From NCBI GenBank assembly GCA_020348985.1, contig CP070761.1, positions 1,075,713 through 1,139,712 on the forward strand: 64,000 nucleotides of DNA, written 5' to 3'. Below are positions 1 to 64,000 of this stretch, piece after piece. Under the pieces are notes generated by a model. It saw nothing but the letters and a program-made list of their open reading frames with translations, was not told where the DNA came from and ran no database searches. The DNA comes from Candidatus Thorarchaeota archaeon (lineage in GTDB: Archaea > Asgardarchaeota > Thorarchaeia > Thorarchaeales > Thorarchaeaceae). Every line of letters begins with the position of its first letter. The first letter of the stretch is position 1. The position numbers and the translations under genes were made by a program.

Positions 1-462
1 GCGCACTTCTCCTTCCCCGCCGATTGCTACGAGCCCGCCAGGCTTAACCATCCTAGCAGCTTCTTGCAGAAGGCGCTCTAGTTCTTTTGGTTGAAGTTCG
101 CTAATCAAGAGCGTGCTGACGACTATATCAAACGTGTGGGCTTCTATGTCAAGACTTAGAGCACTCCCAAGAAAGAATCTCAGCCGTCTCTTCAGGTTGT
201 ATCTTCTGCATCGCTCTTGGGCGAGCTTGAGCATTCGAGGATTTAGATCGACTCCAACACCAGTCGCACCTCTGCGCCCTGCCTCTACAAGCAACTGACC
301 AGTTCCGCAACCAAGATCAAGGACTCGACCTCGTCTAGGTACGACGCTGTCCAGCAGGTAGTTTCTCATGGCCGAGGCTTGGCCTAGTGTGAGTAGTCCA
401 ATCCAGCGGTCATACTGGTTGGCCGCTCGTTCTTCAGTTAGCCTCATCAGAATAGTCGCCAT
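1..462 (-). CDS. Class I SAM-dependent methyltransferase, resembling corrinoid-protein-associated CpaM-type enzymes; runs off the left edge
   Basis: Not in ORF track. Manual translation from ATG at 462: MATILMRLTEERAANQYDRWIGLLTLG...RVLDLGCGTG...GVDLNPRML...FDIVVS...RMVKPGG; SAM-binding motif I and KPGG motif. Confidence 0.85.
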   Translation of the reverse strand, partial: MATILMRLTEERAANQYDRWIGLLTLGQASAMRNYLLDSVVPRRGRVLDLGCGTGQLLVEAGRRGATGVGVDLNPRMLKLAQERCRRYNLKRRLRFFLGSALSLDIEAHTFDIVVSTLLISELQPKELERLLQEAARMVKPGGLVAIGGEGEVR

Positions 463-653
463 GACCACGCGCCTGATGTGATATGTGCGTGCGTGTATTT
501 CAGGATGCTGCCCAGCGTAGTGTGGTTCCTTCTCGAATCGAAGGCATAACCTGAGATTTCAAGTCAACACTCATCATCTTTCAAGGGATGCGGCGATTTT
601 TCGCCGTTCAAAGGCGCCAAACCATTCTCTGACCGAGTGGACCACCCTAGGAC

Positions 654-660
654 TTTATAT
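654..660 (+). promoter_or_regulatory. TATA box upstream of small ORF 684-812
   Basis: TTTATAT about 24 nt upstream of ATG 684, spacing typical of leaderless archaeal transcripts. Confidence 0.5.
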
Positions 661-683
661 TATCCAGATAATGTCTCAGTGAT

Positions 684-812
684 ATGAAGGGCGCGCGACA
701 TCATACACGTGTTTACCTTACGAGAATCAGACCGCGTGTGGAGTACGAAGCGCCCGTAGAGGATCTCTCCAAGATCGAAGTTCGTTTTGAGCCGAAAGTT
801 GCGGCGAAGTGA
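684..812 (+). CDS. Putative 42-aa small protein
   Basis: MKGARHHTRVYLTRIRPRVEYEAPVEDLSKIEVRFEPKVAAK, ATG...TGA, TATA box at leaderless spacing; below ORF-track size cut-off. Confidence 0.45.
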   Translation: MKGARHHTRVYLTRIRPRVEYEAPVEDLSKIEVRFEPKVAAK

Positions 813-920
813 GGGTTTCTGCTACTCCTTTAGACGCCACTATGAGTGCTCAGTCATTGATTCCAAACGGGCCCAATGCTTAAACAGGATAATACCATGT
901 CAGATTGGGCGTGGTAGGTG

Positions 921-1382
921 ATGCAGCAGATTGACTTTGCTTCCATATCCATCATAATCGCTTCGACATGTGTTGTTGTTGGAGTTATTCTTGCGATACT
1001 TCAGCTTAGAGACCAGGTCAAGAACCGGCAAGCACAGCTTGTCGTCCAACTCTAAGCCCAGTTCAGCGATCCAGAGTTCCTGAAGAATCTCGCATACGTG
1101 GTTGATTTGCCCACGCAGGACGCATCAGACGACCGGCTTGTGCGTCTGACCACGAGAAATGAAACGGTTGTCTCAGTTATGGCCTTCTTTGAGGGCGTTG
1201 GAGTTCTTGTGAATAGGGGCTTGATTGATATCAACCTGGTGGGAGACATGCTTTCCACTCCAATCATACTAGCTTGGCAAGCCGTTGAACCGCACATCAT
1301 GGCTCGAAGGAAAGCGGTACAGCGGGACCAGATTTGGGACTGGTTTGAGTATCTGTACAATAGAATCCAGAGCCTGCCCTAA
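921..1382 (+). pseudogene. DUF4760-like membrane-anchored protein interrupted by an in-frame TAA at 1053-1055 (pseudogene or assembly error)
   Basis: ATG 921 after AGGTG; MQQIDFASISIIIASTCVVVGVILAILQLRDQVKNRQAQLVVQL*AQFSDPEF continues in frame into ORF 1098-1382 (FFEGVGVLVNRGLID...WFEYLY). Confidence 0.7.
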
Positions 1383-1448
1383 AAAGCTGCACCGGAACCG
1401 CTCAAATGGTAGCCTACATAACGGCTTGGCGACGAGACTCAGGATAGA

Positions 1449-2393
1449 CTACTCGGTAGGAACAGCATCCTCTGCTTTCTGCACTTCAATGCCAAGTCGT
1501 TCCCAATTGGGTTCGTTCTTTCTCATCTGGTATTGAAGATGGGTCGTTAGGCCAAACTCCTCCGGTTCGTGACCGAAAGCCAGAGCCAGCAACTCAACGA
1601 CGTGCAGTATGTCGTAGTGATACTCCGTTTCGAAATGCTTCTGAATCTCCACCTGTCCAAGGTCTAGTTGCAGCTCGCAGAATGGACATGGTGTGACGAT
1701 TATGTCTGCGCCACCCACCGACTCCAGGCTGTCAAACTTCTGCTTCGTGAAGTCAAGTGCTGTCTTTACGTCGGCAGTTCTTACTGCACCCCCGGCACCA
1801 CAGCATATCAGTTCGTCCTTGTACGGAACATATTCTGCGCCTGTTGTCTCACAGATATCACGGAGTATGTGCGGTCTCTCTGATTCGTCCTTCTTCTTGA
1901 TATGCTTCGGACGCATCCAGTGGCAGCCCGGATGAATCGCCATCCTAACGCCAGTCAAAGGTCTGGTGACCTTCTCGCGAATCTTATCCAGTCCTATTCG
2001 ATGAAGTGCATCAACGTGGTGTGTGACCTCGATTGTGCCCTTATACTCTCTCCCAACTTCAGCAAGAGCTTCGTTCACTGCTGCCTTAAGCTCTGGATCG
2101 TGCTTCATCTCATGGTCGGCATCAAACATGCTGGCGAAGCATCCGTTGCATCCAGTGGTAATGTCATGACCTCCAACCTCTGCAATTGTCAGATTCCGTG
2201 CTGCAATGGCCGCCCAAGTTACACGGTCGAACGAACCGAAGACTCCGGGAGCAGGACAGCAACTGGCACCCTCCATATCAAGAAGCTCCATGCCCAGATC
2301 TTTGAAGACTAGTCGAGCGGCGCTCTCTATGCTAGGATATCTATGCGGAATAATGCACCCAAGGAAATGGTAGTACTTCTGCTTCTTTGCCAT
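1449..2393 (-). CDS. hdrB: Heterodisulfide reductase subunit B (copy 1)
   Basis: FLGC..P.RYP, SCCPAPG, GCNGC, HPGCH, CCGAGG, CPFCELQLD: two CCG domains. Confidence 0.95.
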   Translation of the reverse strand: MAKKQKYYHFLGCIIPHRYPSIESAARLVFKDLGMELLDMEGASCCPAPGVFGSFDRVTWAAIAARNLTIAEVGGHDITTGCNGCFASMFDADHEMKHDPELKAAVNEALAEVGREYKGTIEVTHHVDALHRIGLDKIREKVTRPLTGVRMAIHPGCHWMRPKHIKKKDESERPHILRDICETTGAEYVPYKDELICCGAGGAVRTADVKTALDFTKQKFDSLESVGGADIIVTPCPFCELQLDLGQVEIQKHFETEYHYDILHVVELLALAFGHEPEEFGLTTHLQYQMRKNEPNWERLGIEVQKAEDAVPTE

Positions 2394-2942
2394 CTACTCA
2401 CTCGCCTCCTTTTCTGCAACCAGCTTGTCAAAGCCGGTCTTCTTGGCAATCTTCACGATTTCTTCGATGGCATCTGGAAATCTGCTTGCATTAGGCGGAA
2501 CTGGCTCGATATTCACCTTTTCACGAAGCTTCTCCCATGACTCTTTGTCAAGAGGAACTGCATGACCAGCTTCGAGGACTTTCAGGGCCACTTTCTGATG
2601 GGGTTCAAGCATGTAGCCTTCAGCAACGGCCACATTCCGTATCGCCTTGATCACATCAGTCGGCTTGACATCCTGCGGACATCTGTCAGTGCATGTGTAA
2701 CATGTTGTACAGTACCATAGTTCGGGACCCGAAATACAGTCTTCCTTCAGACCAAGTAACGCCTTTCGGATGATTCCTCTGACGAGATAGTTCGTGCGGG
2801 CTCCTGCAGGACAGCTTCCGCTGCAAGTGCCGCATTGATAGCACGATCGGATGTTAGGGCCTCCAGTCTTGATAATCATTTCAACGAAGTCTGTGTCAAC
2901 GTCGTCAATATCTATGGGAGCCTTCTCTTCCGCACTGGTCAA
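2394..2942 (-). CDS. hdrC: Heterodisulfide reductase subunit C (copy 1)
   Basis: CYQCGTCSGSCP and WYCTTCYTCTDRCP 4Fe-4S motifs; GHAVP; directly upstream of hdrB. Confidence 0.95.
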   Translation of the reverse strand: MTSAEEKAPIDIDDVDTDFVEMIIKTGGPNIRSCYQCGTCSGSCPAGARTNYLVRGIIRKALLGLKEDCISGPELWYCTTCYTCTDRCPQDVKPTDVIKAIRNVAVAEGYMLEPHQKVALKVLEAGHAVPLDKESWEKLREKVNIEPVPPNASRFPDAIEEIVKIAKKTGFDKLVAEKEASE

Positions 2943-3050
2943 GATGTCACACCGACCTCGGCGCGATGTAGAAACTCACCTTAAATCCATTGTCAATTGT
3001 CCATAAACTGAGCCAAACATTATTCGGCATGTGTGTTACCAGTTTGAGCG

Positions 3051-4130
3051 ATGCTGTGTCCAAACCATGACGAACAGAAGAGGCTAGCCAGCCAGTCCAT
3101 AGGTTACTGTGGTTCTTGCATTTCTGGTGACCAGGCGCTACTAGAGATGTCAAGAATCTCTCATAGACGGCTGCGCTCTCGAGACAAACTTGTTCTAACA
3201 GTTCCGAAAGAAGGTGCAGTGGTCTGTCCAGAATGTGGGAATCATTGCAGACTGGATGATGGTGAGAAAGGTCTCTGCAATCTTCGAGAGGCTCAAGAGG
3301 GGAAAATCGTCGAGAGGTTCCCTGGACAAGCAATAGTATCGTGGTATTTCGATCCATTGCCAACCAACTGCGTGGCTGATTGGGTATGCCCTTGTACAGA
3401 GGATGTTGCTGTTCACGGACACTATAGTCTGAACAATCTTGCAGTGTTCTATGGTTCATGTAGTTCAGACTGTCTGTTTTGCCAAAACTCGAGCTATCGT
3501 GGCATGATGAGTAAGGGAGCACCACTCATGACTCCGAGCGAGCTGGCTTCTGCAGCCAACGACAAGACCGCATGTGTTTGCTACTTCGGAGGAGACCCAT
3601 CTTGTAACCCTCAGCACTCGGTCAAAACATCGCGACTCCTAATGGAAGAACGTGTAATCAAAGTATGTTACGAAACTTGGGGGATAATCTCTAGCAAATG
3701 GTTGACAAAAATAGCAGACGTTGCTGAAGAAAGCAAGGGAACTATCAAGATTGACCTTAAGGCGCTCAATCCACTCCTCTATGAAGCAATGACAGGTGTC
3801 TCTAATGAGACAGTATTGAAGAACTTCAGAGAGTTGGCACGTCGAGGTCTAAAGATCGACAGGCCGTTCCTAGTTGCCAGTATTCTTCTTGTACCGGGGT
3901 ATGTTGGTGTTTCCGAAGTCAGGAGCCTGAGCGAGTTCATTGCTGACTGTGACCCTACAATACCGACAGCTCTTCTCGGTTTTGCACCACACCACGGCAT
4001 GTCTGATCTTCCCAGAACAAGTCGGAATCACGCGGCAGAGGCTCAAGCGGTCGCTGTCGTATCAGGGCTAACGAATGTACGAATTGGAAATCTCGGTTTG
4101 CTTTCTGGAGCGGAGTATGACACCGATTAG
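3051..4130 (+). CDS. Radical SAM enzyme (AmmeMemoRadiSam / PFL-activase-like) with N-terminal Cys-rich region
   Basis: CSSDCLFCQN radical SAM motif, FGGDP, CPECGNHC...GLC N-terminal zinc-like motif. Confidence 0.88.
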   Translation: MLCPNHDEQKRLASQSIGYCGSCISGDQALLEMSRISHRRLRSRDKLVLTVPKEGAVVCPECGNHCRLDDGEKGLCNLREAQEGKIVERFPGQAIVSWYFDPLPTNCVADWVCPCTEDVAVHGHYSLNNLAVFYGSCSSDCLFCQNSSYRGMMSKGAPLMTPSELASAANDKTACVCYFGGDPSCNPQHSVKTSRLLMEERVIKVCYETWGIISSKWLTKIADVAEESKGTIKIDLKALNPLLYEAMTGVSNETVLKNFRELARRGLKIDRPFLVASILLVPGYVGVSEVRSLSEFIADCDPTIPTALLGFAPHHGMSDLPRTSRNHAAEAQAVAVVSGLTNVRIGNLGLLSGAEYDTD

Positions 4131-4207
4131 ATTCGAATCTTTATCCTTCCACAACACCAGTCTTATAACACTAGAATCTACGCCGGACGATATTCAGAGG
4201 TCTGTGA

Positions 4208-4753
4208 ATGTCTGAACCTGAATCTCCTGAATTGATCGACTCACGGGATATCGACCCTGAGTTCATCAACCAGATTATTGAAGCAGGAGCAGACAGAATC
4301 AGATCATGTATTCAATGTGGAACTTGTACCGCGGTATGTCCAAGCGGGAGAAGAACTGCTTTCAGAACACGACAGCTGATTCGCAAGGCTATACTCGGTC
4401 TGAAAGATGAAGTGGTTTCAAATTCCGATCTTTGGTTGTGCACTACTTGCTATACCTGCCTTGAGAGATGTCCTCGAGAAATCAAAATCACTGATGCGAT
4501 ACTAACAATGCGGAATATCGCAGTCAGGGAAGGCTACATGCTTCCACCTCACAAGAACATCTCAAAGAAGCTCATCAAGACAGGCCACGCGGTTCCCTTG
4601 GACAAGGCTAACCAGGTAAAGAGAAAGAAGCTCGGGTTGGAGGAGATTCCGCCAACTGTTCATGCACATGAGGCTGCACTCAAAGACGTCGTCAACATCA
4701 TTGAATCTACAGGTTTCAGAGACCTGATAGAGAGCAAGGGAAAGGAGGGCTGA
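4208..4753 (+). CDS. hdrC: Heterodisulfide reductase subunit C (copy 2)
   Basis: CIQCGTCTAVCP and WLCTTCYTCLERCP; TGHAVP. Confidence 0.95.
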   Translation: MSEPESPELIDSRDIDPEFINQIIEAGADRIRSCIQCGTCTAVCPSGRRTAFRTRQLIRKAILGLKDEVVSNSDLWLCTTCYTCLERCPREIKITDAILTMRNIAVREGYMLPPHKNISKKLIKTGHAVPLDKANQVKRKKLGLEEIPPTVHAHEAALKDVVNIIESTGFRDLIESKGKEG

Positions 4754-4758
4754 GTGAT

Positions 4759-5661
4759 TTGACTGAGACTCAGACCTATTCCTTCTTCTTGGGCTGTGTC
4801 ATGCCAAACCGGTTCCCAAGCCTAGAGAAGTCAATCCGTGTTGTGTTACCTAAACTAGGCATCCATTTGGAGGACTTGGAAGGGGCGAGCTGCTGTCCCG
4901 CTCCGGGCGTGTTTCGTTCTTTTGACGAGAATACATGGCTGGCACTTGCGTCTAGAAACCTCGCCCTTGCTGAGGCGACAGGGAACAACCTCGTTACTGG
5001 CTGTAATGGATGCTATGGCACATTCAAAGAGGCCCTTCACGATGTGCGTGAAGATCCAGGTAGACTCAGGAATGTGCGGAAGATTCTGAAAGGTATCGGA
5101 ATAAACTATCAGGCAAAAATCGAAGCAAAGCATGTAATAGAACTGTTGAATGAACTCGGATCGGAAGGGCTGAAGCCTCATGTTTCACGTCCACTTGACA
5201 ACATCAGGGTTGGAGTTCACTACGGCTGCCATCTTCTCAAGCCCAGCAAACAGCGGCCTTGGCCAAAGACACAGAAGCCCACATTCCTTGACGAGCTGGT
5301 TGAAGCAACAGGTGCCACGAGCGCCAAATACAAGAACAAGAATCTGTGCTGCGGCGCTGGCGGCGGAATCAGAGGAAGCAATGTACCCCTAGCCGATGAT
5401 ATTGCCAAGGAGAAACTAGGCAATTTGCTGGCAGTAGGAGTTGATGCCATTATCAACGTTTGCTCATTTTGCCATCTTCAGTACGAACAGGCGCAAATAG
5501 AGTTGAACAAAGAACTTGGTGAGGAGCGATACAATATTCCTGTGCTTTACTACACACAGCTCCTAGGTCTTGCAATGGGAATAGACCCGGTTGAGCTAGG
5601 TCTGAATATGCATCTCGTAGACACTTCTCACTTGCTGGAGAAAGTCGAAGTTCAGTCATAG
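4759..5661 (+). CDS. hdrB: Heterodisulfide reductase subunit B (copy 2)
   Basis: FLGCVMPNRFP, CCPAPG, GCNGC, HYGCH, CCGAGGG, CSFCHLQ; TTG start after GGAGG/GAGTGA. Confidence 0.95.
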   Translation: MTETQTYSFFLGCVMPNRFPSLEKSIRVVLPKLGIHLEDLEGASCCPAPGVFRSFDENTWLALASRNLALAEATGNNLVTGCNGCYGTFKEALHDVREDPGRLRNVRKILKGIGINYQAKIEAKHVIELLNELGSEGLKPHVSRPLDNIRVGVHYGCHLLKPSKQRPWPKTQKPTFLDELVEATGATSAKYKNKNLCCGAGGGIRGSNVPLADDIAKEKLGNLLAVGVDAIINVCSFCHLQYEQAQIELNKELGEERYNIPVLYYTQLLGLAMGIDPVELGLNMHLVDTSHLLEKVEVQS

Positions 5662-6620
5662 ATTCTCGTCTTCGCGACGTAGTACACTGCCAATGCAAGA
5701 AACGCACTGCCTATAATTGATGCACTTACAAAACCAGCCATTGTATAGTCTACGGGTGCTGGTGTAGTAGGTGAGGCTGTAGTTGTGGACGTGGTGGTTG
5801 GAGGAGGCGTTGTAGTTGTGGGCACAACATCTCCTGCTGTGAACGGCCCATCAGACTGATCCGAGGTCGTGTAGATTCCGTCGGTTACACGTACCTCAAT
5901 GACGTAGCTAGACAACAGAAGGAACCCACTGCTGTTCCACTCATATCGAGTTTCAGTTAGGCCTGTTGTCAGAAGCTGGAATGTCGATCCTCCATCAGAT
6001 GATAATCGAACTTCGAATTCTAAGACTTCCTCAGTGTTATTATCATAGGCAGTCCAAGTGACATTCCAGGGTTTCGTTATGTTCTCTCCACCGTTTGGAG
6101 ACACCACCTCAATCTTCGGCACGAAAAAGTTGCCAATAAAGACGTTCGTGACGTTACGGCTAATTTCCACACCAGTTGTTAGCCAGGCTGTCACATTGAT
6201 TGTGCAGGTAGCGTTGTTTCCAAGCCTTCTTGTGTCAATCTCTACGGAAGTGTGATTGACATCAGAGACAATTAATATGGGAATGGCAGTTGCATTTACT
6301 TCGAGTCTAGTCCTATTGATATCCGAATTGGGCGTGAAAGTCGCATTCAGGATTATATGGTCTCCAGCAATGCGATCACCAGACATTATGGGCGTCTTCG
6401 TATCATTCCAGTGGGAGTAGAATGTGAGGTTCAGCACGGGTTCATCCATGGAAATCAACTTGACTTTGCAGGTCGATGTCGGATCATAATCGGCCGGCTG
6501 ATTGCCAAGAAACAATGGGAATAGATTGAGGAACAAGAATACTGCTAGAAAACAAGCTGAGTAGAGCCTTCGTGTTACGGTCAATGGGCGAATGGCATGA
6601 ACTGTCACGTTGGATTCCAT
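5652..6620 (-). CDS. Cell-surface glycoprotein with Ig-like/PNGGE beta-sandwich, Thr/Pro linker and C-terminal TM anchor (start uncertain)
   Basis: Signal-like hydrophobic N-terminus, VVSPNGGE motif, many N-x-S/T sequons, PTTTTPPPTTTSTTT linker, TM helix then KTR. Confidence 0.8.
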   Translation of the reverse strand: MESNVTVHAIRPLTVTRRLYSACFLAVFLFLNLFPLFLGNQPADYDPTSTCKVKLISMDEPVLNLTFYSHWNDTKTPIMSGDRIAGDHIILNATFTPNSDINRTRLEVNATAIPILIVSDVNHTSVEIDTRRLGNNATCTINVTAWLTTGVEISRNVTNVFIGNFFVPKIEVVSPNGGENITKPWNVTWTAYDNNTEEVLEFEVRLSSDGGSTFQLLTTGLTETRYEWNSSGFLLLSSYVIEVRVTDGIYTTSDQSDGPFTAGDVVPTTTTPPPTTTSTTTASPTTPAPVDYTMAGFVSASIIGSAFLALAVYYVAKTRIYD

Positions 6621-6673
6621 CGTACATGACTTGATTTGTAAGGATAAAGTTCTACTTTTAGTACTCATAGAAC

Positions 6674-7144
6674 CTAATCTCCTTCCGGAAACGGCTGTTC
6701 CCTCCAAATTCTCAATGCCTCCAACCAGAGAAGTATGCAAACAGATCCAAGCATACCAAGGAGTACCAGGGAGTACCAGTCTCCAAACTGCAAGAAGACT
6801 GTGGCCAGAGCTGCAGTTAGTGAGGTGTAGAATGTGGCGTAGAAGAGATACCTTGGCACCATCAGTCTTCCTCGACCAATGAATTGGTCCAACAGACCGA
6901 ACCTAACATCACGCTTGATCGTGTACTGGCCGTGAACATCCTTGTTCACAAGGCCGAATTGCTTCAATCGTTCAAGATGATGCATCGAGAGGGATGGACT
7001 AGAGAGGTGTGCTCCTCTTTGAATCTCTCTTGCTGTCATTGGCACCGGATGTCGCAACATGTACCAGTAAACGCGTAGTGTCTTGCCCTTGAGATCCTTT
7101 GCCAGTTCCTCAACTGGTATCTCCTCCTCGGACAAGAGCCACAT
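6674..7144 (-). CDS. Membrane-tethered winged-helix transcriptional regulator
   Basis: LKGKTLRVYWYML...AREIQRGAHLSSPSLSMHHLERL wHTH followed by two hydrophobic helices. Confidence 0.8.
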   Translation of the reverse strand: MWLLSEEEIPVEELAKDLKGKTLRVYWYMLRHPVPMTAREIQRGAHLSSPSLSMHHLERLKQFGLVNKDVHGQYTIKRDVRFGLLDQFIGRGRLMVPRYLFYATFYTSLTAALATVFLQFGDWYSLVLLGMLGSVCILLWLEALRIWREQPFPEGD

Positions 7145-7362
7145 CTCCGATTGTGTAGGAGGTGCTAGGAACGGACTTGCTCTTAACTATGACCATTTCC
7201 TACATCGAATTTGGTCCGAAAACGAGTCCCGCAAGGGAAGGCTAAAATAGCTCATCATTTCGCCACAGGTCAGCCAGACCAGGTTATGTCTCAGTAATCA
7301 CGACTGGGGAAATCTTAGGCCGTGGGAATCAATTGTCGTTGAGATCTATGGAGAACTCGCAA

Positions 7363-7707
7363 ATGTCGAAAGTCCGAAAGCCCATTACGCCAAAACCCCC
7401 AAGGACTAGGGAGAAGGTTCTCGTCATTCTCAACGAGCAGTGCAAGCAGTGCGAGCTCTGTGTGGTCTTCTGTCCTAAGAATGTCCTCTGTATTAATGAG
7501 TCCATTTACAACAGGAAAGGATACCACCCTGTCACAACCTGTGACCTTGAGGCATGTGTGAACTGTGGGTTCTGTGAAAGAATCTGTCCTGACATGGCCA
7601 TATTCTTGGCTGACAGAAATGCCGCTAGAAAAGCGTATGAAGCAGGCGCATTTGAAGAGGGGACTGTAATCCCTGAATTCGATAAAGAAACCCAGGAGGA
7701 ACAGTGA
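7363..7707 (+). CDS. korD: 2-oxoacid:ferredoxin oxidoreductase delta subunit (2x4Fe-4S ferredoxin)
   Basis: CKQCELCVVFCP and CVNCGFCERICPDMAI; NRKGYHP; first gene of the operon. Confidence 0.88.
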   Translation: MSKVRKPITPKPPRTREKVLVILNEQCKQCELCVVFCPKNVLCINESIYNRKGYHPVTTCDLEACVNCGFCERICPDMAIFLADRNAARKAYEAGAFEEGTVIPEFDKETQEEQ

Positions 7708-8844
7708 ATGCCCGAGCGTGTCATGTTCACAATGGGTGACATTGCTAGCGCCGAGGGGGCACTTAGCGCAGGTTGCAAGTACTTTGGAGGCTATCCAATA
7801 ACTCCTGCTACCGAGATTGCGGAGTGGATGTCCTTGAGGATGCCTGAGCTCGGCGGCGCCTATGTTCAATATGAAGACGAAATTGCATCAATTACGAGCG
7901 TGATCGGTGCCTCATGGACTGGCGTGAAATCGATGACCGCAACATCTGGACCTGGCGTAAGTCTGATGCTGGAAGCAGTTGGACTTGCGGTCATGACCGA
8001 GACTCCATTGGTCTTGGTAAACATAATGCGAGGGGGACCAAGTACTGGCCAACCCACAAAGGGACAGCAAGGAGATGTTATGCAACCCAAGTGGGGCAGT
8101 CATGGCGACTACCAAATCATCGCTCTTACACCGGCGTCTGTACAGGAGATGTTTGATCAGACTGTTCAGGCATTCAACCTATCAGAGAGGTATAGGACTC
8201 CGGTTTTTGTCCTAGCAGACGAAACAGTGGGACACATGCGTGAACGCTTGGTTATTCCCGATGAGAAGGATTTGAAACTCGAGTATCGGAAGCTGCCCAC
8301 GGGCCCCCCCGAGGAGTATCTCCCGTTCAAAGCCGACGATGATTTGGTTCCACCCATGGCGTTGCTTGGCTCAAAGTACCATTTCTATGCAACCGGTCTA
8401 ACTCATGATGAGCGCGGTTATCCAAGTGACAAAGAAGACGTTCAGATTGAGCTCATTACTCGCCTCAACAACAAGATACTCCATAACGCAGACAAGATCA
8501 TCGACCTGGAGAGATTCATGCTTGACGATGCAAAGATTTGCGTCATCTCCTATGGCACACCCTCGCGAAGTGCCAAGAAAGCAATCAAGGATGCGCGCAG
8601 CGAGGGAATCAAGGTCGGTATGCTGAGGTTCAAAACAGTCTGGCCATTCCCTGAAGAGGCCGCTGCTCAGATTGCCGCAGAAGTGAAGCATATTATCGTC
8701 GCTGAACAGAATCTAGGACAGGTCTACTATATGGTCAAAGCAGCAAGTGGAAGTACACCGGTTCATCTGATGACCAAACCAGCCGGAATGCCACAACTCC
8801 CCAATGAGATCCTGGACAAGATTAAGGAGGTTGATTCGCTATAA
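7708..8844 (+). CDS. korA: 2-oxoacid:ferredoxin oxidoreductase alpha subunit
   Basis: GYPITPATEI, EDEIAS, TATSGPG, RGGPSTGQPT motifs. Confidence 0.93.
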   Translation: MPERVMFTMGDIASAEGALSAGCKYFGGYPITPATEIAEWMSLRMPELGGAYVQYEDEIASITSVIGASWTGVKSMTATSGPGVSLMLEAVGLAVMTETPLVLVNIMRGGPSTGQPTKGQQGDVMQPKWGSHGDYQIIALTPASVQEMFDQTVQAFNLSERYRTPVFVLADETVGHMRERLVIPDEKDLKLEYRKLPTGPPEEYLPFKADDDLVPPMALLGSKYHFYATGLTHDERGYPSDKEDVQIELITRLNNKILHNADKIIDLERFMLDDAKICVISYGTPSRSAKKAIKDARSEGIKVGMLRFKTVWPFPEEAAAQIAAEVKHIIVAEQNLGQVYYMVKAASGSTPVHLMTKPAGMPQLPNEILDKIKEVDSL

Positions 8845-9683
8845 CCAAGGCAGATACGGCTCTTCGTCACCCCTTGCAGAAGTACATCAGAACTGATCGA
8901 CAGCCCTGGATCTATTGCTCCGGATGTTCTATTGGAACTGTTACCCAGATGATTGCAAGGGCAATTGACAACCTAGAGCTAGACTTCAACAAGGTCGTGG
9001 TCGTCTCAGGAATTGGATGCTCTGGAAGGATTTCAGGATACTTCAAGACCGGTACTTATCACACGACACATGGCAGGGCGATTGCCTTTGCTGAAGGTGT
9101 CAAGATTGCCAATCCAGAACTGGAAGTCATAGTTGTTAGCGGAGACGGCGACATCGCGGCTATCGGAGGCAACCACCTCATTCATGCGTGTAGGAGAAAC
9201 ATCGACATAACGATAGTATGCATCAACAACTTCAACTACGGGATGACTGGTGGCCAGTTTGGTCCAACGACTGAGCACGAGAAGTACTCACAGACAAGCC
9301 CTAGACCCATCGGGAATTTGGAGCATCCTTTCAACCTCGTGAAACTTGCAGCATCTTCTGGAGCGACTTATGTTGCCCGTTGGACTGCTGTCCAGGCACG
9401 TCGTGGAACAAGGTCAATCGAGAAGGGCATCAAGAAGAAGGGACTCTCATTCATTGAGATAGTTGGCGCATGTCCGACTGAATATGGGAGAATGAACCGG
9501 CTCGGTGATGGCGTGGAGATGCACAAACATTTGCTCGAAGTAGCAGAGATACAGAATGGTCTACCCCCCCACGAAGCAGAACTTGACTACGAAACCAGGA
9601 TTGTGTGTGGAGAATTCTTGGACATAGAAAAACCAGAATACACAGCTGTGCTTCGAGAGGCTCAAGAGAAGGTCAAGGAGTGA
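8841..9683 (+). CDS. korB: 2-oxoacid:ferredoxin oxidoreductase beta subunit (probable ATA start at 8841; first canonical start TTG 8874)
   Basis: CSGC, SGIGCS, HTTHGRA, GDGD...IGGNH TPP motif, NNFNYGMTGGQ. Confidence 0.93.
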   Translation: MTKADTALRHPLQKYIRTDRQPWIYCSGCSIGTVTQMIARAIDNLELDFNKVVVVSGIGCSGRISGYFKTGTYHTTHGRAIAFAEGVKIANPELEVIVVSGDGDIAAIGGNHLIHACRRNIDITIVCINNFNYGMTGGQFGPTTEHEKYSQTSPRPIGNLEHPFNLVKLAASSGATYVARWTAVQARRGTRSIEKGIKKKGLSFIEIVGACPTEYGRMNRLGDGVEMHKHLLEVAEIQNGLPPHEAELDYETRIVCGEFLDIEKPEYTAVLREAQEKVKE

Positions 9684-9688
9684 TAGAC

Positions 9689-10246
9689 TTGGCTCGTTAC
9701 GAGATTAGGTTTGGCGGCTTCGGTGGGCAGGGAATTGTCACTATGGCCGTTGTTCTCGGAGAGACCCTGTCGCTCATCGAGGGAAAGCACTGTGTACAGA
9801 CTCAGAGCTACGGTCCAGAAGCTCGCGGTGGAGCAACAAAGAGCGAGATTGTAATTGACGACGACGAGGTAGACTACCCAAAGGTTCAGGAACCGGATGT
9901 CTTCGTGGCAATGAGCCGTGCAGCCTATCTCGAGTACATTGAAGGACTCAAAGATGACGGTATCTTGATCATCGATGAAGATCTTGTAGATGTAGAGGGC
10001 GACCTATCTGACGGAATCAAGATCTACAAAATCCCAGCAACGCGTATAGCTGACAAGGATGTCGGAGCGAAGCAGTCAACCAATGTAGTGATGTTGGGAG
10101 CGCTCGCTGCAATAACTGGGATTGTTTCCATTGATGGTTTGAAACAGAGAGTTGTCGAGAGATGGCCTCGTTTCAAAGAATCAAATCTGAAGGCTTTAGA
10201 GGCTGGCGTAAAAGCTGGTGAAGGCGCCGAGCCAAGTAGCGCATAG
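9689..10246 (+). CDS. korC: 2-oxoacid:ferredoxin oxidoreductase gamma subunit
   Basis: EIRFGGFGGQG, TQSYGPEARGG, NVVMLGAL; TTG start after GGAGTGA. Confidence 0.92.
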   Translation: MARYEIRFGGFGGQGIVTMAVVLGETLSLIEGKHCVQTQSYGPEARGGATKSEIVIDDDEVDYPKVQEPDVFVAMSRAAYLEYIEGLKDDGILIIDEDLVDVEGDLSDGIKIYKIPATRIADKDVGAKQSTNVVMLGALAAITGIVSIDGLKQRVVERWPRFKESNLKALEAGVKAGEGAEPSSA

Positions 10247-10282
10247 CACCTTCACCCCAAATCAAGGTCCGTGCTCATTTGC

Positions 10283-11197
10283 TCATCTTCTTCTCACGTA
10301 GATAGCTACTATTGCAACAAGTGCTGCTGTGCCTATGATTGCAGTACCATAGACTAGGAGAGAGTCAAAGATCGAGTCAGTATTCTCGTTTTCAGTTACG
10401 TTCGACGACTCCAATAACCAACGCGCAACTCTCAGCAGCATTGGCCACTCGGAATCAGGATCGTCAAGTTCATCGAAGGAAGTTGTCCCGTCACGGTCGC
10501 TCTCCTCCTCGAACTCAGGATGAGGTGACGACAAGAAGACACTTCCATGCCCGTACGGAAACGCAATCATTCCAGGCAAGCCATTCATGTCATATCTGGC
10601 AATGGGGATAACCTCATTTGTTATGTTTGTGAAGTAGCCCGATCCCCAGTACATCGTTGTAAAGTCCTCAGGCATATCAGAGAAGTCAGGCCCAGTGGAG
10701 CTCACATTGAGAGTCATGTCAATCGTACCAGTACCGTATCCAAGTATTCCCCAGTTTATGCGTCCTTGATGTAACCCAAGATGGTTAGTTGTTGCGAACT
10801 CAGCACCGCCACAGATCCCAAAATAGGACCCTCCGTTGCTAACGAAATTGATTATCTCCTCCATTCCATCTTCCTGAAGGAATACTCTGTAAGTAAATGC
10901 GGGACCCCCGGGCATTACAAAAATCTCGTAGTCATCTAGGGTGCCGTTGCGAATATCTGAGGCCATAACGTACGTCACGCTGGCGTTCATCCATTCAAAC
11001 ATGGCTGCCAAGGCAAGCCAACTATCACCAGACCTATCGACACCATCGTCGCCATAGACTGCTACTGCAACCCCTTCTAGGTCTGTTGTTGGATTTGTTA
11101 GTGCAGCTGTAGGAGATGCTGATGCAATGAAGAGAAGGACTGCAAGTCCTGAAACCAAGAATAGTCTGAAGCGATACCCATGAACTGGTTGTTTCAT
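10283..11197 (-). CDS. Secreted BPL_N / class I glutamine amidotransferase-like protein with C-terminal TM anchor
   Basis: Signal peptide, MPGG, YFGICGGA nucleophile elbow, SPHPEF, terminal TM then RRR. Confidence 0.82.
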   Translation of the reverse strand: MKQPVHGYRFRLFLVSGLAVLLFIASASPTAALTNPTTDLEGVAVAVYGDDGVDRSGDSWLALAAMFEWMNASVTYVMASDIRNGTLDDYEIFVMPGGPAFTYRVFLQEDGMEEIINFVSNGGSYFGICGGAEFATTNHLGLHQGRINWGILGYGTGTIDMTLNVSSTGPDFSDMPEDFTTMYWGSGYFTNITNEVIPIARYDMNGLPGMIAFPYGHGSVFLSSPHPEFEEESDRDGTTSFDELDDPDSEWPMLLRVARWLLESSNVTENENTDSIFDSLLVYGTAIIGTAALVAIVAIYVRRR

Positions 11198-11270
11198 TAT
11201 TTACATACACCGCTTGGAAACGGCATTGACCCTACTTTTAATGGGACGGTTCAACGCAGCCGCCTAGTGA

Positions 11271-12071
11271 TTAGTGACGCTCGAGAGCAAGATAAGCGGC
11301 GCCAAGGGCACCTGTCAACTGAGGATTCTCAGGCACCCACAGCTCTCCACCGAGTTCCTTTGAGAGATAGTGTCGGAAAGCAGGGTTCTTGGCAACTCCG
11401 CCAGTGATACAAATGGGCTCTTTGATGCCAACCCTTCTTGCCAGGGAGCCTATCTTTGAAGCCATGGCTAGATGGACTCCTGCAGCAATGTCAGTGGGGG
11501 TTTCGCCAGCCCCGATTCTACCGACAACTTCGCTCTCTGCGAAGACTGTGCAGGTGCTACTTATGGTACAAGGTGCTTGTGACTCCAACGCCAGTGGCCC
11601 TAGTTCTTCAATTGACACCTCTAGCACTCTGGCCATTACTTCGAGGAATCGCCCAGTTCCTGCGCTGCACTTGTCGTTGAGCTCAAAGTCCGCGGGACGC
11701 CCATTAGAACCCAGTCGCATGACTTTCGAGTCCTGCCCACCGACATCAACAATGAAACGAATCTCTGGGTTTAGTCGACTTATGCCTACAGCGTGGCATG
11801 TGATTTCAGTCACTGTATCAGTTGCTATCTCGACAATGTTGCGACCATAGCCTGTGCTTATGGTAGGAATATCAAAGAGATCTAGGTCGGAAGTTTCCTT
11901 GAGTGCAGAGAGTATGGATTCCACCGACCTAGGGGCGGATGCGCCAGTCATTTGGAGGTGGCTCGCGATGACTCTGCCAGTAGAGTCGATTAGTACTCCC
12001 TTGGCTGTCGTCGATCCAATGTCAAGACCAACGCCCAACTTGTCTTCATCTTTCAAGATTCCATACCTCAA
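11271..12071 (-). CDS. ATP-dependent activator of 2-hydroxyacyl-CoA dehydratase (HgdC/HadI family; start may be TTG 12056)
   Basis: GLDIGSTTAK, STGYGR, EITCH, DVGGQDSK, NDKCSAGTGRFLE, CTVFAESE, GGVAKN. Confidence 0.93.
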   Translation of the reverse strand: MRYGILKDEDKLGVGLDIGSTTAKGVLIDSTGRVIASHLQMTGASAPRSVESILSALKETSDLDLFDIPTISTGYGRNIVEIATDTVTEITCHAVGISRLNPEIRFIVDVGGQDSKVMRLGSNGRPADFELNDKCSAGTGRFLEVMARVLEVSIEELGPLALESQAPCTISSTCTVFAESEVVGRIGAGETPTDIAAGVHLAMASKIGSLARRVGIKEPICITGGVAKNPAFRHYLSKELGGELWVPENPQLTGALGAAYLALERH

Positions 12072-13279
12072 GTAACCATCTCAAGCAGAGCTTCAATCCG
12101 TGTTTCAATTTGAGCCTCGTTGAATAACCTGCTATCCACCATATCCCCTTCAATCACGACGCCAGGAATCCCTGTTCTCTCCGTAACAATCTCTTTCGAA
12201 ACATATTGTCCCAGTGAGTATCTCTTGCATGACCGGACTGAGAACATGACGAAGGCATCAAGATCGAAATCCTTGATCAATTGACACATCTTGTCTACCT
12301 TTGCATCCAATCCCTTGTTGAGGTAGACATTAGAATAGATGTCAACAATCGCATCCAGAATCGATCTCGTGTCCGTTCCTTCAACTGCTCCGGACCAAGC
12401 ATGTGTGTAGGTGTCCGCTGGAAAGACCACACCTTTTGCGGCCAGTTTGTTGAAAAAGCGAAGTGCAAACCACGGAGGAATGTTGTCCCATAGCAGACGC
12501 ACCTTTTCTTCTCGAACGGCACCAATCCCCTGCTTGGCACGGTCTTGCACTTCTTCAAGCAATGCCTCATAGAACTCAACACAATGTTCAGTTCCCCGGC
12601 TTGACACAACCGGAGCCATAGTCAGAAAGCGATCTGCACAGTTCAGAGGGCTAGGACTCTTCTGACATTCCTTCAATGCTGAAGTCCACAAATGAATAGC
12701 CTTACTTGACAGCTCAGAGACCTCACGAAATCGCTCTTCTTCGAGTGACGTCTGAAACGTTGTACTGAGGAACTCAACTAGCCTCTCGACGCCGCTTCGC
12801 ACGTACTCTCGATGATGAGGTGTCTGGTCCCCCTCAAGCGGCGGAGTGTCGAGGAGATACACAGGAGCACCAGTCATCTGGGAGATACCATCATACCACT
12901 TCAGAACTGTCCCACAAATGTTGTTACATGCAAGCAGAGCCTGTGGTGTTGGAAGTGAGCCCATTGGAACATCGTCAGGTCTGTCAGTTGAACCAATACT
13001 CACCATGGCGTAGGAGCAAAGTTCCTGTGTATAGCCCATATCTTCAGCGTAGCCGCATACTTCCGGTCCTATCTTCTGAGCCCCTATGATGGCTCCAGCC
13101 TGTTCAGGATAAGTTGGGAAGACATTCATTGCGAAAGGAATCTCGACCGGGAAGCCCGATGTTACCCATGCAAGATTACCTTCCTCGGATGCATTCATAG
13201 CCTCGAGACCGTGACGAAATGCAATTTGCTGTAGCAGAGCTTGTGTTTCAAGTCGTCTGTATGGTTTTTCATCACTCAT
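12068..13279 (-). CDS. 2-hydroxyacyl-CoA dehydratase / benzoyl-CoA reductase family subunit
   Basis: YPE, LCSY, NNICGT, RSCK cluster ligands, IEGDMVD...TRIEALLE C-terminus. Confidence 0.9.
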   Translation of the reverse strand: MSDEKPYRRLETQALLQQIAFRHGLEAMNASEEGNLAWVTSGFPVEIPFAMNVFPTYPEQAGAIIGAQKIGPEVCGYAEDMGYTQELCSYAMVSIGSTDRPDDVPMGSLPTPQALLACNNICGTVLKWYDGISQMTGAPVYLLDTPPLEGDQTPHHREYVRSGVERLVEFLSTTFQTSLEEERFREVSELSSKAIHLWTSALKECQKSPSPLNCADRFLTMAPVVSSRGTEHCVEFYEALLEEVQDRAKQGIGAVREEKVRLLWDNIPPWFALRFFNKLAAKGVVFPADTYTHAWSGAVEGTDTRSILDAIVDIYSNVYLNKGLDAKVDKMCQLIKDFDLDAFVMFSVRSCKRYSLGQYVSKEIVTERTGIPGVVIEGDMVDSRLFNEAQIETRIEALLEMVT

Positions 13280-13293
13280 CGTATTCACCTTCC

Positions 13294-14496
13294 TCAGCCG
13301 GATGCGAGAGTCTCCAAGAAACTCTGAACTCTTAGGCTAAGCCGAGACTTGTCTGACATCTCAGGATCCATTGGAAGCCTTAGAGCTGGAATGCCTGAAT
13401 CGGTCACGGAATTCTCCAATGATGGGGCCTCAAACTGGTCTGGATCGCAGAAGGACTGCTCGCACACAATCACGCCATCAATTGAGAGATTCGATAGCAT
13501 GCCTTTCAGGAAGTCAAGCCGCTTTTGCAGCCCTTCTTGTGTTGGTTCAAGGTGGGCCTTCAGTGTAGCTCGGGCCATCTCCTCAAACGGATCTCCATCA
13601 AGTGAGAGGGGATCAGTAAACACGGTCTTGAATCCGAAAGAGAGCATATCAAACACAATCGCGCTATCTGAGCCTCCAGGAGTTGATTCCATCAACTGCG
13701 CAATGTCTGTTGGCTCGACCATCCCGCCCAGAACTACTATCCTTGGCGAGTCAGTTTCTTCAGGTGTAATAGGGGTCTCAATTTTCCTCTCAAGTAGAGA
13801 TGCGCTGAGTTTCTCTACGGAGTCGGTATGCCCTTGGGCGTCCATATCCTTTTGTACCTTGGAAAGAAGAGCTTCTGCTGTTGCAAGCGAATCCAAGCTC
13901 GGAACAGAAAGGAATCCTCTAACGGCCTTGGCTAGTTCAGAGTAGGACACGACATCAGGGTTGATTAATCTAGCAGCGTAGATGAATTGCACTGCCCATC
14001 GGAACCGTCCTACGAAGTCTGCAGACCTCCTTAGCTCCTCGCGGGAGAATCCTGTGCCCAGCTTCAGTTCGATTCCCTTGCTAAGAATGCGCAATTCCTC
14101 TGCAAGGAACTTGACTGCAGCACGGCCAGCCCCGCCTGCAGGATACGTAAGTCGGAAGAAAATGTCATTGGGAAAGCGAACTCTCCAGATGTCACCAACA
14201 TTCTGAAGAGAATCGCAAGTGTTCCCAGGAAAGATGAATCCCGAAAGGACAGAGAGCTGGTCACGGACCCGCTGACTGAATATGTTCCTAGCAAATGAAC
14301 ATGCGAATGTTTGCAGGCTTCCTTCATAGGCACCCGAAACTGTGGAGTCAGCCCATACTAGAACTGGCATGAAATCGTGTGCCATGAGTAGCTCTAGTGG
14401 GATGTGTGGATAGAAGTATCCGATCAGTCTCTGTCCGGACTCGGAGAGCTGTTTGAGTAGCCGCTCCGATTGCTCACTCACTTCTCCAGAGGTCAA
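13294..14496 (-). CDS. 2-hydroxyacyl-CoA dehydratase / benzoyl-CoA reductase family subunit
   Basis: P.ELLMA, TFACSF, NTCDSLQ, FCDP, RVQSFLE. Confidence 0.88.
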   Translation of the reverse strand: MTSGEVSEQSERLLKQLSESGQRLIGYFYPHIPLELLMAHDFMPVLVWADSTVSGAYEGSLQTFACSFARNIFSQRVRDQLSVLSGFIFPGNTCDSLQNVGDIWRVRFPNDIFFRLTYPAGGAGRAAVKFLAEELRILSKGIELKLGTGFSREELRRSADFVGRFRWAVQFIYAARLINPDVVSYSELAKAVRGFLSVPSLDSLATAEALLSKVQKDMDAQGHTDSVEKLSASLLERKIETPITPEETDSPRIVVLGGMVEPTDIAQLMESTPGGSDSAIVFDMLSFGFKTVFTDPLSLDGDPFEEMARATLKAHLEPTQEGLQKRLDFLKGMLSNLSIDGVIVCEQSFCDPDQFEAPSLENSVTDSGIPALRLPMDPEMSDKSRLSLRVQSFLETLASG

Positions 14497-14728
14497 TGTA
14501 TGGATCCTCAGTGGTCATTCTTACGGGCTAAGGCCGCACAGAGTTCAACTGTCGTCTCACACATCTTAATTGTTGTGCTAGGTCTTTGTTGTGAACTTTA
14601 ACCCTATTCTACAACGCGACGGCGCCTCATGCAAACCTTTCAGAAGGGTTATGAGGAACTATGTACCCATTTTGCCTGAAGTCAGGACTCTTATGAGTGC
14701 CATCAGACTGAGAAGGAGAATAGAAAAT

Positions 14729-16462
14729 ATGGATGATAAGCTGTGGCTCAAGACCGGGAAATGGCCAGAGAGAGTGAGGGAGTCTCTGGATTATCCGGAA
14801 GCGCCACTTTTCAAGATTCTTGATGATGCCGCTGAGAAGTACAGCGAGAATACTTACACAATATTTCGAGGAAGAGGCAATAGCTTCAGGGAGGTTAGAG
14901 AGAGCGCGGACAAGATTGCGAATTTCCTTGTTAATCAGGGTATACAAAAAGGGGATAGAGTTGCAGTCTTTCTGCCCAATGTACCACATTACCCACCGAT
15001 CTTCTTTGGCATACTCAAAGCAGGAGCCGTGGTTGTAACCTGCAATCCGAGATATACTACGGGCGAACTCAATTTCCAGCTTAAGGATTCAGGCGCCAAG
15101 CTTGTCTTTGGTTTGGACCATGAGACTTTCGGACCTACTACCTATGAGGCTGTCAAAGGCACTGATGTCAAGAAGGTTGTCATATGCAGTTTGAAGACCT
15201 TCCTTCCGAAAGTCACTGCAATACTTGGAGGACTTCTCGGGAAGATTCCGAAGAGCCCATACTATGAAGATGACATTACTCTCTTCTATGATGACATCAT
15301 CAAACAGTATGAAGCTACGACTCCTGACGTGCAAGTCGACCCCAAGAATGACCTTGGATTGATTTTGTATACAGGAGGAACAACGGGTACTCCAAAGGGA
15401 GCAATGCTCACTCATTACAACCTGTTTTCCAATGTACTACAAATGGATGAATGGATTAAGCTCGACCCACCAAAGGAGATGGTTCATGGCGAGGAGGTTT
15501 ACATTGGAGCTCTTCCATGGTATCACAGCTATGGTCTTACCTTGACCATGATAACCTCTGTATACCAAGCGTGTTCTGTCATATGCATCCCGGATCCGAC
15601 CGCAGGAGATCCGCCAATGACCGAGCTGCTAGAGGAGATTTCTAAGAATAAAGGCACAATACTCCATTGTGTGCCGGCATTGTATGCAGGGATGATAAAT
15701 CACCCAAAGGTAGGAGAATATGACCTTACTAGCCTAAAGGGCTGTGGTTCAGGTGCAGCTCCACTTCCGCCGGAGCTTGCCAGGGCTTTTGAATCAGTTA
15801 CGGGAGCCACCCTGTTCGAGGGATATGGACTAACAGAGACTTCGCCTATAACTCACGCAAATCCATCTCAAGTAGCAAGGCGGAAATTCGGCTCAATCGG
15901 GCTTCCTGTATCCGATACTGATGCCATAATTGTGGACATAGACTCTCGTAACGTCGCCCTTCCACAAGGTGAAACAGGCATAATTGCTATTAACGGGCCA
16001 CAGGTCTTCAAGGGCTATTGGCACAAGGAAGAGGAAACGGCCGCCACATTCACAACGATAAACGGGAAGAAGTACTTCCTAACGGGCGATGTTGGTCATA
16101 TGGATGAGGAGGGGTATTTCCACATCTCTGATAGGCTGAAAGACATGATCATTGTGGGAGGTCTTAAGGCATATCCGCGAGAGATTGAGGACATCTTCTT
16201 TGAGCATCCTAAGATCAAGATGGCGGCTGTAATCGGGCTACCCCTAGAGAACGGCACGGGCGGCGAGTATGTGAAGGCATTCGTGGTTCTCAAGGATGGC
16301 GAGACTGCAACGCCTGAAGAGCTAATTGAGTGGTCAACAGAGAAAATGGCTTCGTACAAGAAACCCAGAGAGATTGATATCGTCGATTCCCTGCCATTGA
16401 CTGCTGTTGGCAAGGTTTTGCGGAGAGAGCTCAAAGAAGCAGAAATGGCGAAAAGAGAGTAA
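14729..16462 (+). CDS. Long-chain-fatty-acid--CoA ligase (AMP-binding), paralog 1
   Basis: YTGGTTGTPKG, EGYGLTETSP, TGD, DRLKDMI, GKVLRR; ATG 14729 after AGGAG. Confidence 0.93.
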   Translation: MDDKLWLKTGKWPERVRESLDYPEAPLFKILDDAAEKYSENTYTIFRGRGNSFREVRESADKIANFLVNQGIQKGDRVAVFLPNVPHYPPIFFGILKAGAVVVTCNPRYTTGELNFQLKDSGAKLVFGLDHETFGPTTYEAVKGTDVKKVVICSLKTFLPKVTAILGGLLGKIPKSPYYEDDITLFYDDIIKQYEATTPDVQVDPKNDLGLILYTGGTTGTPKGAMLTHYNLFSNVLQMDEWIKLDPPKEMVHGEEVYIGALPWYHSYGLTLTMITSVYQACSVICIPDPTAGDPPMTELLEEISKNKGTILHCVPALYAGMINHPKVGEYDLTSLKGCGSGAAPLPPELARAFESVTGATLFEGYGLTETSPITHANPSQVARRKFGSIGLPVSDTDAIIVDIDSRNVALPQGETGIIAINGPQVFKGYWHKEEETAATFTTINGKKYFLTGDVGHMDEEGYFHISDRLKDMIIVGGLKAYPREIEDIFFEHPKIKMAAVIGLPLENGTGGEYVKAFVVLKDGETATPEELIEWSTEKMASYKKPREIDIVDSLPLTAVGKVLRRELKEAEMAKRE

Positions 16463-16481
16463 TCTCAGCGCACAAGACTAT

Positions 16482-16517
16482 TGGGGGCTCGCGAACAGCC
16501 CCCATCTTTAGCTTTTT
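16482..16517 (+). terminator. Hairpin plus T-rich tract after the CoA ligase
   Basis: TGGGGGCT-cgcgaac-AGCCCCCA 8-bp stem followed by TCTTTAGCTTTTT. Confidence 0.6.
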
Positions 16518-16616
16518 GTTCATATTCCAAGTAACTAGTCGAGTCCCTGTCTTGTGACCCTGAAATGTGCCTTTGAGTTATAACTAGTCTAGGTCCCGGA
16601 AGACACCAGTCGAGAG

Positions 16617-18077
16617 GTGTCACTAGTGGGCAAACTGGAATCATTCATCGGATTTGAAGAGGGTAACGATAATGTTCTGCACTTGGCGAAAGTTCTCTTT
16701 GTCCTTCTTCCATTTGCCAGTGTAGTGTTCACTCTCAGTACGACTTTCTATATGATCTTCATTGCAGAAGCTATAGGAGGCGGGGACTACATTCAGGGCC
16801 TTGGAATAGTGGGCATGCTTGTTGTTGTTCAGATGATTGTCCAAACTGTGCTTGATTATCCAAGTGGCGCATTGGGTGATTGGATTGGGCAGCGCTACGT
16901 GATTGCCATGGGTAACACCGCATGGGGGATTGGGTTCTTCATGGTCTCTTTCGTAGACTCCACAACTCCATTCGCGTATCTAGTCGCCATCTACGTCTTG
17001 CAGGGTTTTGGTGCCTCTCAGATTAGTGGAGCCTGGGGCGCATGGTTCGACAACAACTACCGTTACGCGAACCCGGAAGACACAGAACGCAAGCAATATG
17101 GTGTGTTTTGGGGTAGAGTAGGAATGATTGGGCAGATTGCCGCCACGCTTTCGCTTATTCCAGGTGGGATCCTTGCGACCCTGTTTGGCAGGCCTTGGGT
17201 GTTTCAGATTGAAGCAGTGGGAGCCATAATCTTCGCGATGATGGTGCTCCGTCTCATCAGAGATTTTCCTGAGGTTGAAGAAATGCGTGAGGAGCGTCCC
17301 ACAATGGGTGAATACATCGACCTGCTCAAAAGCGGGGTTTCATTCCTATACAAGACTCCCTACGTGAAGTATATCGTTATCGGGTCAATGTTGGCAGTAA
17401 GTACCATCTCAGTCTGGGGCAATCTAATCCTCTTTCCATTGTATTTCAGCTATCTTCTTACAGACGTGGCAGTTGCCAGCTATCGAACCATTCTCTTCGT
17501 GCCCGGTGTTATTTCTGAAGAGAGATCCGGTGTCTGGTCACAGAGATTTGAACCAAGGAAGTGGATTCCACGATTCCGCATTCTTCAGGCCTGTGGTTTC
17601 TTCTTCTACCTGATACTATCAATCATGATGTACGTATTTCCGCCTGCTTCGAACGGCGGTGACTTTGTGCGTATAATGGTGCCGCTCACAGAGATTGAGC
17701 TGTTGCAGATTCCCGTTGGAAACATAATTCCGATTATCGTACTGTTCTTTCTTTTCAGTACCACACTCATATTCGGTGGCTTTGCCGAGATTCTCACACA
17801 GAGGATACTTCTTGATGTGATTCCAAACCGAATTAGGAACAGTGTCTATTCATTGTCACCCACAATCATGATTCTCTTTGCTATGCCCCAGATTGCGGTT
17901 TTCGGGTGGCTGATTCCTATCGCAGGGTTTCCAGCCACGCTTGCGACAATTGGTACAATTTCACTCATCGGTGTCCTAATAATCCGGCATGGCCTAGACC
18001 AACCCCGTCCGGCAGTTCCCTTGGAGGAGAAAGAGCCAGATGCGACATCAGAAGCAACCATAGAGGTTTCAGACTAG
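16617..18077 (+). CDS. MFS transporter
   Basis: About 12 hydrophobic segments, DYPSGALGDWIGQR motif-A-like loop, IPNRIRNSVYS. Confidence 0.88.
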   Translation: MSLVGKLESFIGFEEGNDNVLHLAKVLFVLLPFASVVFTLSTTFYMIFIAEAIGGGDYIQGLGIVGMLVVVQMIVQTVLDYPSGALGDWIGQRYVIAMGNTAWGIGFFMVSFVDSTTPFAYLVAIYVLQGFGASQISGAWGAWFDNNYRYANPEDTERKQYGVFWGRVGMIGQIAATLSLIPGGILATLFGRPWVFQIEAVGAIIFAMMVLRLIRDFPEVEEMREERPTMGEYIDLLKSGVSFLYKTPYVKYIVIGSMLAVSTISVWGNLILFPLYFSYLLTDVAVASYRTILFVPGVISEERSGVWSQRFEPRKWIPRFRILQACGFFFYLILSIMMYVFPPASNGGDFVRIMVPLTEIELLQIPVGNIIPIIVLFFLFSTTLIFGGFAEILTQRILLDVIPNRIRNSVYSLSPTIMILFAMPQIAVFGWLIPIAGFPATLATIGTISLIGVLIIRHGLDQPRPAVPLEEKEPDATSEATIEVSD

Positions 18078-18296
18078 AACATTTTCCAGAAACTGAAGTT
18101 CATGTGCGAGAAAGAACGGGCCCATTGAGGTCTAGCTATATCTAGGCCACCATGAACAATTAGGGCAGGTCAAAATTATGCGCTAAAATGTCGACTTATA
18201 TGCCTATGAACCAAGTGCATTCAACCACTCCAGTCTAACACGACTGCTTGGGTTTCAAAGTTGTTCTTGTGATTGAACTGGACCCGTGTACTGAAG

Positions 18297-19667
18297 ATGG
18301 CACTCCACAAAGTGAATTCACGCCGGATTCCTTCGCTTCTCCTTGTGCTTGCATTATTGTTTGCTTCAAGTCCAATCTCTGCAGATTCCAATCCAAATGC
18401 ATCATCAGTAGATTTCATCCAGCTGAAGGAAGAGCATTCGGCCTCTAATCTGAATCAGGATAGAGCATATTGGCCTACTTCAAGTTGGGCAACATCTACA
18501 CCTGAGGCTCAAGGGATGAGTTCGGAGCGGCTGGATTCTATGATTGATTTGATATACGCCGCGGACCTAAACATTGATGCAGTAATTGTAGTGCGAAATG
18601 GCATAATTGTGCTTGAGGAGTATCCTGACCCCAACTACGACGTCAGCACTCTTCATATGATTCAATCATGTACGAAACAGTTCACTTCAACCCTTATGGG
18701 AATCGCCATTGAAAATGGGTTCATCGAAAGCGTTGACGCGAGAGTCGTTGATTTCTTTTCCGACTGGGACATCGAGAATCTAGATGATAGGAAGAGAAAC
18801 ATAACTATCAGACACTTGCTTGAATGGACTGATGGACTAGATTGGCATGAACTAGACTATCCATACGATGATCCTCGAAACACACTTGGTCAGATGTGGG
18901 TCAGTGATAACGCAGTCAAGTACTGTCTAGACCGTCCGATGGTTAGAGACCCTGGGGAGCAATGGTACGTGAACTCAGGAACCATGATTATTGCAGGCGG
19001 AATAATAACTCGTGTGACAGGCTTGACTGTTCCAGAATTCGCGGAGGAGCATCTGTTTGGGTCCATAGGAATCGATTCCTATCACTGGTCAATGATTGGC
19101 GGAGGCAGCGCAGGTGGCTGGTATCACTCTGATGGAGGGCTTTATCTGACGCCCAGAGACATGGCCAGGTACGGATTCCTCATGTTGAACAACGGCACAT
19201 GGGACCAAGAACAGATTGTTTCACAACAATGGGTGGGTGATGCGACAAACCTGCAGGTTCAAACAACTTGGGGACAACCCTACTCAGGATTCGGTTATCA
19301 ATGGTACATTATGCCTTCACTGGGTGCCTATGCAGCGTTGGGCCATTATCAACAATCGATATTCGTAGTTCCTGAACACGATCTCGTTGTGGTGTTCACT
19401 GGGAATATCGCTGACGGGGACCCCTATTGGGACGCCGGCTTCCTAGAATACAACATCATTCGTGCGGTCACTGAATACAGACCCCCCGAAAGTATAGCAA
19501 CTACGGACATAGGCATTACCAATTCTACAACGACAAGTAGTGGTTACGATACTTCGGAACTGATAGCACTGCAAAATACTGTGTTTGTCCTTGTGGTTGC
19601 TGGTGTACTTGCTCTCCTGACATTTGCTGCTTCAGGGAGGATACTGACACGTAGGAATAGCCGCTAA
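18297..19667 (+). CDS. Secreted serine hydrolase (beta-lactamase class C family) with C-terminal TM anchor
   Basis: Signal peptide, SCTK (SxxK), ITIRHLL, YVN, LTPRDMARYG, Thr/Ser linker, TM then RRNSR. Confidence 0.88.
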   Translation: MALHKVNSRRIPSLLLVLALLFASSPISADSNPNASSVDFIQLKEEHSASNLNQDRAYWPTSSWATSTPEAQGMSSERLDSMIDLIYAADLNIDAVIVVRNGIIVLEEYPDPNYDVSTLHMIQSCTKQFTSTLMGIAIENGFIESVDARVVDFFSDWDIENLDDRKRNITIRHLLEWTDGLDWHELDYPYDDPRNTLGQMWVSDNAVKYCLDRPMVRDPGEQWYVNSGTMIIAGGIITRVTGLTVPEFAEEHLFGSIGIDSYHWSMIGGGSAGGWYHSDGGLYLTPRDMARYGFLMLNNGTWDQEQIVSQQWVGDATNLQVQTTWGQPYSGFGYQWYIMPSLGAYAALGHYQQSIFVVPEHDLVVVFTGNIADGDPYWDAGFLEYNIIRAVTEYRPPESIATTDIGITNSTTTSSGYDTSELIALQNTVFVLVVAGVLALLTFAASGRILTRRNSR

Positions 19668-19796
19668 GTATGGAATCTGGTGACTAGCAATTCTGTTCTG
19701 CAATTGTTCATCAATTTCATCCGGCCTTAACAAATATCAGTCACCTCTGCAATACTGGATAGCTAATCTATGCATGATTTGAAAGGAGACTAGAGG

Positions 19797-21566
19797 ATGA
19801 CAGAAGAGCTTTACTGGCAGGATGGGCCACATTGGCCCGAAACAGCAAGAAAGTCTTTGGACTATCCAGAGGAACCGCTCTTTGCGATATTGGACAGAGC
19901 CGCTGAGAAGAGTGGCGATTTGCCCCACACAGTCTTCATGGGCAAATCGAAAACTTTCAGAGAGGTAAGAGATGCAGCAGATAGAATTGCCAATTTCTTG
20001 GTAAAAAGGGGTGTGAAGCAGGATGATAGAGTTGCGATATTCCTGCCAAACGTTCCTCATTTTCCAGAAGTCTTCTTTGGATCGCTCAAGGCAGGAGCAA
20101 AGGTCGTTACATGTAATCCACTGTACAAGAAAGGAGAACTGAAGTACCAGTTAGATGACACTGATGCAGTTGCTATCTTTGTCTTGGATCATCCCACATT
20201 CACACCTACCTGCTATGAAGCAATCAAAGACACGAAGGTGGAGACTGTTGTTGTTTGCAGTGTAAAGCCGTGGCTTTCGAAGATTACGGCGTTCATAGGA
20301 GGTTTGATTGGAAAGGTTCCGAAAAGCCCCTATTATGAGGAAGACAAGACCTTCTTTTACGATGAGATTCTTGCCAACTATGAACCAGAAGTACCAACAT
20401 TGACAGTGGATCCACACGATACGGCCATCCTAATCTATACGGGCGGCACAACAGGGGTCCCCAAGGGAGCGGAGCTAACTCACTACAACCTGGCCTCCAA
20501 TCTTGTGCAGATTTCTGAGTGGGTGTATCTGAGAGCGGAAGACATTGCTGAGGATGCGGAGCCAGGAGGAGCCAGATACGGAAGAGAGGTCTATATTGGC
20601 GCCCTCCCGTGGTACCACTCCTACGGCTTGACCGTGACATTCTTGATGTCTGTATTCTTCGCCGGTAAGCTGGTTTGTATTCCAGATCCTAGATCCGGTA
20701 AACCCCCCTTGTCTGACCTCCTTAAGGAAATGGCCGACAACAAAGGGACTGTATTCAATTGTGTTCCTGCCCTGTACGCCGGTGTTGTCAATCATCCAGA
20801 CATCGCGAAATATGATCTTACTTCAATCAGCATTTGTAGTTCCGGAGCCGCTCCTCTACCACCATCCCTCGCTGAGGAATGGGAGAAGGTCACAGGAACC
20901 CTACTAATAGAGGGTTATGGCCTTACAGAGACCTCGCCAGTGACTCACACCAACCCAACAAACAAGGCCCACAGGAAATTCGGTTCCATAGGCCTTCCAC
21001 TCCCTGACACAATATGTAAGATTCTGGACATTGATACCGGAACTCAAGAGATGCCTATTGGAGAGACTGGTGAGATTGCACTGCATGGTCCGCAAGTGAT
21101 GAAAGGGTATTGGATGAAACCAGAAGAAACCGCAGCAGTCATGAGAGACATCGGCGGTAAGCGCTTCTTCCTTACGGGTGACATTGGACACATGGACGAA
21201 GAAGGTTATACGTACATCAGTGACCGGAAGAAACAGATGATAATTGTGGGCGGTCTCAAGGCCTACCCCCGAGAGATCGAAGACACGTACTTTGAACATC
21301 CGAAGGTGAAGATGGCTGCGGCCATTGGGATTCCGAGAGGGGATGACCCTGGGAATGAGTTCGTCAAAGCATTCATAGTTCTCAAGGACGGCGAGACAGC
21401 CACACCCGAAGAGTTCATCGAATGGGCAAGGGACAAGATGGCCGGGTACAAGCGACCCAGAGAGGTTGACATTGTGGACGAACTTCCGATGAGTCAAGTC
21501 GGAAAGGTACTAAGGCGAGTTCTGCGTGAAGAGGAACTCAAGAGGAGAGGAATAACAGACGCGTGA
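19797..21566 (+). CDS. Long-chain-fatty-acid--CoA ligase (AMP-binding), paralog 2
   Basis: YTGGTTGVPKG, EGYGLTETSP, TGD, GKVLRR; clearly paralogous to 14729-16462. Confidence 0.93.
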   Translation: MTEELYWQDGPHWPETARKSLDYPEEPLFAILDRAAEKSGDLPHTVFMGKSKTFREVRDAADRIANFLVKRGVKQDDRVAIFLPNVPHFPEVFFGSLKAGAKVVTCNPLYKKGELKYQLDDTDAVAIFVLDHPTFTPTCYEAIKDTKVETVVVCSVKPWLSKITAFIGGLIGKVPKSPYYEEDKTFFYDEILANYEPEVPTLTVDPHDTAILIYTGGTTGVPKGAELTHYNLASNLVQISEWVYLRAEDIAEDAEPGGARYGREVYIGALPWYHSYGLTVTFLMSVFFAGKLVCIPDPRSGKPPLSDLLKEMADNKGTVFNCVPALYAGVVNHPDIAKYDLTSISICSSGAAPLPPSLAEEWEKVTGTLLIEGYGLTETSPVTHTNPTNKAHRKFGSIGLPLPDTICKILDIDTGTQEMPIGETGEIALHGPQVMKGYWMKPEETAAVMRDIGGKRFFLTGDIGHMDEEGYTYISDRKKQMIIVGGLKAYPREIEDTYFEHPKVKMAAAIGIPRGDDPGNEFVKAFIVLKDGETATPEEFIEWARDKMAGYKRPREVDIVDELPMSQVGKVLRRVLREEELKRRGITDA

Positions 21567-21583
21567 TCAAAGGTAAGAGGGCT

Positions 21584-22102
21584 CTATTCAGGAAGGTGTT
21601 CCTTATGCCTACGCCCGAGCTCGATGTAGACCTGAGCTCCTAGTATGAACGATTCCTTGAGTCCCTCTGAAACTTCTTTCTTGACCTTGCCTGGGATTCC
21701 CAGAACAAGACTTCCATCAGGGATGACTGAGTTCTCAGTGACTACCGATCCTGCTCCGATGACACAGTCTTTTCCTACTTTGGCACCCGTAAGTACCACG
21801 GCCCCCATCCCGACAACCGTGCGGTCTCTTATCTCAGCAGCATGGATTACACTGTTGTGTCCGACAGTAACAAAGTCTCCTATGATAGATGGATACGGGA
21901 ATGTAGTGTGGATAGTGCAATTGTCTTGAACTGAGGATCCTTTGCCAATTCGGATAAAATTCATGTCGGCACGTAGCACTGCAAATTCCCATATGCTGGA
22001 ATCTTCTCCAATCTCTATATCTCCAATTAGAGATGCACGGGGAGAAACATACGCCTTTGGGTCAATTCGTGGCTTCTTTCCGTCAAACTCAAACAATCCC
22101 AA
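21584..22102 (-). CDS. Gamma-carbonic anhydrase family (YrdA/PaaY-like) hexapeptide-repeat protein
   Basis: VLRADMNFIRIG, VQDNCTIH, VTVGHNSVIH, GIPGK; TTG 22102 after GGTG. Confidence 0.9.
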   Translation of the reverse strand: MGLFEFDGKKPRIDPKAYVSPRASLIGDIEIGEDSSIWEFAVLRADMNFIRIGKGSSVQDNCTIHTTFPYPSIIGDFVTVGHNSVIHAAEIRDRTVVGMGAVVLTGAKVGKDCVIGAGSVVTENSVIPDGSLVLGIPGKVKKEVSEGLKESFILGAQVYIELGRRHKEHLPE

Positions 22103-22208
22103 TACAGGCACCAAGATGCCGGGACGATTCTTGGTCTTTAAGCATATTGAAAAGGCGATTCGCCGACATCGTTCCATGGTCTGCATTTCGGTTTCGGAGT
22201 GTTCCTAG

Positions 22209-22820
22209 GTGCCATTTACGCTGTTCCACTATGTGTTTGCATGGGCAGTTGCCAAGTTGGACAGGAGATTCTCGCTTCCCGCGCTTTTTGTGGGCTCAGT
22301 AATGCCAGACGTGGAGGTTCCAATCATAAGACTGTTCTTTAGTGAAGTGGTGCCAGATCACTATGTGCTTCATAGCTTAATACAGACATTGACTTTAGGC
22401 CTCCTCCTATCTGTACTGGTAGTAAGATTCCTTTATCCACCGGTGATTTCGAGGCTGTTTGGTGTAGATCGATGTGCTCTGGATGAAAGCTGCAGTGTAG
22501 CACCTGCTTTGATTCTCTCATGCGCAATTGGCTTGGCTGGGCACTTGATTCTAGATTACCCAATGCACTACTACAACCACATTTTCTGGCCTTTTGTTGA
22601 CCCGAACATCTTGGTGGGCCCACTGGTAGCAATATTCGCTATCGAGAATGATCTGGACCTGGGATACATCAGAGCGAATGTAGCAATGAACACGGTCATG
22701 ATTCTCCTTTTTACACTGGTTTTGCTGAAGATTAGAGGTCCGGGATTCTGGGAAAGATTCTGGTTAGGAGAATCAGAGATGAAAGAAGGAGCACTTGCTA
22801 ATCAATCTACGATGGAATGA
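22209..22820 (+). CDS. DUF4184-like membrane metal-dependent hydrolase
   Basis: MPFTLFH, GSVMPD, HS, GHLILD...H motifs with TM helices. Confidence 0.75.
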   Translation: MPFTLFHYVFAWAVAKLDRRFSLPALFVGSVMPDVEVPIIRLFFSEVVPDHYVLHSLIQTLTLGLLLSVLVVRFLYPPVISRLFGVDRCALDESCSVAPALILSCAIGLAGHLILDYPMHYYNHIFWPFVDPNILVGPLVAIFAIENDLDLGYIRANVAMNTVMILLFTLVLLKIRGPGFWERFWLGESEMKEGALANQSTME

Positions 22821-23739
22821 ACCACTCTTCCAGAGAGACCTGTGACTGCGTGTCCAAGACCGCTTCGTTTTCGTAGAGCTTGCGAATGAAGTCATTGTAG
22901 GAGCTTACACTCTCGACTCGAACGTTGGCAAACAAACCATAGTCGTCACTTACTCGATGAAGATCCCACACTTGTTCCATCTGACTGATCTTCTTAGCAG
23001 CATTGGCTATACTTCCTGGCCTTGGACGAATCTGAAGAAAGAACTTGATGGGAAGACCAACGCACCCATAGTCGATGTCTAGCGAGTATCCTGCAATCGC
23101 GCCTCTGGACTCCAATCTAGTCATTGCCTTTGAGACCGCAGGTTGGCTGATTTGTGGCTTCATTGCCTTTCCAATGTCCTCTTGGGAGGGAGCAAAGGGT
23201 TTCTCCTCCGATGGAGTTCGTCGACGAAGGACATTTAGTAAATTCCAGTCTTTCTCGGTTAGTGATGGGGAGGAGTTGCTAGATTTCCTGACAATGAATC
23301 CGTTTGTTTTGTAAGTGGTAAGGACCTGTACAAGGTTGTAGGTCTGAGCTCCAGACTTCGCGACAACCCTGTCGACGTTGTCCAGAAACCTTTCGAACGC
23401 CATTGGCGAACGGAAACGAAACAGACCAAGAAGTGAATACTCACCTGAGATTCCATCGAGTGAGTGGAGCTCTGGCATGTCGATTAGCGCTTCACTAAGT
23501 CCGAGCTCTCGTGGGTTTGTCTTGACTAGGAGGATCGTGTTCCTCTCAGCATACACCTGCAGCGGATCAAGGATTGCTGTGTACGACCTGATGACGTCCA
23601 GTTTGACTAGCTTCTTCACTGTGCGGGCCACCCAGTTGCGACCCTTCTTCGCTTGTTGCCCCAGTGTGACATGACTCGCTCTGGAGTTCTTCAAAAGCAG
23701 GCCGACCAGTGTTCTTTCACTTTCTGTAATGTCTTGCAT
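22807..23739 (-). CDS. Tandem (double) Lrp/AsnC transcriptional regulator (start uncertain, 23739-23772)
   Basis: Two HTH plus RAM units: NSRAS..LGQ...VIRSYTAILDP...ISGEYSL and SQPAVSKAMTRLESRGAIAGYSLDIDY...RVSDDYGL. Confidence 0.85.
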   Translation of the reverse strand: MQDITESERTLVGLLLKNSRASHVTLGQQAKKGRNWVARTVKKLVKLDVIRSYTAILDPLQVYAERNTILLVKTNPRELGLSEALIDMPELHSLDGISGEYSLLGLFRFRSPMAFERFLDNVDRVVAKSGAQTYNLVQVLTTYKTNGFIVRKSSNSSPSLTEKDWNLLNVLRRRTPSEEKPFAPSQEDIGKAMKPQISQPAVSKAMTRLESRGAIAGYSLDIDYGCVGLPIKFFLQIRPRPGSIANAAKKISQMEQVWDLHRVSDDYGLFANVRVESVSSYNDFIRKLYENEAVLDTQSQVSLEEWFIPS

Positions 23740-23782
23740 CCCTCTCGGGTTCATCAGTGCATTCCATTCCACAATCTGATGT

Positions 23783-23800
23783 AGGATTCATATAAATCCT
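23783..23800. promoter_or_regulatory. 18-bp palindrome overlapping the divergent lrp/ahcY TATA box
   Basis: AGGATTCATATAAATCCT, 8 of 9 positions self-complementary, contains TATAAA. Confidence 0.65.
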
Positions 23801-23826
23801 CACACCGGAGCGAATCGTGATAAACA

Positions 23827-25086
23827 ATGACTGACTATAAAGTCAAAGACATAGGATTGGCCGAAGAGGGCCGAAAGCTAATCGATTATGCCGAAAAGCA
23901 CATGCCTGTGTTGATGCATCTTAGGAAGAAATACGCCGAGACGAAACCGCTCAAGGGAATGAAGATCGCTGGATGTCTTCACGTCACAAAAGAGACTGCA
24001 GTTCTAGTGGAAACTCTGCGAGATGTTGGTGCCGAGGTGGCCTGGTCTGGCTGTAACCCGTTGTCAACGAATGACCATGTAGCTGCCGGACTTGCAGCAA
24101 ATGATGTCCCAGTCTTTGCTTGGCACAATCTGAATACAGAGGACTACTATTGGTGTATCGAGCAGACTCTGAAGACTGAGCCAACGCTCACTCTTGATGA
24201 CGGAGCAGATCTAATCTTCACGCTGCACAACAAACACCAGGAGCTGATTCCGAATCTCTACGGAGGCTCTGAGGAGACCACAACTGGCGTGATTCGAGTT
24301 CGAGCAATGGCCGATGATGGAGCACTGAAGTATCCAATCATGGCTGTGAATGATGCTGCAACCAAGCACCTGTTCGACAATGTGTACGGCACTGGACAGA
24401 GTGTATTTGATGGTGTAATGAGAGCATCAGCCATTTTGATAGCTGGAAAGACTGTTGTAATTGGCGGCTATGGATTCTGTGGACGCGGGATGGCTGAACG
24501 CGCAAGAGGCTTGGGAGCTAATGTAATCGTTACAGAGGTTGATCCCGTTCGCGGATTGCAGGCGAGAATGGACGGCTTCAGAGTAATGAAAATGAGTGAA
24601 GCAGCTCCAGAAGGAGACCTGTTCCTTACTGCAACCGGCATGAAGGATGTCATTACAGGCGAACACATGAAGGTCATGAAGGACGGTGCTATGTTTGGCA
24701 ATGCTGGTCACTACAATGTGGAAATCAATGAACCTGATTTGATTGAACTCAGCAAAGGTCCAAAGAAGAGGGTGCGTCATGCACTGGATGAGTACGAGCT
24801 TAAGGATGGACGACGACTCTATTTGCTGGGCGAAGGTCGATTGGTTAATCTGACCGCGGCGGAGGGACACCCAAGTGAAGTCATGGACCTATCCTTCGCA
24901 GGCCAACTGAATGCCATGATTTGGATGGCCAAGACTGGCAAGGATCTGGAACCGGCAGTATACGAATTCCCAAAGGAACTTGACATGCAGACTGCTCAGG
25001 CAAAGCTCGAAACCATGGGCATCAAAATCGACAAGTGGACTCCCCAACAAGAAGCCTATGCAAAGGCCTACGCTGAAGGAACATAG
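23827..25086 (+). CDS. ahcY: S-adenosylhomocysteine hydrolase
   Basis: GCLHVTKET, CNPLST, DDGAD, EETTTG, KHLFDNVYGTGQS, GYGFCGRG, GRLVNL..AEGHP. Confidence 0.98.
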   Translation: MTDYKVKDIGLAEEGRKLIDYAEKHMPVLMHLRKKYAETKPLKGMKIAGCLHVTKETAVLVETLRDVGAEVAWSGCNPLSTNDHVAAGLAANDVPVFAWHNLNTEDYYWCIEQTLKTEPTLTLDDGADLIFTLHNKHQELIPNLYGGSEETTTGVIRVRAMADDGALKYPIMAVNDAATKHLFDNVYGTGQSVFDGVMRASAILIAGKTVVIGGYGFCGRGMAERARGLGANVIVTEVDPVRGLQARMDGFRVMKMSEAAPEGDLFLTATGMKDVITGEHMKVMKDGAMFGNAGHYNVEINEPDLIELSKGPKKRVRHALDEYELKDGRRLYLLGEGRLVNLTAAEGHPSEVMDLSFAGQLNAMIWMAKTGKDLEPAVYEFPKELDMQTAQAKLETMGIKIDKWTPQQEAYAKAYAEGT

Positions 25087-25094
25087 TTTTCTAA

Positions 25095-25120
25095 AAGGGG
25101 TGGTCGGAAGGCCACCTCTT
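25095..25120 (+). terminator. GNRA-capped hairpin after ahcY (terminator or stabiliser)
   Basis: AAGGGGTGGTC-GGAA-GGCCACCTCTT, 11-bp stem with two G-U pairs. Confidence 0.5.
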
Positions 25121-25198
25121 ACTTCACAAGAGCTTGTAGCCGATTTAATAGACCGTTTGTGCACCAGTTAGCCAATCAGTTGTGCGTGGTTGAGAGAG

Positions 25199-26641
25199 AT
25201 GGCATTCGGCTCTTCAGAGAAACTGTCTCGGAAGAACATGTGGGGTTATGCATTTGGAGCAATCCCTACCGGACTTCTGGGCTTCGTTTTCACCTTCAAG
25301 TACATCGAGTTCTTCTTTGACGATCTGGCCTTGCTGCCAGCATACTTCGTCGTTGGACAGATCATTTACATGACAGTGAACTCCCTTAATGACCCGCTAT
25401 CGGGACAGCTTTCAGACCGCACTGACCGAGAGCGATGGGGAAGCAGGCGATTAATCTACATCAAATACGGTGGCCCAGTGTGGGCGCTCACCTTCATGCT
25501 AGTCTGGATTCCTTGGAGCCTCACTGACCAACTTGTCATCTTCATCCACTATGTGATAACGATTTGCGCATTTGACACAATGTACACACTAGTGATTCTT
25601 CTCTGGTTGGCATTGCTTCCTGAAATGACGATGGACATTGATGAACGAAACAAGGCCCAGTTCTTCGCGACCGTCTTGGGTACAGTTGTGGTCCTGCCGG
25701 CGTTTCTCATTATCGCAAATATCAGTCCCAATTCCGACGAGTTTCGGATGATCATGTTGGTCTTTGCAGTAATATCGACATTCTTCCTCTTTCTGACCGC
25801 CAGCATGTGTGAAGAGCGACCTGAGTTTCAGAGCGATGAAGTATACTCACTGAAAGAATCAATTCTGGCCACGTTCAGGTCCAATTCATTTCTTGTCTAC
25901 GCAGGCTTCTACTTCGCCCAGAATCTGCTCGGTAGCCTAGGGCTCAGCTATTTCTTCATCTACATAATGTTGCTAGAAGTGATATCTCCTGGGTTGAACA
26001 TCATTCTCCTGTTCTTCATAATCTACTTCATTGTAGGATATGGAGGGAACATCATAGCAATGCGGCTACGGCCAAGATGGGGCATGAGGGGAGTCATCTT
26101 GAAGTTTGGAGTAGTCCGGGTAATAGCGTCTCTTGCACTGTTCTTCATAATCTTGGTACCTTCATTGGAATGGGTGATCTGGTACGGACTCATTCTGACA
26201 ACTTTGGCTTCAGGGTATGGCATCTTCCACATACCAATGCAATACTTGGCAATAGACGAGGATGAGGTCTTACATGGTTCTAGAAGAGAAGGAATGTTCA
26301 TCGGAGTTATGGCGTTGTTGACGCGGCCGGGAACAAGCCTAGGACCCATAATAGCCACCTTCGTTCTAGCTACATTGGGATATATCCAGGGCGGTGGTGT
26401 AGAAGCACAACCGGCTTCGGCTTTCCTTGGAATCAAGATTCTGTGGCTTCTCGTCCCAGCACTAGTTGCCGCGTTAAGTCTCGTCTTCATATACTACTAT
26501 CCACTTCATGGTGAGCGTTTAGCAGAGATGCAAGAAAAGCTAAAAGAACTTCACAAGAAGAAGAGGACTGCCTTTCTGTCTGCAAAGGAAATCGCAACCG
26601 AGCTTGCAGAGAATACGGATGGGCCTCAAATGGAGGATTAG
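25199..26641 (+). CDS. MFS glycoside-pentoside-hexuronide (MelB/GPH) family sugar transporter
   Basis: NDPLSGQLSDRT...WGSRR, LLPEMT.DIDER, IDEDEV.HG.RREG, YYYPL. Confidence 0.9.
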   Translation: MAFGSSEKLSRKNMWGYAFGAIPTGLLGFVFTFKYIEFFFDDLALLPAYFVVGQIIYMTVNSLNDPLSGQLSDRTDRERWGSRRLIYIKYGGPVWALTFMLVWIPWSLTDQLVIFIHYVITICAFDTMYTLVILLWLALLPEMTMDIDERNKAQFFATVLGTVVVLPAFLIIANISPNSDEFRMIMLVFAVISTFFLFLTASMCEERPEFQSDEVYSLKESILATFRSNSFLVYAGFYFAQNLLGSLGLSYFFIYIMLLEVISPGLNIILLFFIIYFIVGYGGNIIAMRLRPRWGMRGVILKFGVVRVIASLALFFIILVPSLEWVIWYGLILTTLASGYGIFHIPMQYLAIDEDEVLHGSRREGMFIGVMALLTRPGTSLGPIIATFVLATLGYIQGGGVEAQPASAFLGIKILWLLVPALVAALSLVFIYYYPLHGERLAEMQEKLKELHKKKRTAFLSAKEIATELAENTDGPQMED

Positions 26642-27804
26642 TTGGGAACGTCTATGGGATAGTTGCCATACTTTTCACGGATTCTCATGACAGCCTCCCA
26701 TCTGTCGATGGCAATTGTAGGAATGATGCTGTGACCGCTACTGAAAATGTATCCTCCACCTGGTGCAAGTTCTCGGATTAGCTTCTTACTATATGTTTCA
26801 ATCTCTTGGATTGTGCCTGTGGCCAGCATAACTGGACTGATGTTACCAACGAAAGTGATTTTGTCACCATACTTCTCATGGAGCTTGAAGATGTCATATT
26901 CAGGGTTGGCTGTCGTGGGCTCGATGGGGTTCAATGCATCGATTCCACAGTTCACTATATCCTCAAAGATTAGTGATAGATCCCCATCAGAGTGAAGAAG
27001 AATCTTGGAGCCATGTTTGTGTGCCTCATCACAGATACGTTTTAGCCAAGGAAAGATGTAGGTGTGATAGTTTCGAGGACTCATGAATAGTCCATTCTTG
27101 AAGCCATAGTCATCCCAGATTAGAATAAGCTCGGCACCGTTCTCCCCAAGGATCTTCACCAATTCAAGTGCAAGATTCCCTTTGTCATCAAAGACTTTCT
27201 TTGCTTGCTTGGGTTTTGCTAAGATGCGTGAGAATACTTCGATTCCAAAAGGTTCCCAAGCTGGCTCGAACATCCCGCCAATGGCAGGCACGGATAAGAT
27301 TTCGTTGTTCATCTGTTCTTGGACTTGCTTTCCAGCCAGAAAAGCGGCAAGTCGCCTCTTCTCATGAGGGCTTGGTTGCTTCCATTTCTCGTAATCTTCA
27401 AAGCTCTTGAAGTGGCCTCCACGATAACCCAGAATCACTGTGCCATCCTCGTAGGAGTCAACCTTCATGACCCTCCCGAACTCATCTATGTAACCACCTG
27501 GGATGCCCTTCCGGTACGTATGGGTCACATAGCTGAGCGCAATGTCAATCTTCACGCGCCTTAGGAGCTCATATCCATCTACTAGCACTTTGACCAGCCA
27601 CTTCTGACTCGAGAACGCCAAGTTTGCAAGCCGATCCCTGCCCGGTAGACGTTTGATAGAATCATATCCATCCTTAAGTCCAGTACCTGGTTCGACCCCA
27701 TAATGCCTCATGATTGTGTTGTTTGTGAAAGCACTCTCAAAGGCAGGTACCCGGTCAGATTCTTCATGATTAAGTGCTTTCAGAACGCGTGTCGGAGCAT
27801 CCAT
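26638..27804 (-). CDS. UroD/MtaA superfamily methyltransferase-like protein (HxD...H type)
   Basis: RVLKALNHEESDRVP, DEFG, WDDYG...FMSP, LHSDG, DALNPIEP, APGGGYIFSSGHS. Confidence 0.9.
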   Translation of the reverse strand: MDAPTRVLKALNHEESDRVPAFESAFTNNTIMRHYGVEPGTGLKDGYDSIKRLPGRDRLANLAFSSQKWLVKVLVDGYELLRRVKIDIALSYVTHTYRKGIPGGYIDEFGRVMKVDSYEDGTVILGYRGGHFKSFEDYEKWKQPSPHEKRRLAAFLAGKQVQEQMNNEILSVPAIGGMFEPAWEPFGIEVFSRILAKPKQAKKVFDDKGNLALELVKILGENGAELILIWDDYGFKNGLFMSPRNYHTYIFPWLKRICDEAHKHGSKILLHSDGDLSLIFEDIVNCGIDALNPIEPTTANPEYDIFKLHEKYGDKITFVGNISPVMLATGTIQEIETYSKKLIRELAPGGGYIFSSGHSIIPTIAIDRWEAVMRIREKYGNYPIDVPN

Positions 27805-27809
27805 CGTGG

Positions 27810-28439
27810 CTATCCCTCCAGAAGTGCTCGGATTCTCCTGACTCCTTCGATTGCGTCTGCTCCGAAGTCATCCGCCCCCAGTTCCTTGGCCAGTTCCATG
27901 TTGAGTGGGGCTCCCCCTACGATTATCTTCACTCCGTCACGAAGTCCTGCTTCTTTGAGAGCTTGATCAACAACAGAAATCTCCCTCAACGTCATTGTTA
28001 GCAGGCAGCTCAGTGCAACTACCCTGGCACCGGCCTCTCGCACGGTCTCTACAATCTTTTCGGAGGGACAGTCCATTCCAAGGTCAATGATTTCCAGACC
28101 AGATGACAAGAGCATAGTGATGAGCAGATTCTTACCGATGTCATGATTGTCGCCCCTAACAGTAGCAACAACAATCCTATCCTTCACTTCCGACTCATCC
28201 GATTTCAGGTGGGGTTCAAGGACTGCAAGAGCATCCTTCACTGTCTCGCCCGCTAAGACCAGCTCAGCAAGGAAGTACTCAGATGACTCGTAACGACGTC
28301 CAACTTCGTCGAGACCGCTTGTCAATGCATTGAGAATCGCTCCGGGGGCAGCTCCTGCGTCAAGTTCTGCCTTCACTGCTTCACCTATGTTGTCAATATC
28401 GAGTTCAATCATCTTTCTACTGATGTCTTCGAGAGTCAC
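27810..28439 (-). CDS. Corrinoid (B12-binding) methyl-carrier protein, MtaC/MttC-like
   Basis: Cap domain GLDEVGRRYE..EYFLAEL, GDNHDIGKN (DxHxxG), SCLLT, VGGAP; GTG start after AGGAGG. Confidence 0.95.
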   Translation of the reverse strand: MTLEDISRKMIELDIDNIGEAVKAELDAGAAPGAILNALTSGLDEVGRRYESSEYFLAELVLAGETVKDALAVLEPHLKSDESEVKDRIVVATVRGDNHDIGKNLLITMLLSSGLEIIDLGMDCPSEKIVETVREAGARVVALSCLLTMTLREISVVDQALKEAGLRDGVKIIVGGAPLNMELAKELGADDFGADAIEGVRRIRALLEG

Positions 28440-28585
28440 CTTCTCTCCTCCTAGAACCATTTCCGCGGAGTTCACTCTGCTGGCAGGACAATTGGGAAAC
28501 AGTGTAATATTACTTCCTTCACCTAGTCAACTCGAAGAAGATTAATCGCAGATTGTCTCTGGAATTGGGAAGGGAGAATGCACAG

Positions 28586-31324
28586 ATGCCTGAGAAACCG
28601 TTTGGTTCTGGATATTTCGGCGAATGGATAGGAGATGAGTTTGGACTGCCGGCCTACCGCTATACATGTGATCAGGTACGAGACTCGAAAGCGGCTACTC
28701 AGGTCAACGAGGAATGGAGGCCAAGCACCGATCACCTTCACCAAGTTGGAAATGACAGGTTTGTGGCAGTCGCTTCGAACTACGGACATGTGCAGCTAAG
28801 ACAGGACGAAGGTAGTCCGAAGTTTCTGAACGACTACGATCCTGCACGATCTCAGTTTGGAGGCGGCATTGGGTACTTAACAGATGGAGAAGTAGTGGTT
28901 AGCACCTTCTATAACGACCAAGTTGAATCATTCGACCGTGTTTTTGGAATCGGATACTTCAGAAAAACTGTCAAAGCACATGGACTCGTCGTTGATCAGA
29001 TTGTCTTTGCCCCTTTTGGCGACGACCCACTTGTGATATCACAGGTCACGATTAAGAATGAACGGAGCCAAAGCGTGGACCTCAAATGGGTTGAGTATTG
29101 GGGATGTCAGCTCTATCAGTTTTCATTTAGATCCTTCATAATGTCGTTTGCCCAAGACAAGTCAACATCTGAGATCCGAAGAGAGTTTAGCCGTAGGTTT
29201 GATCACAAGTTTGAGCTTTTTGCCAACTGCAGGGGCCTCATAAACTCAAAACGTTTCAAGGGGCGAACTTTGTCTGATAGGGCAACCTGGAAAGGAGTGA
29301 ATGCATACCTTGCTACAAAAGGAAAGCATCTTACTGGAGGTCCTGTAAAACCACCAATCAAAGAAACTGTCTTGGAAGACGAGTCGCCTCCAACTACATT
29401 TCTTGTCTCGCTCGACGCTCCAGCTATAGGTGTGAGTACAAATGCTATCGAATTCTTCGGGGCCGGCGGGGTGGAGTCCCCTGATCGGATAAAGGAGACT
29501 CTGCCGCTCGAGATTACGAGTCACAAATCCGAAACCGGGATGTTTTTGCAGCGTGGAATGAGTCTAGGACCCGGAGAAGAAAAGACCATCTACTTCGCCT
29601 ACGGGTACTTGCCTGAGAGTTATGAGCTGGAATCACTAGTCACCAAGTACGAGCAAAATCTTGTCAACTTGCTGGCAGAATCGTGCAACAGATGGAAGAG
29701 GAGTAGAATTCACCTTCTTATTGATGGTGAGGACTGGGTTGAGCGTGAACTAGCATGGCACAGCTATTACCTTAGAAGCAATCTCACGTTTGATGCATTC
29801 TTCAATGAACACATATTGTCTCAGGGCCATTTGTATCAATATCTCATTGGAATCCAGGCGGCCGCCAGGGATCCACTCCAGCACGCCCTACCGTTTGTCT
29901 TCACGGACCCTGACATAGTGAAGAACATTATTCGCTATACACTGAAGACAGTTAGTCCAGAGGGAGAAATCCCGTACGGAATTGTTGGTAGCGGTTTGTA
30001 TATGCCCTCACCTTGGAAGCCTAGCGATCAGCAGCTATGGCTCTTCTGGTTAGTAAGTGAATATGTGCTTGCCAATCGAGATACTGACTTTCTTGATGAG
30101 ATCCTTCCCACATATCCAATATACGGACGAAAAGCAGGTAAAGCGTCCGTTCGAGAACTACTCACACGTTGTTTTCGGTATTTTGTAGACAAGATAGGAA
30201 CTGGCAAGCATGGACTCATGCGGCTAGCAAGGGGCGACTGGAATGACGTGGTTGTAATCGGACACGTAAAGGATGAGCAGCGAGACGAGGTCGCAGAGGT
30301 AGGAGAGAGCATCTTGAACTCCAGCATGGCTACCTATGTGCTAGATCACTATTCCCGACTCCTTGGATTCGTTGGTGATGACCTGCTGGCCAAGGAGTCC
30401 CTGGAGTTTGCTGATGGCCAACGTGATGCGGTAACCAAGCAGTGGACAGGAAACTGGTTTAGACGTGCTTGGCTTGGCAGCGAAATTGGCTGGGTAGGTA
30501 CTGATATCATGTGGCTGGAACCACAACCCTGGTCAATAATCGGCAATGCGGCGGATGATGAACAAAAAGGGACTCTATTGCAGGTCATTGGTGAAAAGGC
30601 TCAGCGTTTCTCAAAGCATGGCGCCACGATTCTCTCAACTCCTCTAGATCAGGTGCCAGGAGGTCCAGGGGTTGGTACAAACGCAGGAGTCTGGCCCTCA
30701 ATAAATGGCACACTTGTCTGGGCATTGGCCCTAATGGATGGCTCTAAGGCATGGGAAGAGTGGAAGAGAAACACACTAGCATTTCATGCAGATAGCTATC
30801 CTGAAGTTTGGTACGGAATATGGAGTGGGCCTGATACATACAACTCGGAGTTCTCAGATTCTCCAGGTCAGACAATCCAGATTGGTGAGAGAACTGGAGT
30901 AAGAGACGCTGCAGAGGACAGCGGCCTGGAAGACGAAGGATTCCTAGGTGTGGGTTGGACCGATTTCCCTGTATTCAATATGCACCCACATGCGTGGCCC
31001 CTGTATACGACAGCTAAGATGCTCGGAATCGAGTTCAACATCGAAGGCCTTGAAATCTCTCCGTCCCTGCCACACCAAAAATACGAATTCAATTCACCGC
31101 TCTTGGATTTCGAGAAATCTGAAACAGGGTATAAGGGGAAATATGCGCCAATGGTCCGAGGAACTTGGAAAGTTGTCATCAACCTCGGAGAAGAAGAGAC
31201 TGGACGGCTCTCCACAGCAGTTGTCAATGGGATGGAGCAGGAAATCATAAAGGAAGAAGACCGGGTGATCATCACCGGAACGAGTGCACCAGAAGAACCG
31301 CTCACATGGGAGCTAAAATACTGA
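28586..31324 (+). CDS. GH94-like glycoside phosphorylase/hydrolase with (alpha/alpha)6 barrel
   Basis: HQVGNDR N-terminal domain, ARDPLQ, SDQQLWL, GKHGL.RL..GDWND, GESILN, W.G.WF.RAW; no signal peptide. Confidence 0.72.
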   Translation: MPEKPFGSGYFGEWIGDEFGLPAYRYTCDQVRDSKAATQVNEEWRPSTDHLHQVGNDRFVAVASNYGHVQLRQDEGSPKFLNDYDPARSQFGGGIGYLTDGEVVVSTFYNDQVESFDRVFGIGYFRKTVKAHGLVVDQIVFAPFGDDPLVISQVTIKNERSQSVDLKWVEYWGCQLYQFSFRSFIMSFAQDKSTSEIRREFSRRFDHKFELFANCRGLINSKRFKGRTLSDRATWKGVNAYLATKGKHLTGGPVKPPIKETVLEDESPPTTFLVSLDAPAIGVSTNAIEFFGAGGVESPDRIKETLPLEITSHKSETGMFLQRGMSLGPGEEKTIYFAYGYLPESYELESLVTKYEQNLVNLLAESCNRWKRSRIHLLIDGEDWVERELAWHSYYLRSNLTFDAFFNEHILSQGHLYQYLIGIQAAARDPLQHALPFVFTDPDIVKNIIRYTLKTVSPEGEIPYGIVGSGLYMPSPWKPSDQQLWLFWLVSEYVLANRDTDFLDEILPTYPIYGRKAGKASVRELLTRCFRYFVDKIGTGKHGLMRLARGDWNDVVVIGHVKDEQRDEVAEVGESILNSSMATYVLDHYSRLLGFVGDDLLAKESLEFADGQRDAVTKQWTGNWFRRAWLGSEIGWVGTDIMWLEPQPWSIIGNAADDEQKGTLLQVIGEKAQRFSKHGATILSTPLDQVPGGPGVGTNAGVWPSINGTLVWALALMDGSKAWEEWKRNTLAFHADSYPEVWYGIWSGPDTYNSEFSDSPGQTIQIGERTGVRDAAEDSGLEDEGFLGVGWTDFPVFNMHPHAWPLYTTAKMLGIEFNIEGLEISPSLPHQKYEFNSPLLDFEKSETGYKGKYAPMVRGTWKVVINLGEEETGRLSTAVVNGMEQEIIKEEDRVIITGTSAPEEPLTWELKY

Positions 31325-31332
31325 ATCGCGGG

Positions 31333-32388
31333 ATGAAAATGGACTCTCGGGAGTTGACTCTCACAGCCATCGAAGGAATCCCCGATAGAGTTCCATTCAA
31401 TCCGTTCATAATGCATCTTGCCGCTGCTGTCGATGGAATTGACTACTCAAATGTATACTGCAAGAATGCCGCTGTTCTTGCCGAAGCTCAGATGAGATTC
31501 GCAGACAGCTTTGGGATTGACCACGTTCATGTGTCAACTGATGCCTATAGGGAGGCAAGTGCTTGGGGAGTTGAAGTGGATTTCTCCGGCCATACACCAG
31601 TGCCCAAGAAACATCTCACCATGGATGACTTTGACTCAGTAGAAGAGCCGGATCTGAATTCTGCTATTCGCATTCAGAATCGAATCGAAGCCGTTCGGTT
31701 GCTAAGTGGGAAAGTAGGATCCAAGCAATGTGTCGTCGGCTGGATCGAGGCCCCATTCGCCGAGATTTGCTGCCTTTTTGGCTTGATGGAGGTCCTGAAG
31801 ATGGCACGATACGAGGATTGGAATGAACGAGTGTCCAGTCTGATTTCTCGCATTATGTCAATTCAGAATGAGTTCGCTGAAATGCAGATTGAGGCAGGTG
31901 CCGATGTCATTGGCGCTGGTGATTCCGCGGTCTCTCAGATTGGACCAAAGCGATTCGAAGAAGCGTGTCTCGAATCGACACAAGGATTGTTCTCTGAGAT
32001 CAGAAAACGGGTTCCAGTGCTATACCATGTGTGTGGGAACAGCTCGGCAATTGATAAGGATGGACGAGATATGCTCAAACTGGTAGCTGATTCGGGGTCT
32101 TCAATCTTGGACATTGATTATCAAGTCGATCTTCATGCGGCTAAGCAGAAAGTAGGGCAAAGCGTGTGCCTCCGAGGAAACACAAATACCGCTTTGCTAG
32201 GAGACCGTGCCTACTCGTCTGCAGAGGTCACTAGTAAAATCGTCGAATGTGTTGAGGCAGGAAAGCCAGGAGGAAGATACATGTATTCAGCTGGCTGCGA
32301 GTGGCCATGGGAACCACTTGAGCTAGCAACAAATAACCTCAGGATTGCGAAGAAGCTGGTTGATAGAGAGGGGGTTTACTTGAGATGA
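31333..32388 (+). CDS. MtaA/CmuA-type methylcobamide methyltransferase (UroD superfamily, HxC...C type)
   Basis: PDRVP, EASAWG, EAPFAE, AGAD.I..GDS, LYHVCGN, RGN, SAGCE. Confidence 0.88.
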   Translation: MKMDSRELTLTAIEGIPDRVPFNPFIMHLAAAVDGIDYSNVYCKNAAVLAEAQMRFADSFGIDHVHVSTDAYREASAWGVEVDFSGHTPVPKKHLTMDDFDSVEEPDLNSAIRIQNRIEAVRLLSGKVGSKQCVVGWIEAPFAEICCLFGLMEVLKMARYEDWNERVSSLISRIMSIQNEFAEMQIEAGADVIGAGDSAVSQIGPKRFEEACLESTQGLFSEIRKRVPVLYHVCGNSSAIDKDGRDMLKLVADSGSSILDIDYQVDLHAAKQKVGQSVCLRGNTNTALLGDRAYSSAEVTSKIVECVEAGKPGGRYMYSAGCEWPWEPLELATNNLRIAKKLVDREGVYLR

Positions 32389-33557
32389 ACTCAAGAGAAC
32401 GTGTAATGGCAGCGCTAAATCATATACAACCAGACATGGTTCCACTTGACCTCGGTGGCAACCAATCGGGAATTCACATCATTGCCTACAAGCGTCTTTT
32501 GGAGTTTCTTGAAATAGAAGAAACTGAAGTCTGTTACCTCGACTTCATTCAACAGGCAGCGATGCCGTGTGAGGAGCTGTTAGAGCGTTTTGACATAGAT
32601 GTCAGGTGGTTGCGTCCGTCGTCCTCGATAATGCCGGAAAGCTTCGTACCGGATGTGGAGGGTGAACACCAAGGAATCTGGGACCAGTTTGGTGTGTTTT
32701 GGGGAAACAGTGCGGAAAAGGATCTTGAGGATGTTCTCTACTATGACCCGGTCATTCACCCCCTTGAAGATATGAAAACTGAGCAAGAGATAAGAAATTA
32801 TGAATGGCCCAATGGAACCGACAAGACTCCAATGAAGGGATTGAGGAAACAGGCAGAATTTCTTCGAGAGAAGACTGACTATGCTATTGCCACGCCCCCA
32901 CTCGGATGCATCTACGAGTACACAACATTTCTTTTCGGGTTCAGTACTGCGTTGAAACACTTGGTGAGGAATCCGAAGCTCATCGTCGCAACTATGGAAG
33001 AGCTTGAGAAGTACTGGACAGATTATGCGACGACCTTCTTGGCAGAGATCAAGTTTGGAGACGAGTACTATGTTGATATCGTATCAAACAATGGAGACCT
33101 ATCAGAACAGTCAGGCCCCATAATGAGCCCGAAGAGAATCTACGAACCGATAATCAAACCCATTGAACGCAAGTTTTCTGAGACACTTCACGGAATCGCT
33201 GATGTGAAGATCAACTATCATAGCTGTGGTTCGGTCCCCCACTTCATCCCCCACTTCTCTGAGATAGGATATGATGCTCTCAACCCGATTCAAGTTGGTG
33301 CCAACGACATGGAGCCCTGCAGCCTCAAGAAACGGTTCGGCAAGATGATTGCGTTCTGGGGAGGTTTGTGTGACACTCAGAGTACACTGCCGTTTGGGAC
33401 TCCAGAAGAAGTGAGAGAAGAGGTGAGACGTAACATGGCGTGCTTCAAACCAGGGGGAGGGTATATCGCTTCAAACATCCACAACATCACGGCCGAGGTG
33501 CCACCCGAAAACATCGTTGCTATGTTTGATGCGGCTCGAGATAGCAGGCACTACTAG
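32385..33557 (+). CDS. UroD/MtaA superfamily methyltransferase-like protein (HxC...H type)
   Basis: MNSRERVMAALNH.QPD.VP.DLGG, DQFG, YHSCGS, LNPIQ, FWGG, PGGGYI...IHNI. Confidence 0.9.
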   Translation: MNSRERVMAALNHIQPDMVPLDLGGNQSGIHIIAYKRLLEFLEIEETEVCYLDFIQQAAMPCEELLERFDIDVRWLRPSSSIMPESFVPDVEGEHQGIWDQFGVFWGNSAEKDLEDVLYYDPVIHPLEDMKTEQEIRNYEWPNGTDKTPMKGLRKQAEFLREKTDYAIATPPLGCIYEYTTFLFGFSTALKHLVRNPKLIVATMEELEKYWTDYATTFLAEIKFGDEYYVDIVSNNGDLSEQSGPIMSPKRIYEPIIKPIERKFSETLHGIADVKINYHSCGSVPHFIPHFSEIGYDALNPIQVGANDMEPCSLKKRFGKMIAFWGGLCDTQSTLPFGTPEEVREEVRRNMACFKPGGGYIASNIHNITAEVPPENIVAMFDAARDSRHY

Positions 33558-33576
33558 ATAGAGAATATAACATCCT

Positions 33577-34110
33577 TCATTGCTTGTTGAGCTTCAGTTT
33601 GAAGACCTTCTCGAATTTATCCAGCTTCGGCTTGATAACGTATCTGCAGTATGCTTGGTCTGGATTCTGCCTGAAGTAGTTCTGATGATAGTCTTCGGCT
33701 CGGTAGAAGACTGTGTACGGAGCAATTTCCGTTACGACCGGATTGCTCCAGACTCCGCTTTCATCAGCTCTGGCCTTGGCCGCTTCAGCCGCTTTCTTCT
33801 GCTCATCGCTGTGATAGAAAATGATTGAGCGGTACTGTGTGCCCACGTCATTTCCTTGACGATTGAGTGTAGTTGGATCGTGGGTTTCGAAGAAGACTTC
33901 CAAGAGGACTTCATAGGAGATTTGCTCTGGATTAAATGAAATCTGACAGACCTCAGCATGACCCGTGTTTCCTGTGGTTACTTGTCCATATGTAGGATTC
34001 TCAGCGGTGCCACCAGCATATCCTGATACAACAGAGGTGACTCCTTTGAGCTGCTGAAAGACGGCCTCAACACACCAGAAACAGCCGCCTCCGAATGTTG
34101 CTATTTCCAT
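33577..34110 (-). CDS. msrA: Peptide methionine sulfoxide reductase A
   Basis: GGCFWC, TGHAE, HDPTTLNRQGND.GTQYRS, AEDYHQNY, YC. Confidence 0.97.
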   Translation of the reverse strand: MEIATFGGGCFWCVEAVFQQLKGVTSVVSGYAGGTAENPTYGQVTTGNTGHAEVCQISFNPEQISYEVLLEVFFETHDPTTLNRQGNDVGTQYRSIIFYHSDEQKKAAEAAKARADESGVWSNPVVTEIAPYTVFYRAEDYHQNYFRQNPDQAYCRYVIKPKLDKFEKVFKLKLNKQ

Positions 34111-34178
34111 GATTTGAGAATCAACATTTCTAGTAATCAATAGTTAGGTAGTAGGAGCTTTTCCACGTGTGGCCTTTG

Positions 34179-35732
34179 CTAGACAGCACCTCTTCTTTTC
34201 GTAATAACAATAGCAACGATGAGAAAAGATACGAATCCCGCAATTGTGAGCGGTAGAAGCTCATCTGGCAGAATCCATGAGCTATTTCCAGGGTAGAAGG
34301 GAGGCGTCGGAGTGAATGTGCCTGCTGTGCCGTTTGGATAGTGATCGATTGCCCCTTCTCCGGGTATGACATAGACAGCACCTGGTACGAGATCGTCCCA
34401 GTAGTTACCGCACGAAACGCCATCGTCCCATGAGCTGCCTGTGCCCCAATCAAATGCGTTGTAGTCGATGTTCCCTCCGAAGGTGTTGTAGTAGATTTCG
34501 TGACCCCATGCGCTTTTTACCTGCAGACCAATACCACCATTCTCTAGAATCTCGTTGCCAATGATTCTGCACTCATAACCGTTGATAATCAGAATACCAT
34601 TTCCTGTGTTATCAGAAACCAAGCTGTCCAGAAGTTGAATTCTCCTACTGCCGTTAAGAAGACGAATTCCCGCCCAGTTTTGGGCGATGACTGCATCAGT
34701 AAGCGTGCAATTGCTTGAATTGCGCACCTGCACTCCATAATGGTTCTGGCTGGATGTAAAGCTTGAGATGTGGCAGTGACCGCTATAGGTCATTAGAACG
34801 CCCACGCTAGCACGATTGAACTCACCACCTTCGATGGACACGTTTCTGCAGTCAAAGAGAATCAGTTGTCCATAATCAGTACCGTCCAGCCAGGCATCTT
34901 CTAGATTATTGAAGTAACCGAGATTCTTCCCATTGACAGTGCAGTTTTCCACTGTGGCATTGTAATCGTACTTCTCAAGACTATCAAAGAACAGACCATT
35001 GTCGAGCAAAGTGTTGTTGATGATTGTGCTGTCCCACGATTCGAAGAGTCCGACCCCCCAAGTGAAATTGGAGATAGTATTGTTGTGCAGAATTATTGAT
35101 CCTGACTCACTTACATGAACTCCATTTCCTCCACCGTCTTGACGAGACCGCATAACATTAGACTCCAATTGACAATTGACTGAATCGAAGACTGAAACTC
35201 CACCACCTTCAATATGATTCCGTGAGACTAAGCAGTAGCTACTGGCCTCCAAGATTATTGGGTCCCAAGAATCTCGAATCTCACATCTCGTTATCCTGCA
35301 ATTCACAGATGCATCAAGGATGATACCGATATCAAGAGAAGAGAATGTGCAATTCTCGACTCTGCCGTTTCGTACCATTTGGAAAGAGACTCCGAATGAG
35401 TTGTTTTCCGGACTGTCTCTTGAAAACGTACAGTCTCTAATCACGAAATAGGAGACCGTTTCGATGATTGTGATGGCCGTGCCACTTGTTGAGAATTCGA
35501 GATTTGAGATCACATACGGATCATCTCCAGTGCCAGAACCTGGAAATCCCAAGTCAGTGAAATTGGAGTCATCTATTATCAGGATTGGATTATCTGACAC
35601 ACGGATGAGTGCAGCAGAGAAGAGCTTCTCTTCAAAAGGTTGCTTGGGTTGCTTTGATTCTCCGGGAATGCACACGAAAGACAACAGAAGCAACAACACA
35701 GCAAAACAGAACCCCGCTCTACCGCAATTCAC
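34179..35732 (-). CDS. NosD-like right-handed parallel beta-helix surface protein with C-terminal TM anchor
   Basis: Signal peptide, GFPGSGT..DPYVI, GI.L...S..C.I..N repeats, GNYWDD, TM then KRR. Confidence 0.88.
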   Translation of the reverse strand: MNCGRAGFCFAVLLLLLSFVCIPGESKQPKQPFEEKLFSAALIRVSDNPILIIDDSNFTDLGFPGSGTGDDPYVISNLEFSTSGTAITIIETVSYFVIRDCTFSRDSPENNSFGVSFQMVRNGRVENCTFSSLDIGIILDASVNCRITRCEIRDSWDPIILEASSYCLVSRNHIEGGGVSVFDSVNCQLESNVMRSRQDGGGNGVHVSESGSIILHNNTISNFTWGVGLFESWDSTIINNTLLDNGLFFDSLEKYDYNATVENCTVNGKNLGYFNNLEDAWLDGTDYGQLILFDCRNVSIEGGEFNRASVGVLMTYSGHCHISSFTSSQNHYGVQVRNSSNCTLTDAVIAQNWAGIRLLNGSRRIQLLDSLVSDNTGNGILIINGYECRIIGNEILENGGIGLQVKSAWGHEIYYNTFGGNIDYNAFDWGTGSSWDDGVSCGNYWDDLVPGAVYVIPGEGAIDHYPNGTAGTFTPTPPFYPGNSSWILPDELLPLTIAGFVSFLIVAIVITKRRGAV

Positions 35733-35908
35733 TGTATTTCAATCCCCTTGAACCACGTCAACGCCTACTATGTCATCTGTGCTCCTATTACTCTGTCGGC
35801 AAATGGTGCTGAACACCAATTCGTTTCCGGAAAGAGTTCTTTTGCGTATCAGATTGAGACCCGAATAGTGAAATGCAGGACCCACTAAGGATTAGTTGCG
35901 TGCGTAAC

Positions 35909-36484
35909 ATGGAATTCTACCCCTCTGAAGCCAAGGTCCCTGAGGAGCTTAGGACCGACGAGTTTGTCCTTCGACCACTTCGTGTCATCCACGCCGAGAT
36001 GGATTATGCGGCCTTAATGGACAGCAAAGAGTCCCTACGTATGATGAGTCAGAGCAGCTGGCCATCAGATGATTTCACCTTGGAGGAGAATCGTGCGGAC
36101 CTTCAGGAACACGAGAAAGAGCATATCGAACGAGAAGCATTCACATACACAGTTCTTGATTCGACTGGGGATACCTGCCTAGGCTGTATCTATATTGAAC
36201 ACTTGAAAGAGGGCCCAATGAAGGGCGACCATGCAGCTATGCTTCGCTTCTGGGTTCGTCAGCCTCGATTGGCTGATGACTTGGATCGACGTGTACTTGA
36301 TGCACTGATGGAGTGGTTCAGGAAGGATTGGGCCTTCTCGCGGGTGGTCTTTACTATTGCCGATGTAGATGAACGGCAAAGACAGTTGGCAAAGGATCTG
36401 GATCTTCGCCTCGTACGCAGTTATGGGGGCAAATGGTCAGAGTACCTAATCCTGGATCAGTCCGATTCCTCGACACCAGGATAG
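35909..36484 (+). CDS. GNAT-family (RimJ/RimL-like) protein
   Basis: FVLRPL...HAEMDY.A, FTYTVLD, CLGCIYI, FWVR. Confidence 0.75.
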   Translation: MEFYPSEAKVPEELRTDEFVLRPLRVIHAEMDYAALMDSKESLRMMSQSSWPSDDFTLEENRADLQEHEKEHIEREAFTYTVLDSTGDTCLGCIYIEHLKEGPMKGDHAAMLRFWVRQPRLADDLDRRVLDALMEWFRKDWAFSRVVFTIADVDERQRQLAKDLDLRLVRSYGGKWSEYLILDQSDSSTPG

Positions 36485-36903
36485 TACTCATCATACTGAA
36501 GGCGGAGTTCTTGAACATCGTCAAGCCTGCTCAGTTGCTGATTACACTCAATTGCATAGCGGAGAGCCCTCTTGTGGTCAGGGGCTTGAAGCAGAATCTC
36601 GTTTAACTTCTCAAGAGCTTCAATCCATTGGTCGCTCTCGTAATGATTCATTGCTTGATTATAGATCCCCTCCAATTGAGCATAGACATGGAGATTATCT
36701 CTATAGTCGTATATCTTGATCAGTGCTAGATCATGAAACACACCCACCAAGAATCCAACAACGAAAGCTGTAATCAAATCCGTCTGGGCAAATCCGATCC
36801 ATGCAAGTAGAGCTGCACCAGCTCCCCAACCTATAGGAGGATAAGCATATCCAAAGATCTTCCTTCCAATGGAAACCTCCCGCTTGACATTCACCAGTTT
36901 CAC
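36457..36903 (-). CDS. Hypothetical membrane protein with a C-terminal TPR-like helix pair
   Basis: Two TM helices then YNQAMNHYE...EALEKLNEILLQAPDH..A. Confidence 0.65.
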   Translation of the reverse strand: MKLVNVKREVSIGRKIFGYAYPPIGWGAGAALLAWIGFAQTDLITAFVVGFLVGVFHDLALIKIYDYRDNLHVYAQLEGIYNQAMNHYESDQWIEALEKLNEILLQAPDHKRALRYAIECNQQLSRLDDVQELRLQYDEYYPGVEESD

Positions 36904-37036
36904 CTATTCACGTGACCAACACAGTATCTCGATTATGAACTATAGCATTGACGTATTAGTATGGTGCACGTTTAAGCAAACCGCGATTGATTAGCTGAAA
37001 CCTGCGGCGAGTGATATGATGGCGCTTTGCAATATC

Positions 37037-37070
37037 TTTATATCAGAACGTTCCGTAAATGCGGAACGTT
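37037..37070 (+). promoter_or_regulatory. TATA box with adjacent 9-bp perfect inverted repeat (operator)
   Basis: TTTATAT (37037-37043) then AACGTTCCG-taaatg-CGGAACGTT (37047-37070). Confidence 0.7.
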
Positions 37071-37083
37071 AGACAGTCACCGC

Positions 37084-37377
37084 ATGGTTGTGATTACCTT
37101 GAAGAGTCTGATGAGCACGCCTCAACACTCATGGACAGACGGCACCCACCTAGCAGGCCTATACATGCGGATGGACTCGCTAGCACGCCTTCCTCGCGCC
37201 GCGCTTGGAATCATGCTTCCTCTATTCCTACTCTATCCCCTAATGGTGATCCCTGGGCTCTTCCTTTTGGTCCTCTCCTCAGAAATCCAGTTGGCTGAAG
37301 GTGTTTCTCAGTTCGCATTGGTAGTTGGGTACGCTCAGCCCAGGGATTCACCTCCAGTCACAGTTTTGCTCAAGTGA
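37084..37377 (+). CDS. Small hypothetical membrane protein
   Basis: ORF downstream of the promoter, one long hydrophobic segment, 6 nt before the next gene. Confidence 0.5.
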   Translation: MVVITLKSLMSTPQHSWTDGTHLAGLYMRMDSLARLPRAALGIMLPLFLLYPLMVIPGLFLLVLSSEIQLAEGVSQFALVVGYAQPRDSPPVTVLLK

Positions 37378-37383
37378 CCCCAA

Positions 37384-38301
37384 ATGAGTAAATCCAGTCT
37401 AAGAACACTGGCACGTGACCTCACAGTCGCCTTTAGGCTGGTGAGCAGGAACGTAACTTCATTTGCTTGGGCAATGTTCGGAATACTTATTGTTACTGCA
37501 ATCATGGTGGGTCTGCTCATTTTCTTTGTCACCATTCCCATCATTCTTACTTACGGGATCCAGTTCCTTGTTTGGTTGATCACACTAGTTGAAACGAGTT
37601 GGACGGCAACGAGCGGCACGGTCTTGTTGGGCATACTGTTCATCATATTCCTTCCACTATTGCTACCTGTTTTCGTTGCCCTCGGAGCTCTATACGGAAT
37701 GGCAAGAGAAATCGTTGAAAGTGAAGGCACGTCTGCTTCAGGTGTCTTCACTTGGTACAGAGCGAAGTTCCTCTCTCTAGCAGGCGCAGGCGTTCTTCAG
37801 TTTGTATTGATAGTCGGGCCACTTATGCCTCTCTCATACTTCGTCCCTGACATCATCATGGGAAACATAACGACAGAGATGATGGCGCTCATCGTTATGG
37901 TCATCATAGTCTGGGTGGTCTTCAGTTCTGGTTTCCTCTCACTCACATTTCCCGGGGTTATTGACAACCTCTCGGTTGTGAAGGCGGCTCGTCGTTCAAT
38001 CAGTCTTTCACGGAAGCATGTAGACAGGGTCTTCGGGATTTGGCTTACTTTCATACTGGTCTTCGCCTTTGCAGCCCTACCTACAATCCTCGGTGTTGTT
38101 TTTCAGTGGTTCAGCTCAATCGATAATGAGATTATCATTGCCTACAGCATCCTAATGTTGATCCTTTTGCTCCTTGTTGTACTCCCTGCAATGAGCATTG
38201 CACAAACTCGAGCCTATCTAATACTTTCCGCACAGAGTGATCAGTCATTTGAACCAAATCACGAGGCTGACGAATTCGTTAGAGGAGGCACATATCAATG
38301 A
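37384..38301 (+). CDS. Multi-pass membrane protein
   Basis: About 6-7 TM segments, A.RRSISLS motif; ATGA overlap with the downstream regulator. Confidence 0.8.
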   Translation: MSKSSLRTLARDLTVAFRLVSRNVTSFAWAMFGILIVTAIMVGLLIFFVTIPIILTYGIQFLVWLITLVETSWTATSGTVLLGILFIIFLPLLLPVFVALGALYGMAREIVESEGTSASGVFTWYRAKFLSLAGAGVLQFVLIVGPLMPLSYFVPDIIMGNITTEMMALIVMVIIVWVVFSSGFLSLTFPGVIDNLSVVKAARRSISLSRKHVDRVFGIWLTFILVFAFAALPTILGVVFQWFSSIDNEIIIAYSILMLILLLLVVLPAMSIAQTRAYLILSAQSDQSFEPNHEADEFVRGGTYQ

Positions 38302-38930
38302 ATCCCGAGGTGTCAAAGAAACCGATGAGGGATTTTGAAGTTGTAACCGACCCGAAGGTGATAAAGCTCCTACTGGACACAACAAGGGCGGACATCGTAT
38401 TCAAGTACCTAGTTCAGGGCGAGATGACTGTCAAGCAGTTGGCCGACGCGATGCGGAAAAAGCCGGGAACAATACTTCACCATGTTCAGAAACTAAAAGA
38501 CGCTGGAATCATTGTCCTTGCGCGCACGAGAGAGACTCCAACTGGTATCATTGAGAGATACTACCGAGCGACAGCTAAAGAGTATAGACTGGGTATAAGT
38601 GAAATGCTGGGTGTCCAACAGATTATCTCGCAGACAATTGATGACCGTGTATCCTCAATAGTCTCGGGACTTTGGGTATATGGCATAAGAATTCCTCCTG
38701 AAGAGAGGCAAACGGCCAAGAAACTGCTGAAGAATCTAGTCCAACGGGAAGAGAAGCTAAGGGATGAGGTTCCGGTTCTAAGCGAAAAGGAGCATGAGAG
38801 CTTGCCGCCTGCCCTGAGAAGCGATTTGGCGGATGTGGTGCGGCAGTATGCGCTGCACAAGGATCCTCAATATCGCATCTTGCTCGAGGAGTGGTATGCG
38901 CTGCTGATGAAGTATCATTCCGACTCGTGA
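38298..38930 (+). CDS. ArsR-like winged-helix transcriptional regulator
   Basis: DP..IKLLLD.TR, EMTVKQLADAM...PGTILHHVQKL, IERYYRATA. Confidence 0.88.
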   Translation: MNPEVSKKPMRDFEVVTDPKVIKLLLDTTRADIVFKYLVQGEMTVKQLADAMRKKPGTILHHVQKLKDAGIIVLARTRETPTGIIERYYRATAKEYRLGISEMLGVQQIISQTIDDRVSSIVSGLWVYGIRIPPEERQTAKKLLKNLVQREEKLRDEVPVLSEKEHESLPPALRSDLADVVRQYALHKDPQYRILLEEWYALLMKYHSDS

Positions 38931-38933
38931 CAC

Positions 38934-40526
38934 CTATCGCTTCTTTACTGAAGACAGGAAGACTACTGCAACCACGAACACAATCGAGAATCCTAGTCCG
39001 ACACCGAGGAGAAGGTTCTCGAACTCGCCTGCAGGAGGTCCCGTCATGTTAGGATCCTCTGTTGATGTTGCAGTTGTTGTCGTGGTGGTTGCGATTGGGG
39101 GTTGCTCTGTAGTCGTGGGTTCAGGAAGGATGCCATGCGCATAATAGATGTCCATCTTTTCATCTCTGCCATCAGTCCAGACTACGTGTGGAATGCTCTC
39201 GTTGTCGACACGGACTGTGAAATAGTCCCCAGGGCGAGTGAAGTTGTTGGATGTCCATTGCTCTGCAATCGGGATTGGATCGCTCAATGATACAATCTCT
39301 CTTTGCTCTCCCGAGATTGAAGCCTTCCTGTAGTAAGTTCTGTAGTATTCCCCACGCTCGTCATAGTACACAATGTGCAAGTTGCCTTCGGAGTCGATGT
39401 CCATTTCAGGTTGCCACTGATGTCCATCATGAATCGGATTGACCAGAATTCGATTGCTCCAAGTTACTCCGTAGTCATCGGAGTATCGGAGAAATACATC
39501 AAATACCCGCTCGGTCGAGTTGAATGTGTCCGACCAAAGAAGGTACAGCCTGTCGTTGTGGTCAAAGCGTATGACTGGGATTGTAATCTTGCTGGGACGT
39601 CTGTCTGCGTTTATCCACCATCCATGATGCCCGTCGTTATTGACAAACTGGGGTTCTGTGAAAGTGGCGCCGTCATCGTCACTTTTCGATAACAGGATTT
39701 CCCCACCTGAATCCGTAAACCATGTTGAGGCTACGAATAATGAGCCCTGGTTGCTCTGTGTGATATAAGGTGCCACATGCCCCTCGTCAGGATTCCCTAT
39801 TGTCGTTGTATCGTGGAAAACTGCTGCCCCATCGTTTGAGATGGACACGCGGATAGTTACGTTACCACCTTCTGACGTATCTACATCATCATAGACCACG
39901 TAAACGGTTCCATCGTCATGGACAATCATAGTCTCTTTGTCGGCAAAATGCTGCCCACCCGAGGCCCTCACAGGATTCCAGGAAGAGCCAAGATCGTCAC
40001 TCTTAGCCACTGTGATTTGCGAAAAGTAAGGCCCCGAGACCGAGAACTCCAGATAAGCATAGTAGATGCTTCCATTGAACCAAACCAGCCAGGGATCAGA
40101 CTGACGTGTGACAATATCATCGCCGGGGGCGCTTTGAGAGAAATCGATCTGAAAACTGAACATCGGCATGTGAAGGGGATGGGTCCACGAATCGCCCCCG
40201 TCAGTTGATTTAGAAAAACTGACTCTAGCCCCGCCACCATTGTGAGTCTCGGAATTCTTCCAGCCGGCGAATAACACACCATCCTCACTAATCGCCAAGG
40301 TCGGCTCTACCTGATGGTCATAAAGTGCATCATCTATTGAAAGCAGCTTGTTTTGGGAGAACGACACGATTTCTGTACTGTGACTCTCCGCTGACGAAAC
40401 CCGACGTTCACCAGTCTCAATTGGATCTGTAACATCAGATGGAAAGCTGAAGCTTGCTAAAGGTGATATAATAAGTAGAAGAAACATGAATGTGAGCGCC
40501 ACTCTCTTCATGCACTGTCGCCTCAT
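38934..40526 (-). CDS. Secreted BNR/Asp-box (sialidase-like) beta-propeller protein with Thr linker and TM anchor
   Basis: Asp-boxes STDGGDSW, SDDLGSSW, SNDGAAVF, SDDDGATF, SDDYGVTW; PGDY; TTTTTTT; TM then KKR. Confidence 0.88.
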   Translation of the reverse strand: MRRQCMKRVALTFMFLLLIISPLASFSFPSDVTDPIETGERRVSSAESHSTEIVSFSQNKLLSIDDALYDHQVEPTLAISEDGVLFAGWKNSETHNGGGARVSFSKSTDGGDSWTHPLHMPMFSFQIDFSQSAPGDDIVTRQSDPWLVWFNGSIYYAYLEFSVSGPYFSQITVAKSDDLGSSWNPVRASGGQHFADKETMIVHDDGTVYVVYDDVDTSEGGNVTIRVSISNDGAAVFHDTTTIGNPDEGHVAPYITQSNQGSLFVASTWFTDSGGEILLSKSDDDGATFTEPQFVNNDGHHGWWINADRRPSKITIPVIRFDHNDRLYLLWSDTFNSTERVFDVFLRYSDDYGVTWSNRILVNPIHDGHQWQPEMDIDSEGNLHIVYYDERGEYYRTYYRKASISGEQREIVSLSDPIPIAEQWTSNNFTRPGDYFTVRVDNESIPHVVWTDGRDEKMDIYYAHGILPEPTTTEQPPIATTTTTTATSTEDPNMTGPPAGEFENLLLGVGLGFSIVFVVAVVFLSSVKKR

Positions 40527-40721
40527 ACCATGGGATCTGGTCCTGTAGAGTGTGTCATCACTAACCCGAGCTCAAAAAAGTTGTTTACTGAGCAAACCAA
40601 AAGGATAGGACAAATACGAGAAAGATACTTTGTCGACCTACAAACTGGACCAACTGCTGTCTAGTCAGTTTCAAATACCAGGCGGTTGATTATCGTACAA
40701 AGCGGGCCTGCAAGAGATGAG

Positions 40722-41933
40722 ATGCCAATGAAAGAAATCCTAGTCAAGGCTGCAGAGATCATAATCGGAAACGGGGAGATGCTCGAGGACGCATCAGTTC
40801 ATGTTCGAGGCAACAGAATAGCCGATGTCGGACCTGATGTGAAATCGCCAAATGCCGAAGTCATGGACTTCTCAGACCGTGTCATAATGCCAGGCATCAT
40901 TGATACACACATACACGTTAGTCACGACGGTCAGAATCCAGATCCCAGGGAATCATCACTCTTCACCGACGAATACCTAGCAATTCGCGGAGCGAAACTG
41001 GCAGGGCAGATGCTGCAATATGGAATAACAACAGTTGCTGATGCTGCTGCAAGAAGCGATGTTTCATTTGCAGTGAAACAGGCGGTAGAAAAAGGAATAG
41101 TACGGGGACCGAGAGTGCTTGCTTGCGGAAGAATGATCACGATAACCGGCGGCCGTGACAGGATATACGGACCAAATGAAGCAGACGGCATAGATGGAGT
41201 TCGTCGTGCAACAAGAGAGGAGCTCGGAAGAGGTGCTGATTTCATCAAGTTAGCTGCCACAGGAGCGATTTCGTCATCCAGGACAGAGAGCTTCAGTGCT
41301 CAATTCACTCTGGAAGAACTGCGAGCGGCCGCGGAAGAGACACATAACGTAGGCAAGATGGCTCACGCTCATGCCTACGGGGACGCAGGAGTACAAAACA
41401 CGATCCTGTCAGGCGTTGATGTTGTGGTGCATGGTCATCCACTGAGTGATGAATCCATTGACATGATGCTAGAGAATAAGACACTTCTAATGCCGACTCT
41501 TGTGACCTATTACGAATCCCAGAAGCATCACGATGATGGGGACCTCCCTGACTACATGGTCCGGAAGGAAAGGGAGCTTTTCCCTCTAATAGAGAGTGGC
41601 ATCAGAAACTCGGTCAAGAAGGGAGTGGAGATTGTTTTAGGCTCGGACACAGGAATGCCTTACACTCCCTTTGGGCCTTCAACATTGATGGAACTAGAAC
41701 TGCTTGTGAAAATGGGTGGGATGTCTGAGATGGATGCTATTGCGGCTGGAACTCTCAATGCAGCTAGGTCTCTGAAGATAGAATCCGACACAGGGACTAT
41801 TGCTCCTGGCAAGTCCGCTGATTTCCTAATTCTGGGTGAAGATATCAATCCAGTGGACGACATCACATCACTACAGAAACTCGGTGCCATTGAGGCAGTC
41901 TTCCTGAGGGGAAAAAGAGTAATCGCCGAGTAA
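40722..41933 (+). CDS. Metal-dependent amidohydrolase (Xaa-Pro dipeptidase-like)
   Basis: MPGIIDTHIH, GADFIK, AHAYG, HG, GSD, GK.AD. Confidence 0.92.
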   Translation: MPMKEILVKAAEIIIGNGEMLEDASVHVRGNRIADVGPDVKSPNAEVMDFSDRVIMPGIIDTHIHVSHDGQNPDPRESSLFTDEYLAIRGAKLAGQMLQYGITTVADAAARSDVSFAVKQAVEKGIVRGPRVLACGRMITITGGRDRIYGPNEADGIDGVRRATREELGRGADFIKLAATGAISSSRTESFSAQFTLEELRAAAEETHNVGKMAHAHAYGDAGVQNTILSGVDVVVHGHPLSDESIDMMLENKTLLMPTLVTYYESQKHHDDGDLPDYMVRKERELFPLIESGIRNSVKKGVEIVLGSDTGMPYTPFGPSTLMELELLVKMGGMSEMDAIAAGTLNAARSLKIESDTGTIAPGKSADFLILGEDINPVDDITSLQKLGAIEAVFLRGKRVIAE

Positions 41934-41949
41934 CAAGTCCTCTAGTTTT

Positions 41950-42360
41950 TACTGAGATGGGAGGGACGGGGCTCTGCCCCGTCCGCCGTTCCTGACGAAC
42001 GGCACATGGAGAGCAGGAGCTAATCCAATTACTTTCTCATTGTCTGAATGGACTGGCGAATCTGTTGGACTGCGTTCAGTCCTAGACTGATTCTTCTCTA
42101 TCCTCTGTTCCCGGCGAAGCATCAACCAAGATGACCACAACGCCCCCCAGAATTATCTGCCCCCAACTTGACACGTGTCCAGCTGAATGGAGCGTTGTGA
42201 TCGCGCTCAGAGAAGCCCAGTATGCGTGCGACTCTTGGGTTTCTCAGAGAGCTTGGTGGTGTATGCCTAGGCTTTTGCCAAGACGTGTTATTATGGGCAA
42301 ATCAGTATTTAACCGGGGGAGTTTCGGTTTGGAAATCAACTTCCCAGTTGGAAACTGGGT
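41950..42360. ncRNA. Candidate structured non-coding element of unknown family
   Basis: At least six stems in about 400 nt with no credible ORF; nested multibranch pairing; see findings. Confidence 0.5.
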
Positions 42361-42404
42361 GATTCACTACTCAGATTCAGATTAGCCTGTTGGTCATTAC
42401 CACA

Positions 42405-43313
42405 TCAAATCACTAGCTCTGAGGAGTCTACATCTCTGACGCCCATCCTACGGGCGATTCTCTGCATGGCTCTTTTCGAGGCACTCCCTATCATCTCGTG
42501 GAAAACAACCATGGGAAGGATGAATGCAATCGTTAGCAGAGGAAGCCCAACGGAACTGATGAAGCCTCTCAAAACAACTTCGTTGAACTGCCACCCAAAA
42601 TTGACAAGCGGCACGTAGAAGTTACTGACGATCGATGTTATTGGTACTGTTATGATAGTGAATCCAGTCAAGAAATTGCTATACCATCGACCTACACCTA
42701 TTGTGTCTGGACATCTTCTGGCCTCGAGTTCACTGGGCTTAATCTTAGTGACGATACCTGCATCGTTTAGTACCCACGTGGGCATGAAGAAGCCAAGAGT
42801 GACTGGAACAACGATGACAGCAGCTACAATGGATGTGAGTGGACCATACCACTGTCGGGCCAGCATTGGGAGAATAGTCAAATCGTCCACTGGTTGATTG
42901 AACAGGTAGTCTGCCACAAGCCCATACACAAGCTGTCCTATTGAAAGGCTAAACAACGCGGGAATAACCGCCCTCTTGATCATGCGCATTGCTCCGAATT
43001 GCACTCCGAGGGGTACTATGCTCTGCTCGTATGTACGGACTCTTGCGATTCTATTCGCGAAAAGGAAGATTGTGGCAATTGGAATGATCAATATAAGGTA
43101 CTCAGCTATGAGGATTGGTACTATGAAGGTCAAGAGCCAAAGAACGTCGTCTTGCATGTCTCCCTCAACATATCTGATCATGTCATATGGATAGTACGAA
43201 CCAAGAGTTGCTGCGAATATTCTCGATATCTGATCGACTATTATTGCTGCAGATGCAAAACCGGCAATTGCAAACGCCATTGGTGGAAGAAATCTCAGGA
43301 ATCGATACTTCAA
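42405..43313 (-). CDS. Hypothetical multi-pass membrane protein
   Basis: Six hydrophobic segments, P.WVLNDAG and GVG.WY motifs. Confidence 0.75.
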   Translation of the reverse strand: MKYRFLRFLPPMAFAIAGFASAAIIVDQISRIFAATLGSYYPYDMIRYVEGDMQDDVLWLLTFIVPILIAEYLILIIPIATIFLFANRIARVRTYEQSIVPLGVQFGAMRMIKRAVIPALFSLSIGQLVYGLVADYLFNQPVDDLTILPMLARQWYGPLTSIVAAVIVVPVTLGFFMPTWVLNDAGIVTKIKPSELEARRCPDTIGVGRWYSNFLTGFTIITVPITSIVSNFYVPLVNFGWQFNEVVLRGFISSVGLPLLTIAFILPMVVFHEMIGSASKRAMQRIARRMGVRDVDSSELVI

Positions 43314-43441
43314 CGCAGTTCAGAGCTTTGGTGGAAAGCCCTGTATCTAAGTGTTGTCGGTGCCCTCTTTTCGCAAAACCATATGCTATTAGAAAGGGTT
43401 TTGTGCAATGAATCAATGGAGATTGGACGGGGTTAATCGCT

Positions 43442-43693
43442 ATGGGAGAGAAGAAGAGAGTCGGTGTGGTAACACGCTATTTTGGGAAGATTAGCGTGGC
43501 TGCGATCATGCTTGAAGACAGCCTTGAAGTTGGTGCGCGAATCAGCATTGAAGGAACAACGACAAACTTCGAGCAGAACGTGGCATCAATGCAGATTGAC
43601 CGGGAGGACATTCAGAAAGGCGAACCGGGCCAAGAGATTGCGATCAAGGTTGCCGACCGCGTAAGAGAGAATGACGTAGTCTATTTGGTATAA
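43442..43693 (+). CDS. Small translation-factor-like beta-barrel protein (EF-Tu domain II-like)
   Basis: VG.VT.YF.KISVA, L.VG..I.IEG.TT.F.Q.V.SMQI, G.EIAIKV..RVREND.VY. Confidence 0.85.
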   Translation: MGEKKRVGVVTRYFGKISVAAIMLEDSLEVGARISIEGTTTNFEQNVASMQIDREDIQKGEPGQEIAIKVADRVRENDVVYLV

Positions 43694-43723
43694 ATTGCTG
43701 TATCATGAGAAGAGTAATTCAGC

Positions 43724-44953
43724 TCATTCATTGGCTTCCTTATCCTTCCTTCTCTTTAGTTTAAGGGCTGTAACTATCCCCTTCTCTTTCATGACCTTCT
43801 TTCTCAGGTCGCCTTCTGTCATTGAGAAGAACTTGGTTCCAAATTGCTTCACACGATCCCAGTCAATTGGAATTCCAAGCCCAGGATCATCAGGAAGCTC
43901 GAGGAATCCGTCCTTTGGAACGATTGGTGATCTGAGTATCCCGTCTCGAAACTCCGGCGTCCAAGATCCGGGCTCGTGGGGATATTCCAGCGGGAGATTC
44001 CGATCTGCAACTGCGGCGACATGCATATTGGTCCACAGTCCAACTCCGTTCGTCCAAGTATGCGGGCTGAATCCCAAGTCTCTCTCTTGTACAGCTGATA
44101 GAGTCTTGAGTGTGTCTTTGAATCCAAAGACAGTAACGTCGGGCTGGTAAATGTCGAGACTTTCGAAGTGTAGGAATATTCTTGCCTCGTTCCAACCGGC
44201 ATTGAGCTCAGCACCTGCCAGTTTGATTGGGCTCACTTTTCTGAGTTCTGCCATCTCCTCGTATGCATGCATGTCAAGTGGCTCCTCTAGCCACCAGAGA
44301 TTCTGATCAGACACTTCTTCGACAAAGGCTTGTGCCCTTTCGAGATCCCAAGCTGGAATGTTGTCAACTATTGTTACTGGCCATCCACTATTGCTGTCGA
44401 CCATCAGCGGAAACTCTGCATCAACAAGGGCCCTCGTTTTCCTTATTGATGAAACATCATCTTCTAACGACTTGGATTTGACCCTGAGCTTAGTTCCCGA
44501 GTAGCCCTCACTCTGTGCCTGCTCGACAATCTTCGCATGTCGTTTGGGTTCGCAGACTGATCCTGTAGACCAGTAGACCGGTAAGGGCTCATCAGAACCG
44601 CCCAGCATCTTCCAAACAGGCACATCCGCGACTTGCGCCTTAATATCAAAGAAGGCTGCCTCCATCCAGAAATTTCTCCACCCCAAATATGATGCCTCTC
44701 TCATTCTCTGATGGGCCAGCTCAGTGTCACAGGGGTCAATCCCAAGAATGTAAGGTGCAAGTAGTCCGCCTAGTCCCTCCCGTTCATCACCAAAAGCAAC
44801 ACCTGCCGCCAGACCCTCACGATCGTCGTCCGTGGTTAGTCTCAATAGCGTGAAACGATTGTGTGTCTGCGGATAACCAGGTATCCATGATGAGTAGAAT
44901 GCCTTCTTCAGAGGAATCGATATGTGATGTAGTTCAACCTTCACTATCTTCAT
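43724..44953 (-). CDS. Mandelate racemase/muconate lactonizing (enolase superfamily) enzyme
   Basis: DIKAQ...VPVWKMLGG, KLR, LMVDSN, WLEEP, GAE, QPD, PHTW, LP..PGLG. Confidence 0.92.
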   Translation of the reverse strand: MKIVKVELHHISIPLKKAFYSSWIPGYPQTHNRFTLLRLTTDDDREGLAAGVAFGDEREGLGGLLAPYILGIDPCDTELAHQRMREASYLGWRNFWMEAAFFDIKAQVADVPVWKMLGGSDEPLPVYWSTGSVCEPKRHAKIVEQAQSEGYSGTKLRVKSKSLEDDVSSIRKTRALVDAEFPLMVDSNSGWPVTIVDNIPAWDLERAQAFVEEVSDQNLWWLEEPLDMHAYEEMAELRKVSPIKLAGAELNAGWNEARIFLHFESLDIYQPDVTVFGFKDTLKTLSAVQERDLGFSPHTWTNGVGLWTNMHVAAVADRNLPLEYPHEPGSWTPEFRDGILRSPIVPKDGFLELPDDPGLGIPIDWDRVKQFGTKFFSMTEGDLRKKVMKEKGIVTALKLKRRKDKEANE

Positions 44954-45114
44954 GGCGATTCTCACCAGTCCACGCAAAATGGTGACAAGAGAATAGACTC
45001 ATAGTTCTTTCTGACCATAGGAACTGCAGATTCCGGGTGAAACCTCAAATGCGTTCATGAAAACCAGGCGTTCGTGAACATCTTGTTTTGGATGACTACT
45101 GCCAGAAAGGACTA

Positions 45115-45140
45115 GCGATGCCGCCCGAAGGGGCTATCGC
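45115..45140 (+). promoter_or_regulatory. 5'-leader hairpin of small basic protein gene
   Basis: GCGATG-cc-GCCC-GAAG-GGGC-TATCGC, 10-bp stem with 2-nt bulge, just before AGGT and the TTG start. Confidence 0.45.
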
Positions 45141-45155
45141 AGGTTATGCGAACAT

Positions 45156-45350
45156 TTGCCACACAAGAAAGGCCGCAGAGGCCAGAAGAAGACTAAGGTT
45201 CGCGAGGTTGGCGGTAAGCGCTACCCACACAGAACGGAGAGATGTACTGCTAACATTGCTCCTAACTGCAAGATATGGGTCAATGCAAATACTATGCCAG
45301 TTATTGGTGTCTGCAAACGCTGTTGGCAGGCAAAGAGCTCCAGAAACTGA
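45156..45350 (+). CDS. Small, very basic Cys4 zinc-binding protein
   Basis: MPHKKGRRGQKKTK...CTANIAPNC...CKRC; AGGT upstream, T6 tract at 45371-45376 downstream. Confidence 0.7.
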   Translation: MPHKKGRRGQKKTKVREVGGKRYPHRTERCTANIAPNCKIWVNANTMPVIGVCKRCWQAKSSRN

Positions 45351-45488
45351 GCGGCTCTGCCCCACCCCTATTTTTTCTATGTGTAGTTTGATTAGAAAGA
45401 CAGCAAGGTATTGCTCGAATCTTACGTTTTAAGCATGCAAGACTGTGTCGTCAACAATTAGTCTGGAGTGTCTTGGAGCTGTTACCGG

Positions 45489-47168
45489 ATGTCAGATGAA
45501 TGTGAATCTCACAATGATTCCACCCATCGTCGAGGTCTTTGGAGGATTGGAATAATTGCAGTGGCCAGCGCATTGTGGATGGCTTATAGATCTGGAGGAA
45601 GACCATCAAGAATCCGCTATCCTTGTCAGCAGGCTGCATTGGCCAACATCCAAGCACTTCAAGTAGCTCTGCTGGCGTCAATTCCGAGTCTGGCAAGCAT
45701 CGCCTCGACAATGCGGAGTCTAAGAACCCCAGCAATCCTGACATTGCTTGTTGTTGGCTCTGCAGTTGTCACTACAGATTCCTTTGCTGTAACCCCAAAT
45801 TACTCATTCACCTCTGAAGATTACGATGTCAGAGTTCCCATCACGATTGCTCCAATAACATCAGCATCACCTGAGTCCGCTTCAGACATTTTCGTAGTGC
45901 AGAATTCTACTAGGGCAGAAGGCAGTACTGACGATGCGGTGTCCACTTTATTCGAGATGATGTCTGGGCAAGATCTTCATTTCTACCAAACGGAATCCAA
46001 TGAAGATGGACTGATTGCATCCGATGACGTTGTCCTTCTGAAGGTAAATGGACAATGGTCTTACAGGGGCGGTACCAACACCGATCTCCTCAGAAGTGTG
46101 ATCAGGATGATTATAGACCATCCTGATGGGTTCACTGGTGAAATTGTGGTCGCTGACAATGGTCAGGGGCTCGGAAGCATGGACAGGTACTACGCCAATT
46201 CATTCTACCGCAATATCTCATTTCAGGAAGCAGTAGACACCTTTGATTCTCACAACATTTCCACTATCCTTTGGGACGACTTCAGAGACATGGAAGTCGA
46301 GGACTTTGACCAAGGAGATTACGCTGCAGGTTACGTTCTAAGTGATGAGTGGAACCCGGAAACAGAAATCTATGTTTCCTATCCAAAGTTCACAACTGCA
46401 TACGGAACCTATGTCAGTTTCATGAAAGGCATATGGGATGACTCGACAGGATTTAATCACGACAGACTAAAGGTAATCAACATGCCAGTGTTGAAGACGC
46501 ACTTTAGATATGGAGTGACCGGGTGTGTGAAACACTACATGGGAGTGCCCAAAGGGGAAATCTTGGAGGGGACTACTCCTCACGAGCACTTCTCAATAGC
46601 TCTTGGTGGCATGGCGACCCTCATGGTTGAGACTCGCGCGCCAGTCTTGAACATCCTTGACGCGATCTGGGTCAACGCACGGCCCACGGAAAGCTCTACC
46701 AACGCAGGACCGTCCACATCATACGGCACAGCAAGCTGGACCGACATAATCACGGCGAGTACTGATCCAGTGGGGCTTGACTATTGGGCCTCAAAGAACA
46801 TTCTGATACCAACGGCTCAGCATCTCGACTATACAGTCTACAACTCCATTGATCCAGACTATGAACCTACCAGTACTGGAATCATGGACGAGTCATTCCA
46901 CAACTATCTAGAGAGGTCTATGTTGATCCTCAGAAACGCTGGATTTCAGGTCACCATGAATCAATCTGAAATGAACGTGTTTGTGGAGGCTTTGGCAGAC
47001 GTCTTCATTCCTACTACAACGACAACTACCACAACTGCGACAGACACAACTACAACAACAACTGATGACTTCCCACAACCTCTGGTGACCACAGTAGTGA
47101 TTTCAGTAGCAGCTGTTGCAGTTTTGATCTTCATGGGGCTTGTGAGAAGAAAGTCAGATGCTCCTTAG
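45489..47168 (+). CDS. DUF362-domain surface protein with Thr linker and TM anchor
   Basis: DVVLLKVN, TNTDL, INMPVLKTH..GVTGCVKHYMG, LNILDA, STDPVGLD; poly-Thr; TM then RRK. Confidence 0.82.
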   Translation: MSDECESHNDSTHRRGLWRIGIIAVASALWMAYRSGGRPSRIRYPCQQAALANIQALQVALLASIPSLASIASTMRSLRTPAILTLLVVGSAVVTTDSFAVTPNYSFTSEDYDVRVPITIAPITSASPESASDIFVVQNSTRAEGSTDDAVSTLFEMMSGQDLHFYQTESNEDGLIASDDVVLLKVNGQWSYRGGTNTDLLRSVIRMIIDHPDGFTGEIVVADNGQGLGSMDRYYANSFYRNISFQEAVDTFDSHNISTILWDDFRDMEVEDFDQGDYAAGYVLSDEWNPETEIYVSYPKFTTAYGTYVSFMKGIWDDSTGFNHDRLKVINMPVLKTHFRYGVTGCVKHYMGVPKGEILEGTTPHEHFSIALGGMATLMVETRAPVLNILDAIWVNARPTESSTNAGPSTSYGTASWTDIITASTDPVGLDYWASKNILIPTAQHLDYTVYNSIDPDYEPTSTGIMDESFHNYLERSMLILRNAGFQVTMNQSEMNVFVEALADVFIPTTTTTTTTATDTTTTTTDDFPQPLVTTVVISVAAVAVLIFMGLVRRKSDAP

Positions 47169-47213
47169 AGATTCCAGCTAGGTACAATCCACTACAACAA
47201 TATCAGAAATCTC

Positions 47214-47561
47214 CTAGTCTATGTCTTTCCGATCATGTAGCTGGTGGCGAATCCATACCATTGGTGCCCTCAATGCAAGGCGAGGACCTGAGAATCTCAT
47301 AACAGCGCGAATCTGTTGCCGCATGTCGGGCTTATAGCAGTGAACAGGACACTTGCGGCAAGTGGGCTTTTCTTCACCATAACGACACCTCGAAAGACGT
47401 GCATGTGAATAGTCCAGCAGCTCAGCACATTCATCACAAATGTTTGAAACAGAATCATGCTTCTTTTCACAGTAGAATCGTATCATATTCTCTACTGTGT
47501 TCTTCTCATCCTGAATCTTGGGACCGTCACGATGATACGAGCCATTGGGCATAATGTTCAA
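47214..47561 (-). CDS. YgbA / nitrous oxide-stimulated promoter family zinc protein
   Basis: EK.TV..MI..YC...H, C..C..L, RL..C.YGEEKPTC.KCPVHCYKP, VMRFSGPR. Confidence 0.9.
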   Translation of the reverse strand: MNIMPNGSYHRDGPKIQDEKNTVENMIRFYCEKKHDSVSNICDECAELLDYSHARLSRCRYGEEKPTCRKCPVHCYKPDMRQQIRAVMRFSGPRLALRAPMVWIRHQLHDRKDID

Positions 47562-47669
47562 TCACCGGGCTGATCTGCACTCATGCCTATGTCTATGTAA
47601 TAGTATCTGAAACGGCACAGAAAGAATTGTGCCCCATTCCAGCGCCCCGCAATTCCATTCTAGAACATG

Positions 47670-47900
47670 CTATTTCGGTCGTCCACGCAATAGGCCTGAG
47701 ACATCGTTCTCAGTGATCTCGTGTATGTCAACAAAAAGAGACAGCTTGTTAGCCTTCGCCCAGGTTTCTGCAAGGTGTTTGGCGCGGGCTATTTGCAGTA
47801 CCTCTCCTGTTGTCTTGCTCCATACCCCCCACATCCTAAGGAATCTCATGGAAACCTTGTCACGTTCTTCGGTAAATACCCAGTCGGACCCATCACTCAT
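47670..47900 (-). CDS. Hypothetical protein
   Basis: ATG-started 76-aa ORF filling the intergenic space with plausible composition. Confidence 0.5.
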   Translation of the reverse strand: MSDGSDWVFTEERDKVSMRFLRMWGVWSKTTGEVLQIARAKHLAETWAKANKLSLFVDIHEITENDVSGLLRGRPK

Positions 47901-48045
47901 TGTGAAACCGCGCTGGCACGAATCTATCTTTCTGTCATGAGAGATTTCGGCTGATAATAGTTATGCACGAACTAGTGGAAGACTTCCACAAGACAATGCT
48001 TAAGATGACCGTGAATTGCGCCACACTACTCCGAGTTGAGTAAGG

Positions 48046-48345
48046 TTGTCTTGGTGCGTCATGGTCAAGGGCCCGTGTAGGGGTAAATCATGTGATTTCT
48101 GGGCTCGAGTCAAGATCAGAAAAGTCCCAGTCTTTGAAATGGTTGAAGAAATCAGAAAGTCCTTGGTCAGCGAATCGAATGAGTGTTACCAAACACAAGA
48201 GGAGGCAATCCGCGGATTCTGGCGGTCATTGGGAATTCGTGACATGGATAGACTCAGCCGAGAAGCACCAGAGCTTTATGAGAAGATAAGGAGAGTTGAA
48301 GGTATTCTCCTTAACGAAGACGACTCCTCAACTGACCTAGAGTAG
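48046..48345 (+). CDS. Hypothetical protein with N-terminal Cys cluster
   Basis: WC.MVKGPCRGKSCDFW; CTTAAG promoter-like motif upstream. Confidence 0.6.
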   Translation: MSWCVMVKGPCRGKSCDFWARVKIRKVPVFEMVEEIRKSLVSESNECYQTQEEAIRGFWRSLGIRDMDRLSREAPELYEKIRRVEGILLNEDDSSTDLE

Positions 48346-48368
48346 ATACGCGTTCTATTCAAAGAAGC

Positions 48369-50009
48369 CTAGGAAGGTGCTCCTATCATATTGTCTCGAT
48401 TCAGAAGCCACTTCGAATCAAGCACACCCTTGACCTTCTGCATCTCAGCAATTCCGTCAGTCCCATAAAGAACCTCCAGGAATGCACGTTTCAGCTTCCC
48501 GATTCCATGTTCTGCCGCCACAGTGCCACCCATTTCAACAGCCTTCTTCGCAAACAACATGTAATTCTCCATACCTTGATCAACTTCCGCGGGATTGCGA
48601 GGTATCATGTTGACGTGAAGATGGTTGTCTCCAATGTGTCCCCAGACGACAGTCTCCATGTCTTGTGCCGTGAGAACCTCACGATAGAAGTGAACATAGT
48701 CTCGAAGTGCGTCATCAGGGACTGCCATATCGGTACCAATCTTATGGATTTCAGGATACTGTGCCTTTCGCATGGCTATTGTTGCATTCACCGTCTCCGG
48801 AACGAAATGGCGAACGGTCTTCATTTTCTGAAGCTCGGCTCTGTCTAGACCAGCCCAACTCGACTCTGATGATGAACCATGTTTGTTCAATATCACTTCA
48901 AGACCCATCACCTTGTCCTCCATATCCTCATCCGTGTAAATAAATTCGAAGAAGATGATGGCCTGAGTTTCGTCAGTGAGCGCGGGCACTTTGATTCCTG
49001 ATGTGCTTGCCTTCTCCCTAATCATCCGTATTGCGTTTGGCCCAAAGTACTCGAGAAATTCCATTTCGACTGGCGTATCGTCAGCTCTAATGTCGTAGAC
49101 GAAGTTGATGGCATCATCCTCACTGGGGAAGAAAGCCATAACAGTCATAATATTCTCAGGTAGGGCCATCAGGCCGAGTTCTACCAGAGTAATGACGCCA
49201 AGTATCCCCTCAGAACCAACGAACAAGTCAATGAGATCCATATCGGATTTTGCGTATAGTCCTGCCGCGTTCTTTGTCTTGGGCATACTATAGGTAGGGA
49301 CCGATATCTCGGATTTGGATCCGTCAGTGTACTTAATCTCGAACTTTCCATTATCTGTCTTGACCTTACCTCTTACGATGTCCAAGACTTCTCCGTTCAT
49401 CAATACCACTCTGATTCGACGGACCCAGTCTCGCACTGCACCATACCTAAATGTCCGAGCACCGGATGCATTGCATGCAACTATGCCGCCAAGAAAAGCG
49501 CTCATCTCCGTTGGGTCCACAGGGAAGGTGAAATCCTGAGATTCCGATAAGAACCTCTCTAGTGCTGCTTTCTGTTCTTCACTTCCCTGGTCCGTTATGC
49601 CTTGCAAGTCCTTTGCCATGATCACGTTGACGAATTCTTCCAACAGCATCCCTGGCTCTCCTGCTGCAGAATAGAGACCGTCTCCCTCTGAGTATTCAAG
49701 ATAGAGAAGCTTGTTCATTCTCTCCAGATTCAAGGTGATTCCGCCAAGTGGGACTGCTGCACCTGTAAGTCCCGTGCGACCTCCCTGAATGGTAACTGGA
49801 GTGTCATTCTCATTGGCCTCACGAAGAATGGCGGCCACTTCATCTTCTGTTGTGGGAAAGAAGATCTTCTCTGTTTTGCCATCGTAGGAATGACTCTCAT
49901 CATCTAGATAGAGCGCATAAACGTCCGTGATCTCGTCTTGGTTAGTCACTGCTTTCACCTGGGACAGGTCTGCTTCACCAGGTGCTTGTGCCGCGATCTT
50001 GTTTGTCAT
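48369..50009 (-). CDS. FAD-linked oxidoreductase (GlcD / D-2-hydroxyacid dehydrogenase family)
   Basis: GGRTGLTGAAVP, DP...A.LGG.VA.NASG, GSEG.LG.IT, GHIGDNHLH, AEHGIGK. Confidence 0.92.
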   Translation of the reverse strand: MTNKIAAQAPGEADLSQVKAVTNQDEITDVYALYLDDESHSYDGKTEKIFFPTTEDEVAAILREANENDTPVTIQGGRTGLTGAAVPLGGITLNLERMNKLLYLEYSEGDGLYSAAGEPGMLLEEFVNVIMAKDLQGITDQGSEEQKAALERFLSESQDFTFPVDPTEMSAFLGGIVACNASGARTFRYGAVRDWVRRIRVVLMNGEVLDIVRGKVKTDNGKFEIKYTDGSKSEISVPTYSMPKTKNAAGLYAKSDMDLIDLFVGSEGILGVITLVELGLMALPENIMTVMAFFPSEDDAINFVYDIRADDTPVEMEFLEYFGPNAIRMIREKASTSGIKVPALTDETQAIIFFEFIYTDEDMEDKVMGLEVILNKHGSSSESSWAGLDRAELQKMKTVRHFVPETVNATIAMRKAQYPEIHKIGTDMAVPDDALRDYVHFYREVLTAQDMETVVWGHIGDNHLHVNMIPRNPAEVDQGMENYMLFAKKAVEMGGTVAAEHGIGKLKRAFLEVLYGTDGIAEMQKVKGVLDSKWLLNRDNMIGAPS

Positions 50010-50159
50010 AGACTGTACACCCTTTCTGAACGGTCTGTCCTCAATCTGACCTAAATATCAATCATTGGTTTTGTCACAAGTTCTGTTAGCGAGCCCATAC
50101 ACGAAACCTTCATTGCATTAGGAGAGATTCCTTTTGCTACATTAGATGAGGTAAACTGA

Positions 50160-51059
50160 ATGAGGATTGCCGCGGTCTCAGACATCCACGTTCGGCCGGA
50201 TGGAAGCGATGAGGATCTAATCTCTGGAATCCACGACCGTGCTGTAGAACTCTCCCCAGATGTCTTCGTGATAGCAGGTGACATAAGCGACATGCTGAGC
50301 ACGCTTTCTGAGACTCTCTCGAAACTCAGAATTCCCTCTATTCCAAACCTGTTTGTTCCAGGTAATCATGATGTTTGGTTTGAAGAGGACCAAGGCATTG
50401 GTTCGCTAGACAAGTACTCCAAAGGAATTGGGGAAACATGCAAGGAGAATGGGTTTGTATACCTTCCCGACGAGCCGCATCTATCCGGGAATTTGGCCTT
50501 TGTTGGCTCATTGGGATGGAGCGACTATTCATTCAGAAGAGAAGAGTTGAGTATTCCTGAGGAAGCCTATGAGCAAAAGCAATTCCGCGGTGCAGTATGG
50601 AACGACTTCTTCAACATAGATTGGACTTGGTCTGACAAAGAAGCCGCTGCTCTCTTCAACCAAAAGCTCGAATATGATCTTGGTGCACTAACCGATGATG
50701 TGCGCCACGTCGTTTACGTTTCTCATCATTTGCCTTTCAAGGAGCTGACGCTCTACAAGGATAAACTTCCGTGGGATTTCTTCTCGGCCTACATGGGTTC
50801 TGTCGAAACAGGACGAATCTTGAAGGATGACGGACGAGTGATTCTGACAATATCAGGTCATAGCCACATCAGAAACGTGGTCTCGATAGAAGGGATTACT
50901 GCTATCACTGTGCCCATAGGCTATGGTCGACCCCCCGACAAAGACATGTCAGAATTGGCAGACAAATCTGTTGCAGGAATTGAGATCAACAGCGGCAGTG
51001 TCAAGCTCACAGAATTCGTAGAAGGTGACATATGCGCTGACATGCCATATGTCTTCTAG
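50160..51059 (+). CDS. Calcineurin-like metallophosphoesterase
   Basis: SDIH, AGD, PGNHD, SHH, SGHSH. Confidence 0.92.
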   Translation: MRIAAVSDIHVRPDGSDEDLISGIHDRAVELSPDVFVIAGDISDMLSTLSETLSKLRIPSIPNLFVPGNHDVWFEEDQGIGSLDKYSKGIGETCKENGFVYLPDEPHLSGNLAFVGSLGWSDYSFRREELSIPEEAYEQKQFRGAVWNDFFNIDWTWSDKEAAALFNQKLEYDLGALTDDVRHVVYVSHHLPFKELTLYKDKLPWDFFSAYMGSVETGRILKDDGRVILTISGHSHIRNVVSIEGITAITVPIGYGRPPDKDMSELADKSVAGIEINSGSVKLTEFVEGDICADMPYVF

Positions 51060-51184
51060 ATTGGGCTGTTTGATGACGACACATTAAAGAGTTGGGTCCA
51101 TCATCTGTCCATCGCTACTGTTTGCGATTGAAATCTGAGAAACATGGAAGGGCATGATTGTGTCGCTCAGGTGAAGAATGGAAT

Positions 51185-52618
51185 ATGAACGAGCTAGGCA
51201 TCCCCGTTCTTTTGGTCTTTATTGGAACTTACATCGCAATTTCGAGTGAGAAAGTGAATAGGACCGGAATGGCACTTCTCGGAATGGGAGCAATAGGATT
51301 TGTCTTCTGGGCTGCAATTCTTCTTGGACTACCATCAACTCAGAATTGGGAAATCGGACCATTTGCTGAGATTGTCTTTCATATCGAATGGGATACTGTA
51401 CTCTTCGTCACTTCGATGATGATAATTGTAGCAGTAGCCGCCGCCTCAGGAATGTTCCAGTATATAGCACTGATGCTTGTCAGGCCAAGCAGAGGAGATC
51501 AAAGGTATCTCTTCGTAACCTTTCTTTTGTTTGTTCTAGGCATTTCATTGTTCTTCGATACCGTCTCAACCATGCTAATTATGGCACCACTTACCATAGA
51601 AGTCTGTAAGGCACTGGAGATTGATTTCAAACCGTTTCTCATAGCTGAGTCAATCACGTGTAATTTTGCCTCAATTCCTTCTATTGTTGGTGCAGTTCCG
51701 AATCTTGTCATTGCTACTCAAGTAGAAAGAGAGACTGGACGGTCGATCGTGGGAGAATTGTTCCTGGTCTTTTTGCCCTTAGCCATAATCCTCTTCGTAG
51801 TTTCAACCCCGCTCTTTCTCCGATATTACAAAGTGTCATTTGGAACTACTGATTCGCACAGAATGGAGGTTGTGGCGGAAATAGACCCCTCTTCAATGAT
51901 AACGTCAAGACGAGACTTCTATGCATCTGCGATTGCAATCGTTATTCTTGTTGTGGGCTTCGGATTCGGTCCTGGATTTGGACTGCGCCCACCCGTTGTC
52001 GCTTTGGTCATCGCAGCTTTCTTCCTCATACTATCTCATGATCGTGCCAATGACTTCTTGATGAAGATCGGATGGGACACAGTGTTCTTCCTTGTTGGTC
52101 TCTTTGGTCTCGTAGGAGCGCTCATCATCACTGGCCTGATTGATGACCTGGCGGTATACACTTCTGCTATCATCGGAGACAATCTGACTATTGCGACATC
52201 GTTTATGATTTGGATTCCCGCCATGCTTTCTGCCTTTCTAGACAACCTTCCAGTATCGATGGTCCTGGCACCTATAGCAGTCTTCGAGGGACTTCCAGCC
52301 GCAATAACAGGGATCCTACCATTCGCACTAATCTTTGCCGTAAACATTGGGGGGTATATCTTCACTCCTCTTGGTTCACCAGCTAACATGGTTGCTATGG
52401 GATTCTCTGAGAGAGAGCACAATCCAATATCCTTCATGGAGTTCGCAAAGATAGGTACGATTCTGGGTTTCATTCATTTGGGGCTAGGCACAGGATGGTT
52501 ACTTCTGGTTGGAATGTTCGGGATACTTCCAGTCTTCCTGATTGGCATGGCAATAGCGGTAGTCTTGCTAGCAATATTCATGAGGCCCTTTGTGAAAGCA
52601 TCTTCAGAGCAAGCATGA
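51185..52618 (+). CDS. ArsB/NhaD (SLC13-like) ion transporter, paralog 1
   Basis: SEKVNRT, SGMFQY, DTVST, VG.VPN, SAFLDN.P, GSPAN. Confidence 0.9.
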   Translation: MNELGIPVLLVFIGTYIAISSEKVNRTGMALLGMGAIGFVFWAAILLGLPSTQNWEIGPFAEIVFHIEWDTVLFVTSMMIIVAVAAASGMFQYIALMLVRPSRGDQRYLFVTFLLFVLGISLFFDTVSTMLIMAPLTIEVCKALEIDFKPFLIAESITCNFASIPSIVGAVPNLVIATQVERETGRSIVGELFLVFLPLAIILFVVSTPLFLRYYKVSFGTTDSHRMEVVAEIDPSSMITSRRDFYASAIAIVILVVGFGFGPGFGLRPPVVALVIAAFFLILSHDRANDFLMKIGWDTVFFLVGLFGLVGALIITGLIDDLAVYTSAIIGDNLTIATSFMIWIPAMLSAFLDNLPVSMVLAPIAVFEGLPAAITGILPFALIFAVNIGGYIFTPLGSPANMVAMGFSEREHNPISFMEFAKIGTILGFIHLGLGTGWLLLVGMFGILPVFLIGMAIAVVLLAIFMRPFVKASSEQA

Positions 52619-52693
52619 GCCGAACAAACTAAATCGGTGGTCGAAGAGTGCTGTTCTGGTTTCTCAGTGTTGAGACTTAGGTGATTTGAAAGA

Positions 52694-54052
52694 ATGGAGC
52701 CTGTGACGTTTGCTGTCTTAGTGGTCTTCGTTGGAACCTATATCGCAATCTCATCTGAAAAGGTGAACAGGACTGCCGCGGCGCTGCTAGGAATGGGCCT
52801 CATAGGCGTGGTTCTCGTAGTAACCCGCACAAGTACCTTCAGACATGTTGTTGAGTTGATAGAATGGCATACCGTCTTGTTTGTTACTGCAATGATGGCA
52901 ATCGTGACTATTGCTGCCGGTTCAGGGATGTTCCAGTACTTGGCTATCCAGCTGACACGTCCCTCACATGGACTAACAAAGCGCCTGTTTGTCTATTTCC
53001 TTTCCTTTGTTTTCGTGATATCGATCTTCCTCGATACGACATCCACAATGCTGATCATGGCACCTCTAACCATCGAGGTATGCAAGGCTCTTGAGATTGA
53101 TTTCAAACCATTTCTAATCGCAGAAGCTGTCGTCTGTAATTTCGCATCAATCCCGACAATTGTGGGAGCTGTCCCAAACTTGGTCATCGCCGAAGCAGCA
53201 TCCCTTGATCAAGGATTGCTGTTTGTGTTGATGATGCCTCTCTCAATGCTTCTATTCGGTGTTTCAGTACCAATCTTCCTGTATTTCTTCAATAAGCAAT
53301 TGACTCAAGCAGACACGGACCTAGTTGAAGAATTCTTGCTCATAGATGCCTCATACATGATAAGATCAAGGAGAGACTTCTACCTGTCGGTAATCGGAAT
53401 AGGTGTCCTTGTTGTTGGTTTCACGTTGGGTCATACCATAGGTTTTCAGCCGTCGATGATTGCCATTGTTGTTGCCGCCTTCTTGCTTCTTCTAACAAGA
53501 GAGTGGGTTGATGATGTGTTGAAGAAGATCAACTGGGGAACCGTTTTCTTTTTGATTGGACTTTTCGGACTGGTGGCGGCGCTTCAGATAACTGGCGTAA
53601 TAGTTGCCCTTGGTGATACAATAGAATCAATAATAGGGGCTAACGAAGCATTTGGCGTTCTCTTCATGTGTTGGGTTCCAAGCCTAGTTTCCGCGGTAGT
53701 TGATAACATTCCAATTGCTACAATACTGGCACCAATCGCCACAGGGCTTGCAAGCACAAGTTGGTTACTGCCCTATGTTCTGATATTCGCAGTCAATGTT
53801 GGAGGATTTATTCTGCCCATCGGTGCTCCAGCCAATATACTGGCCATCTCGTTATCAGAGAAGGAGCGGAATCCAATCAGATTCTACGATTTCGCAAGGA
53901 TAGCGACTCCGCTAGGTCTCCTGATGTTGGTTGTGGGAACTGGATGGTTCCTTCTAGTTGGAGTATTCGGAATACTGCCAGTCTTCTTGGCGGGTATTGT
54001 GATTGCCTCGGTTATGTTGGTAGTGTCAATGAGACTCTTCTTGAAAGCATGA
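52694..54052 (+). CDS. ArsB/NhaD (SLC13-like) ion transporter, paralog 2
   Basis: Same motifs as the upstream paralog; SAVVDNIP, GAPAN. Confidence 0.9.
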   Translation: MEPVTFAVLVVFVGTYIAISSEKVNRTAAALLGMGLIGVVLVVTRTSTFRHVVELIEWHTVLFVTAMMAIVTIAAGSGMFQYLAIQLTRPSHGLTKRLFVYFLSFVFVISIFLDTTSTMLIMAPLTIEVCKALEIDFKPFLIAEAVVCNFASIPTIVGAVPNLVIAEAASLDQGLLFVLMMPLSMLLFGVSVPIFLYFFNKQLTQADTDLVEEFLLIDASYMIRSRRDFYLSVIGIGVLVVGFTLGHTIGFQPSMIAIVVAAFLLLLTREWVDDVLKKINWGTVFFLIGLFGLVAALQITGVIVALGDTIESIIGANEAFGVLFMCWVPSLVSAVVDNIPIATILAPIATGLASTSWLLPYVLIFAVNVGGFILPIGAPANILAISLSEKERNPIRFYDFARIATPLGLLMLVVGTGWFLLVGVFGILPVFLAGIVIASVMLVVSMRLFLKA

Positions 54053-54197
54053 ATGAATGCCAACTAGTCAACCGGTCGATGTTGATCACCCAATGCAAAA
54101 CCTCCATAAATCCAAATTATACCTTCTTCAGATCATACATCTGCGGCTTACGAAAACTATGAAATGGGAGTTAATCTGAACCAATACAGACTGTCAA

Positions 54198-54695
54198 ATG
54201 CCTAAGCGCGCTCGATGTCCACATTGTGACAAGCTGTACAACAGAGATCTTTTGGACAGTCACATCAAGCGCTGTAGACAAAGGCGTAGAGTCGAATTAC
54301 GAACGAAGGAACAGGACGGACGGAAGACCGTTGTAGTGGACGGCAATAACGTGGCGCATTATCTCTCAAGTGATGGAGTTCCAAGAGCATCTAATCTAGT
54401 CATAGCACACAGAAGTCTGTCTAATTCTGGGCTCAGTCCAGTCTTCGTTGTATCTGCGGCGCTGAAGCATAGAATAGACAAACCGGCCGCACTAAGTCAG
54501 ATGATTGATGATGGACTGCTCAGAGAGGCCCCTAGAGGAAAAGATGATGACCTCTTCATAATCAGAACTGCTCAAGAGTTGAGAGCTGATATCGTCTCAA
54601 ATGACCGTTTCTTGAAGTATCTGAATCGGTTTCCTTGGTTGCCAGATAGGCTCCTTAGGTATCGGATGACACCAGCAGGTTTGATTCTCATCTAG
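54198..54695 (+). CDS. C2HC zinc finger fused to a Zc3h12a/Regnase-like NYN ribonuclease domain
   Basis: CPHC...HIKRC; VVVDGNNVA, DDDLFI, IVSNDRF. Confidence 0.85.
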   Translation: MPKRARCPHCDKLYNRDLLDSHIKRCRQRRRVELRTKEQDGRKTVVVDGNNVAHYLSSDGVPRASNLVIAHRSLSNSGLSPVFVVSAALKHRIDKPAALSQMIDDGLLREAPRGKDDDLFIIRTAQELRADIVSNDRFLKYLNRFPWLPDRLLRYRMTPAGLILI

Positions 54696-54704
54696 CTTGT
54701 GATT

Positions 54705-55079
54705 CTACCTCTTGAACTGAAGCAGTTCCAATATATTACCAGAGGGGTCTCTAAATGCCATGAAAGTACCAGCTGGAAACTCCTGTGGTCCATCATGAAG
54801 GAACTCAACACCTGAGTCCTTGAGTTTTCTCGAGGTCTTTTCCAGATTCTTGGTCTCAACAGCCAACACAACTTGTGATGATGATGGATAGGTGGCGGGG
54901 TTGGGTTCTTCCGTTTTCTCAATAACCACTGTGGGACCATCATTCTCAAGTGTGACCAAGCACGTCTCATCATACACATAATCAACTTTGAAACCTAGTT
55001 TGTTCACGTAGAAGTCTAGAGATGCCTCCATGTCTGTGACGTAGATTCCAATCACACAGAAACTTGACAGAGTATTCAC
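54705..55079 (-). CDS. VOC/glyoxalase family protein
   Basis: IYVTDMEASLDFY...LGF, FRDPSGNILEL. Confidence 0.9.
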   Translation of the reverse strand: MNTLSSFCVIGIYVTDMEASLDFYVNKLGFKVDYVYDETCLVTLENDGPTVVIEKTEEPNPATYPSSSQVVLAVETKNLEKTSRKLKDSGVEFLHDGPQEFPAGTFMAFRDPSGNILELLQFKR

Positions 55080-55243
55080 CCGAGATGCTCACGCCAATTG
55101 ATGCGTAATAAAACAGGAGATTCAAGCATTTTTCAAACTGCATTGACTGGAAATCCAAGTAGGAAGTGTCATCGCATCAAAAGCGTTAAAATGACACAGA
55201 GATTGCTGACTTAGACTGACACTTTGGTCGATGGTGAACATCA

Positions 55244-57016
55244 ATGTTGGCGAGCGAGCTGAAGAAACTCTACTTGAAGTTCTTCAAAGAGAGAGGACAT
55301 GCTATCATTCCGTCTGCCTCGCTCTTGCCAGAGCACGACCCAACTGTGCTTTTCATATCGGCTGGAATGCATCCTTTGGTTCCCTATCTTCTAGGTCAGC
55401 CCCACCCAATGGGTAACCGATTGGCAGACTGTCAGAAGTGCCTGAGAACAACTGACATCGAAGAGGTAGGTGATGCAACGCACCTGACATTCTTGGAGAT
55501 GTTGGGCAATTGGAGTCTCAATGACTACTGGAAGAAAGAGGCAATCGAGTGGTCCTACGAATTCTTGACATCCAAGAAATGGTTGGGTTTTGACCCAGAG
55601 AAACTCTCTGTCACCGTTTTTGCCGGTGACGAAGATGCCCCCCGCGATGATGAAGCTGCAAAGATATGGAAGAGCTTGGGAATTCCAGAAGAACGAATTT
55701 ACTACCTTCCGAAAGAAGAGAACTGGTGGGGGCCTGCAGGAACAACTGGCCCCTGTGGTCCATGCACTGAGATGTTCATTAGAATTGACGAGCTTCCGTT
55801 GTGTGGTCCTGAGTGCAGACCGGGCTGCAATTGCGGTGCTTGGTTTGAGATATGGAATGACGTCTTCATGTATTATAACAAGACAGCCGAAGGTAGCTAT
55901 GAGCAGCTGGAGCACAGGAATATAGACACGGGTATGGGACTTGAACGCACGGCAGCTATGCTCCAAGGCAAAAAGACTGTCTACGAGATTGAGTTGTTTA
56001 GACCATTGATGGAGAAGATTCGAGAACTCTCAGGAAAGAATGAAGTTACCGAGGAAGAAGACAAGCTTGAGAGAATCATAGCTGACCATGTCAGATCTGC
56101 CATCATGATTATGGCTGACGATGCAAGGATTGCGCCTTCTAATTTGGAGCATGGATACATCGTACGCCGTCTGCTGAGAAAGGCGATTCACATTGGAGAC
56201 AAGCTAGGAATCGGTTCAGGATTCATGCTCCAGCTTGCTGAGATTGTCATCGACATGCATAAGGACGCTTATGAAGAAGTGAAGCGGAACCGGGATTTCA
56301 TATTGGAGAATCTTGAGCTTGAAGAAGCCAAGTTCAGGAAGACTCTTGGAAAGGCCCTGAGGAAGTTCGACAGAATCTTGCAGGAAGCTGGCACTGTGAC
56401 AGGCAAAGACGCGTTCCTGTTGTTCACCAGTTTCGGTCTTCCTCTGGAGATGACAAGAGACCTTGCAGAGGAGAAACGCATCGAGATCAACATGGAAGAA
56501 TTCACGGAGGAGTTCGAGCGTCACAGAGAGATTTCGAGAACTGCGACAGAGTGGAAGTTCAGCGGCGGGTTGGCGGACCATAGCGAAGAGATTACTATGC
56601 TTCACACGGCCACTCATCTCTTGCAGGAGGCTCTTAGAAGAGTCCTCGGAGAAAAAGTGTCCCAGTCTGGCAGTAACATCACGAAAGAGCGCTTGCGATT
56701 CGACTTCACATTCGATAGGAAGCTGACACCTGAAGAGGTGAAAGAAGTTGAGGACCTTGTCAACGGCGTGATTGGGAGGAACCTTGAGGTCACTCAGGAG
56801 TTCATGTCATTGGATGACGCGTTGGCTAGTGGAGCGTTGGCATTCTTCAAGGAGACCTATGGTGATGAGGTCTCGGTATACTATGTGGGCGACTTCAGCA
56901 AGGAAATCTGTGGAGGACCCCATGTTCAAAGAAGTGGTCTACTAGGACGATTTAGAATTGCAAAGCAGAAGAAGATAGGAGCCGGCATAATTCGGATTAG
57001 AGCAGTTCTAGAATGA
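55244..57016 (+). CDS. alaS: Alanine--tRNA ligase, short form without C-Ala domain
   Basis: DPTVLFISAGM, QKCLRT, HLTFLEMLGNWS, GPCGPCTE, IDTGMGLER, HTATH, RFDF, EICGGPHV. Confidence 0.97.
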   Translation: MLASELKKLYLKFFKERGHAIIPSASLLPEHDPTVLFISAGMHPLVPYLLGQPHPMGNRLADCQKCLRTTDIEEVGDATHLTFLEMLGNWSLNDYWKKEAIEWSYEFLTSKKWLGFDPEKLSVTVFAGDEDAPRDDEAAKIWKSLGIPEERIYYLPKEENWWGPAGTTGPCGPCTEMFIRIDELPLCGPECRPGCNCGAWFEIWNDVFMYYNKTAEGSYEQLEHRNIDTGMGLERTAAMLQGKKTVYEIELFRPLMEKIRELSGKNEVTEEEDKLERIIADHVRSAIMIMADDARIAPSNLEHGYIVRRLLRKAIHIGDKLGIGSGFMLQLAEIVIDMHKDAYEEVKRNRDFILENLELEEAKFRKTLGKALRKFDRILQEAGTVTGKDAFLLFTSFGLPLEMTRDLAEEKRIEINMEEFTEEFERHREISRTATEWKFSGGLADHSEEITMLHTATHLLQEALRRVLGEKVSQSGSNITKERLRFDFTFDRKLTPEEVKEVEDLVNGVIGRNLEVTQEFMSLDDALASGALAFFKETYGDEVSVYYVGDFSKEICGGPHVQRSGLLGRFRIAKQKKIGAGIIRIRAVLE

Positions 57017-57288
57017 GCTTGTTTGGTTAGAGAATGCGGCTAGAGTGAGCTGGAAGGGTTACGAAGCTCGCGTGTTGAGTCTAGGATTCGAAGTCTTGAG
57101 TTTGCTTCCGAAAAGAGAAAAAAATCAGGTTGACAGAGAAATGGAGAGGCAACTCCCCATTTCAAGGGCCTAAGCCCGCGAAATCTCATTCCGAAAAGAG
57201 TTAGAAATCATGATCTGCGTTTGAAACATTAAAAAAATGGGCGTGCCAATCGGGGATGATTGGTTGCAGTTACGGAGAGGAGATTCAG

Positions 57289-57732
57289 ATGACCGAAATG
57301 AATAGGTCTTGGAGAAGTGCACCTGTGTTCACAGCAGCAGGGGTCTTACTCATTGTGCAAGCCGTCGTTAGTAACGTGCTCATTTTGATGTTCTTGCCAG
57401 GTAGCTTTAGCATAATGTTTCTTCTTGGGTCCGTATTGGCCTTACTCGCCTTAACGATGTATGTCGGCGCTCAATTGGCTCGCACCTCGCGCATAGCATC
57501 TTTGTGGGGCTTGTTCTGGGGCATCTTGATTATTGTGGTGACGATTGGAATCCATGGTGGTCCATATGGTACACTCTTTGGTCCATACATCTCACCATCG
57601 ATAGAAGCTATGGCTATCCTTCCGGGAATCGCTGGAGGAGTGCTTGGCGTTCTGGCGGCAGTCGTCTCATGGGCTGAGAACACAAGACCATCCACAATGA
57701 AAGCTGAGCCAGTCACCCATCTGACAGGTTGA
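57289..57732 (+). CDS. Hypothetical four-TM membrane protein
   Basis: Hydrophobic helices; GAGGAG upstream of ATG 57289. Confidence 0.65.
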   Translation: MTEMNRSWRSAPVFTAAGVLLIVQAVVSNVLILMFLPGSFSIMFLLGSVLALLALTMYVGAQLARTSRIASLWGLFWGILIIVVTIGIHGGPYGTLFGPYISPSIEAMAILPGIAGGVLGVLAAVVSWAENTRPSTMKAEPVTHLTG

Positions 57733-57823
57733 AATCCCTAAATAAGGACTAGCCCTGGAGCTGGCATCCAATTCATACAGACTTTTCTGTAGACCGAGTT
57801 CGGAAGCTAATATGTCTTATTCA

Positions 57824-57876
57824 ATGTAATACTTTATAAGGACAGATGAAATGGGTATTATGTAATACCATTACAT
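57824..57876 (+). promoter_or_regulatory. TATA box flanked by repeated and inverted ATGTAATAC-type operator motifs
   Basis: ATGTAATAC at 57824 and 57860, TTTATAA at 57833, overlapping palindromes GGTATTA-tg-TAATACC and ATGTAAT-acc-ATTACAT. Confidence 0.65.
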
Positions 57877-57892
57877 GGGGTAGAGCAAAGAA

Positions 57893-58885
57893 TTGTCAAG
57901 TTCATCGGGCGCGGCTCAGATAAGAGCACTAGCCGACGAAATCCTTCAAGAGGAGTCATTCCGGTTAGAAGGCCCAATTTGCCATGAATCAGTCTCATTG
58001 ATTCCAATTGTCACAACAGAGGAAGTAGGGAGCCAACCCAACTTCATGAACGCTGCCGAGGCGCTTTCCACGGGCGTACTGCAGATAATTGAAGGTGGAG
58101 ACAGTGTAGAGCTCATTATAGCTCAAAACATGGGACAGATCCCTATCTTGATTGAAGAAGGAGAAGTTCTGAAAGCCGACGGCTCGCAGGACAGAATTGT
58201 CGTCACTAACATCGTCATTCAGCCAGGCGACCGTATCAGAATCCCGGTCAAGTGTGTACATGCACCACATGCATTGCACGCCGGATCCAGATTCAGGTCA
58301 ATTGGCGCTGGGTCGTACAATATGAGAGCTGGTCTCAAGCGTGCCAAGTATCAATCCATCATGACCGATGTTGAACACTATACGCCTGAACACGCCGTTG
58401 ACCAAAGCGAAGTTTGGGAGAGCGCACGCCTAGAAGGTGTCGCAGCAGGGACAGCCGACCCAACAAAATACACTAAGGCTCTTGAGAAGCAGCGGAAGTC
58501 AGCTGAGAAGACCGCCAAGAAGTTCAGAAAAGAAATGCCAGAGAGGACATGTGGATTCATAGCGGTTGACAGCAAAGGCATTGTCCGCTCAATAGAGATC
58601 TACCGTTCTGCTCGTGCGTTCCAAGGACGGTCAGGTTTCATCGAGTCGCTCTTGATGGCATTCTCGAAGAAAGGGGAGAAGACCCAAGAGAACGAGGTGG
58701 CACTTTCGACGGCTCTGCAGGTCTTGATGAAACTAAGGCGCATCTCAGATGAAACCGTGATTGTTCAGGAAGGTTCTGATAATCTACACATCCGAGTCGA
58801 CGAATTGACTGGCGAAGCCATAACCAGCAAGCAGCCTGACGGTACACACAGAGTCATTTATGCTTCACTGGGCACCACTGACTAG
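57893..58885 (+). CDS. ARPP-1 / DUF6569-like protein
   Basis: EAL..G.L.I.E, N....PILI.EGE.L, QDR, IPV.CV, Q..VW. Confidence 0.72.
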   Translation: MSSSSGAAQIRALADEILQEESFRLEGPICHESVSLIPIVTTEEVGSQPNFMNAAEALSTGVLQIIEGGDSVELIIAQNMGQIPILIEEGEVLKADGSQDRIVVTNIVIQPGDRIRIPVKCVHAPHALHAGSRFRSIGAGSYNMRAGLKRAKYQSIMTDVEHYTPEHAVDQSEVWESARLEGVAAGTADPTKYTKALEKQRKSAEKTAKKFRKEMPERTCGFIAVDSKGIVRSIEIYRSARAFQGRSGFIESLLMAFSKKGEKTQENEVALSTALQVLMKLRRISDETVIVQEGSDNLHIRVDELTGEAITSKQPDGTHRVIYASLGTTD

Positions 58886-58899
58886 GAAACCGGTCAGGG

Positions 58900-58965
58900 C
58901 GCGAAAGCGGGACAACGACGTCGAGGGGGTGTGGGACCCCATCGAACCCCCACCCCCTTGGCGTC
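58900..58965 (+). other. GC-rich stem-loops between convergent genes
   Basis: CGC-GAAA-GCG tetraloop hairpin; 15-bp stem 58917-58931 with 58951-58965 including two G-U pairs. Confidence 0.6.
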
Positions 58966-58982
58966 AACATGTCTTGCATGCT

Positions 58983-59423
58983 TCAGTTTTCTTCATTCTG
59001 AGAATTATCGTTGGCTTCCGACATATGCTGCTGACATATTCTCCAGTTCCCACCGCGTTTTTCTAGAACCCCGGTCCATCGAATATCTCTCGTGCCCCAT
59101 GGTTTGCCATCGAATTCTCCTTCGTCATCTACGACAGCTGAAAACCAGGCCACGTCTCCACTCTTTGAGATTACAATTCTCAGATCTCTAATATCAAATC
59201 CTTTAGCTATGTTTCGTGGATCCATCCATCCGTCCAAGAATTTCTCAAACTGGCCCCACCCTATGACAGTACTCTTAGAGTCTGGATAATATGTAAAGAA
59301 GTCGTCATCTTGAGCAAAAATGCCCTCAAATAGTGCTCGATCTTTGGTTAGAGCCCATCCGAAAGCATCATGAAGAATTCTGCTGATTTCGTTTACAACT
59401 TTGGTTCTATTTGAAGTGAGCAA
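58983..59423 (-). CDS. SnoaL/NTF2-like fold protein
   Basis: GDVAWF, RWTGVLEKR.G.W.I.Q.H.S. Confidence 0.85.
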   Translation of the reverse strand: MLTSNRTKVVNEISRILHDAFGWALTKDRALFEGIFAQDDDFFTYYPDSKSTVIGWGQFEKFLDGWMDPRNIAKGFDIRDLRIVISKSGDVAWFSAVVDDEGEFDGKPWGTRDIRWTGVLEKRGGNWRICQQHMSEANDNSQNEEN

Positions 59424-59618
59424 ATCAAGTCAATGAGAAGTCGATTTTCTTCTGAGTCTTAAGTCTACTCAGCAAAGCAACTCAAGTGCGTGTTAGCGGT
59501 GGAGAGAGAATAGAGACAGTAAGAACTATCTGAGCTTCTGTCATAGTTCTGCACCCCGAGCTTTGACTACTCCGGTAATCGAGTGAATGGTCTTCGTGTG
59601 GATTGCTAGGTGAAACTG

Positions 59619-60278
59619 ATGGCGTTTTCAAGAATCTTTGGATCTGGCGACAAGAAACTACAGAAGAGAGCTGATGAATTGTTACTAAAGCTGAGCAAGG
59701 ACTTCCAAGCTGCAAGTGCCAAGCTTCATGCCGCCGCCAAGGCTTGGAGCAAGGGTGATGTTAAGGTACTTGAGGAGATTGTTGGGGAGATTATAGAGAT
59801 TGAGAGAGAAGCGGATTGCCTCAAGGACGAACTTGTAAACAGCATATTCTCTAAACATGCTTACCTTCCTCAACAGACACAAGATAGGCACGAGCTTGTT
59901 ATGCACATGGACGCAGTAATTGATGCCGCTGAAGAGGCCATTAGGTTGATGGCAATTGGGAAGAAGCGTAAGCCGCCCAAGTTGCTGGTCGAGATTGCTG
60001 AGAAATGCTGGTACTGCACGGACATGCTCCAGGACGCAATCAAGCTAATCTTCATTGACTTCGATGCAGCAGTTGAGTTGTCACATAAGATTGAAAAAGT
60101 CAGAGAGGAAGCACGGTCTCTGAAGTTCAAACTGCACGACCGGCTCTTCAATGATCCGAAGTGTGACCCAATTGATTCGAGTTATTACCACCATCTATCG
60201 CGAAGAATCATTGATGTGGCGATCCAGGCTGAAATAACAAGTGATTTCATCCGAGCGTTGGCTGTGAAGTACTCGTAG
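59619..60278 (+). CDS. DUF47 / PhoU-like phosphate transport regulator
   Basis: EREAD, DR.EL...D.V.D, E...E.A; upstream of a PiT transporter. Confidence 0.85.
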   Translation: MAFSRIFGSGDKKLQKRADELLLKLSKDFQAASAKLHAAAKAWSKGDVKVLEEIVGEIIEIEREADCLKDELVNSIFSKHAYLPQQTQDRHELVMHMDAVIDAAEEAIRLMAIGKKRKPPKLLVEIAEKCWYCTDMLQDAIKLIFIDFDAAVELSHKIEKVREEARSLKFKLHDRLFNDPKCDPIDSSYYHHLSRRIIDVAIQAEITSDFIRALAVKYS

Positions 60279-60296
60279 AACAGGGGGCAGTATGCA

Positions 60297-61322
60297 TTGG
60301 ACCTTGTTCTCATAGCATTGCTAGGCATCGGTTTCATTGTGGGTGCGGCAGTAGGTTCTAATGACGAAACTTGGAGTCCTGCTGTTGGTGCTCACATTCT
60401 CACTGTCACTGCGGCGGTGGCTATTGGTGCAATCATCAATTTTGTAGGAGCTGTCTCTCTGGGCGGGGGCGTATCTAACAAAGTAGGTGGTGAGCTAGTC
60501 AACTACACTCCAATGACCAATGAAATGGTATTCGCCATACTCATCTCAATGGCAATATGGCTTCTTGTTGCCTCGGCGACGAAAGGACTTCCGATAAGCA
60601 CAACTCAATGTATCGTAGGCGCCGTCATGGGAATTGCAGCATATGCAGCCTTCTTAGGAATGACAGGTTGGGGTGCTGATACGATAAACTGGGGCATTGT
60701 GATTGAGATCTTTGCTGGCTGGATAGTCTCTCCGATAATCGGATTCTTCATTGCAGGTGTAGTGTACTTGGGGGTCAGGCGTTTTCAGAGAAGAGCCCAA
60801 GGATTTACGGGCAGGGAGAGGCAAGAACAGATAGCAGGGTGGGGTCTGGTAATATTCCTCCTCATTACATCATTGAGCAGGGGAGGCAACGATGTCGCCA
60901 ATGCAGTAGCTCCCCTAGTGGTCATGCCAATGTTTCAAGCCCCCGTTGTCATTAATGGACTAGTCCTTCCCGGATACATTGTCCCATTGATCGCTGGTGG
61001 TCTAGGAATGGCAATGGGTCTGATTGTAGTGGGAAGAAAAGTGATCAAAACCCTGGCCACCGAAGTTGTGACTCTTTCACCTTCTTCAGCACTTTCCGCT
61101 AGCGTGTCTGTATCACTAGTCATGTTTGTTGGCACCTATTTTGGTTTCCCCCTGAGCGGAACCCATGTTCTAGTCGCTGCTCTCATTGCAGTAGGATTTG
61201 TAGCAAAGACAGATGTCAGTTCAAAACAGGTGAAGAACATCATCATCTCGTGGATTATCACAGTTCCAATCTCTGCAGTCTTGGCAATAGCCATATTCGC
61301 AGGGATGCTGTTCATAATCTAA
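60297..61322 (+). CDS. PiT family inorganic phosphate transporter
   Basis: GSND and GGNDVAN signatures, GLPISTTQ, PLSGTH, WIITVP. Confidence 0.92.
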   Translation: MDLVLIALLGIGFIVGAAVGSNDETWSPAVGAHILTVTAAVAIGAIINFVGAVSLGGGVSNKVGGELVNYTPMTNEMVFAILISMAIWLLVASATKGLPISTTQCIVGAVMGIAAYAAFLGMTGWGADTINWGIVIEIFAGWIVSPIIGFFIAGVVYLGVRRFQRRAQGFTGRERQEQIAGWGLVIFLLITSLSRGGNDVANAVAPLVVMPMFQAPVVINGLVLPGYIVPLIAGGLGMAMGLIVVGRKVIKTLATEVVTLSPSSALSASVSVSLVMFVGTYFGFPLSGTHVLVAALIAVGFVAKTDVSSKQVKNIIISWIITVPISAVLAIAIFAGMLFII

Positions 61323-61325
61323 GGC

Positions 61326-62078
61326 CTAGTCGACGCTTATCTTGGCAGCTTCGTGCATTCTGTGAATCAGAATGTAGTCTTTCGCCAAAGACCCAAGTTC
61401 TTTTGCCTCTTCCTCTGTAAGGTGAACTCTATGACCTGCCAAAGGAGCCACATTCCGAGTCGCTTCTATTATTGCCAAATCCGCAGCTAGTACCAGATTC
61501 TGTGCTCCTTCTGATATTCTTGTGTCGCCAGTGAACGCAATCACGGTTTCGCCAACTTGAATCTTGTATCCAACTGCAGGCATGAGTAAGTCCTTGGCGG
61601 GGTCAGGATTCTCAAGACCAAAGTGCTCCACGTCATGCACATTGATTTTGAAGAAGTCGGAGTCAAATCCAACCCCATCTCTCACTTCTTGTACTCGGAT
61701 TCCAAACTTCGTTGTTGGTCGGTAGACCTCTCTGAAGCTCTTGACCATCTTCAAGACTTCATCACAGCCTGCCGGGACCAGGATGTCGAGTGATGATGTC
61801 CTACCAAGCATCCGCATGAAACCCAGCAAGCTGTGAAGGCCCCCCATGTGATCGAAATGACCGTGAGTTATGCAGACCATGTCGATTTCTTCGACAAAGT
61901 CTGTACCTAGAAGAGCTAGGAGATCTCTCAGAACACCGTCCCCAACGTCTGCTAGAAGGTATTTGCCAGTGAACTTGGACGAGACAACAACAGTAGTGCT
62001 CACTCCTGCTACGCTATAGGGCACGTCCACTCTTACCTCATCGTTCTCCCAACTAGCGGAATAGTTCTCATCAGTCAT
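61326..62078 (-). CDS. MBL-fold metallohydrolase (RNase Z/BN-like)
   Basis: D.GDG, THGHFDHMGG, VEH, FTGDT, EAT, HL, LIH. Confidence 0.85.
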   Translation of the reverse strand: MTDENYSASWENDEVRVDVPYSVAGVSTTVVVSSKFTGKYLLADVGDGVLRDLLALLGTDFVEEIDMVCITHGHFDHMGGLHSLLGFMRMLGRTSSLDILVPAGCDEVLKMVKSFREVYRPTTKFGIRVQEVRDGVGFDSDFFKINVHDVEHFGLENPDPAKDLLMPAVGYKIQVGETVIAFTGDTRISEGAQNLVLAADLAIIEATRNVAPLAGHRVHLTEEEAKELGSLAKDYILIHRMHEAAKISVD

Positions 62079-62152
62079 ATTCGTCACCAAGTGGGTTTTA
62101 GATACCAGTTCAACAAAAGCCTGCCGAGTGTGTATGCCTCAACAATCGTCCT

Positions 62153-62584
62153 TTAGGTGAGGCCTCTAAGCAATACTGCATCATCAGCGTGCTCAGATGC
62201 CAGATCCTCGAACTCGTATGATGCCTCTGGAAGAAAAGAGATCTTTGAGGCTGCTGCGGTAAAGAATTCCTTTAGGGTATCCTGAACAGCGGCAGCAATT
62301 CCAATCAATGCAGAATCGTCTGCTTCAGGGGAGGCACCAGTCTTCAAAGGGAAGTCGTCACTATCCAATCCGGTAATGGGCTCAAGTATCATCTCAGTGA
62401 CGTTTTCCCTGCGGACTCTCATCAAGTTCCGAATCCGTCTTTGTCCCTTCAGCATGATATCTTCGAAAACTGCCCTCGCATCCTGTCTAACAACTCTGTC
62501 AACTATTTCTTCGAAGAAAGCGCTCGACCTCTGTTCAATGTCAAGCGCATAACTGAGCACTGCTCCGAAAGTTCCAAGCTCCAT
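62153..62584 (-). CDS. Ferritin/rubrerythrin-like protein
   Basis: TFGAVL.YA..IE, RRENVTEMILEPITGL, LASEH. Confidence 0.75.
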   Translation of the reverse strand: MELGTFGAVLSYALDIEQRSSAFFEEIVDRVVRQDARAVFEDIMLKGQRRIRNLMRVRRENVTEMILEPITGLDSDDFPLKTGASPEADDSALIGIAAAVQDTLKEFFTAAASKISFLPEASYEFEDLASEHADDAVLLRGLT

Positions 62585-62777
62585 TTAGTCACCAGGCTTC
62601 CTTGCTCGGCCTGTTTCATCATTGCATATATCCCTGATGATTGCTCTATTGAACGAAAGCCCCTGGTAACTAGCTAAAATCCAGAATTGTAACCTTCTTC
62701 AATTCCCAATCCTAGAGCATCGAGTTGGTGGCCCATATCATACTGCTTATTTTCTATTCAATATGCTCTGAATAATC

Positions 62778-63635
62778 ATGAGTCCCATTGAGTTGTCAAG
62801 GGATACGATAGTGCGGATTTCAGTCTTCATTGTAATCTACACACTATTTGGGCTGCTTATTCCAATTCAGGGATATGTTTCCATAAGTTTTGCAATTGGG
62901 ACATTGATTACAGCTGTCCTCTATGGCTTTGCTTTGTACTACATGAACACAAACATCCCATTGGGAAGAAAAGCCCGGATATTGATAACATGGATTGCTG
63001 TCTATGTAATTCAGATGCTAAATCCAGTTCTAGAGGGCATCTTTTTCACAACTCAATTTGAGGGGCAACCAGAGTTAGCATTTGGAGCGGTTGTATTTGG
63101 ACTCGTTCTTACTCTACCCACAGCTCTAGTATCAGGAGTTCTGTTCAGTCCAACGGGAGAGGTCACAAGCTTTGATCAACTTAGAAAGAAATACTTCATC
63201 GAATGGACTTCCTCACAGTTTGCAGTACGGTTCATTATCGCATCTATGCTGTGGCTAGTCATATACTACACAATTGGAACTATCATTGCACCATTGGTAC
63301 TTCCCTATTATACTGATGGAGGTGTAGGCTACGACTTGACACTGCCTGCGGCTGAGATTGTAATACTTCTTCAGACCGTTCGAGGATTCATCTATGTCCT
63401 CAGTGTTTTCCCGATTGTCATCTCGGTGAAGCTAGATAAGAAACCGCTTGCAATCATATTGGTTGCACTTCTCTACATCGCAGGCGCGCTGGCCGTCTTT
63501 GTCATATCTGAGCAATTTCCAGTCTACCTACGATTTGTTCATGGAATTGAATTGTTTGTTGATTCATTGATTGCGGGTACAGTGATCTCCTTTATTCTAG
63601 GGAAATCTGACAAATCAATCCAAATCATCGATTGA
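62778..63635 (+). CDS. Hypothetical multi-pass membrane protein
   Basis: About 8 TM segments, Q..RG, H.IE...D. Confidence 0.75.
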   Translation: MSPIELSRDTIVRISVFIVIYTLFGLLIPIQGYVSISFAIGTLITAVLYGFALYYMNTNIPLGRKARILITWIAVYVIQMLNPVLEGIFFTTQFEGQPELAFGAVVFGLVLTLPTALVSGVLFSPTGEVTSFDQLRKKYFIEWTSSQFAVRFIIASMLWLVIYYTIGTIIAPLVLPYYTDGGVGYDLTLPAAEIVILLQTVRGFIYVLSVFPIVISVKLDKKPLAIILVALLYIAGALAVFVISEQFPVYLRFVHGIELFVDSLIAGTVISFILGKSDKSIQIID

Positions 63636-63786
63636 GAGCAGTTTTCGGACCCTGAGCTATCAGTGATCTTCATCAGTTTCAGAGCCTTCTCTTCTATGTT
63701 GTTTATTGAAATGAGTATCAAGCGCAGCCATCCCAAGGGCCCAACTAGAATAGTAGGGTGGGTGGGCGGAGACTCCCACAACTTCG

Positions 63787-63999
63787 TCAGAACCACCTAC
63801 TAATCACAACTTTCGACTCGCAGAAGAAATCGACTGCATCCTGTCCCTGACCATGAAGGTCTCCGAAAAATGAGTCCTTCATTCCTGAGAATGGAAACGT
63901 GGCTATCGGTGCTGCAACTCCAATATTGATACCGATGTTTCCGGCCTTCACGCGGTACTGGTACTCTCTTGCAGTCTTCCCACTTGAAGTGAAAACTGA
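63787..63999 (-). CDS. mmsA: CoA-acylating methylmalonate-semialdehyde dehydrogenase, 3' end only (extends beyond right edge)
   Basis: Not in ORF track. Manual translation: [70 protein letters not shown]. Confidence 0.9.
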
Positions 64000-64000
64000 G

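Follow-up and report, generated by a model that had tools for sequence, protein, structure and literature searches.

The MtoABCD system of Methermicoccus shengliensis and Archaeoglobus fulgidus is a characterised archaeal system for methoxydotrophic O-demethylation, and is corrinoid-based. For methanol, methyl transfer to the corrinoid by the zinc-dependent MtaB is established and shows that Co(I), assisted by a Lewis acid, is able to cleave an aliphatic C-O bond (Sauer and Thauer 1997, as cited in PMC13222342). With regard to sugar-cleaving partners, we know of no linkage or fusion of GH94 enzymes with UroD-fold proteins. In O-demethylases, as in the chloromethane system, the substrate:corrinoid methyltransferase (MT1) is itself a UroD-fold protein, and MtoB is counted among these enzymes (PMC13222342). 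As for methylated sugars, our literature search found one enzymatic O-demethylation, that of a marine-bacterial cytochrome P450 6-O-methyl-D-galactose demethylase located within a polysaccharide-degradation locus (PMC6292453, PMC10033563).

Gene content and conserved linkage

We analysed a stretch of 64,000 nt from contig CP070761.1 (GCA_020348985.1, Candidatus Thorarchaeota archaeon), hereafter the window, to which all coordinates refer. The seven genes listed by the initial annotation, including ahcY, were recovered at the same positions by ORF calls, Pfam and NCBIfam (Table 1), and the 8-nt gap between the GH94-like gene and UroD-B, as well as the ATGA overlap between UroD-B and UroD-C, were both seen in the sequence. 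Further, the ORF coordinates place the corrinoid gene 5 nt from UroD-A, and the spacer between the divergent units is presumed, from its position, to hold a promoter shared by both. Three of the six URO-D matches obtained in a profile search of the whole genome fall in this locus. The ahcY gene, also noted previously as a neighbour, is indeed close by in this genome; among relatives, it is kept beside the cluster only in the nearest one (L001), and judging by this gene order it probably lies outside the functional unit.

Table 1. Features of the locus in window coordinates, with the evidence for each call.
Feature	Position	Strand	Evidence or remark
ahcY	23827-25086	+	gene call
GPH-like MFS_2 cation:glycoside symporter	25199-26641	+	Pfam MFS_2 E 3.6e-42, whole model covered
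UroD-A (UroD/MtaA fold)	26638-27804	-	URO-D E 2e-28
Corrinoid (B12) carrier, MtbC/MtgC/MtaC-like	27810-28475	-	B12-binding_2 and B12-binding domains
Divergent intergenic spacer, ~110 bp	28476-28585		separates the corrinoid/UroD-A unit from the GH94-like/UroD-B/UroD-C unit
Distant GH94-clan enzyme (predicted), 912 aa	28586-31324	+	Glyco_hydro_94 E 1e-23; GH94 supersandwich E 5e-8
UroD-B (MtaA-like)	31333-32388	+	URO-D E 6e-45
UroD-C (UroD/MtaA fold)	32385-33557	+	URO-D E 2e-16

The set is syntenic across Thor-, Hermod-, Hel-, Atabey- and other Asgard genomes, with identical gene order and 58-84% protein identity in at least 10 loci of several Asgard lineages. The full complement (GPH, UroD-A, corrinoid, GH94-like, UroD-B and UroD-C) is carried by L001-L008 and L043 (58-84% identity), and a complete Atabeyarchaeum chromosome (L060) keeps all of it but GPH and UroD-A; incomplete sets were found in Helarchaeota, Thermodesulfobacteriota, Syntrophomonadaceae, Anaerolineales and one Acidobacteriaceae genome. 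Of 80 loci carrying the GH94-like gene, 29 have a UroD-family gene next to it or fused with it and 34 have one within 10 kb, and at least four distinct UroD subfamilies were found beside the GH94-like gene. Furthermore, two proteins (P0114 and P0118) combine GH94-like, URO-D and SCP2 domains in a single chain, and a third (P0146), 38% identical to UroD-C, is a fusion of URO-D, B12-binding_2 and B12-binding domains. Chance does not account for this grouping of genes. The linkage of sugar and methyltransferase genes in other genomes, on which the initial annotation had let its reading depend, is borne out by synteny in Asgard archaea and some anaerobic bacteria and by the fusions.

The distribution is patchy: of the 301 Asgard genomes searched, 65 carry the cluster, the present one counted, and it was not found in the two other genomes of the same genus. 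A corrinoid protein gene lies within 10 kb in just 15 of the 80 GH94-like loci and in 4-5 of 20 Bacillota UroD-C-like loci, and in loci of the Loki type the GH94-like gene is accompanied by a UroD-like gene, a sulfatase gene and a GPH transporter gene, with no local corrinoid gene. In Acidobacteriota, none of 32 GH94-like loci has an adjacent UroD-family gene, one has UroD-family and corrinoid genes within 10 kb, and genome G304 of this phylum encodes no MtaC-sized corrinoid protein; the GH94-like enzyme therefore needs no methyl-transfer module. Terriglobia loci hold a MetE-like protein with its zinc motif intact.

Away from this locus, homologs of UroD-C were also observed in carbohydrate loci, some with sulfatase, fucosidase and rhamnosidase genes and some with sugar ABC, LacI and FGGY genes. 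One such locus carries three to four URO-D genes amid GH106, rhaM, four sulfatases, GH29, GH95 and GH43, and others contain either LacI and a CUT2 sugar ABC transporter or a sugar ABC permease together with KduI/IolB, AP_endonuc_2 and an ADH. The families seen most often among 140 neighbours in the 20 Bacillota loci were sugar-binding proteins, ABC components, FGGY kinases, TRAP transporters, KduI and LacI. In four relatives, the gene next after UroD-C encodes a protein joining TrmB (a sugar-regulator HTH) to MEDS (a methylotroph sensor). The DNA runs containing this stretch are sediment metagenomes.

Features of the encoded proteins

The three UroD paralogs score far under the NCBIfam cut-offs for hemE and under the MtaA/MtbA equivalog cut-offs, and are weakly similar to CdmB, the one solved MT1. 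Their metal sites differ and each is conserved: H/D/H in UroD-A, an MtaA-like H/C/C in UroD-B, and H/C/H in UroD-C. The UroD-A motifs HSDG...SGHS, kept in all orthologs, line up with the zinc ligands H-x-C...C of MtaA (4ay7), and its top hits in the PDB are MtaA and CdmB, an MT1 enzyme, which makes UroD-A a candidate substrate:corrinoid methyltransferase. In UroD-B, the motifs HVCG...GCEWP are kept in orthologs, the H-x-C...C zinc site is retained and 'YHVCGN' is aligned with 'LHICGN' of MtaA; this paralog is a candidate methylcorrinoid:acceptor methyltransferase (MT2). UroD-C, with conserved motifs H[SC]CG...N[IV]HN, gave an AF2 model with pLDDT 95 whose top fold match is MtaA 4ay7; it has the broadest distribution beside the GH94-like gene of the three window paralogs, and it is a candidate second MT1. 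The corrinoid protein carries the DxHxxG motif (GDNHDIG) and is nearest to the MtbC, MtgC and pyl_corrinoid families, under every NCBIfam equivalog cut-off; its orthologs (62-71% identity) occupy the equivalent position in relatives, where the gene adjoins UroD-A in every Thor-type locus.

The transporter is presumed to be the importer of the module. It scored 108.9 bits against TIGR00792 gph, the cut-off of 231 not being reached, and likewise remained below the NCBIfam cut-offs for the glucuronide transporter and YagG; its orthologs (67-81% identity) take the same place in L001, L002, L004, L005, L008 and L043.

The GH94-like protein, with more than 1500 homologs found by sequence search and no NCBIfam match, is predicted to be a glycoside-cleaving enzyme, a distant member of the GH94 clan. 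Its AF2 model (pTM 0.84) has as top fold matches the GH94 cellobiose, chitobiose and cellobionic-acid phosphorylases (TM 0.63, 15-16% identity), and the DWND catalytic-acid motif is invariant in the family. The position aligned to the phosphate-binding His of GH94, which we take to be H666 of cellobiose phosphorylase, is an invariant Ser, so that the activity could be that of either a phosphorylase or a hydrolase. Since the N-terminus in the alignment consensus has no hydrophobic leader, the enzyme is probably cytoplasmic, as had been suggested earlier.

No activase and no pterin methyltransferase are encoded at the locus itself. The prediction that these functions reside elsewhere agrees with the genome, where we found one RACo/RamA-type activase 460 kb away, four MtrH homologs, one Pterin_bind protein and CdhC; McrA was not found. 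The initial annotation had also remarked that the window has no MtaB or MttB-type enzyme, which is irrelevant because UroD-fold proteins serve as MT1 themselves (PMC13222342).

Proposed function and alternatives

A B12 methyl-transfer module tied to glycoside catabolism is well supported, and an O-methyl sugar is a plausible methyl donor on the genomic context. To the complete reading, a catabolic module joining glycoside import and cleavage to corrinoid-dependent methyl transfer from an O-methyl sugar, we give an even chance. This keeps the core of what was first proposed, namely B12 methyl transfer linked with glycoside genes by synteny and fusions, with the points on MtaB/MttB, ahcY and archaeal precedent corrected. 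We infer that every UroD paralog is a methyltransferase, as well as the MT1 and MT2 roles and the direction of transfer. A methylated oligosaccharide or glycoside would be taken up via the GPH-like symporter and its glycosidic bond cut by the cytoplasmic GH94-clan enzyme, after which UroD-A and/or UroD-C, as metal-assisted MT1, would pass the sugar O-methyl group to the Co(I) corrinoid protein. UroD-B, through its His/Cys/Cys zinc site, would then take the methyl group off CH3-Co(III) and deliver it to an acceptor, either a thiol or, by analogy with MtoA, H4MPT; CoM is an unlikely acceptor because no McrA was found in the genome. The methyl group would enter the Wood-Ljungdahl pathway, oxidised corrinoid would be re-reduced by the single RamA/RACo-type activase, and the demethylated sugar would proceed to central metabolism. 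If true, this would constitute an undescribed O2-free route for demethylating imported methylated glycosides; no paper describing such a system was found in our literature search.

Two alternatives keep the corrinoid chemistry and change the donor. If the donor were an aryl methyl ether borne by a glycoside (a methoxylated phenolic glycoside, for example, or a lignin-carbohydrate fragment), the locus would be a counterpart of the Mto/Odm/Mtv aromatic O-demethylases that is supplied with glycosides. Methoxy-aromatics are the substrates of all UroD-fold O-demethylase MT1 enzymes characterised so far (PMC13222342), sediment is a habitat rich in plant detritus, and GPH transporters, from what is known of the family, take glycosides with varied aglycones. 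We nevertheless consider this unlikely, as GH94-clan enzymes, judging by the PDB neighbours, are known to act on sugar-sugar beta-linkages and not on aryl glycosides, the relatives of UroD-C lie near sulfatases, fucosidase, rhamnosidase, monosaccharide ABC, FGGY and KduI/IolB genes rather than aromatic-ring genes, and the match to CdmB, placed near O-demethylases in phylogeny by its authors, is weaker than that to MtaA. Distinctly unlikely is a sugar-like donor other than a glycan O-methyl ether, for instance an S- or N-methyl sugar derivative, a methylated inositol or locally released methanol: the tight coupling and fusion with a glycoside-cleaving enzyme and the sulfatase/GH loci indicate a glycosidic substrate, and ahcY is not kept as a neighbour, even though corrinoid systems as a family serve S-, N- and O-methyl donors, KduI/IolB, AP_endonuc_2 and ADH beside UroD-C homologs are typical of inositol or uronate catabolism, and the three unlike metal sites suggest that there is more than a single donor or acceptor.

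The remaining alternatives alter the role of the UroD-like proteins. That they are metal-dependent decarboxylases or other sugar-acid modifiers, the Thor-type corrinoid serving one UroD or an unrelated reaction, would fit the absence of a corrinoid gene near most GH94-like/UroD-like pairs, the decarboxylation also supported by the UroD fold among PDB neighbours, and the uronate-type substrates suggested by GPH and TRAP transporters and KduI. It appears very unlikely in the face of the low hemE scores, the fusion of B12-binding domains to a UroD-C homolog, the constant pairing of UroD-A with the corrinoid gene in Thor-type loci, and the methyltransferase H-x-C/D metal motif, which is kept in all subfamilies and which, to our knowledge, a true UroD lacks. 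Most improbable of those weighed is a synthetic direction or a role in methionine or thiol metabolism, where corrinoid and UroD-B would form a split methylcobamide:homocysteine or thiol methyltransferase and the glycoside link would be regulatory or coincidental. Coincidence poorly explains the GH94-like/UroD fusions; a catabolic role is what the importer, the glycoside-cleaving enzyme and also the TrmB-MEDS regulator point to, and methionine synthase needs fewer than three UroD paralogs. The His/Cys/Cys site of UroD-B is nonetheless thiol-activating, the Terriglobia MetE-like protein points the same way, and ahcY, whose product makes homocysteine, adjoins the cluster here and in L001, a position that is otherwise not conserved.

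Relation to described systems

The initial annotation knew of no characterised archaeal pathway of this kind; this holds in that Mto acts on methoxy-aromatics, and not in that Mto is a known archaeal corrinoid O-demethylase. By description, Mto resembles the module proposed here in being archaeal, in combining a corrinoid carrier with a UroD-fold MT1 (MtoB) and an MtaA-like MT2 (MtoA, which feeds H4MPT), and in requiring a RamA-type activase. It differs in its methoxy-aromatic substrates and in having no transporter or glycoside enzyme as partner, whereas at the present locus there are three UroD paralogs, their metal-ligand sets are new, and the activase is encoded elsewhere. All three paralogs have MtaA (4ay7) as their nearest neighbour in sequence or structure, and UroD-B keeps the H-x-C...C site of MtaA; unlike MtaABC, the locus holds no MtaB homolog and its paralogs fall far under the MtaA/MtbA equivalog cut-offs.

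The bacterial O-demethylases Odm, Vdm and Mtv, which have three components, and the chloromethane system CdmBCA (PDB 9rui; PMC13222342) likewise combine a UroD-fold MT1, a corrinoid protein, an MT2 and an activating enzyme, and in the PDB CdmB ranks with the closest sequence matches to UroD-A, albeit as a weak one (E about 1e-6). However, their MT2 is pterin-binding (AcsE/MetH-type), whereas the candidate MT2 here is MtaA-like, and CdmB is metal-free (PMC13222342), whereas the window paralogs retain metal motifs. With the GH94 phosphorylases of cellobiose, chitobiose, cellobionic acid, cellodextrin and laminaribiose (2cqs, 3qde, 8bou, 4zle), the GH94-like enzyme shares the multi-domain fold, Pfam GH94 domains over cut-off and the conserved DWND; it differs in its 15-16% identity, the Ser in place of the phosphate-binding His, the lack of an NCBIfam match, and its linkage or fusion to UroD-fold proteins. 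Finally, the P450 demethylase is an O2-dependent monooxygenase that releases formaldehyde, unrelated in fold and chemistry, and the proposed module, if the reading holds, would be its anaerobic, methyl-conserving counterpart.

Organization and conservation of the gene cluster

The genes named in the initial annotation were all recovered in the ORF list and by Pfam and NCBIfam scans (see the table below), and the 8-nt gap past the stop codon of the GH94-like gene, as well as the ATGA overlap of UroD-B and UroD-C that it had described, are present in the sequence. The corrinoid protein gene lies 5 nt from UroD-A, and a divergent spacer of ~110 bp separates it from the GH94-like gene. The transporter was matched by Pfam MFS_2 with 144.9 bits, above the cut-off, and reached 108.9 with TIGR00792 (GPH:cation symporter), below the cut-off of 231.35. 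The flanking genes ahcY and msrA were considered as system components and ruled out, as neither is conserved as a neighbor in the loci of relatives. The Asgard genome harboring the window is a single contig of 3.16 Mb, and the top homologs of the window proteins belong to Thorarchaeota and Hermodarchaeota; the DNA sequencing runs containing this stretch are sediment metagenomes, and no RNA runs containing it were found in the search of sequencing runs.

Positions of the cluster genes and of related features in the window, its genome (G000) and other genomes or loci
Feature	Position	Strand	Remarks
MFS_1 transporter and beta-lactamase-family gene, between two AMP-binding acyl-CoA-synthetase-like genes	window 14591-21566		No relation to the cluster
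ahcY	window 23827-25086	+	
MFS_2/GPH-like transporter	window 25199-26641	+	
UroD-A	window 26638-27804	-	Metal motif HSDG...SGHS (H/D/H)
Corrinoid protein	window 27810-28475	-	Cap domain, B12 domain, DxHxxG motif
GH94-like protein	window 28586-31324	+	912 aa
UroD-B	window 31333-32388	+	Metal motif HxCG...GCEWP (H/C/C)
UroD-C	window 32385-33557	+	Metal motif H[SC]CG...N[IV]HN (H/C/H)
msrA and 517-aa NosD-like parallel beta-helix protein, beyond the cluster	window 33577-35732	-	Not conserved beside the cluster in relatives
Second corrinoid system	G000:C1:1566773-1574624 (L137:2774-10625)		
RACo/RamA-type activase	G000:C1:1568043-1569665		Fer2+Raco_middle+RACo_C_ter
Aldehyde:ferredoxin oxidoreductase gene beside the MtmB-like corrinoid cluster	L137:8790-10625		
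Second GH94-like paralogs (examples)	G012:C1:2287993-2290515; G158:C64:34361-36850		
TrmB-MEDS regulator	L004:14626-16041		471 aa
Polysaccharide-utilization-like locus	L081:1-17173		
Terriglobia locus with GH94-like gene	L040:12757-18722		

More than 1500 homologs of the GH94-like protein were found, and conservation of the neighborhood was assessed in 80 genomic loci containing a homolog with at least 50% identity, onto which the window proteins were mapped and whose neighboring ORFs were clustered. The full set of GPH transporter, UroD-A, corrinoid protein, GH94-like protein, UroD-B and UroD-C is kept in order and orientation in loci L001-L008 and L043, belonging to Thorarchaeota, Hermodarchaeota and other Promethearchaeota-labelled genomes. 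A complete Atabeyarchaeum chromosome (L060) retains the corrinoid, GH94-like, UroD-B and UroD-C genes, with the GPH transporter and UroD-A absent within 10 kb. Rearranged clusters were identified in Helarchaeota (L007) and in bacteria, namely Thermodesulfobacteriota (L009), Syntrophomonadaceae (L073), Anaerolineales (L011), an unclassified bacterium (L032) and one Acidobacteriaceae (L079). In Loki-type loci, the companions of the GH94-like gene are a GPH transporter, a sulfatase and a UroD protein of a fourth subfamily, with the motif HCCGK, and no local corrinoid gene was found. The Loki-type arrangement of GPH transporter, sulfatase, GH94-like gene and HCCGK-type UroD was also observed in L031, labelled Candidatus Nanopelagicaceae (Actinomycetota); its UroD protein nests within a Promethearchaeota clade in the tree, and the contig is probably mis-binned.

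The linkage of sugar genes to methyltransferase genes in other genomes, on which the initial annotation had made its proposal depend, is borne out by these syntenic Asgard sets and by a UroD-family gene immediately beside, or fused to, the GH94-like gene in 29 of the 80 loci, which are not independent samples, yet comprise at least four UroD subfamilies in the tree and many distinct arrangements. Within 10 kb, a UroD-family gene is present in 34/80 loci and a corrinoid protein gene in 15/80. Three of the six URO-D matches in the whole genome fall inside this cluster, a density far above chance. A search of 301 Asgard genomes recovered the GH94-like gene from 65, the window genome counted, and it was not recovered from either of the two congeneric genomes; with this patchy distribution, the cluster behaves as an accessory module. 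Many Asgard genomes also contain a second GH94-like paralog family, with ~32-36% identity to the window protein.

The GH94-like enzyme and its association with UroD-fold proteins

The GH94-like protein scored 83.9 bits with the catalytic and 33.1 bits with the supersandwich Pfam domain, both above cut-offs, and had no match in NCBIfam. Its AF2 model (pTM 0.84, with some low-confidence loops) was closest in Foldseek searches to the GH94 cellobiose, chitobiose, cellobionic-acid, cellodextrin and laminaribiose phosphorylases, with TM ~0.63 and 15-16% identity. The catalytic-acid motif is invariant (D551-W-N-D554) and aligned to RADWND of cellobiose phosphorylase (2cqs/3afj) and to GDWCD of 4zle. 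The residue that we take to be the phosphate-binding His of the Cellvibrio gilvus cellobiose phosphorylase (H666) is not kept, the aligned position being an invariant Ser (S705) in the 20/20 family members aligned; phosphorolysis is thus not established, and the enzyme may be a phosphorylase or a hydrolase. The protein probably represents a new GH94-clan family or subfamily, with more than 50% identity maintained between Archaea and Bacteria.

Two proteins carry GH94-like, URO-D and SCP2 domains on a single chain, one of metagenomic origin (P0114) and the other encoded by one uninterrupted 1451-aa ORF (P0118, locus L023) on a 5.4-Mb Chloroflexia contig. In a UroD-C family member with 38% identity (P0146), URO-D is fused to B12-binding_2 and B12-binding domains. 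Through these fusions, the glycoside enzyme is linked with a UroD-fold protein and the corrinoid cofactor with the UroD-C family. No fused forms of UroD-C longer than 684 aa were present among the matches listed, which is weak evidence, and complex prediction with residues 305-912 of the GH94-like protein and UroD-A scored 0.00, without a verdict either way.

Among the Acidobacteriota, a UroD-family gene was adjacent to the GH94-like gene in 0/32 loci, and a UroD-family and a corrinoid gene occurred within 10 kb in 1/32 (the Acidobacteriaceae locus L079); in one Acidobacteriota genome with a GH94-like gene, no corrinoid protein of MtaC size was found. Genes for SDR, SIS, ROK kinase and sugar MFS proteins are common in these loci, together with a MetE-like protein in 10/32 and an MBL-fold protein in about a third. 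The glycoside enzyme therefore has its own role, to which the methyl-transfer module is an add-on in anaerobes. The Terriglobia loci L040, L045 and L067 (and partly L046, L048, L051, L061 and L066) combine the GH94-like gene with those for MBL-fold, MetE-like, SDR, SIS, ROK kinase and sugar MFS proteins. The MetE-like (Meth_synt_2) protein of Terriglobia has an intact H-x-C...C motif, and a corrinoid protein is absent from these loci. As a UroD-family partner, this protein was rejected, since hhalign against the UroD-C family gave a probability of 0.3%, that is, no sequence-profile homology; the UroD-C model is linked to MetE structures by fold search alone (E ~1e-6).

The corrinoid carrier, the three UroD paralogs and the rest of the pathway

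The corrinoid protein comprises B12-binding_2 and B12-binding domains, and its DxHxxG motif reads GDNHDIG, as in a corrinoid carrier. The three UroD paralogs fall into separate ortholog groups, and a different metal motif is conserved in each; in a profile alignment, the motif residues lie on the MtaA (4ay7) segments 'LHICGN' and 'PGCG', which we take to be the zinc ligands. Evaluated with NCBIfam cut-offs, none of the paralogs reached the MtaA/MtbA equivalogs NF040654 and NF041608 (cut-off 400; UroD-A 51.6, UroD-B 73.1, UroD-C 31.4), TIGR01463 (cut-off 235; 62.8, 68.8 and 29.4, respectively) or HemE TIGR01464 (cut-off 303; UroD-A 32.9 bits, UroD-B 74.3 bits, UroD-C without match). Judged by these scores, the three paralogs classify as new subfamilies of the superfamily, outside the named MtaA, MtbA, MtaA/CmuA and HemE families.

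Since the UroD-B residues match the MtaA zinc segments, this paralog resembles an MtaA-type methylcorrinoid:acceptor methyltransferase (MT2), activating a thiol or similar nucleophile, and looks like the candidate MT2 of the system. The metal ligands of UroD-A and UroD-C are chemically harder; on our reading, they form sites at which a Lewis acid would assist a departing alkoxide, and both paralogs would then be candidates for the substrate:corrinoid methyltransferase (MT1). UroD-A directly adjoins the carrier gene and has the UroD fold, a known MT1 fold, and it resembles CdmB, an MT1 of solved structure, only weakly. The UroD-C model (pLDDT 95) has MtaA as its closest structure, followed by UroD and MetE. 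The initial annotation had noted that no MtaB/MttB-type enzyme is encoded in the window; this does not leave a gap in the system because UroD-fold MT1 enzymes exist, those of O-demethylases and of chloromethane dehalogenation being UroD-fold proteins (CdmBCA; PMC13222342).

The reductive activator and pterin methyltransferases, expected by the same annotation to be encoded elsewhere, were indeed located outside the window: a single RACo/RamA-type activase with the corresponding domain composition 460 kb from the cluster, four MtrH homologs and one Pterin_bind protein. The activase belongs to a second corrinoid system, together with an MtmB-like protein (459 aa, without an in-frame stop), a corrinoid protein, an MtrH homolog and an aldehyde:ferredoxin oxidoreductase. 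CdhC is encoded in the genome and McrA was not found in it. For methyl groups, the Wood-Ljungdahl pathway is available as a sink.

Candidate substrates, alternative explanations and relation to known systems

The contexts of the UroD-C family were surveyed by a full HMMER scan, yielding 625 clusters (50% identity) at E < 1e-30. A homolog with 44% identity to UroD-C (P0123) is found among genes for a GH106 rhamnosidase, two rhaM, four sulfatases, a GH29 fucosidase, GH95, GH43 and 2-3 more URO-D proteins. This setting (L081 and L082) has the appearance of a polysaccharide-utilization locus in which 3-4 URO-D genes in all are interspersed with the carbohydrate genes, an arrangement that suggests demethylation steps during the breakdown of sulfated fucose/rhamnose glycans. 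Other homologs lie downstream of a LacI regulator and a CUT2-type sugar ABC transporter (P0150), or beside a second URO-D, a sugar ABC permease, KduI/IolB, AP_endonuc_2 and a zinc ADH (P0193); the surroundings of P0274 were uninformative. At E ≤ 1e-30, a UroD-C homolog is present in 30 of 301 Bacillota genomes. Pfam families tallied over 140 neighboring ORFs from 20 of these Bacillota loci were Peripla_BP_4 (9), ABC_tran and Peripla_BP_1 (7 each), AFOR and FGGY_N (5 each), DctM, DctP and BPD_transp_2 (4 each), and KduI, DctQ and LacI (3 each), with corrinoid-protein homologs in 4-5 of the 20 loci. Aldehyde:ferredoxin oxidoreductase genes thus recur near UroD-C-like genes in the Bacillota loci (L117-L136), and the MtmB-like corrinoid cluster of the window genome is accompanied by one as well.

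Directly past the UroD-C ortholog in L001, L003, L004 and L006, a regulator combines the sugar-specific HTH of TrmB with MEDS, a methanogen/methylotroph sensory domain of the DcmR type; the window genome contains no ortholog of it, only matches to the TrmB N-terminal part.

Integrating these findings, we tentatively propose, as a serious possibility, that Asgard archaea and several anaerobic bacteria strip O-methyl groups from sugars by an O2-independent, cobamide-dependent route, in which new UroD-fold subfamilies are paired, and in some cases fused, with a new GH94-clan family, and the methyl groups are conserved for the Wood-Ljungdahl pathway. A methylated glycoside would be imported and cleaved by the GH94-like enzyme, and its methyl groups would be taken off via the corrinoid protein, with UroD-A and/or UroD-C acting as MT1 and UroD-B as MT2. 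In methanol:corrinoid transfer, Co(I) is known to cleave an aliphatic C-O bond with the help of zinc, and this precedent makes the chemistry on sugar methyl ethers plausible.

Several alternative explanations, each less likely, have to be weighed against this proposal. The methyl donors might be methoxy-aromatic glycosides; the contexts of the UroD-C family, together with the TrmB-MEDS regulator, point to carbohydrate-type rather than aromatic substrates, this evidence being contextual. Other methylated sugar-like compounds might also serve as donors. The UroD-like proteins might act in roles other than methyl transfer; the B12-binding fusion in the UroD-C family and the conserved Asgard sets with their carrier gene speak for corrinoid chemistry. 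Finally, the function might be directed at thiols or methionine, for which the MtaA-like ligands of UroD-B could be cited; the transporter, the glycoside enzyme and the TrmB-MEDS regulator point to catabolism. Weak points of the proposed mechanism are the low frequency of corrinoid genes close to members of the wider families (15/80 and 4-5/20 loci) and the occurrence of the GH94-like family without the methyl-transfer module as well.

Algal and plant cell walls, as well as sediments, contain methyl-ether sugars, for example 6-O-methylgalactose, 4-O-methylglucuronate and, in pectin, 2-O-methylfucose and 2-O-methylxylose. A cobamide-dependent route would account for the clearing of blocking methyl groups by anaerobes and, if true, would provide a new substrate class for corrinoid methyltransferases, an unrecognized C1 source from algal and plant glycans in sediments, and a methylotrophic input to acetyl-CoA synthesis in Asgard archaea. 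The locus offers a small testable protein set (three UroD paralogs, one carrier and one glycoside enzyme), and also points out a large uncharacterized GH94-clan family. In the literature search, neither the demethylation of sugars by corrinoid systems nor a pairing of GH94 with UroD proteins was found to be described, and nothing relevant was found for fucoidan combined with sulfatase and UroD; the Atabeyarchaeia paper does not discuss the cluster. Among known systems, the cluster can be classed with the three-component corrinoid methyltransferases, from which it differs in its new MT subfamilies, its probable new class of substrate and the new enzyme that accompanies them. The search yielded a single sugar demethylase, an oxygen-dependent P450 O-demethylase (PMC6292453), of which the cluster described here would, if the proposal is true, encode the anaerobic counterpart.
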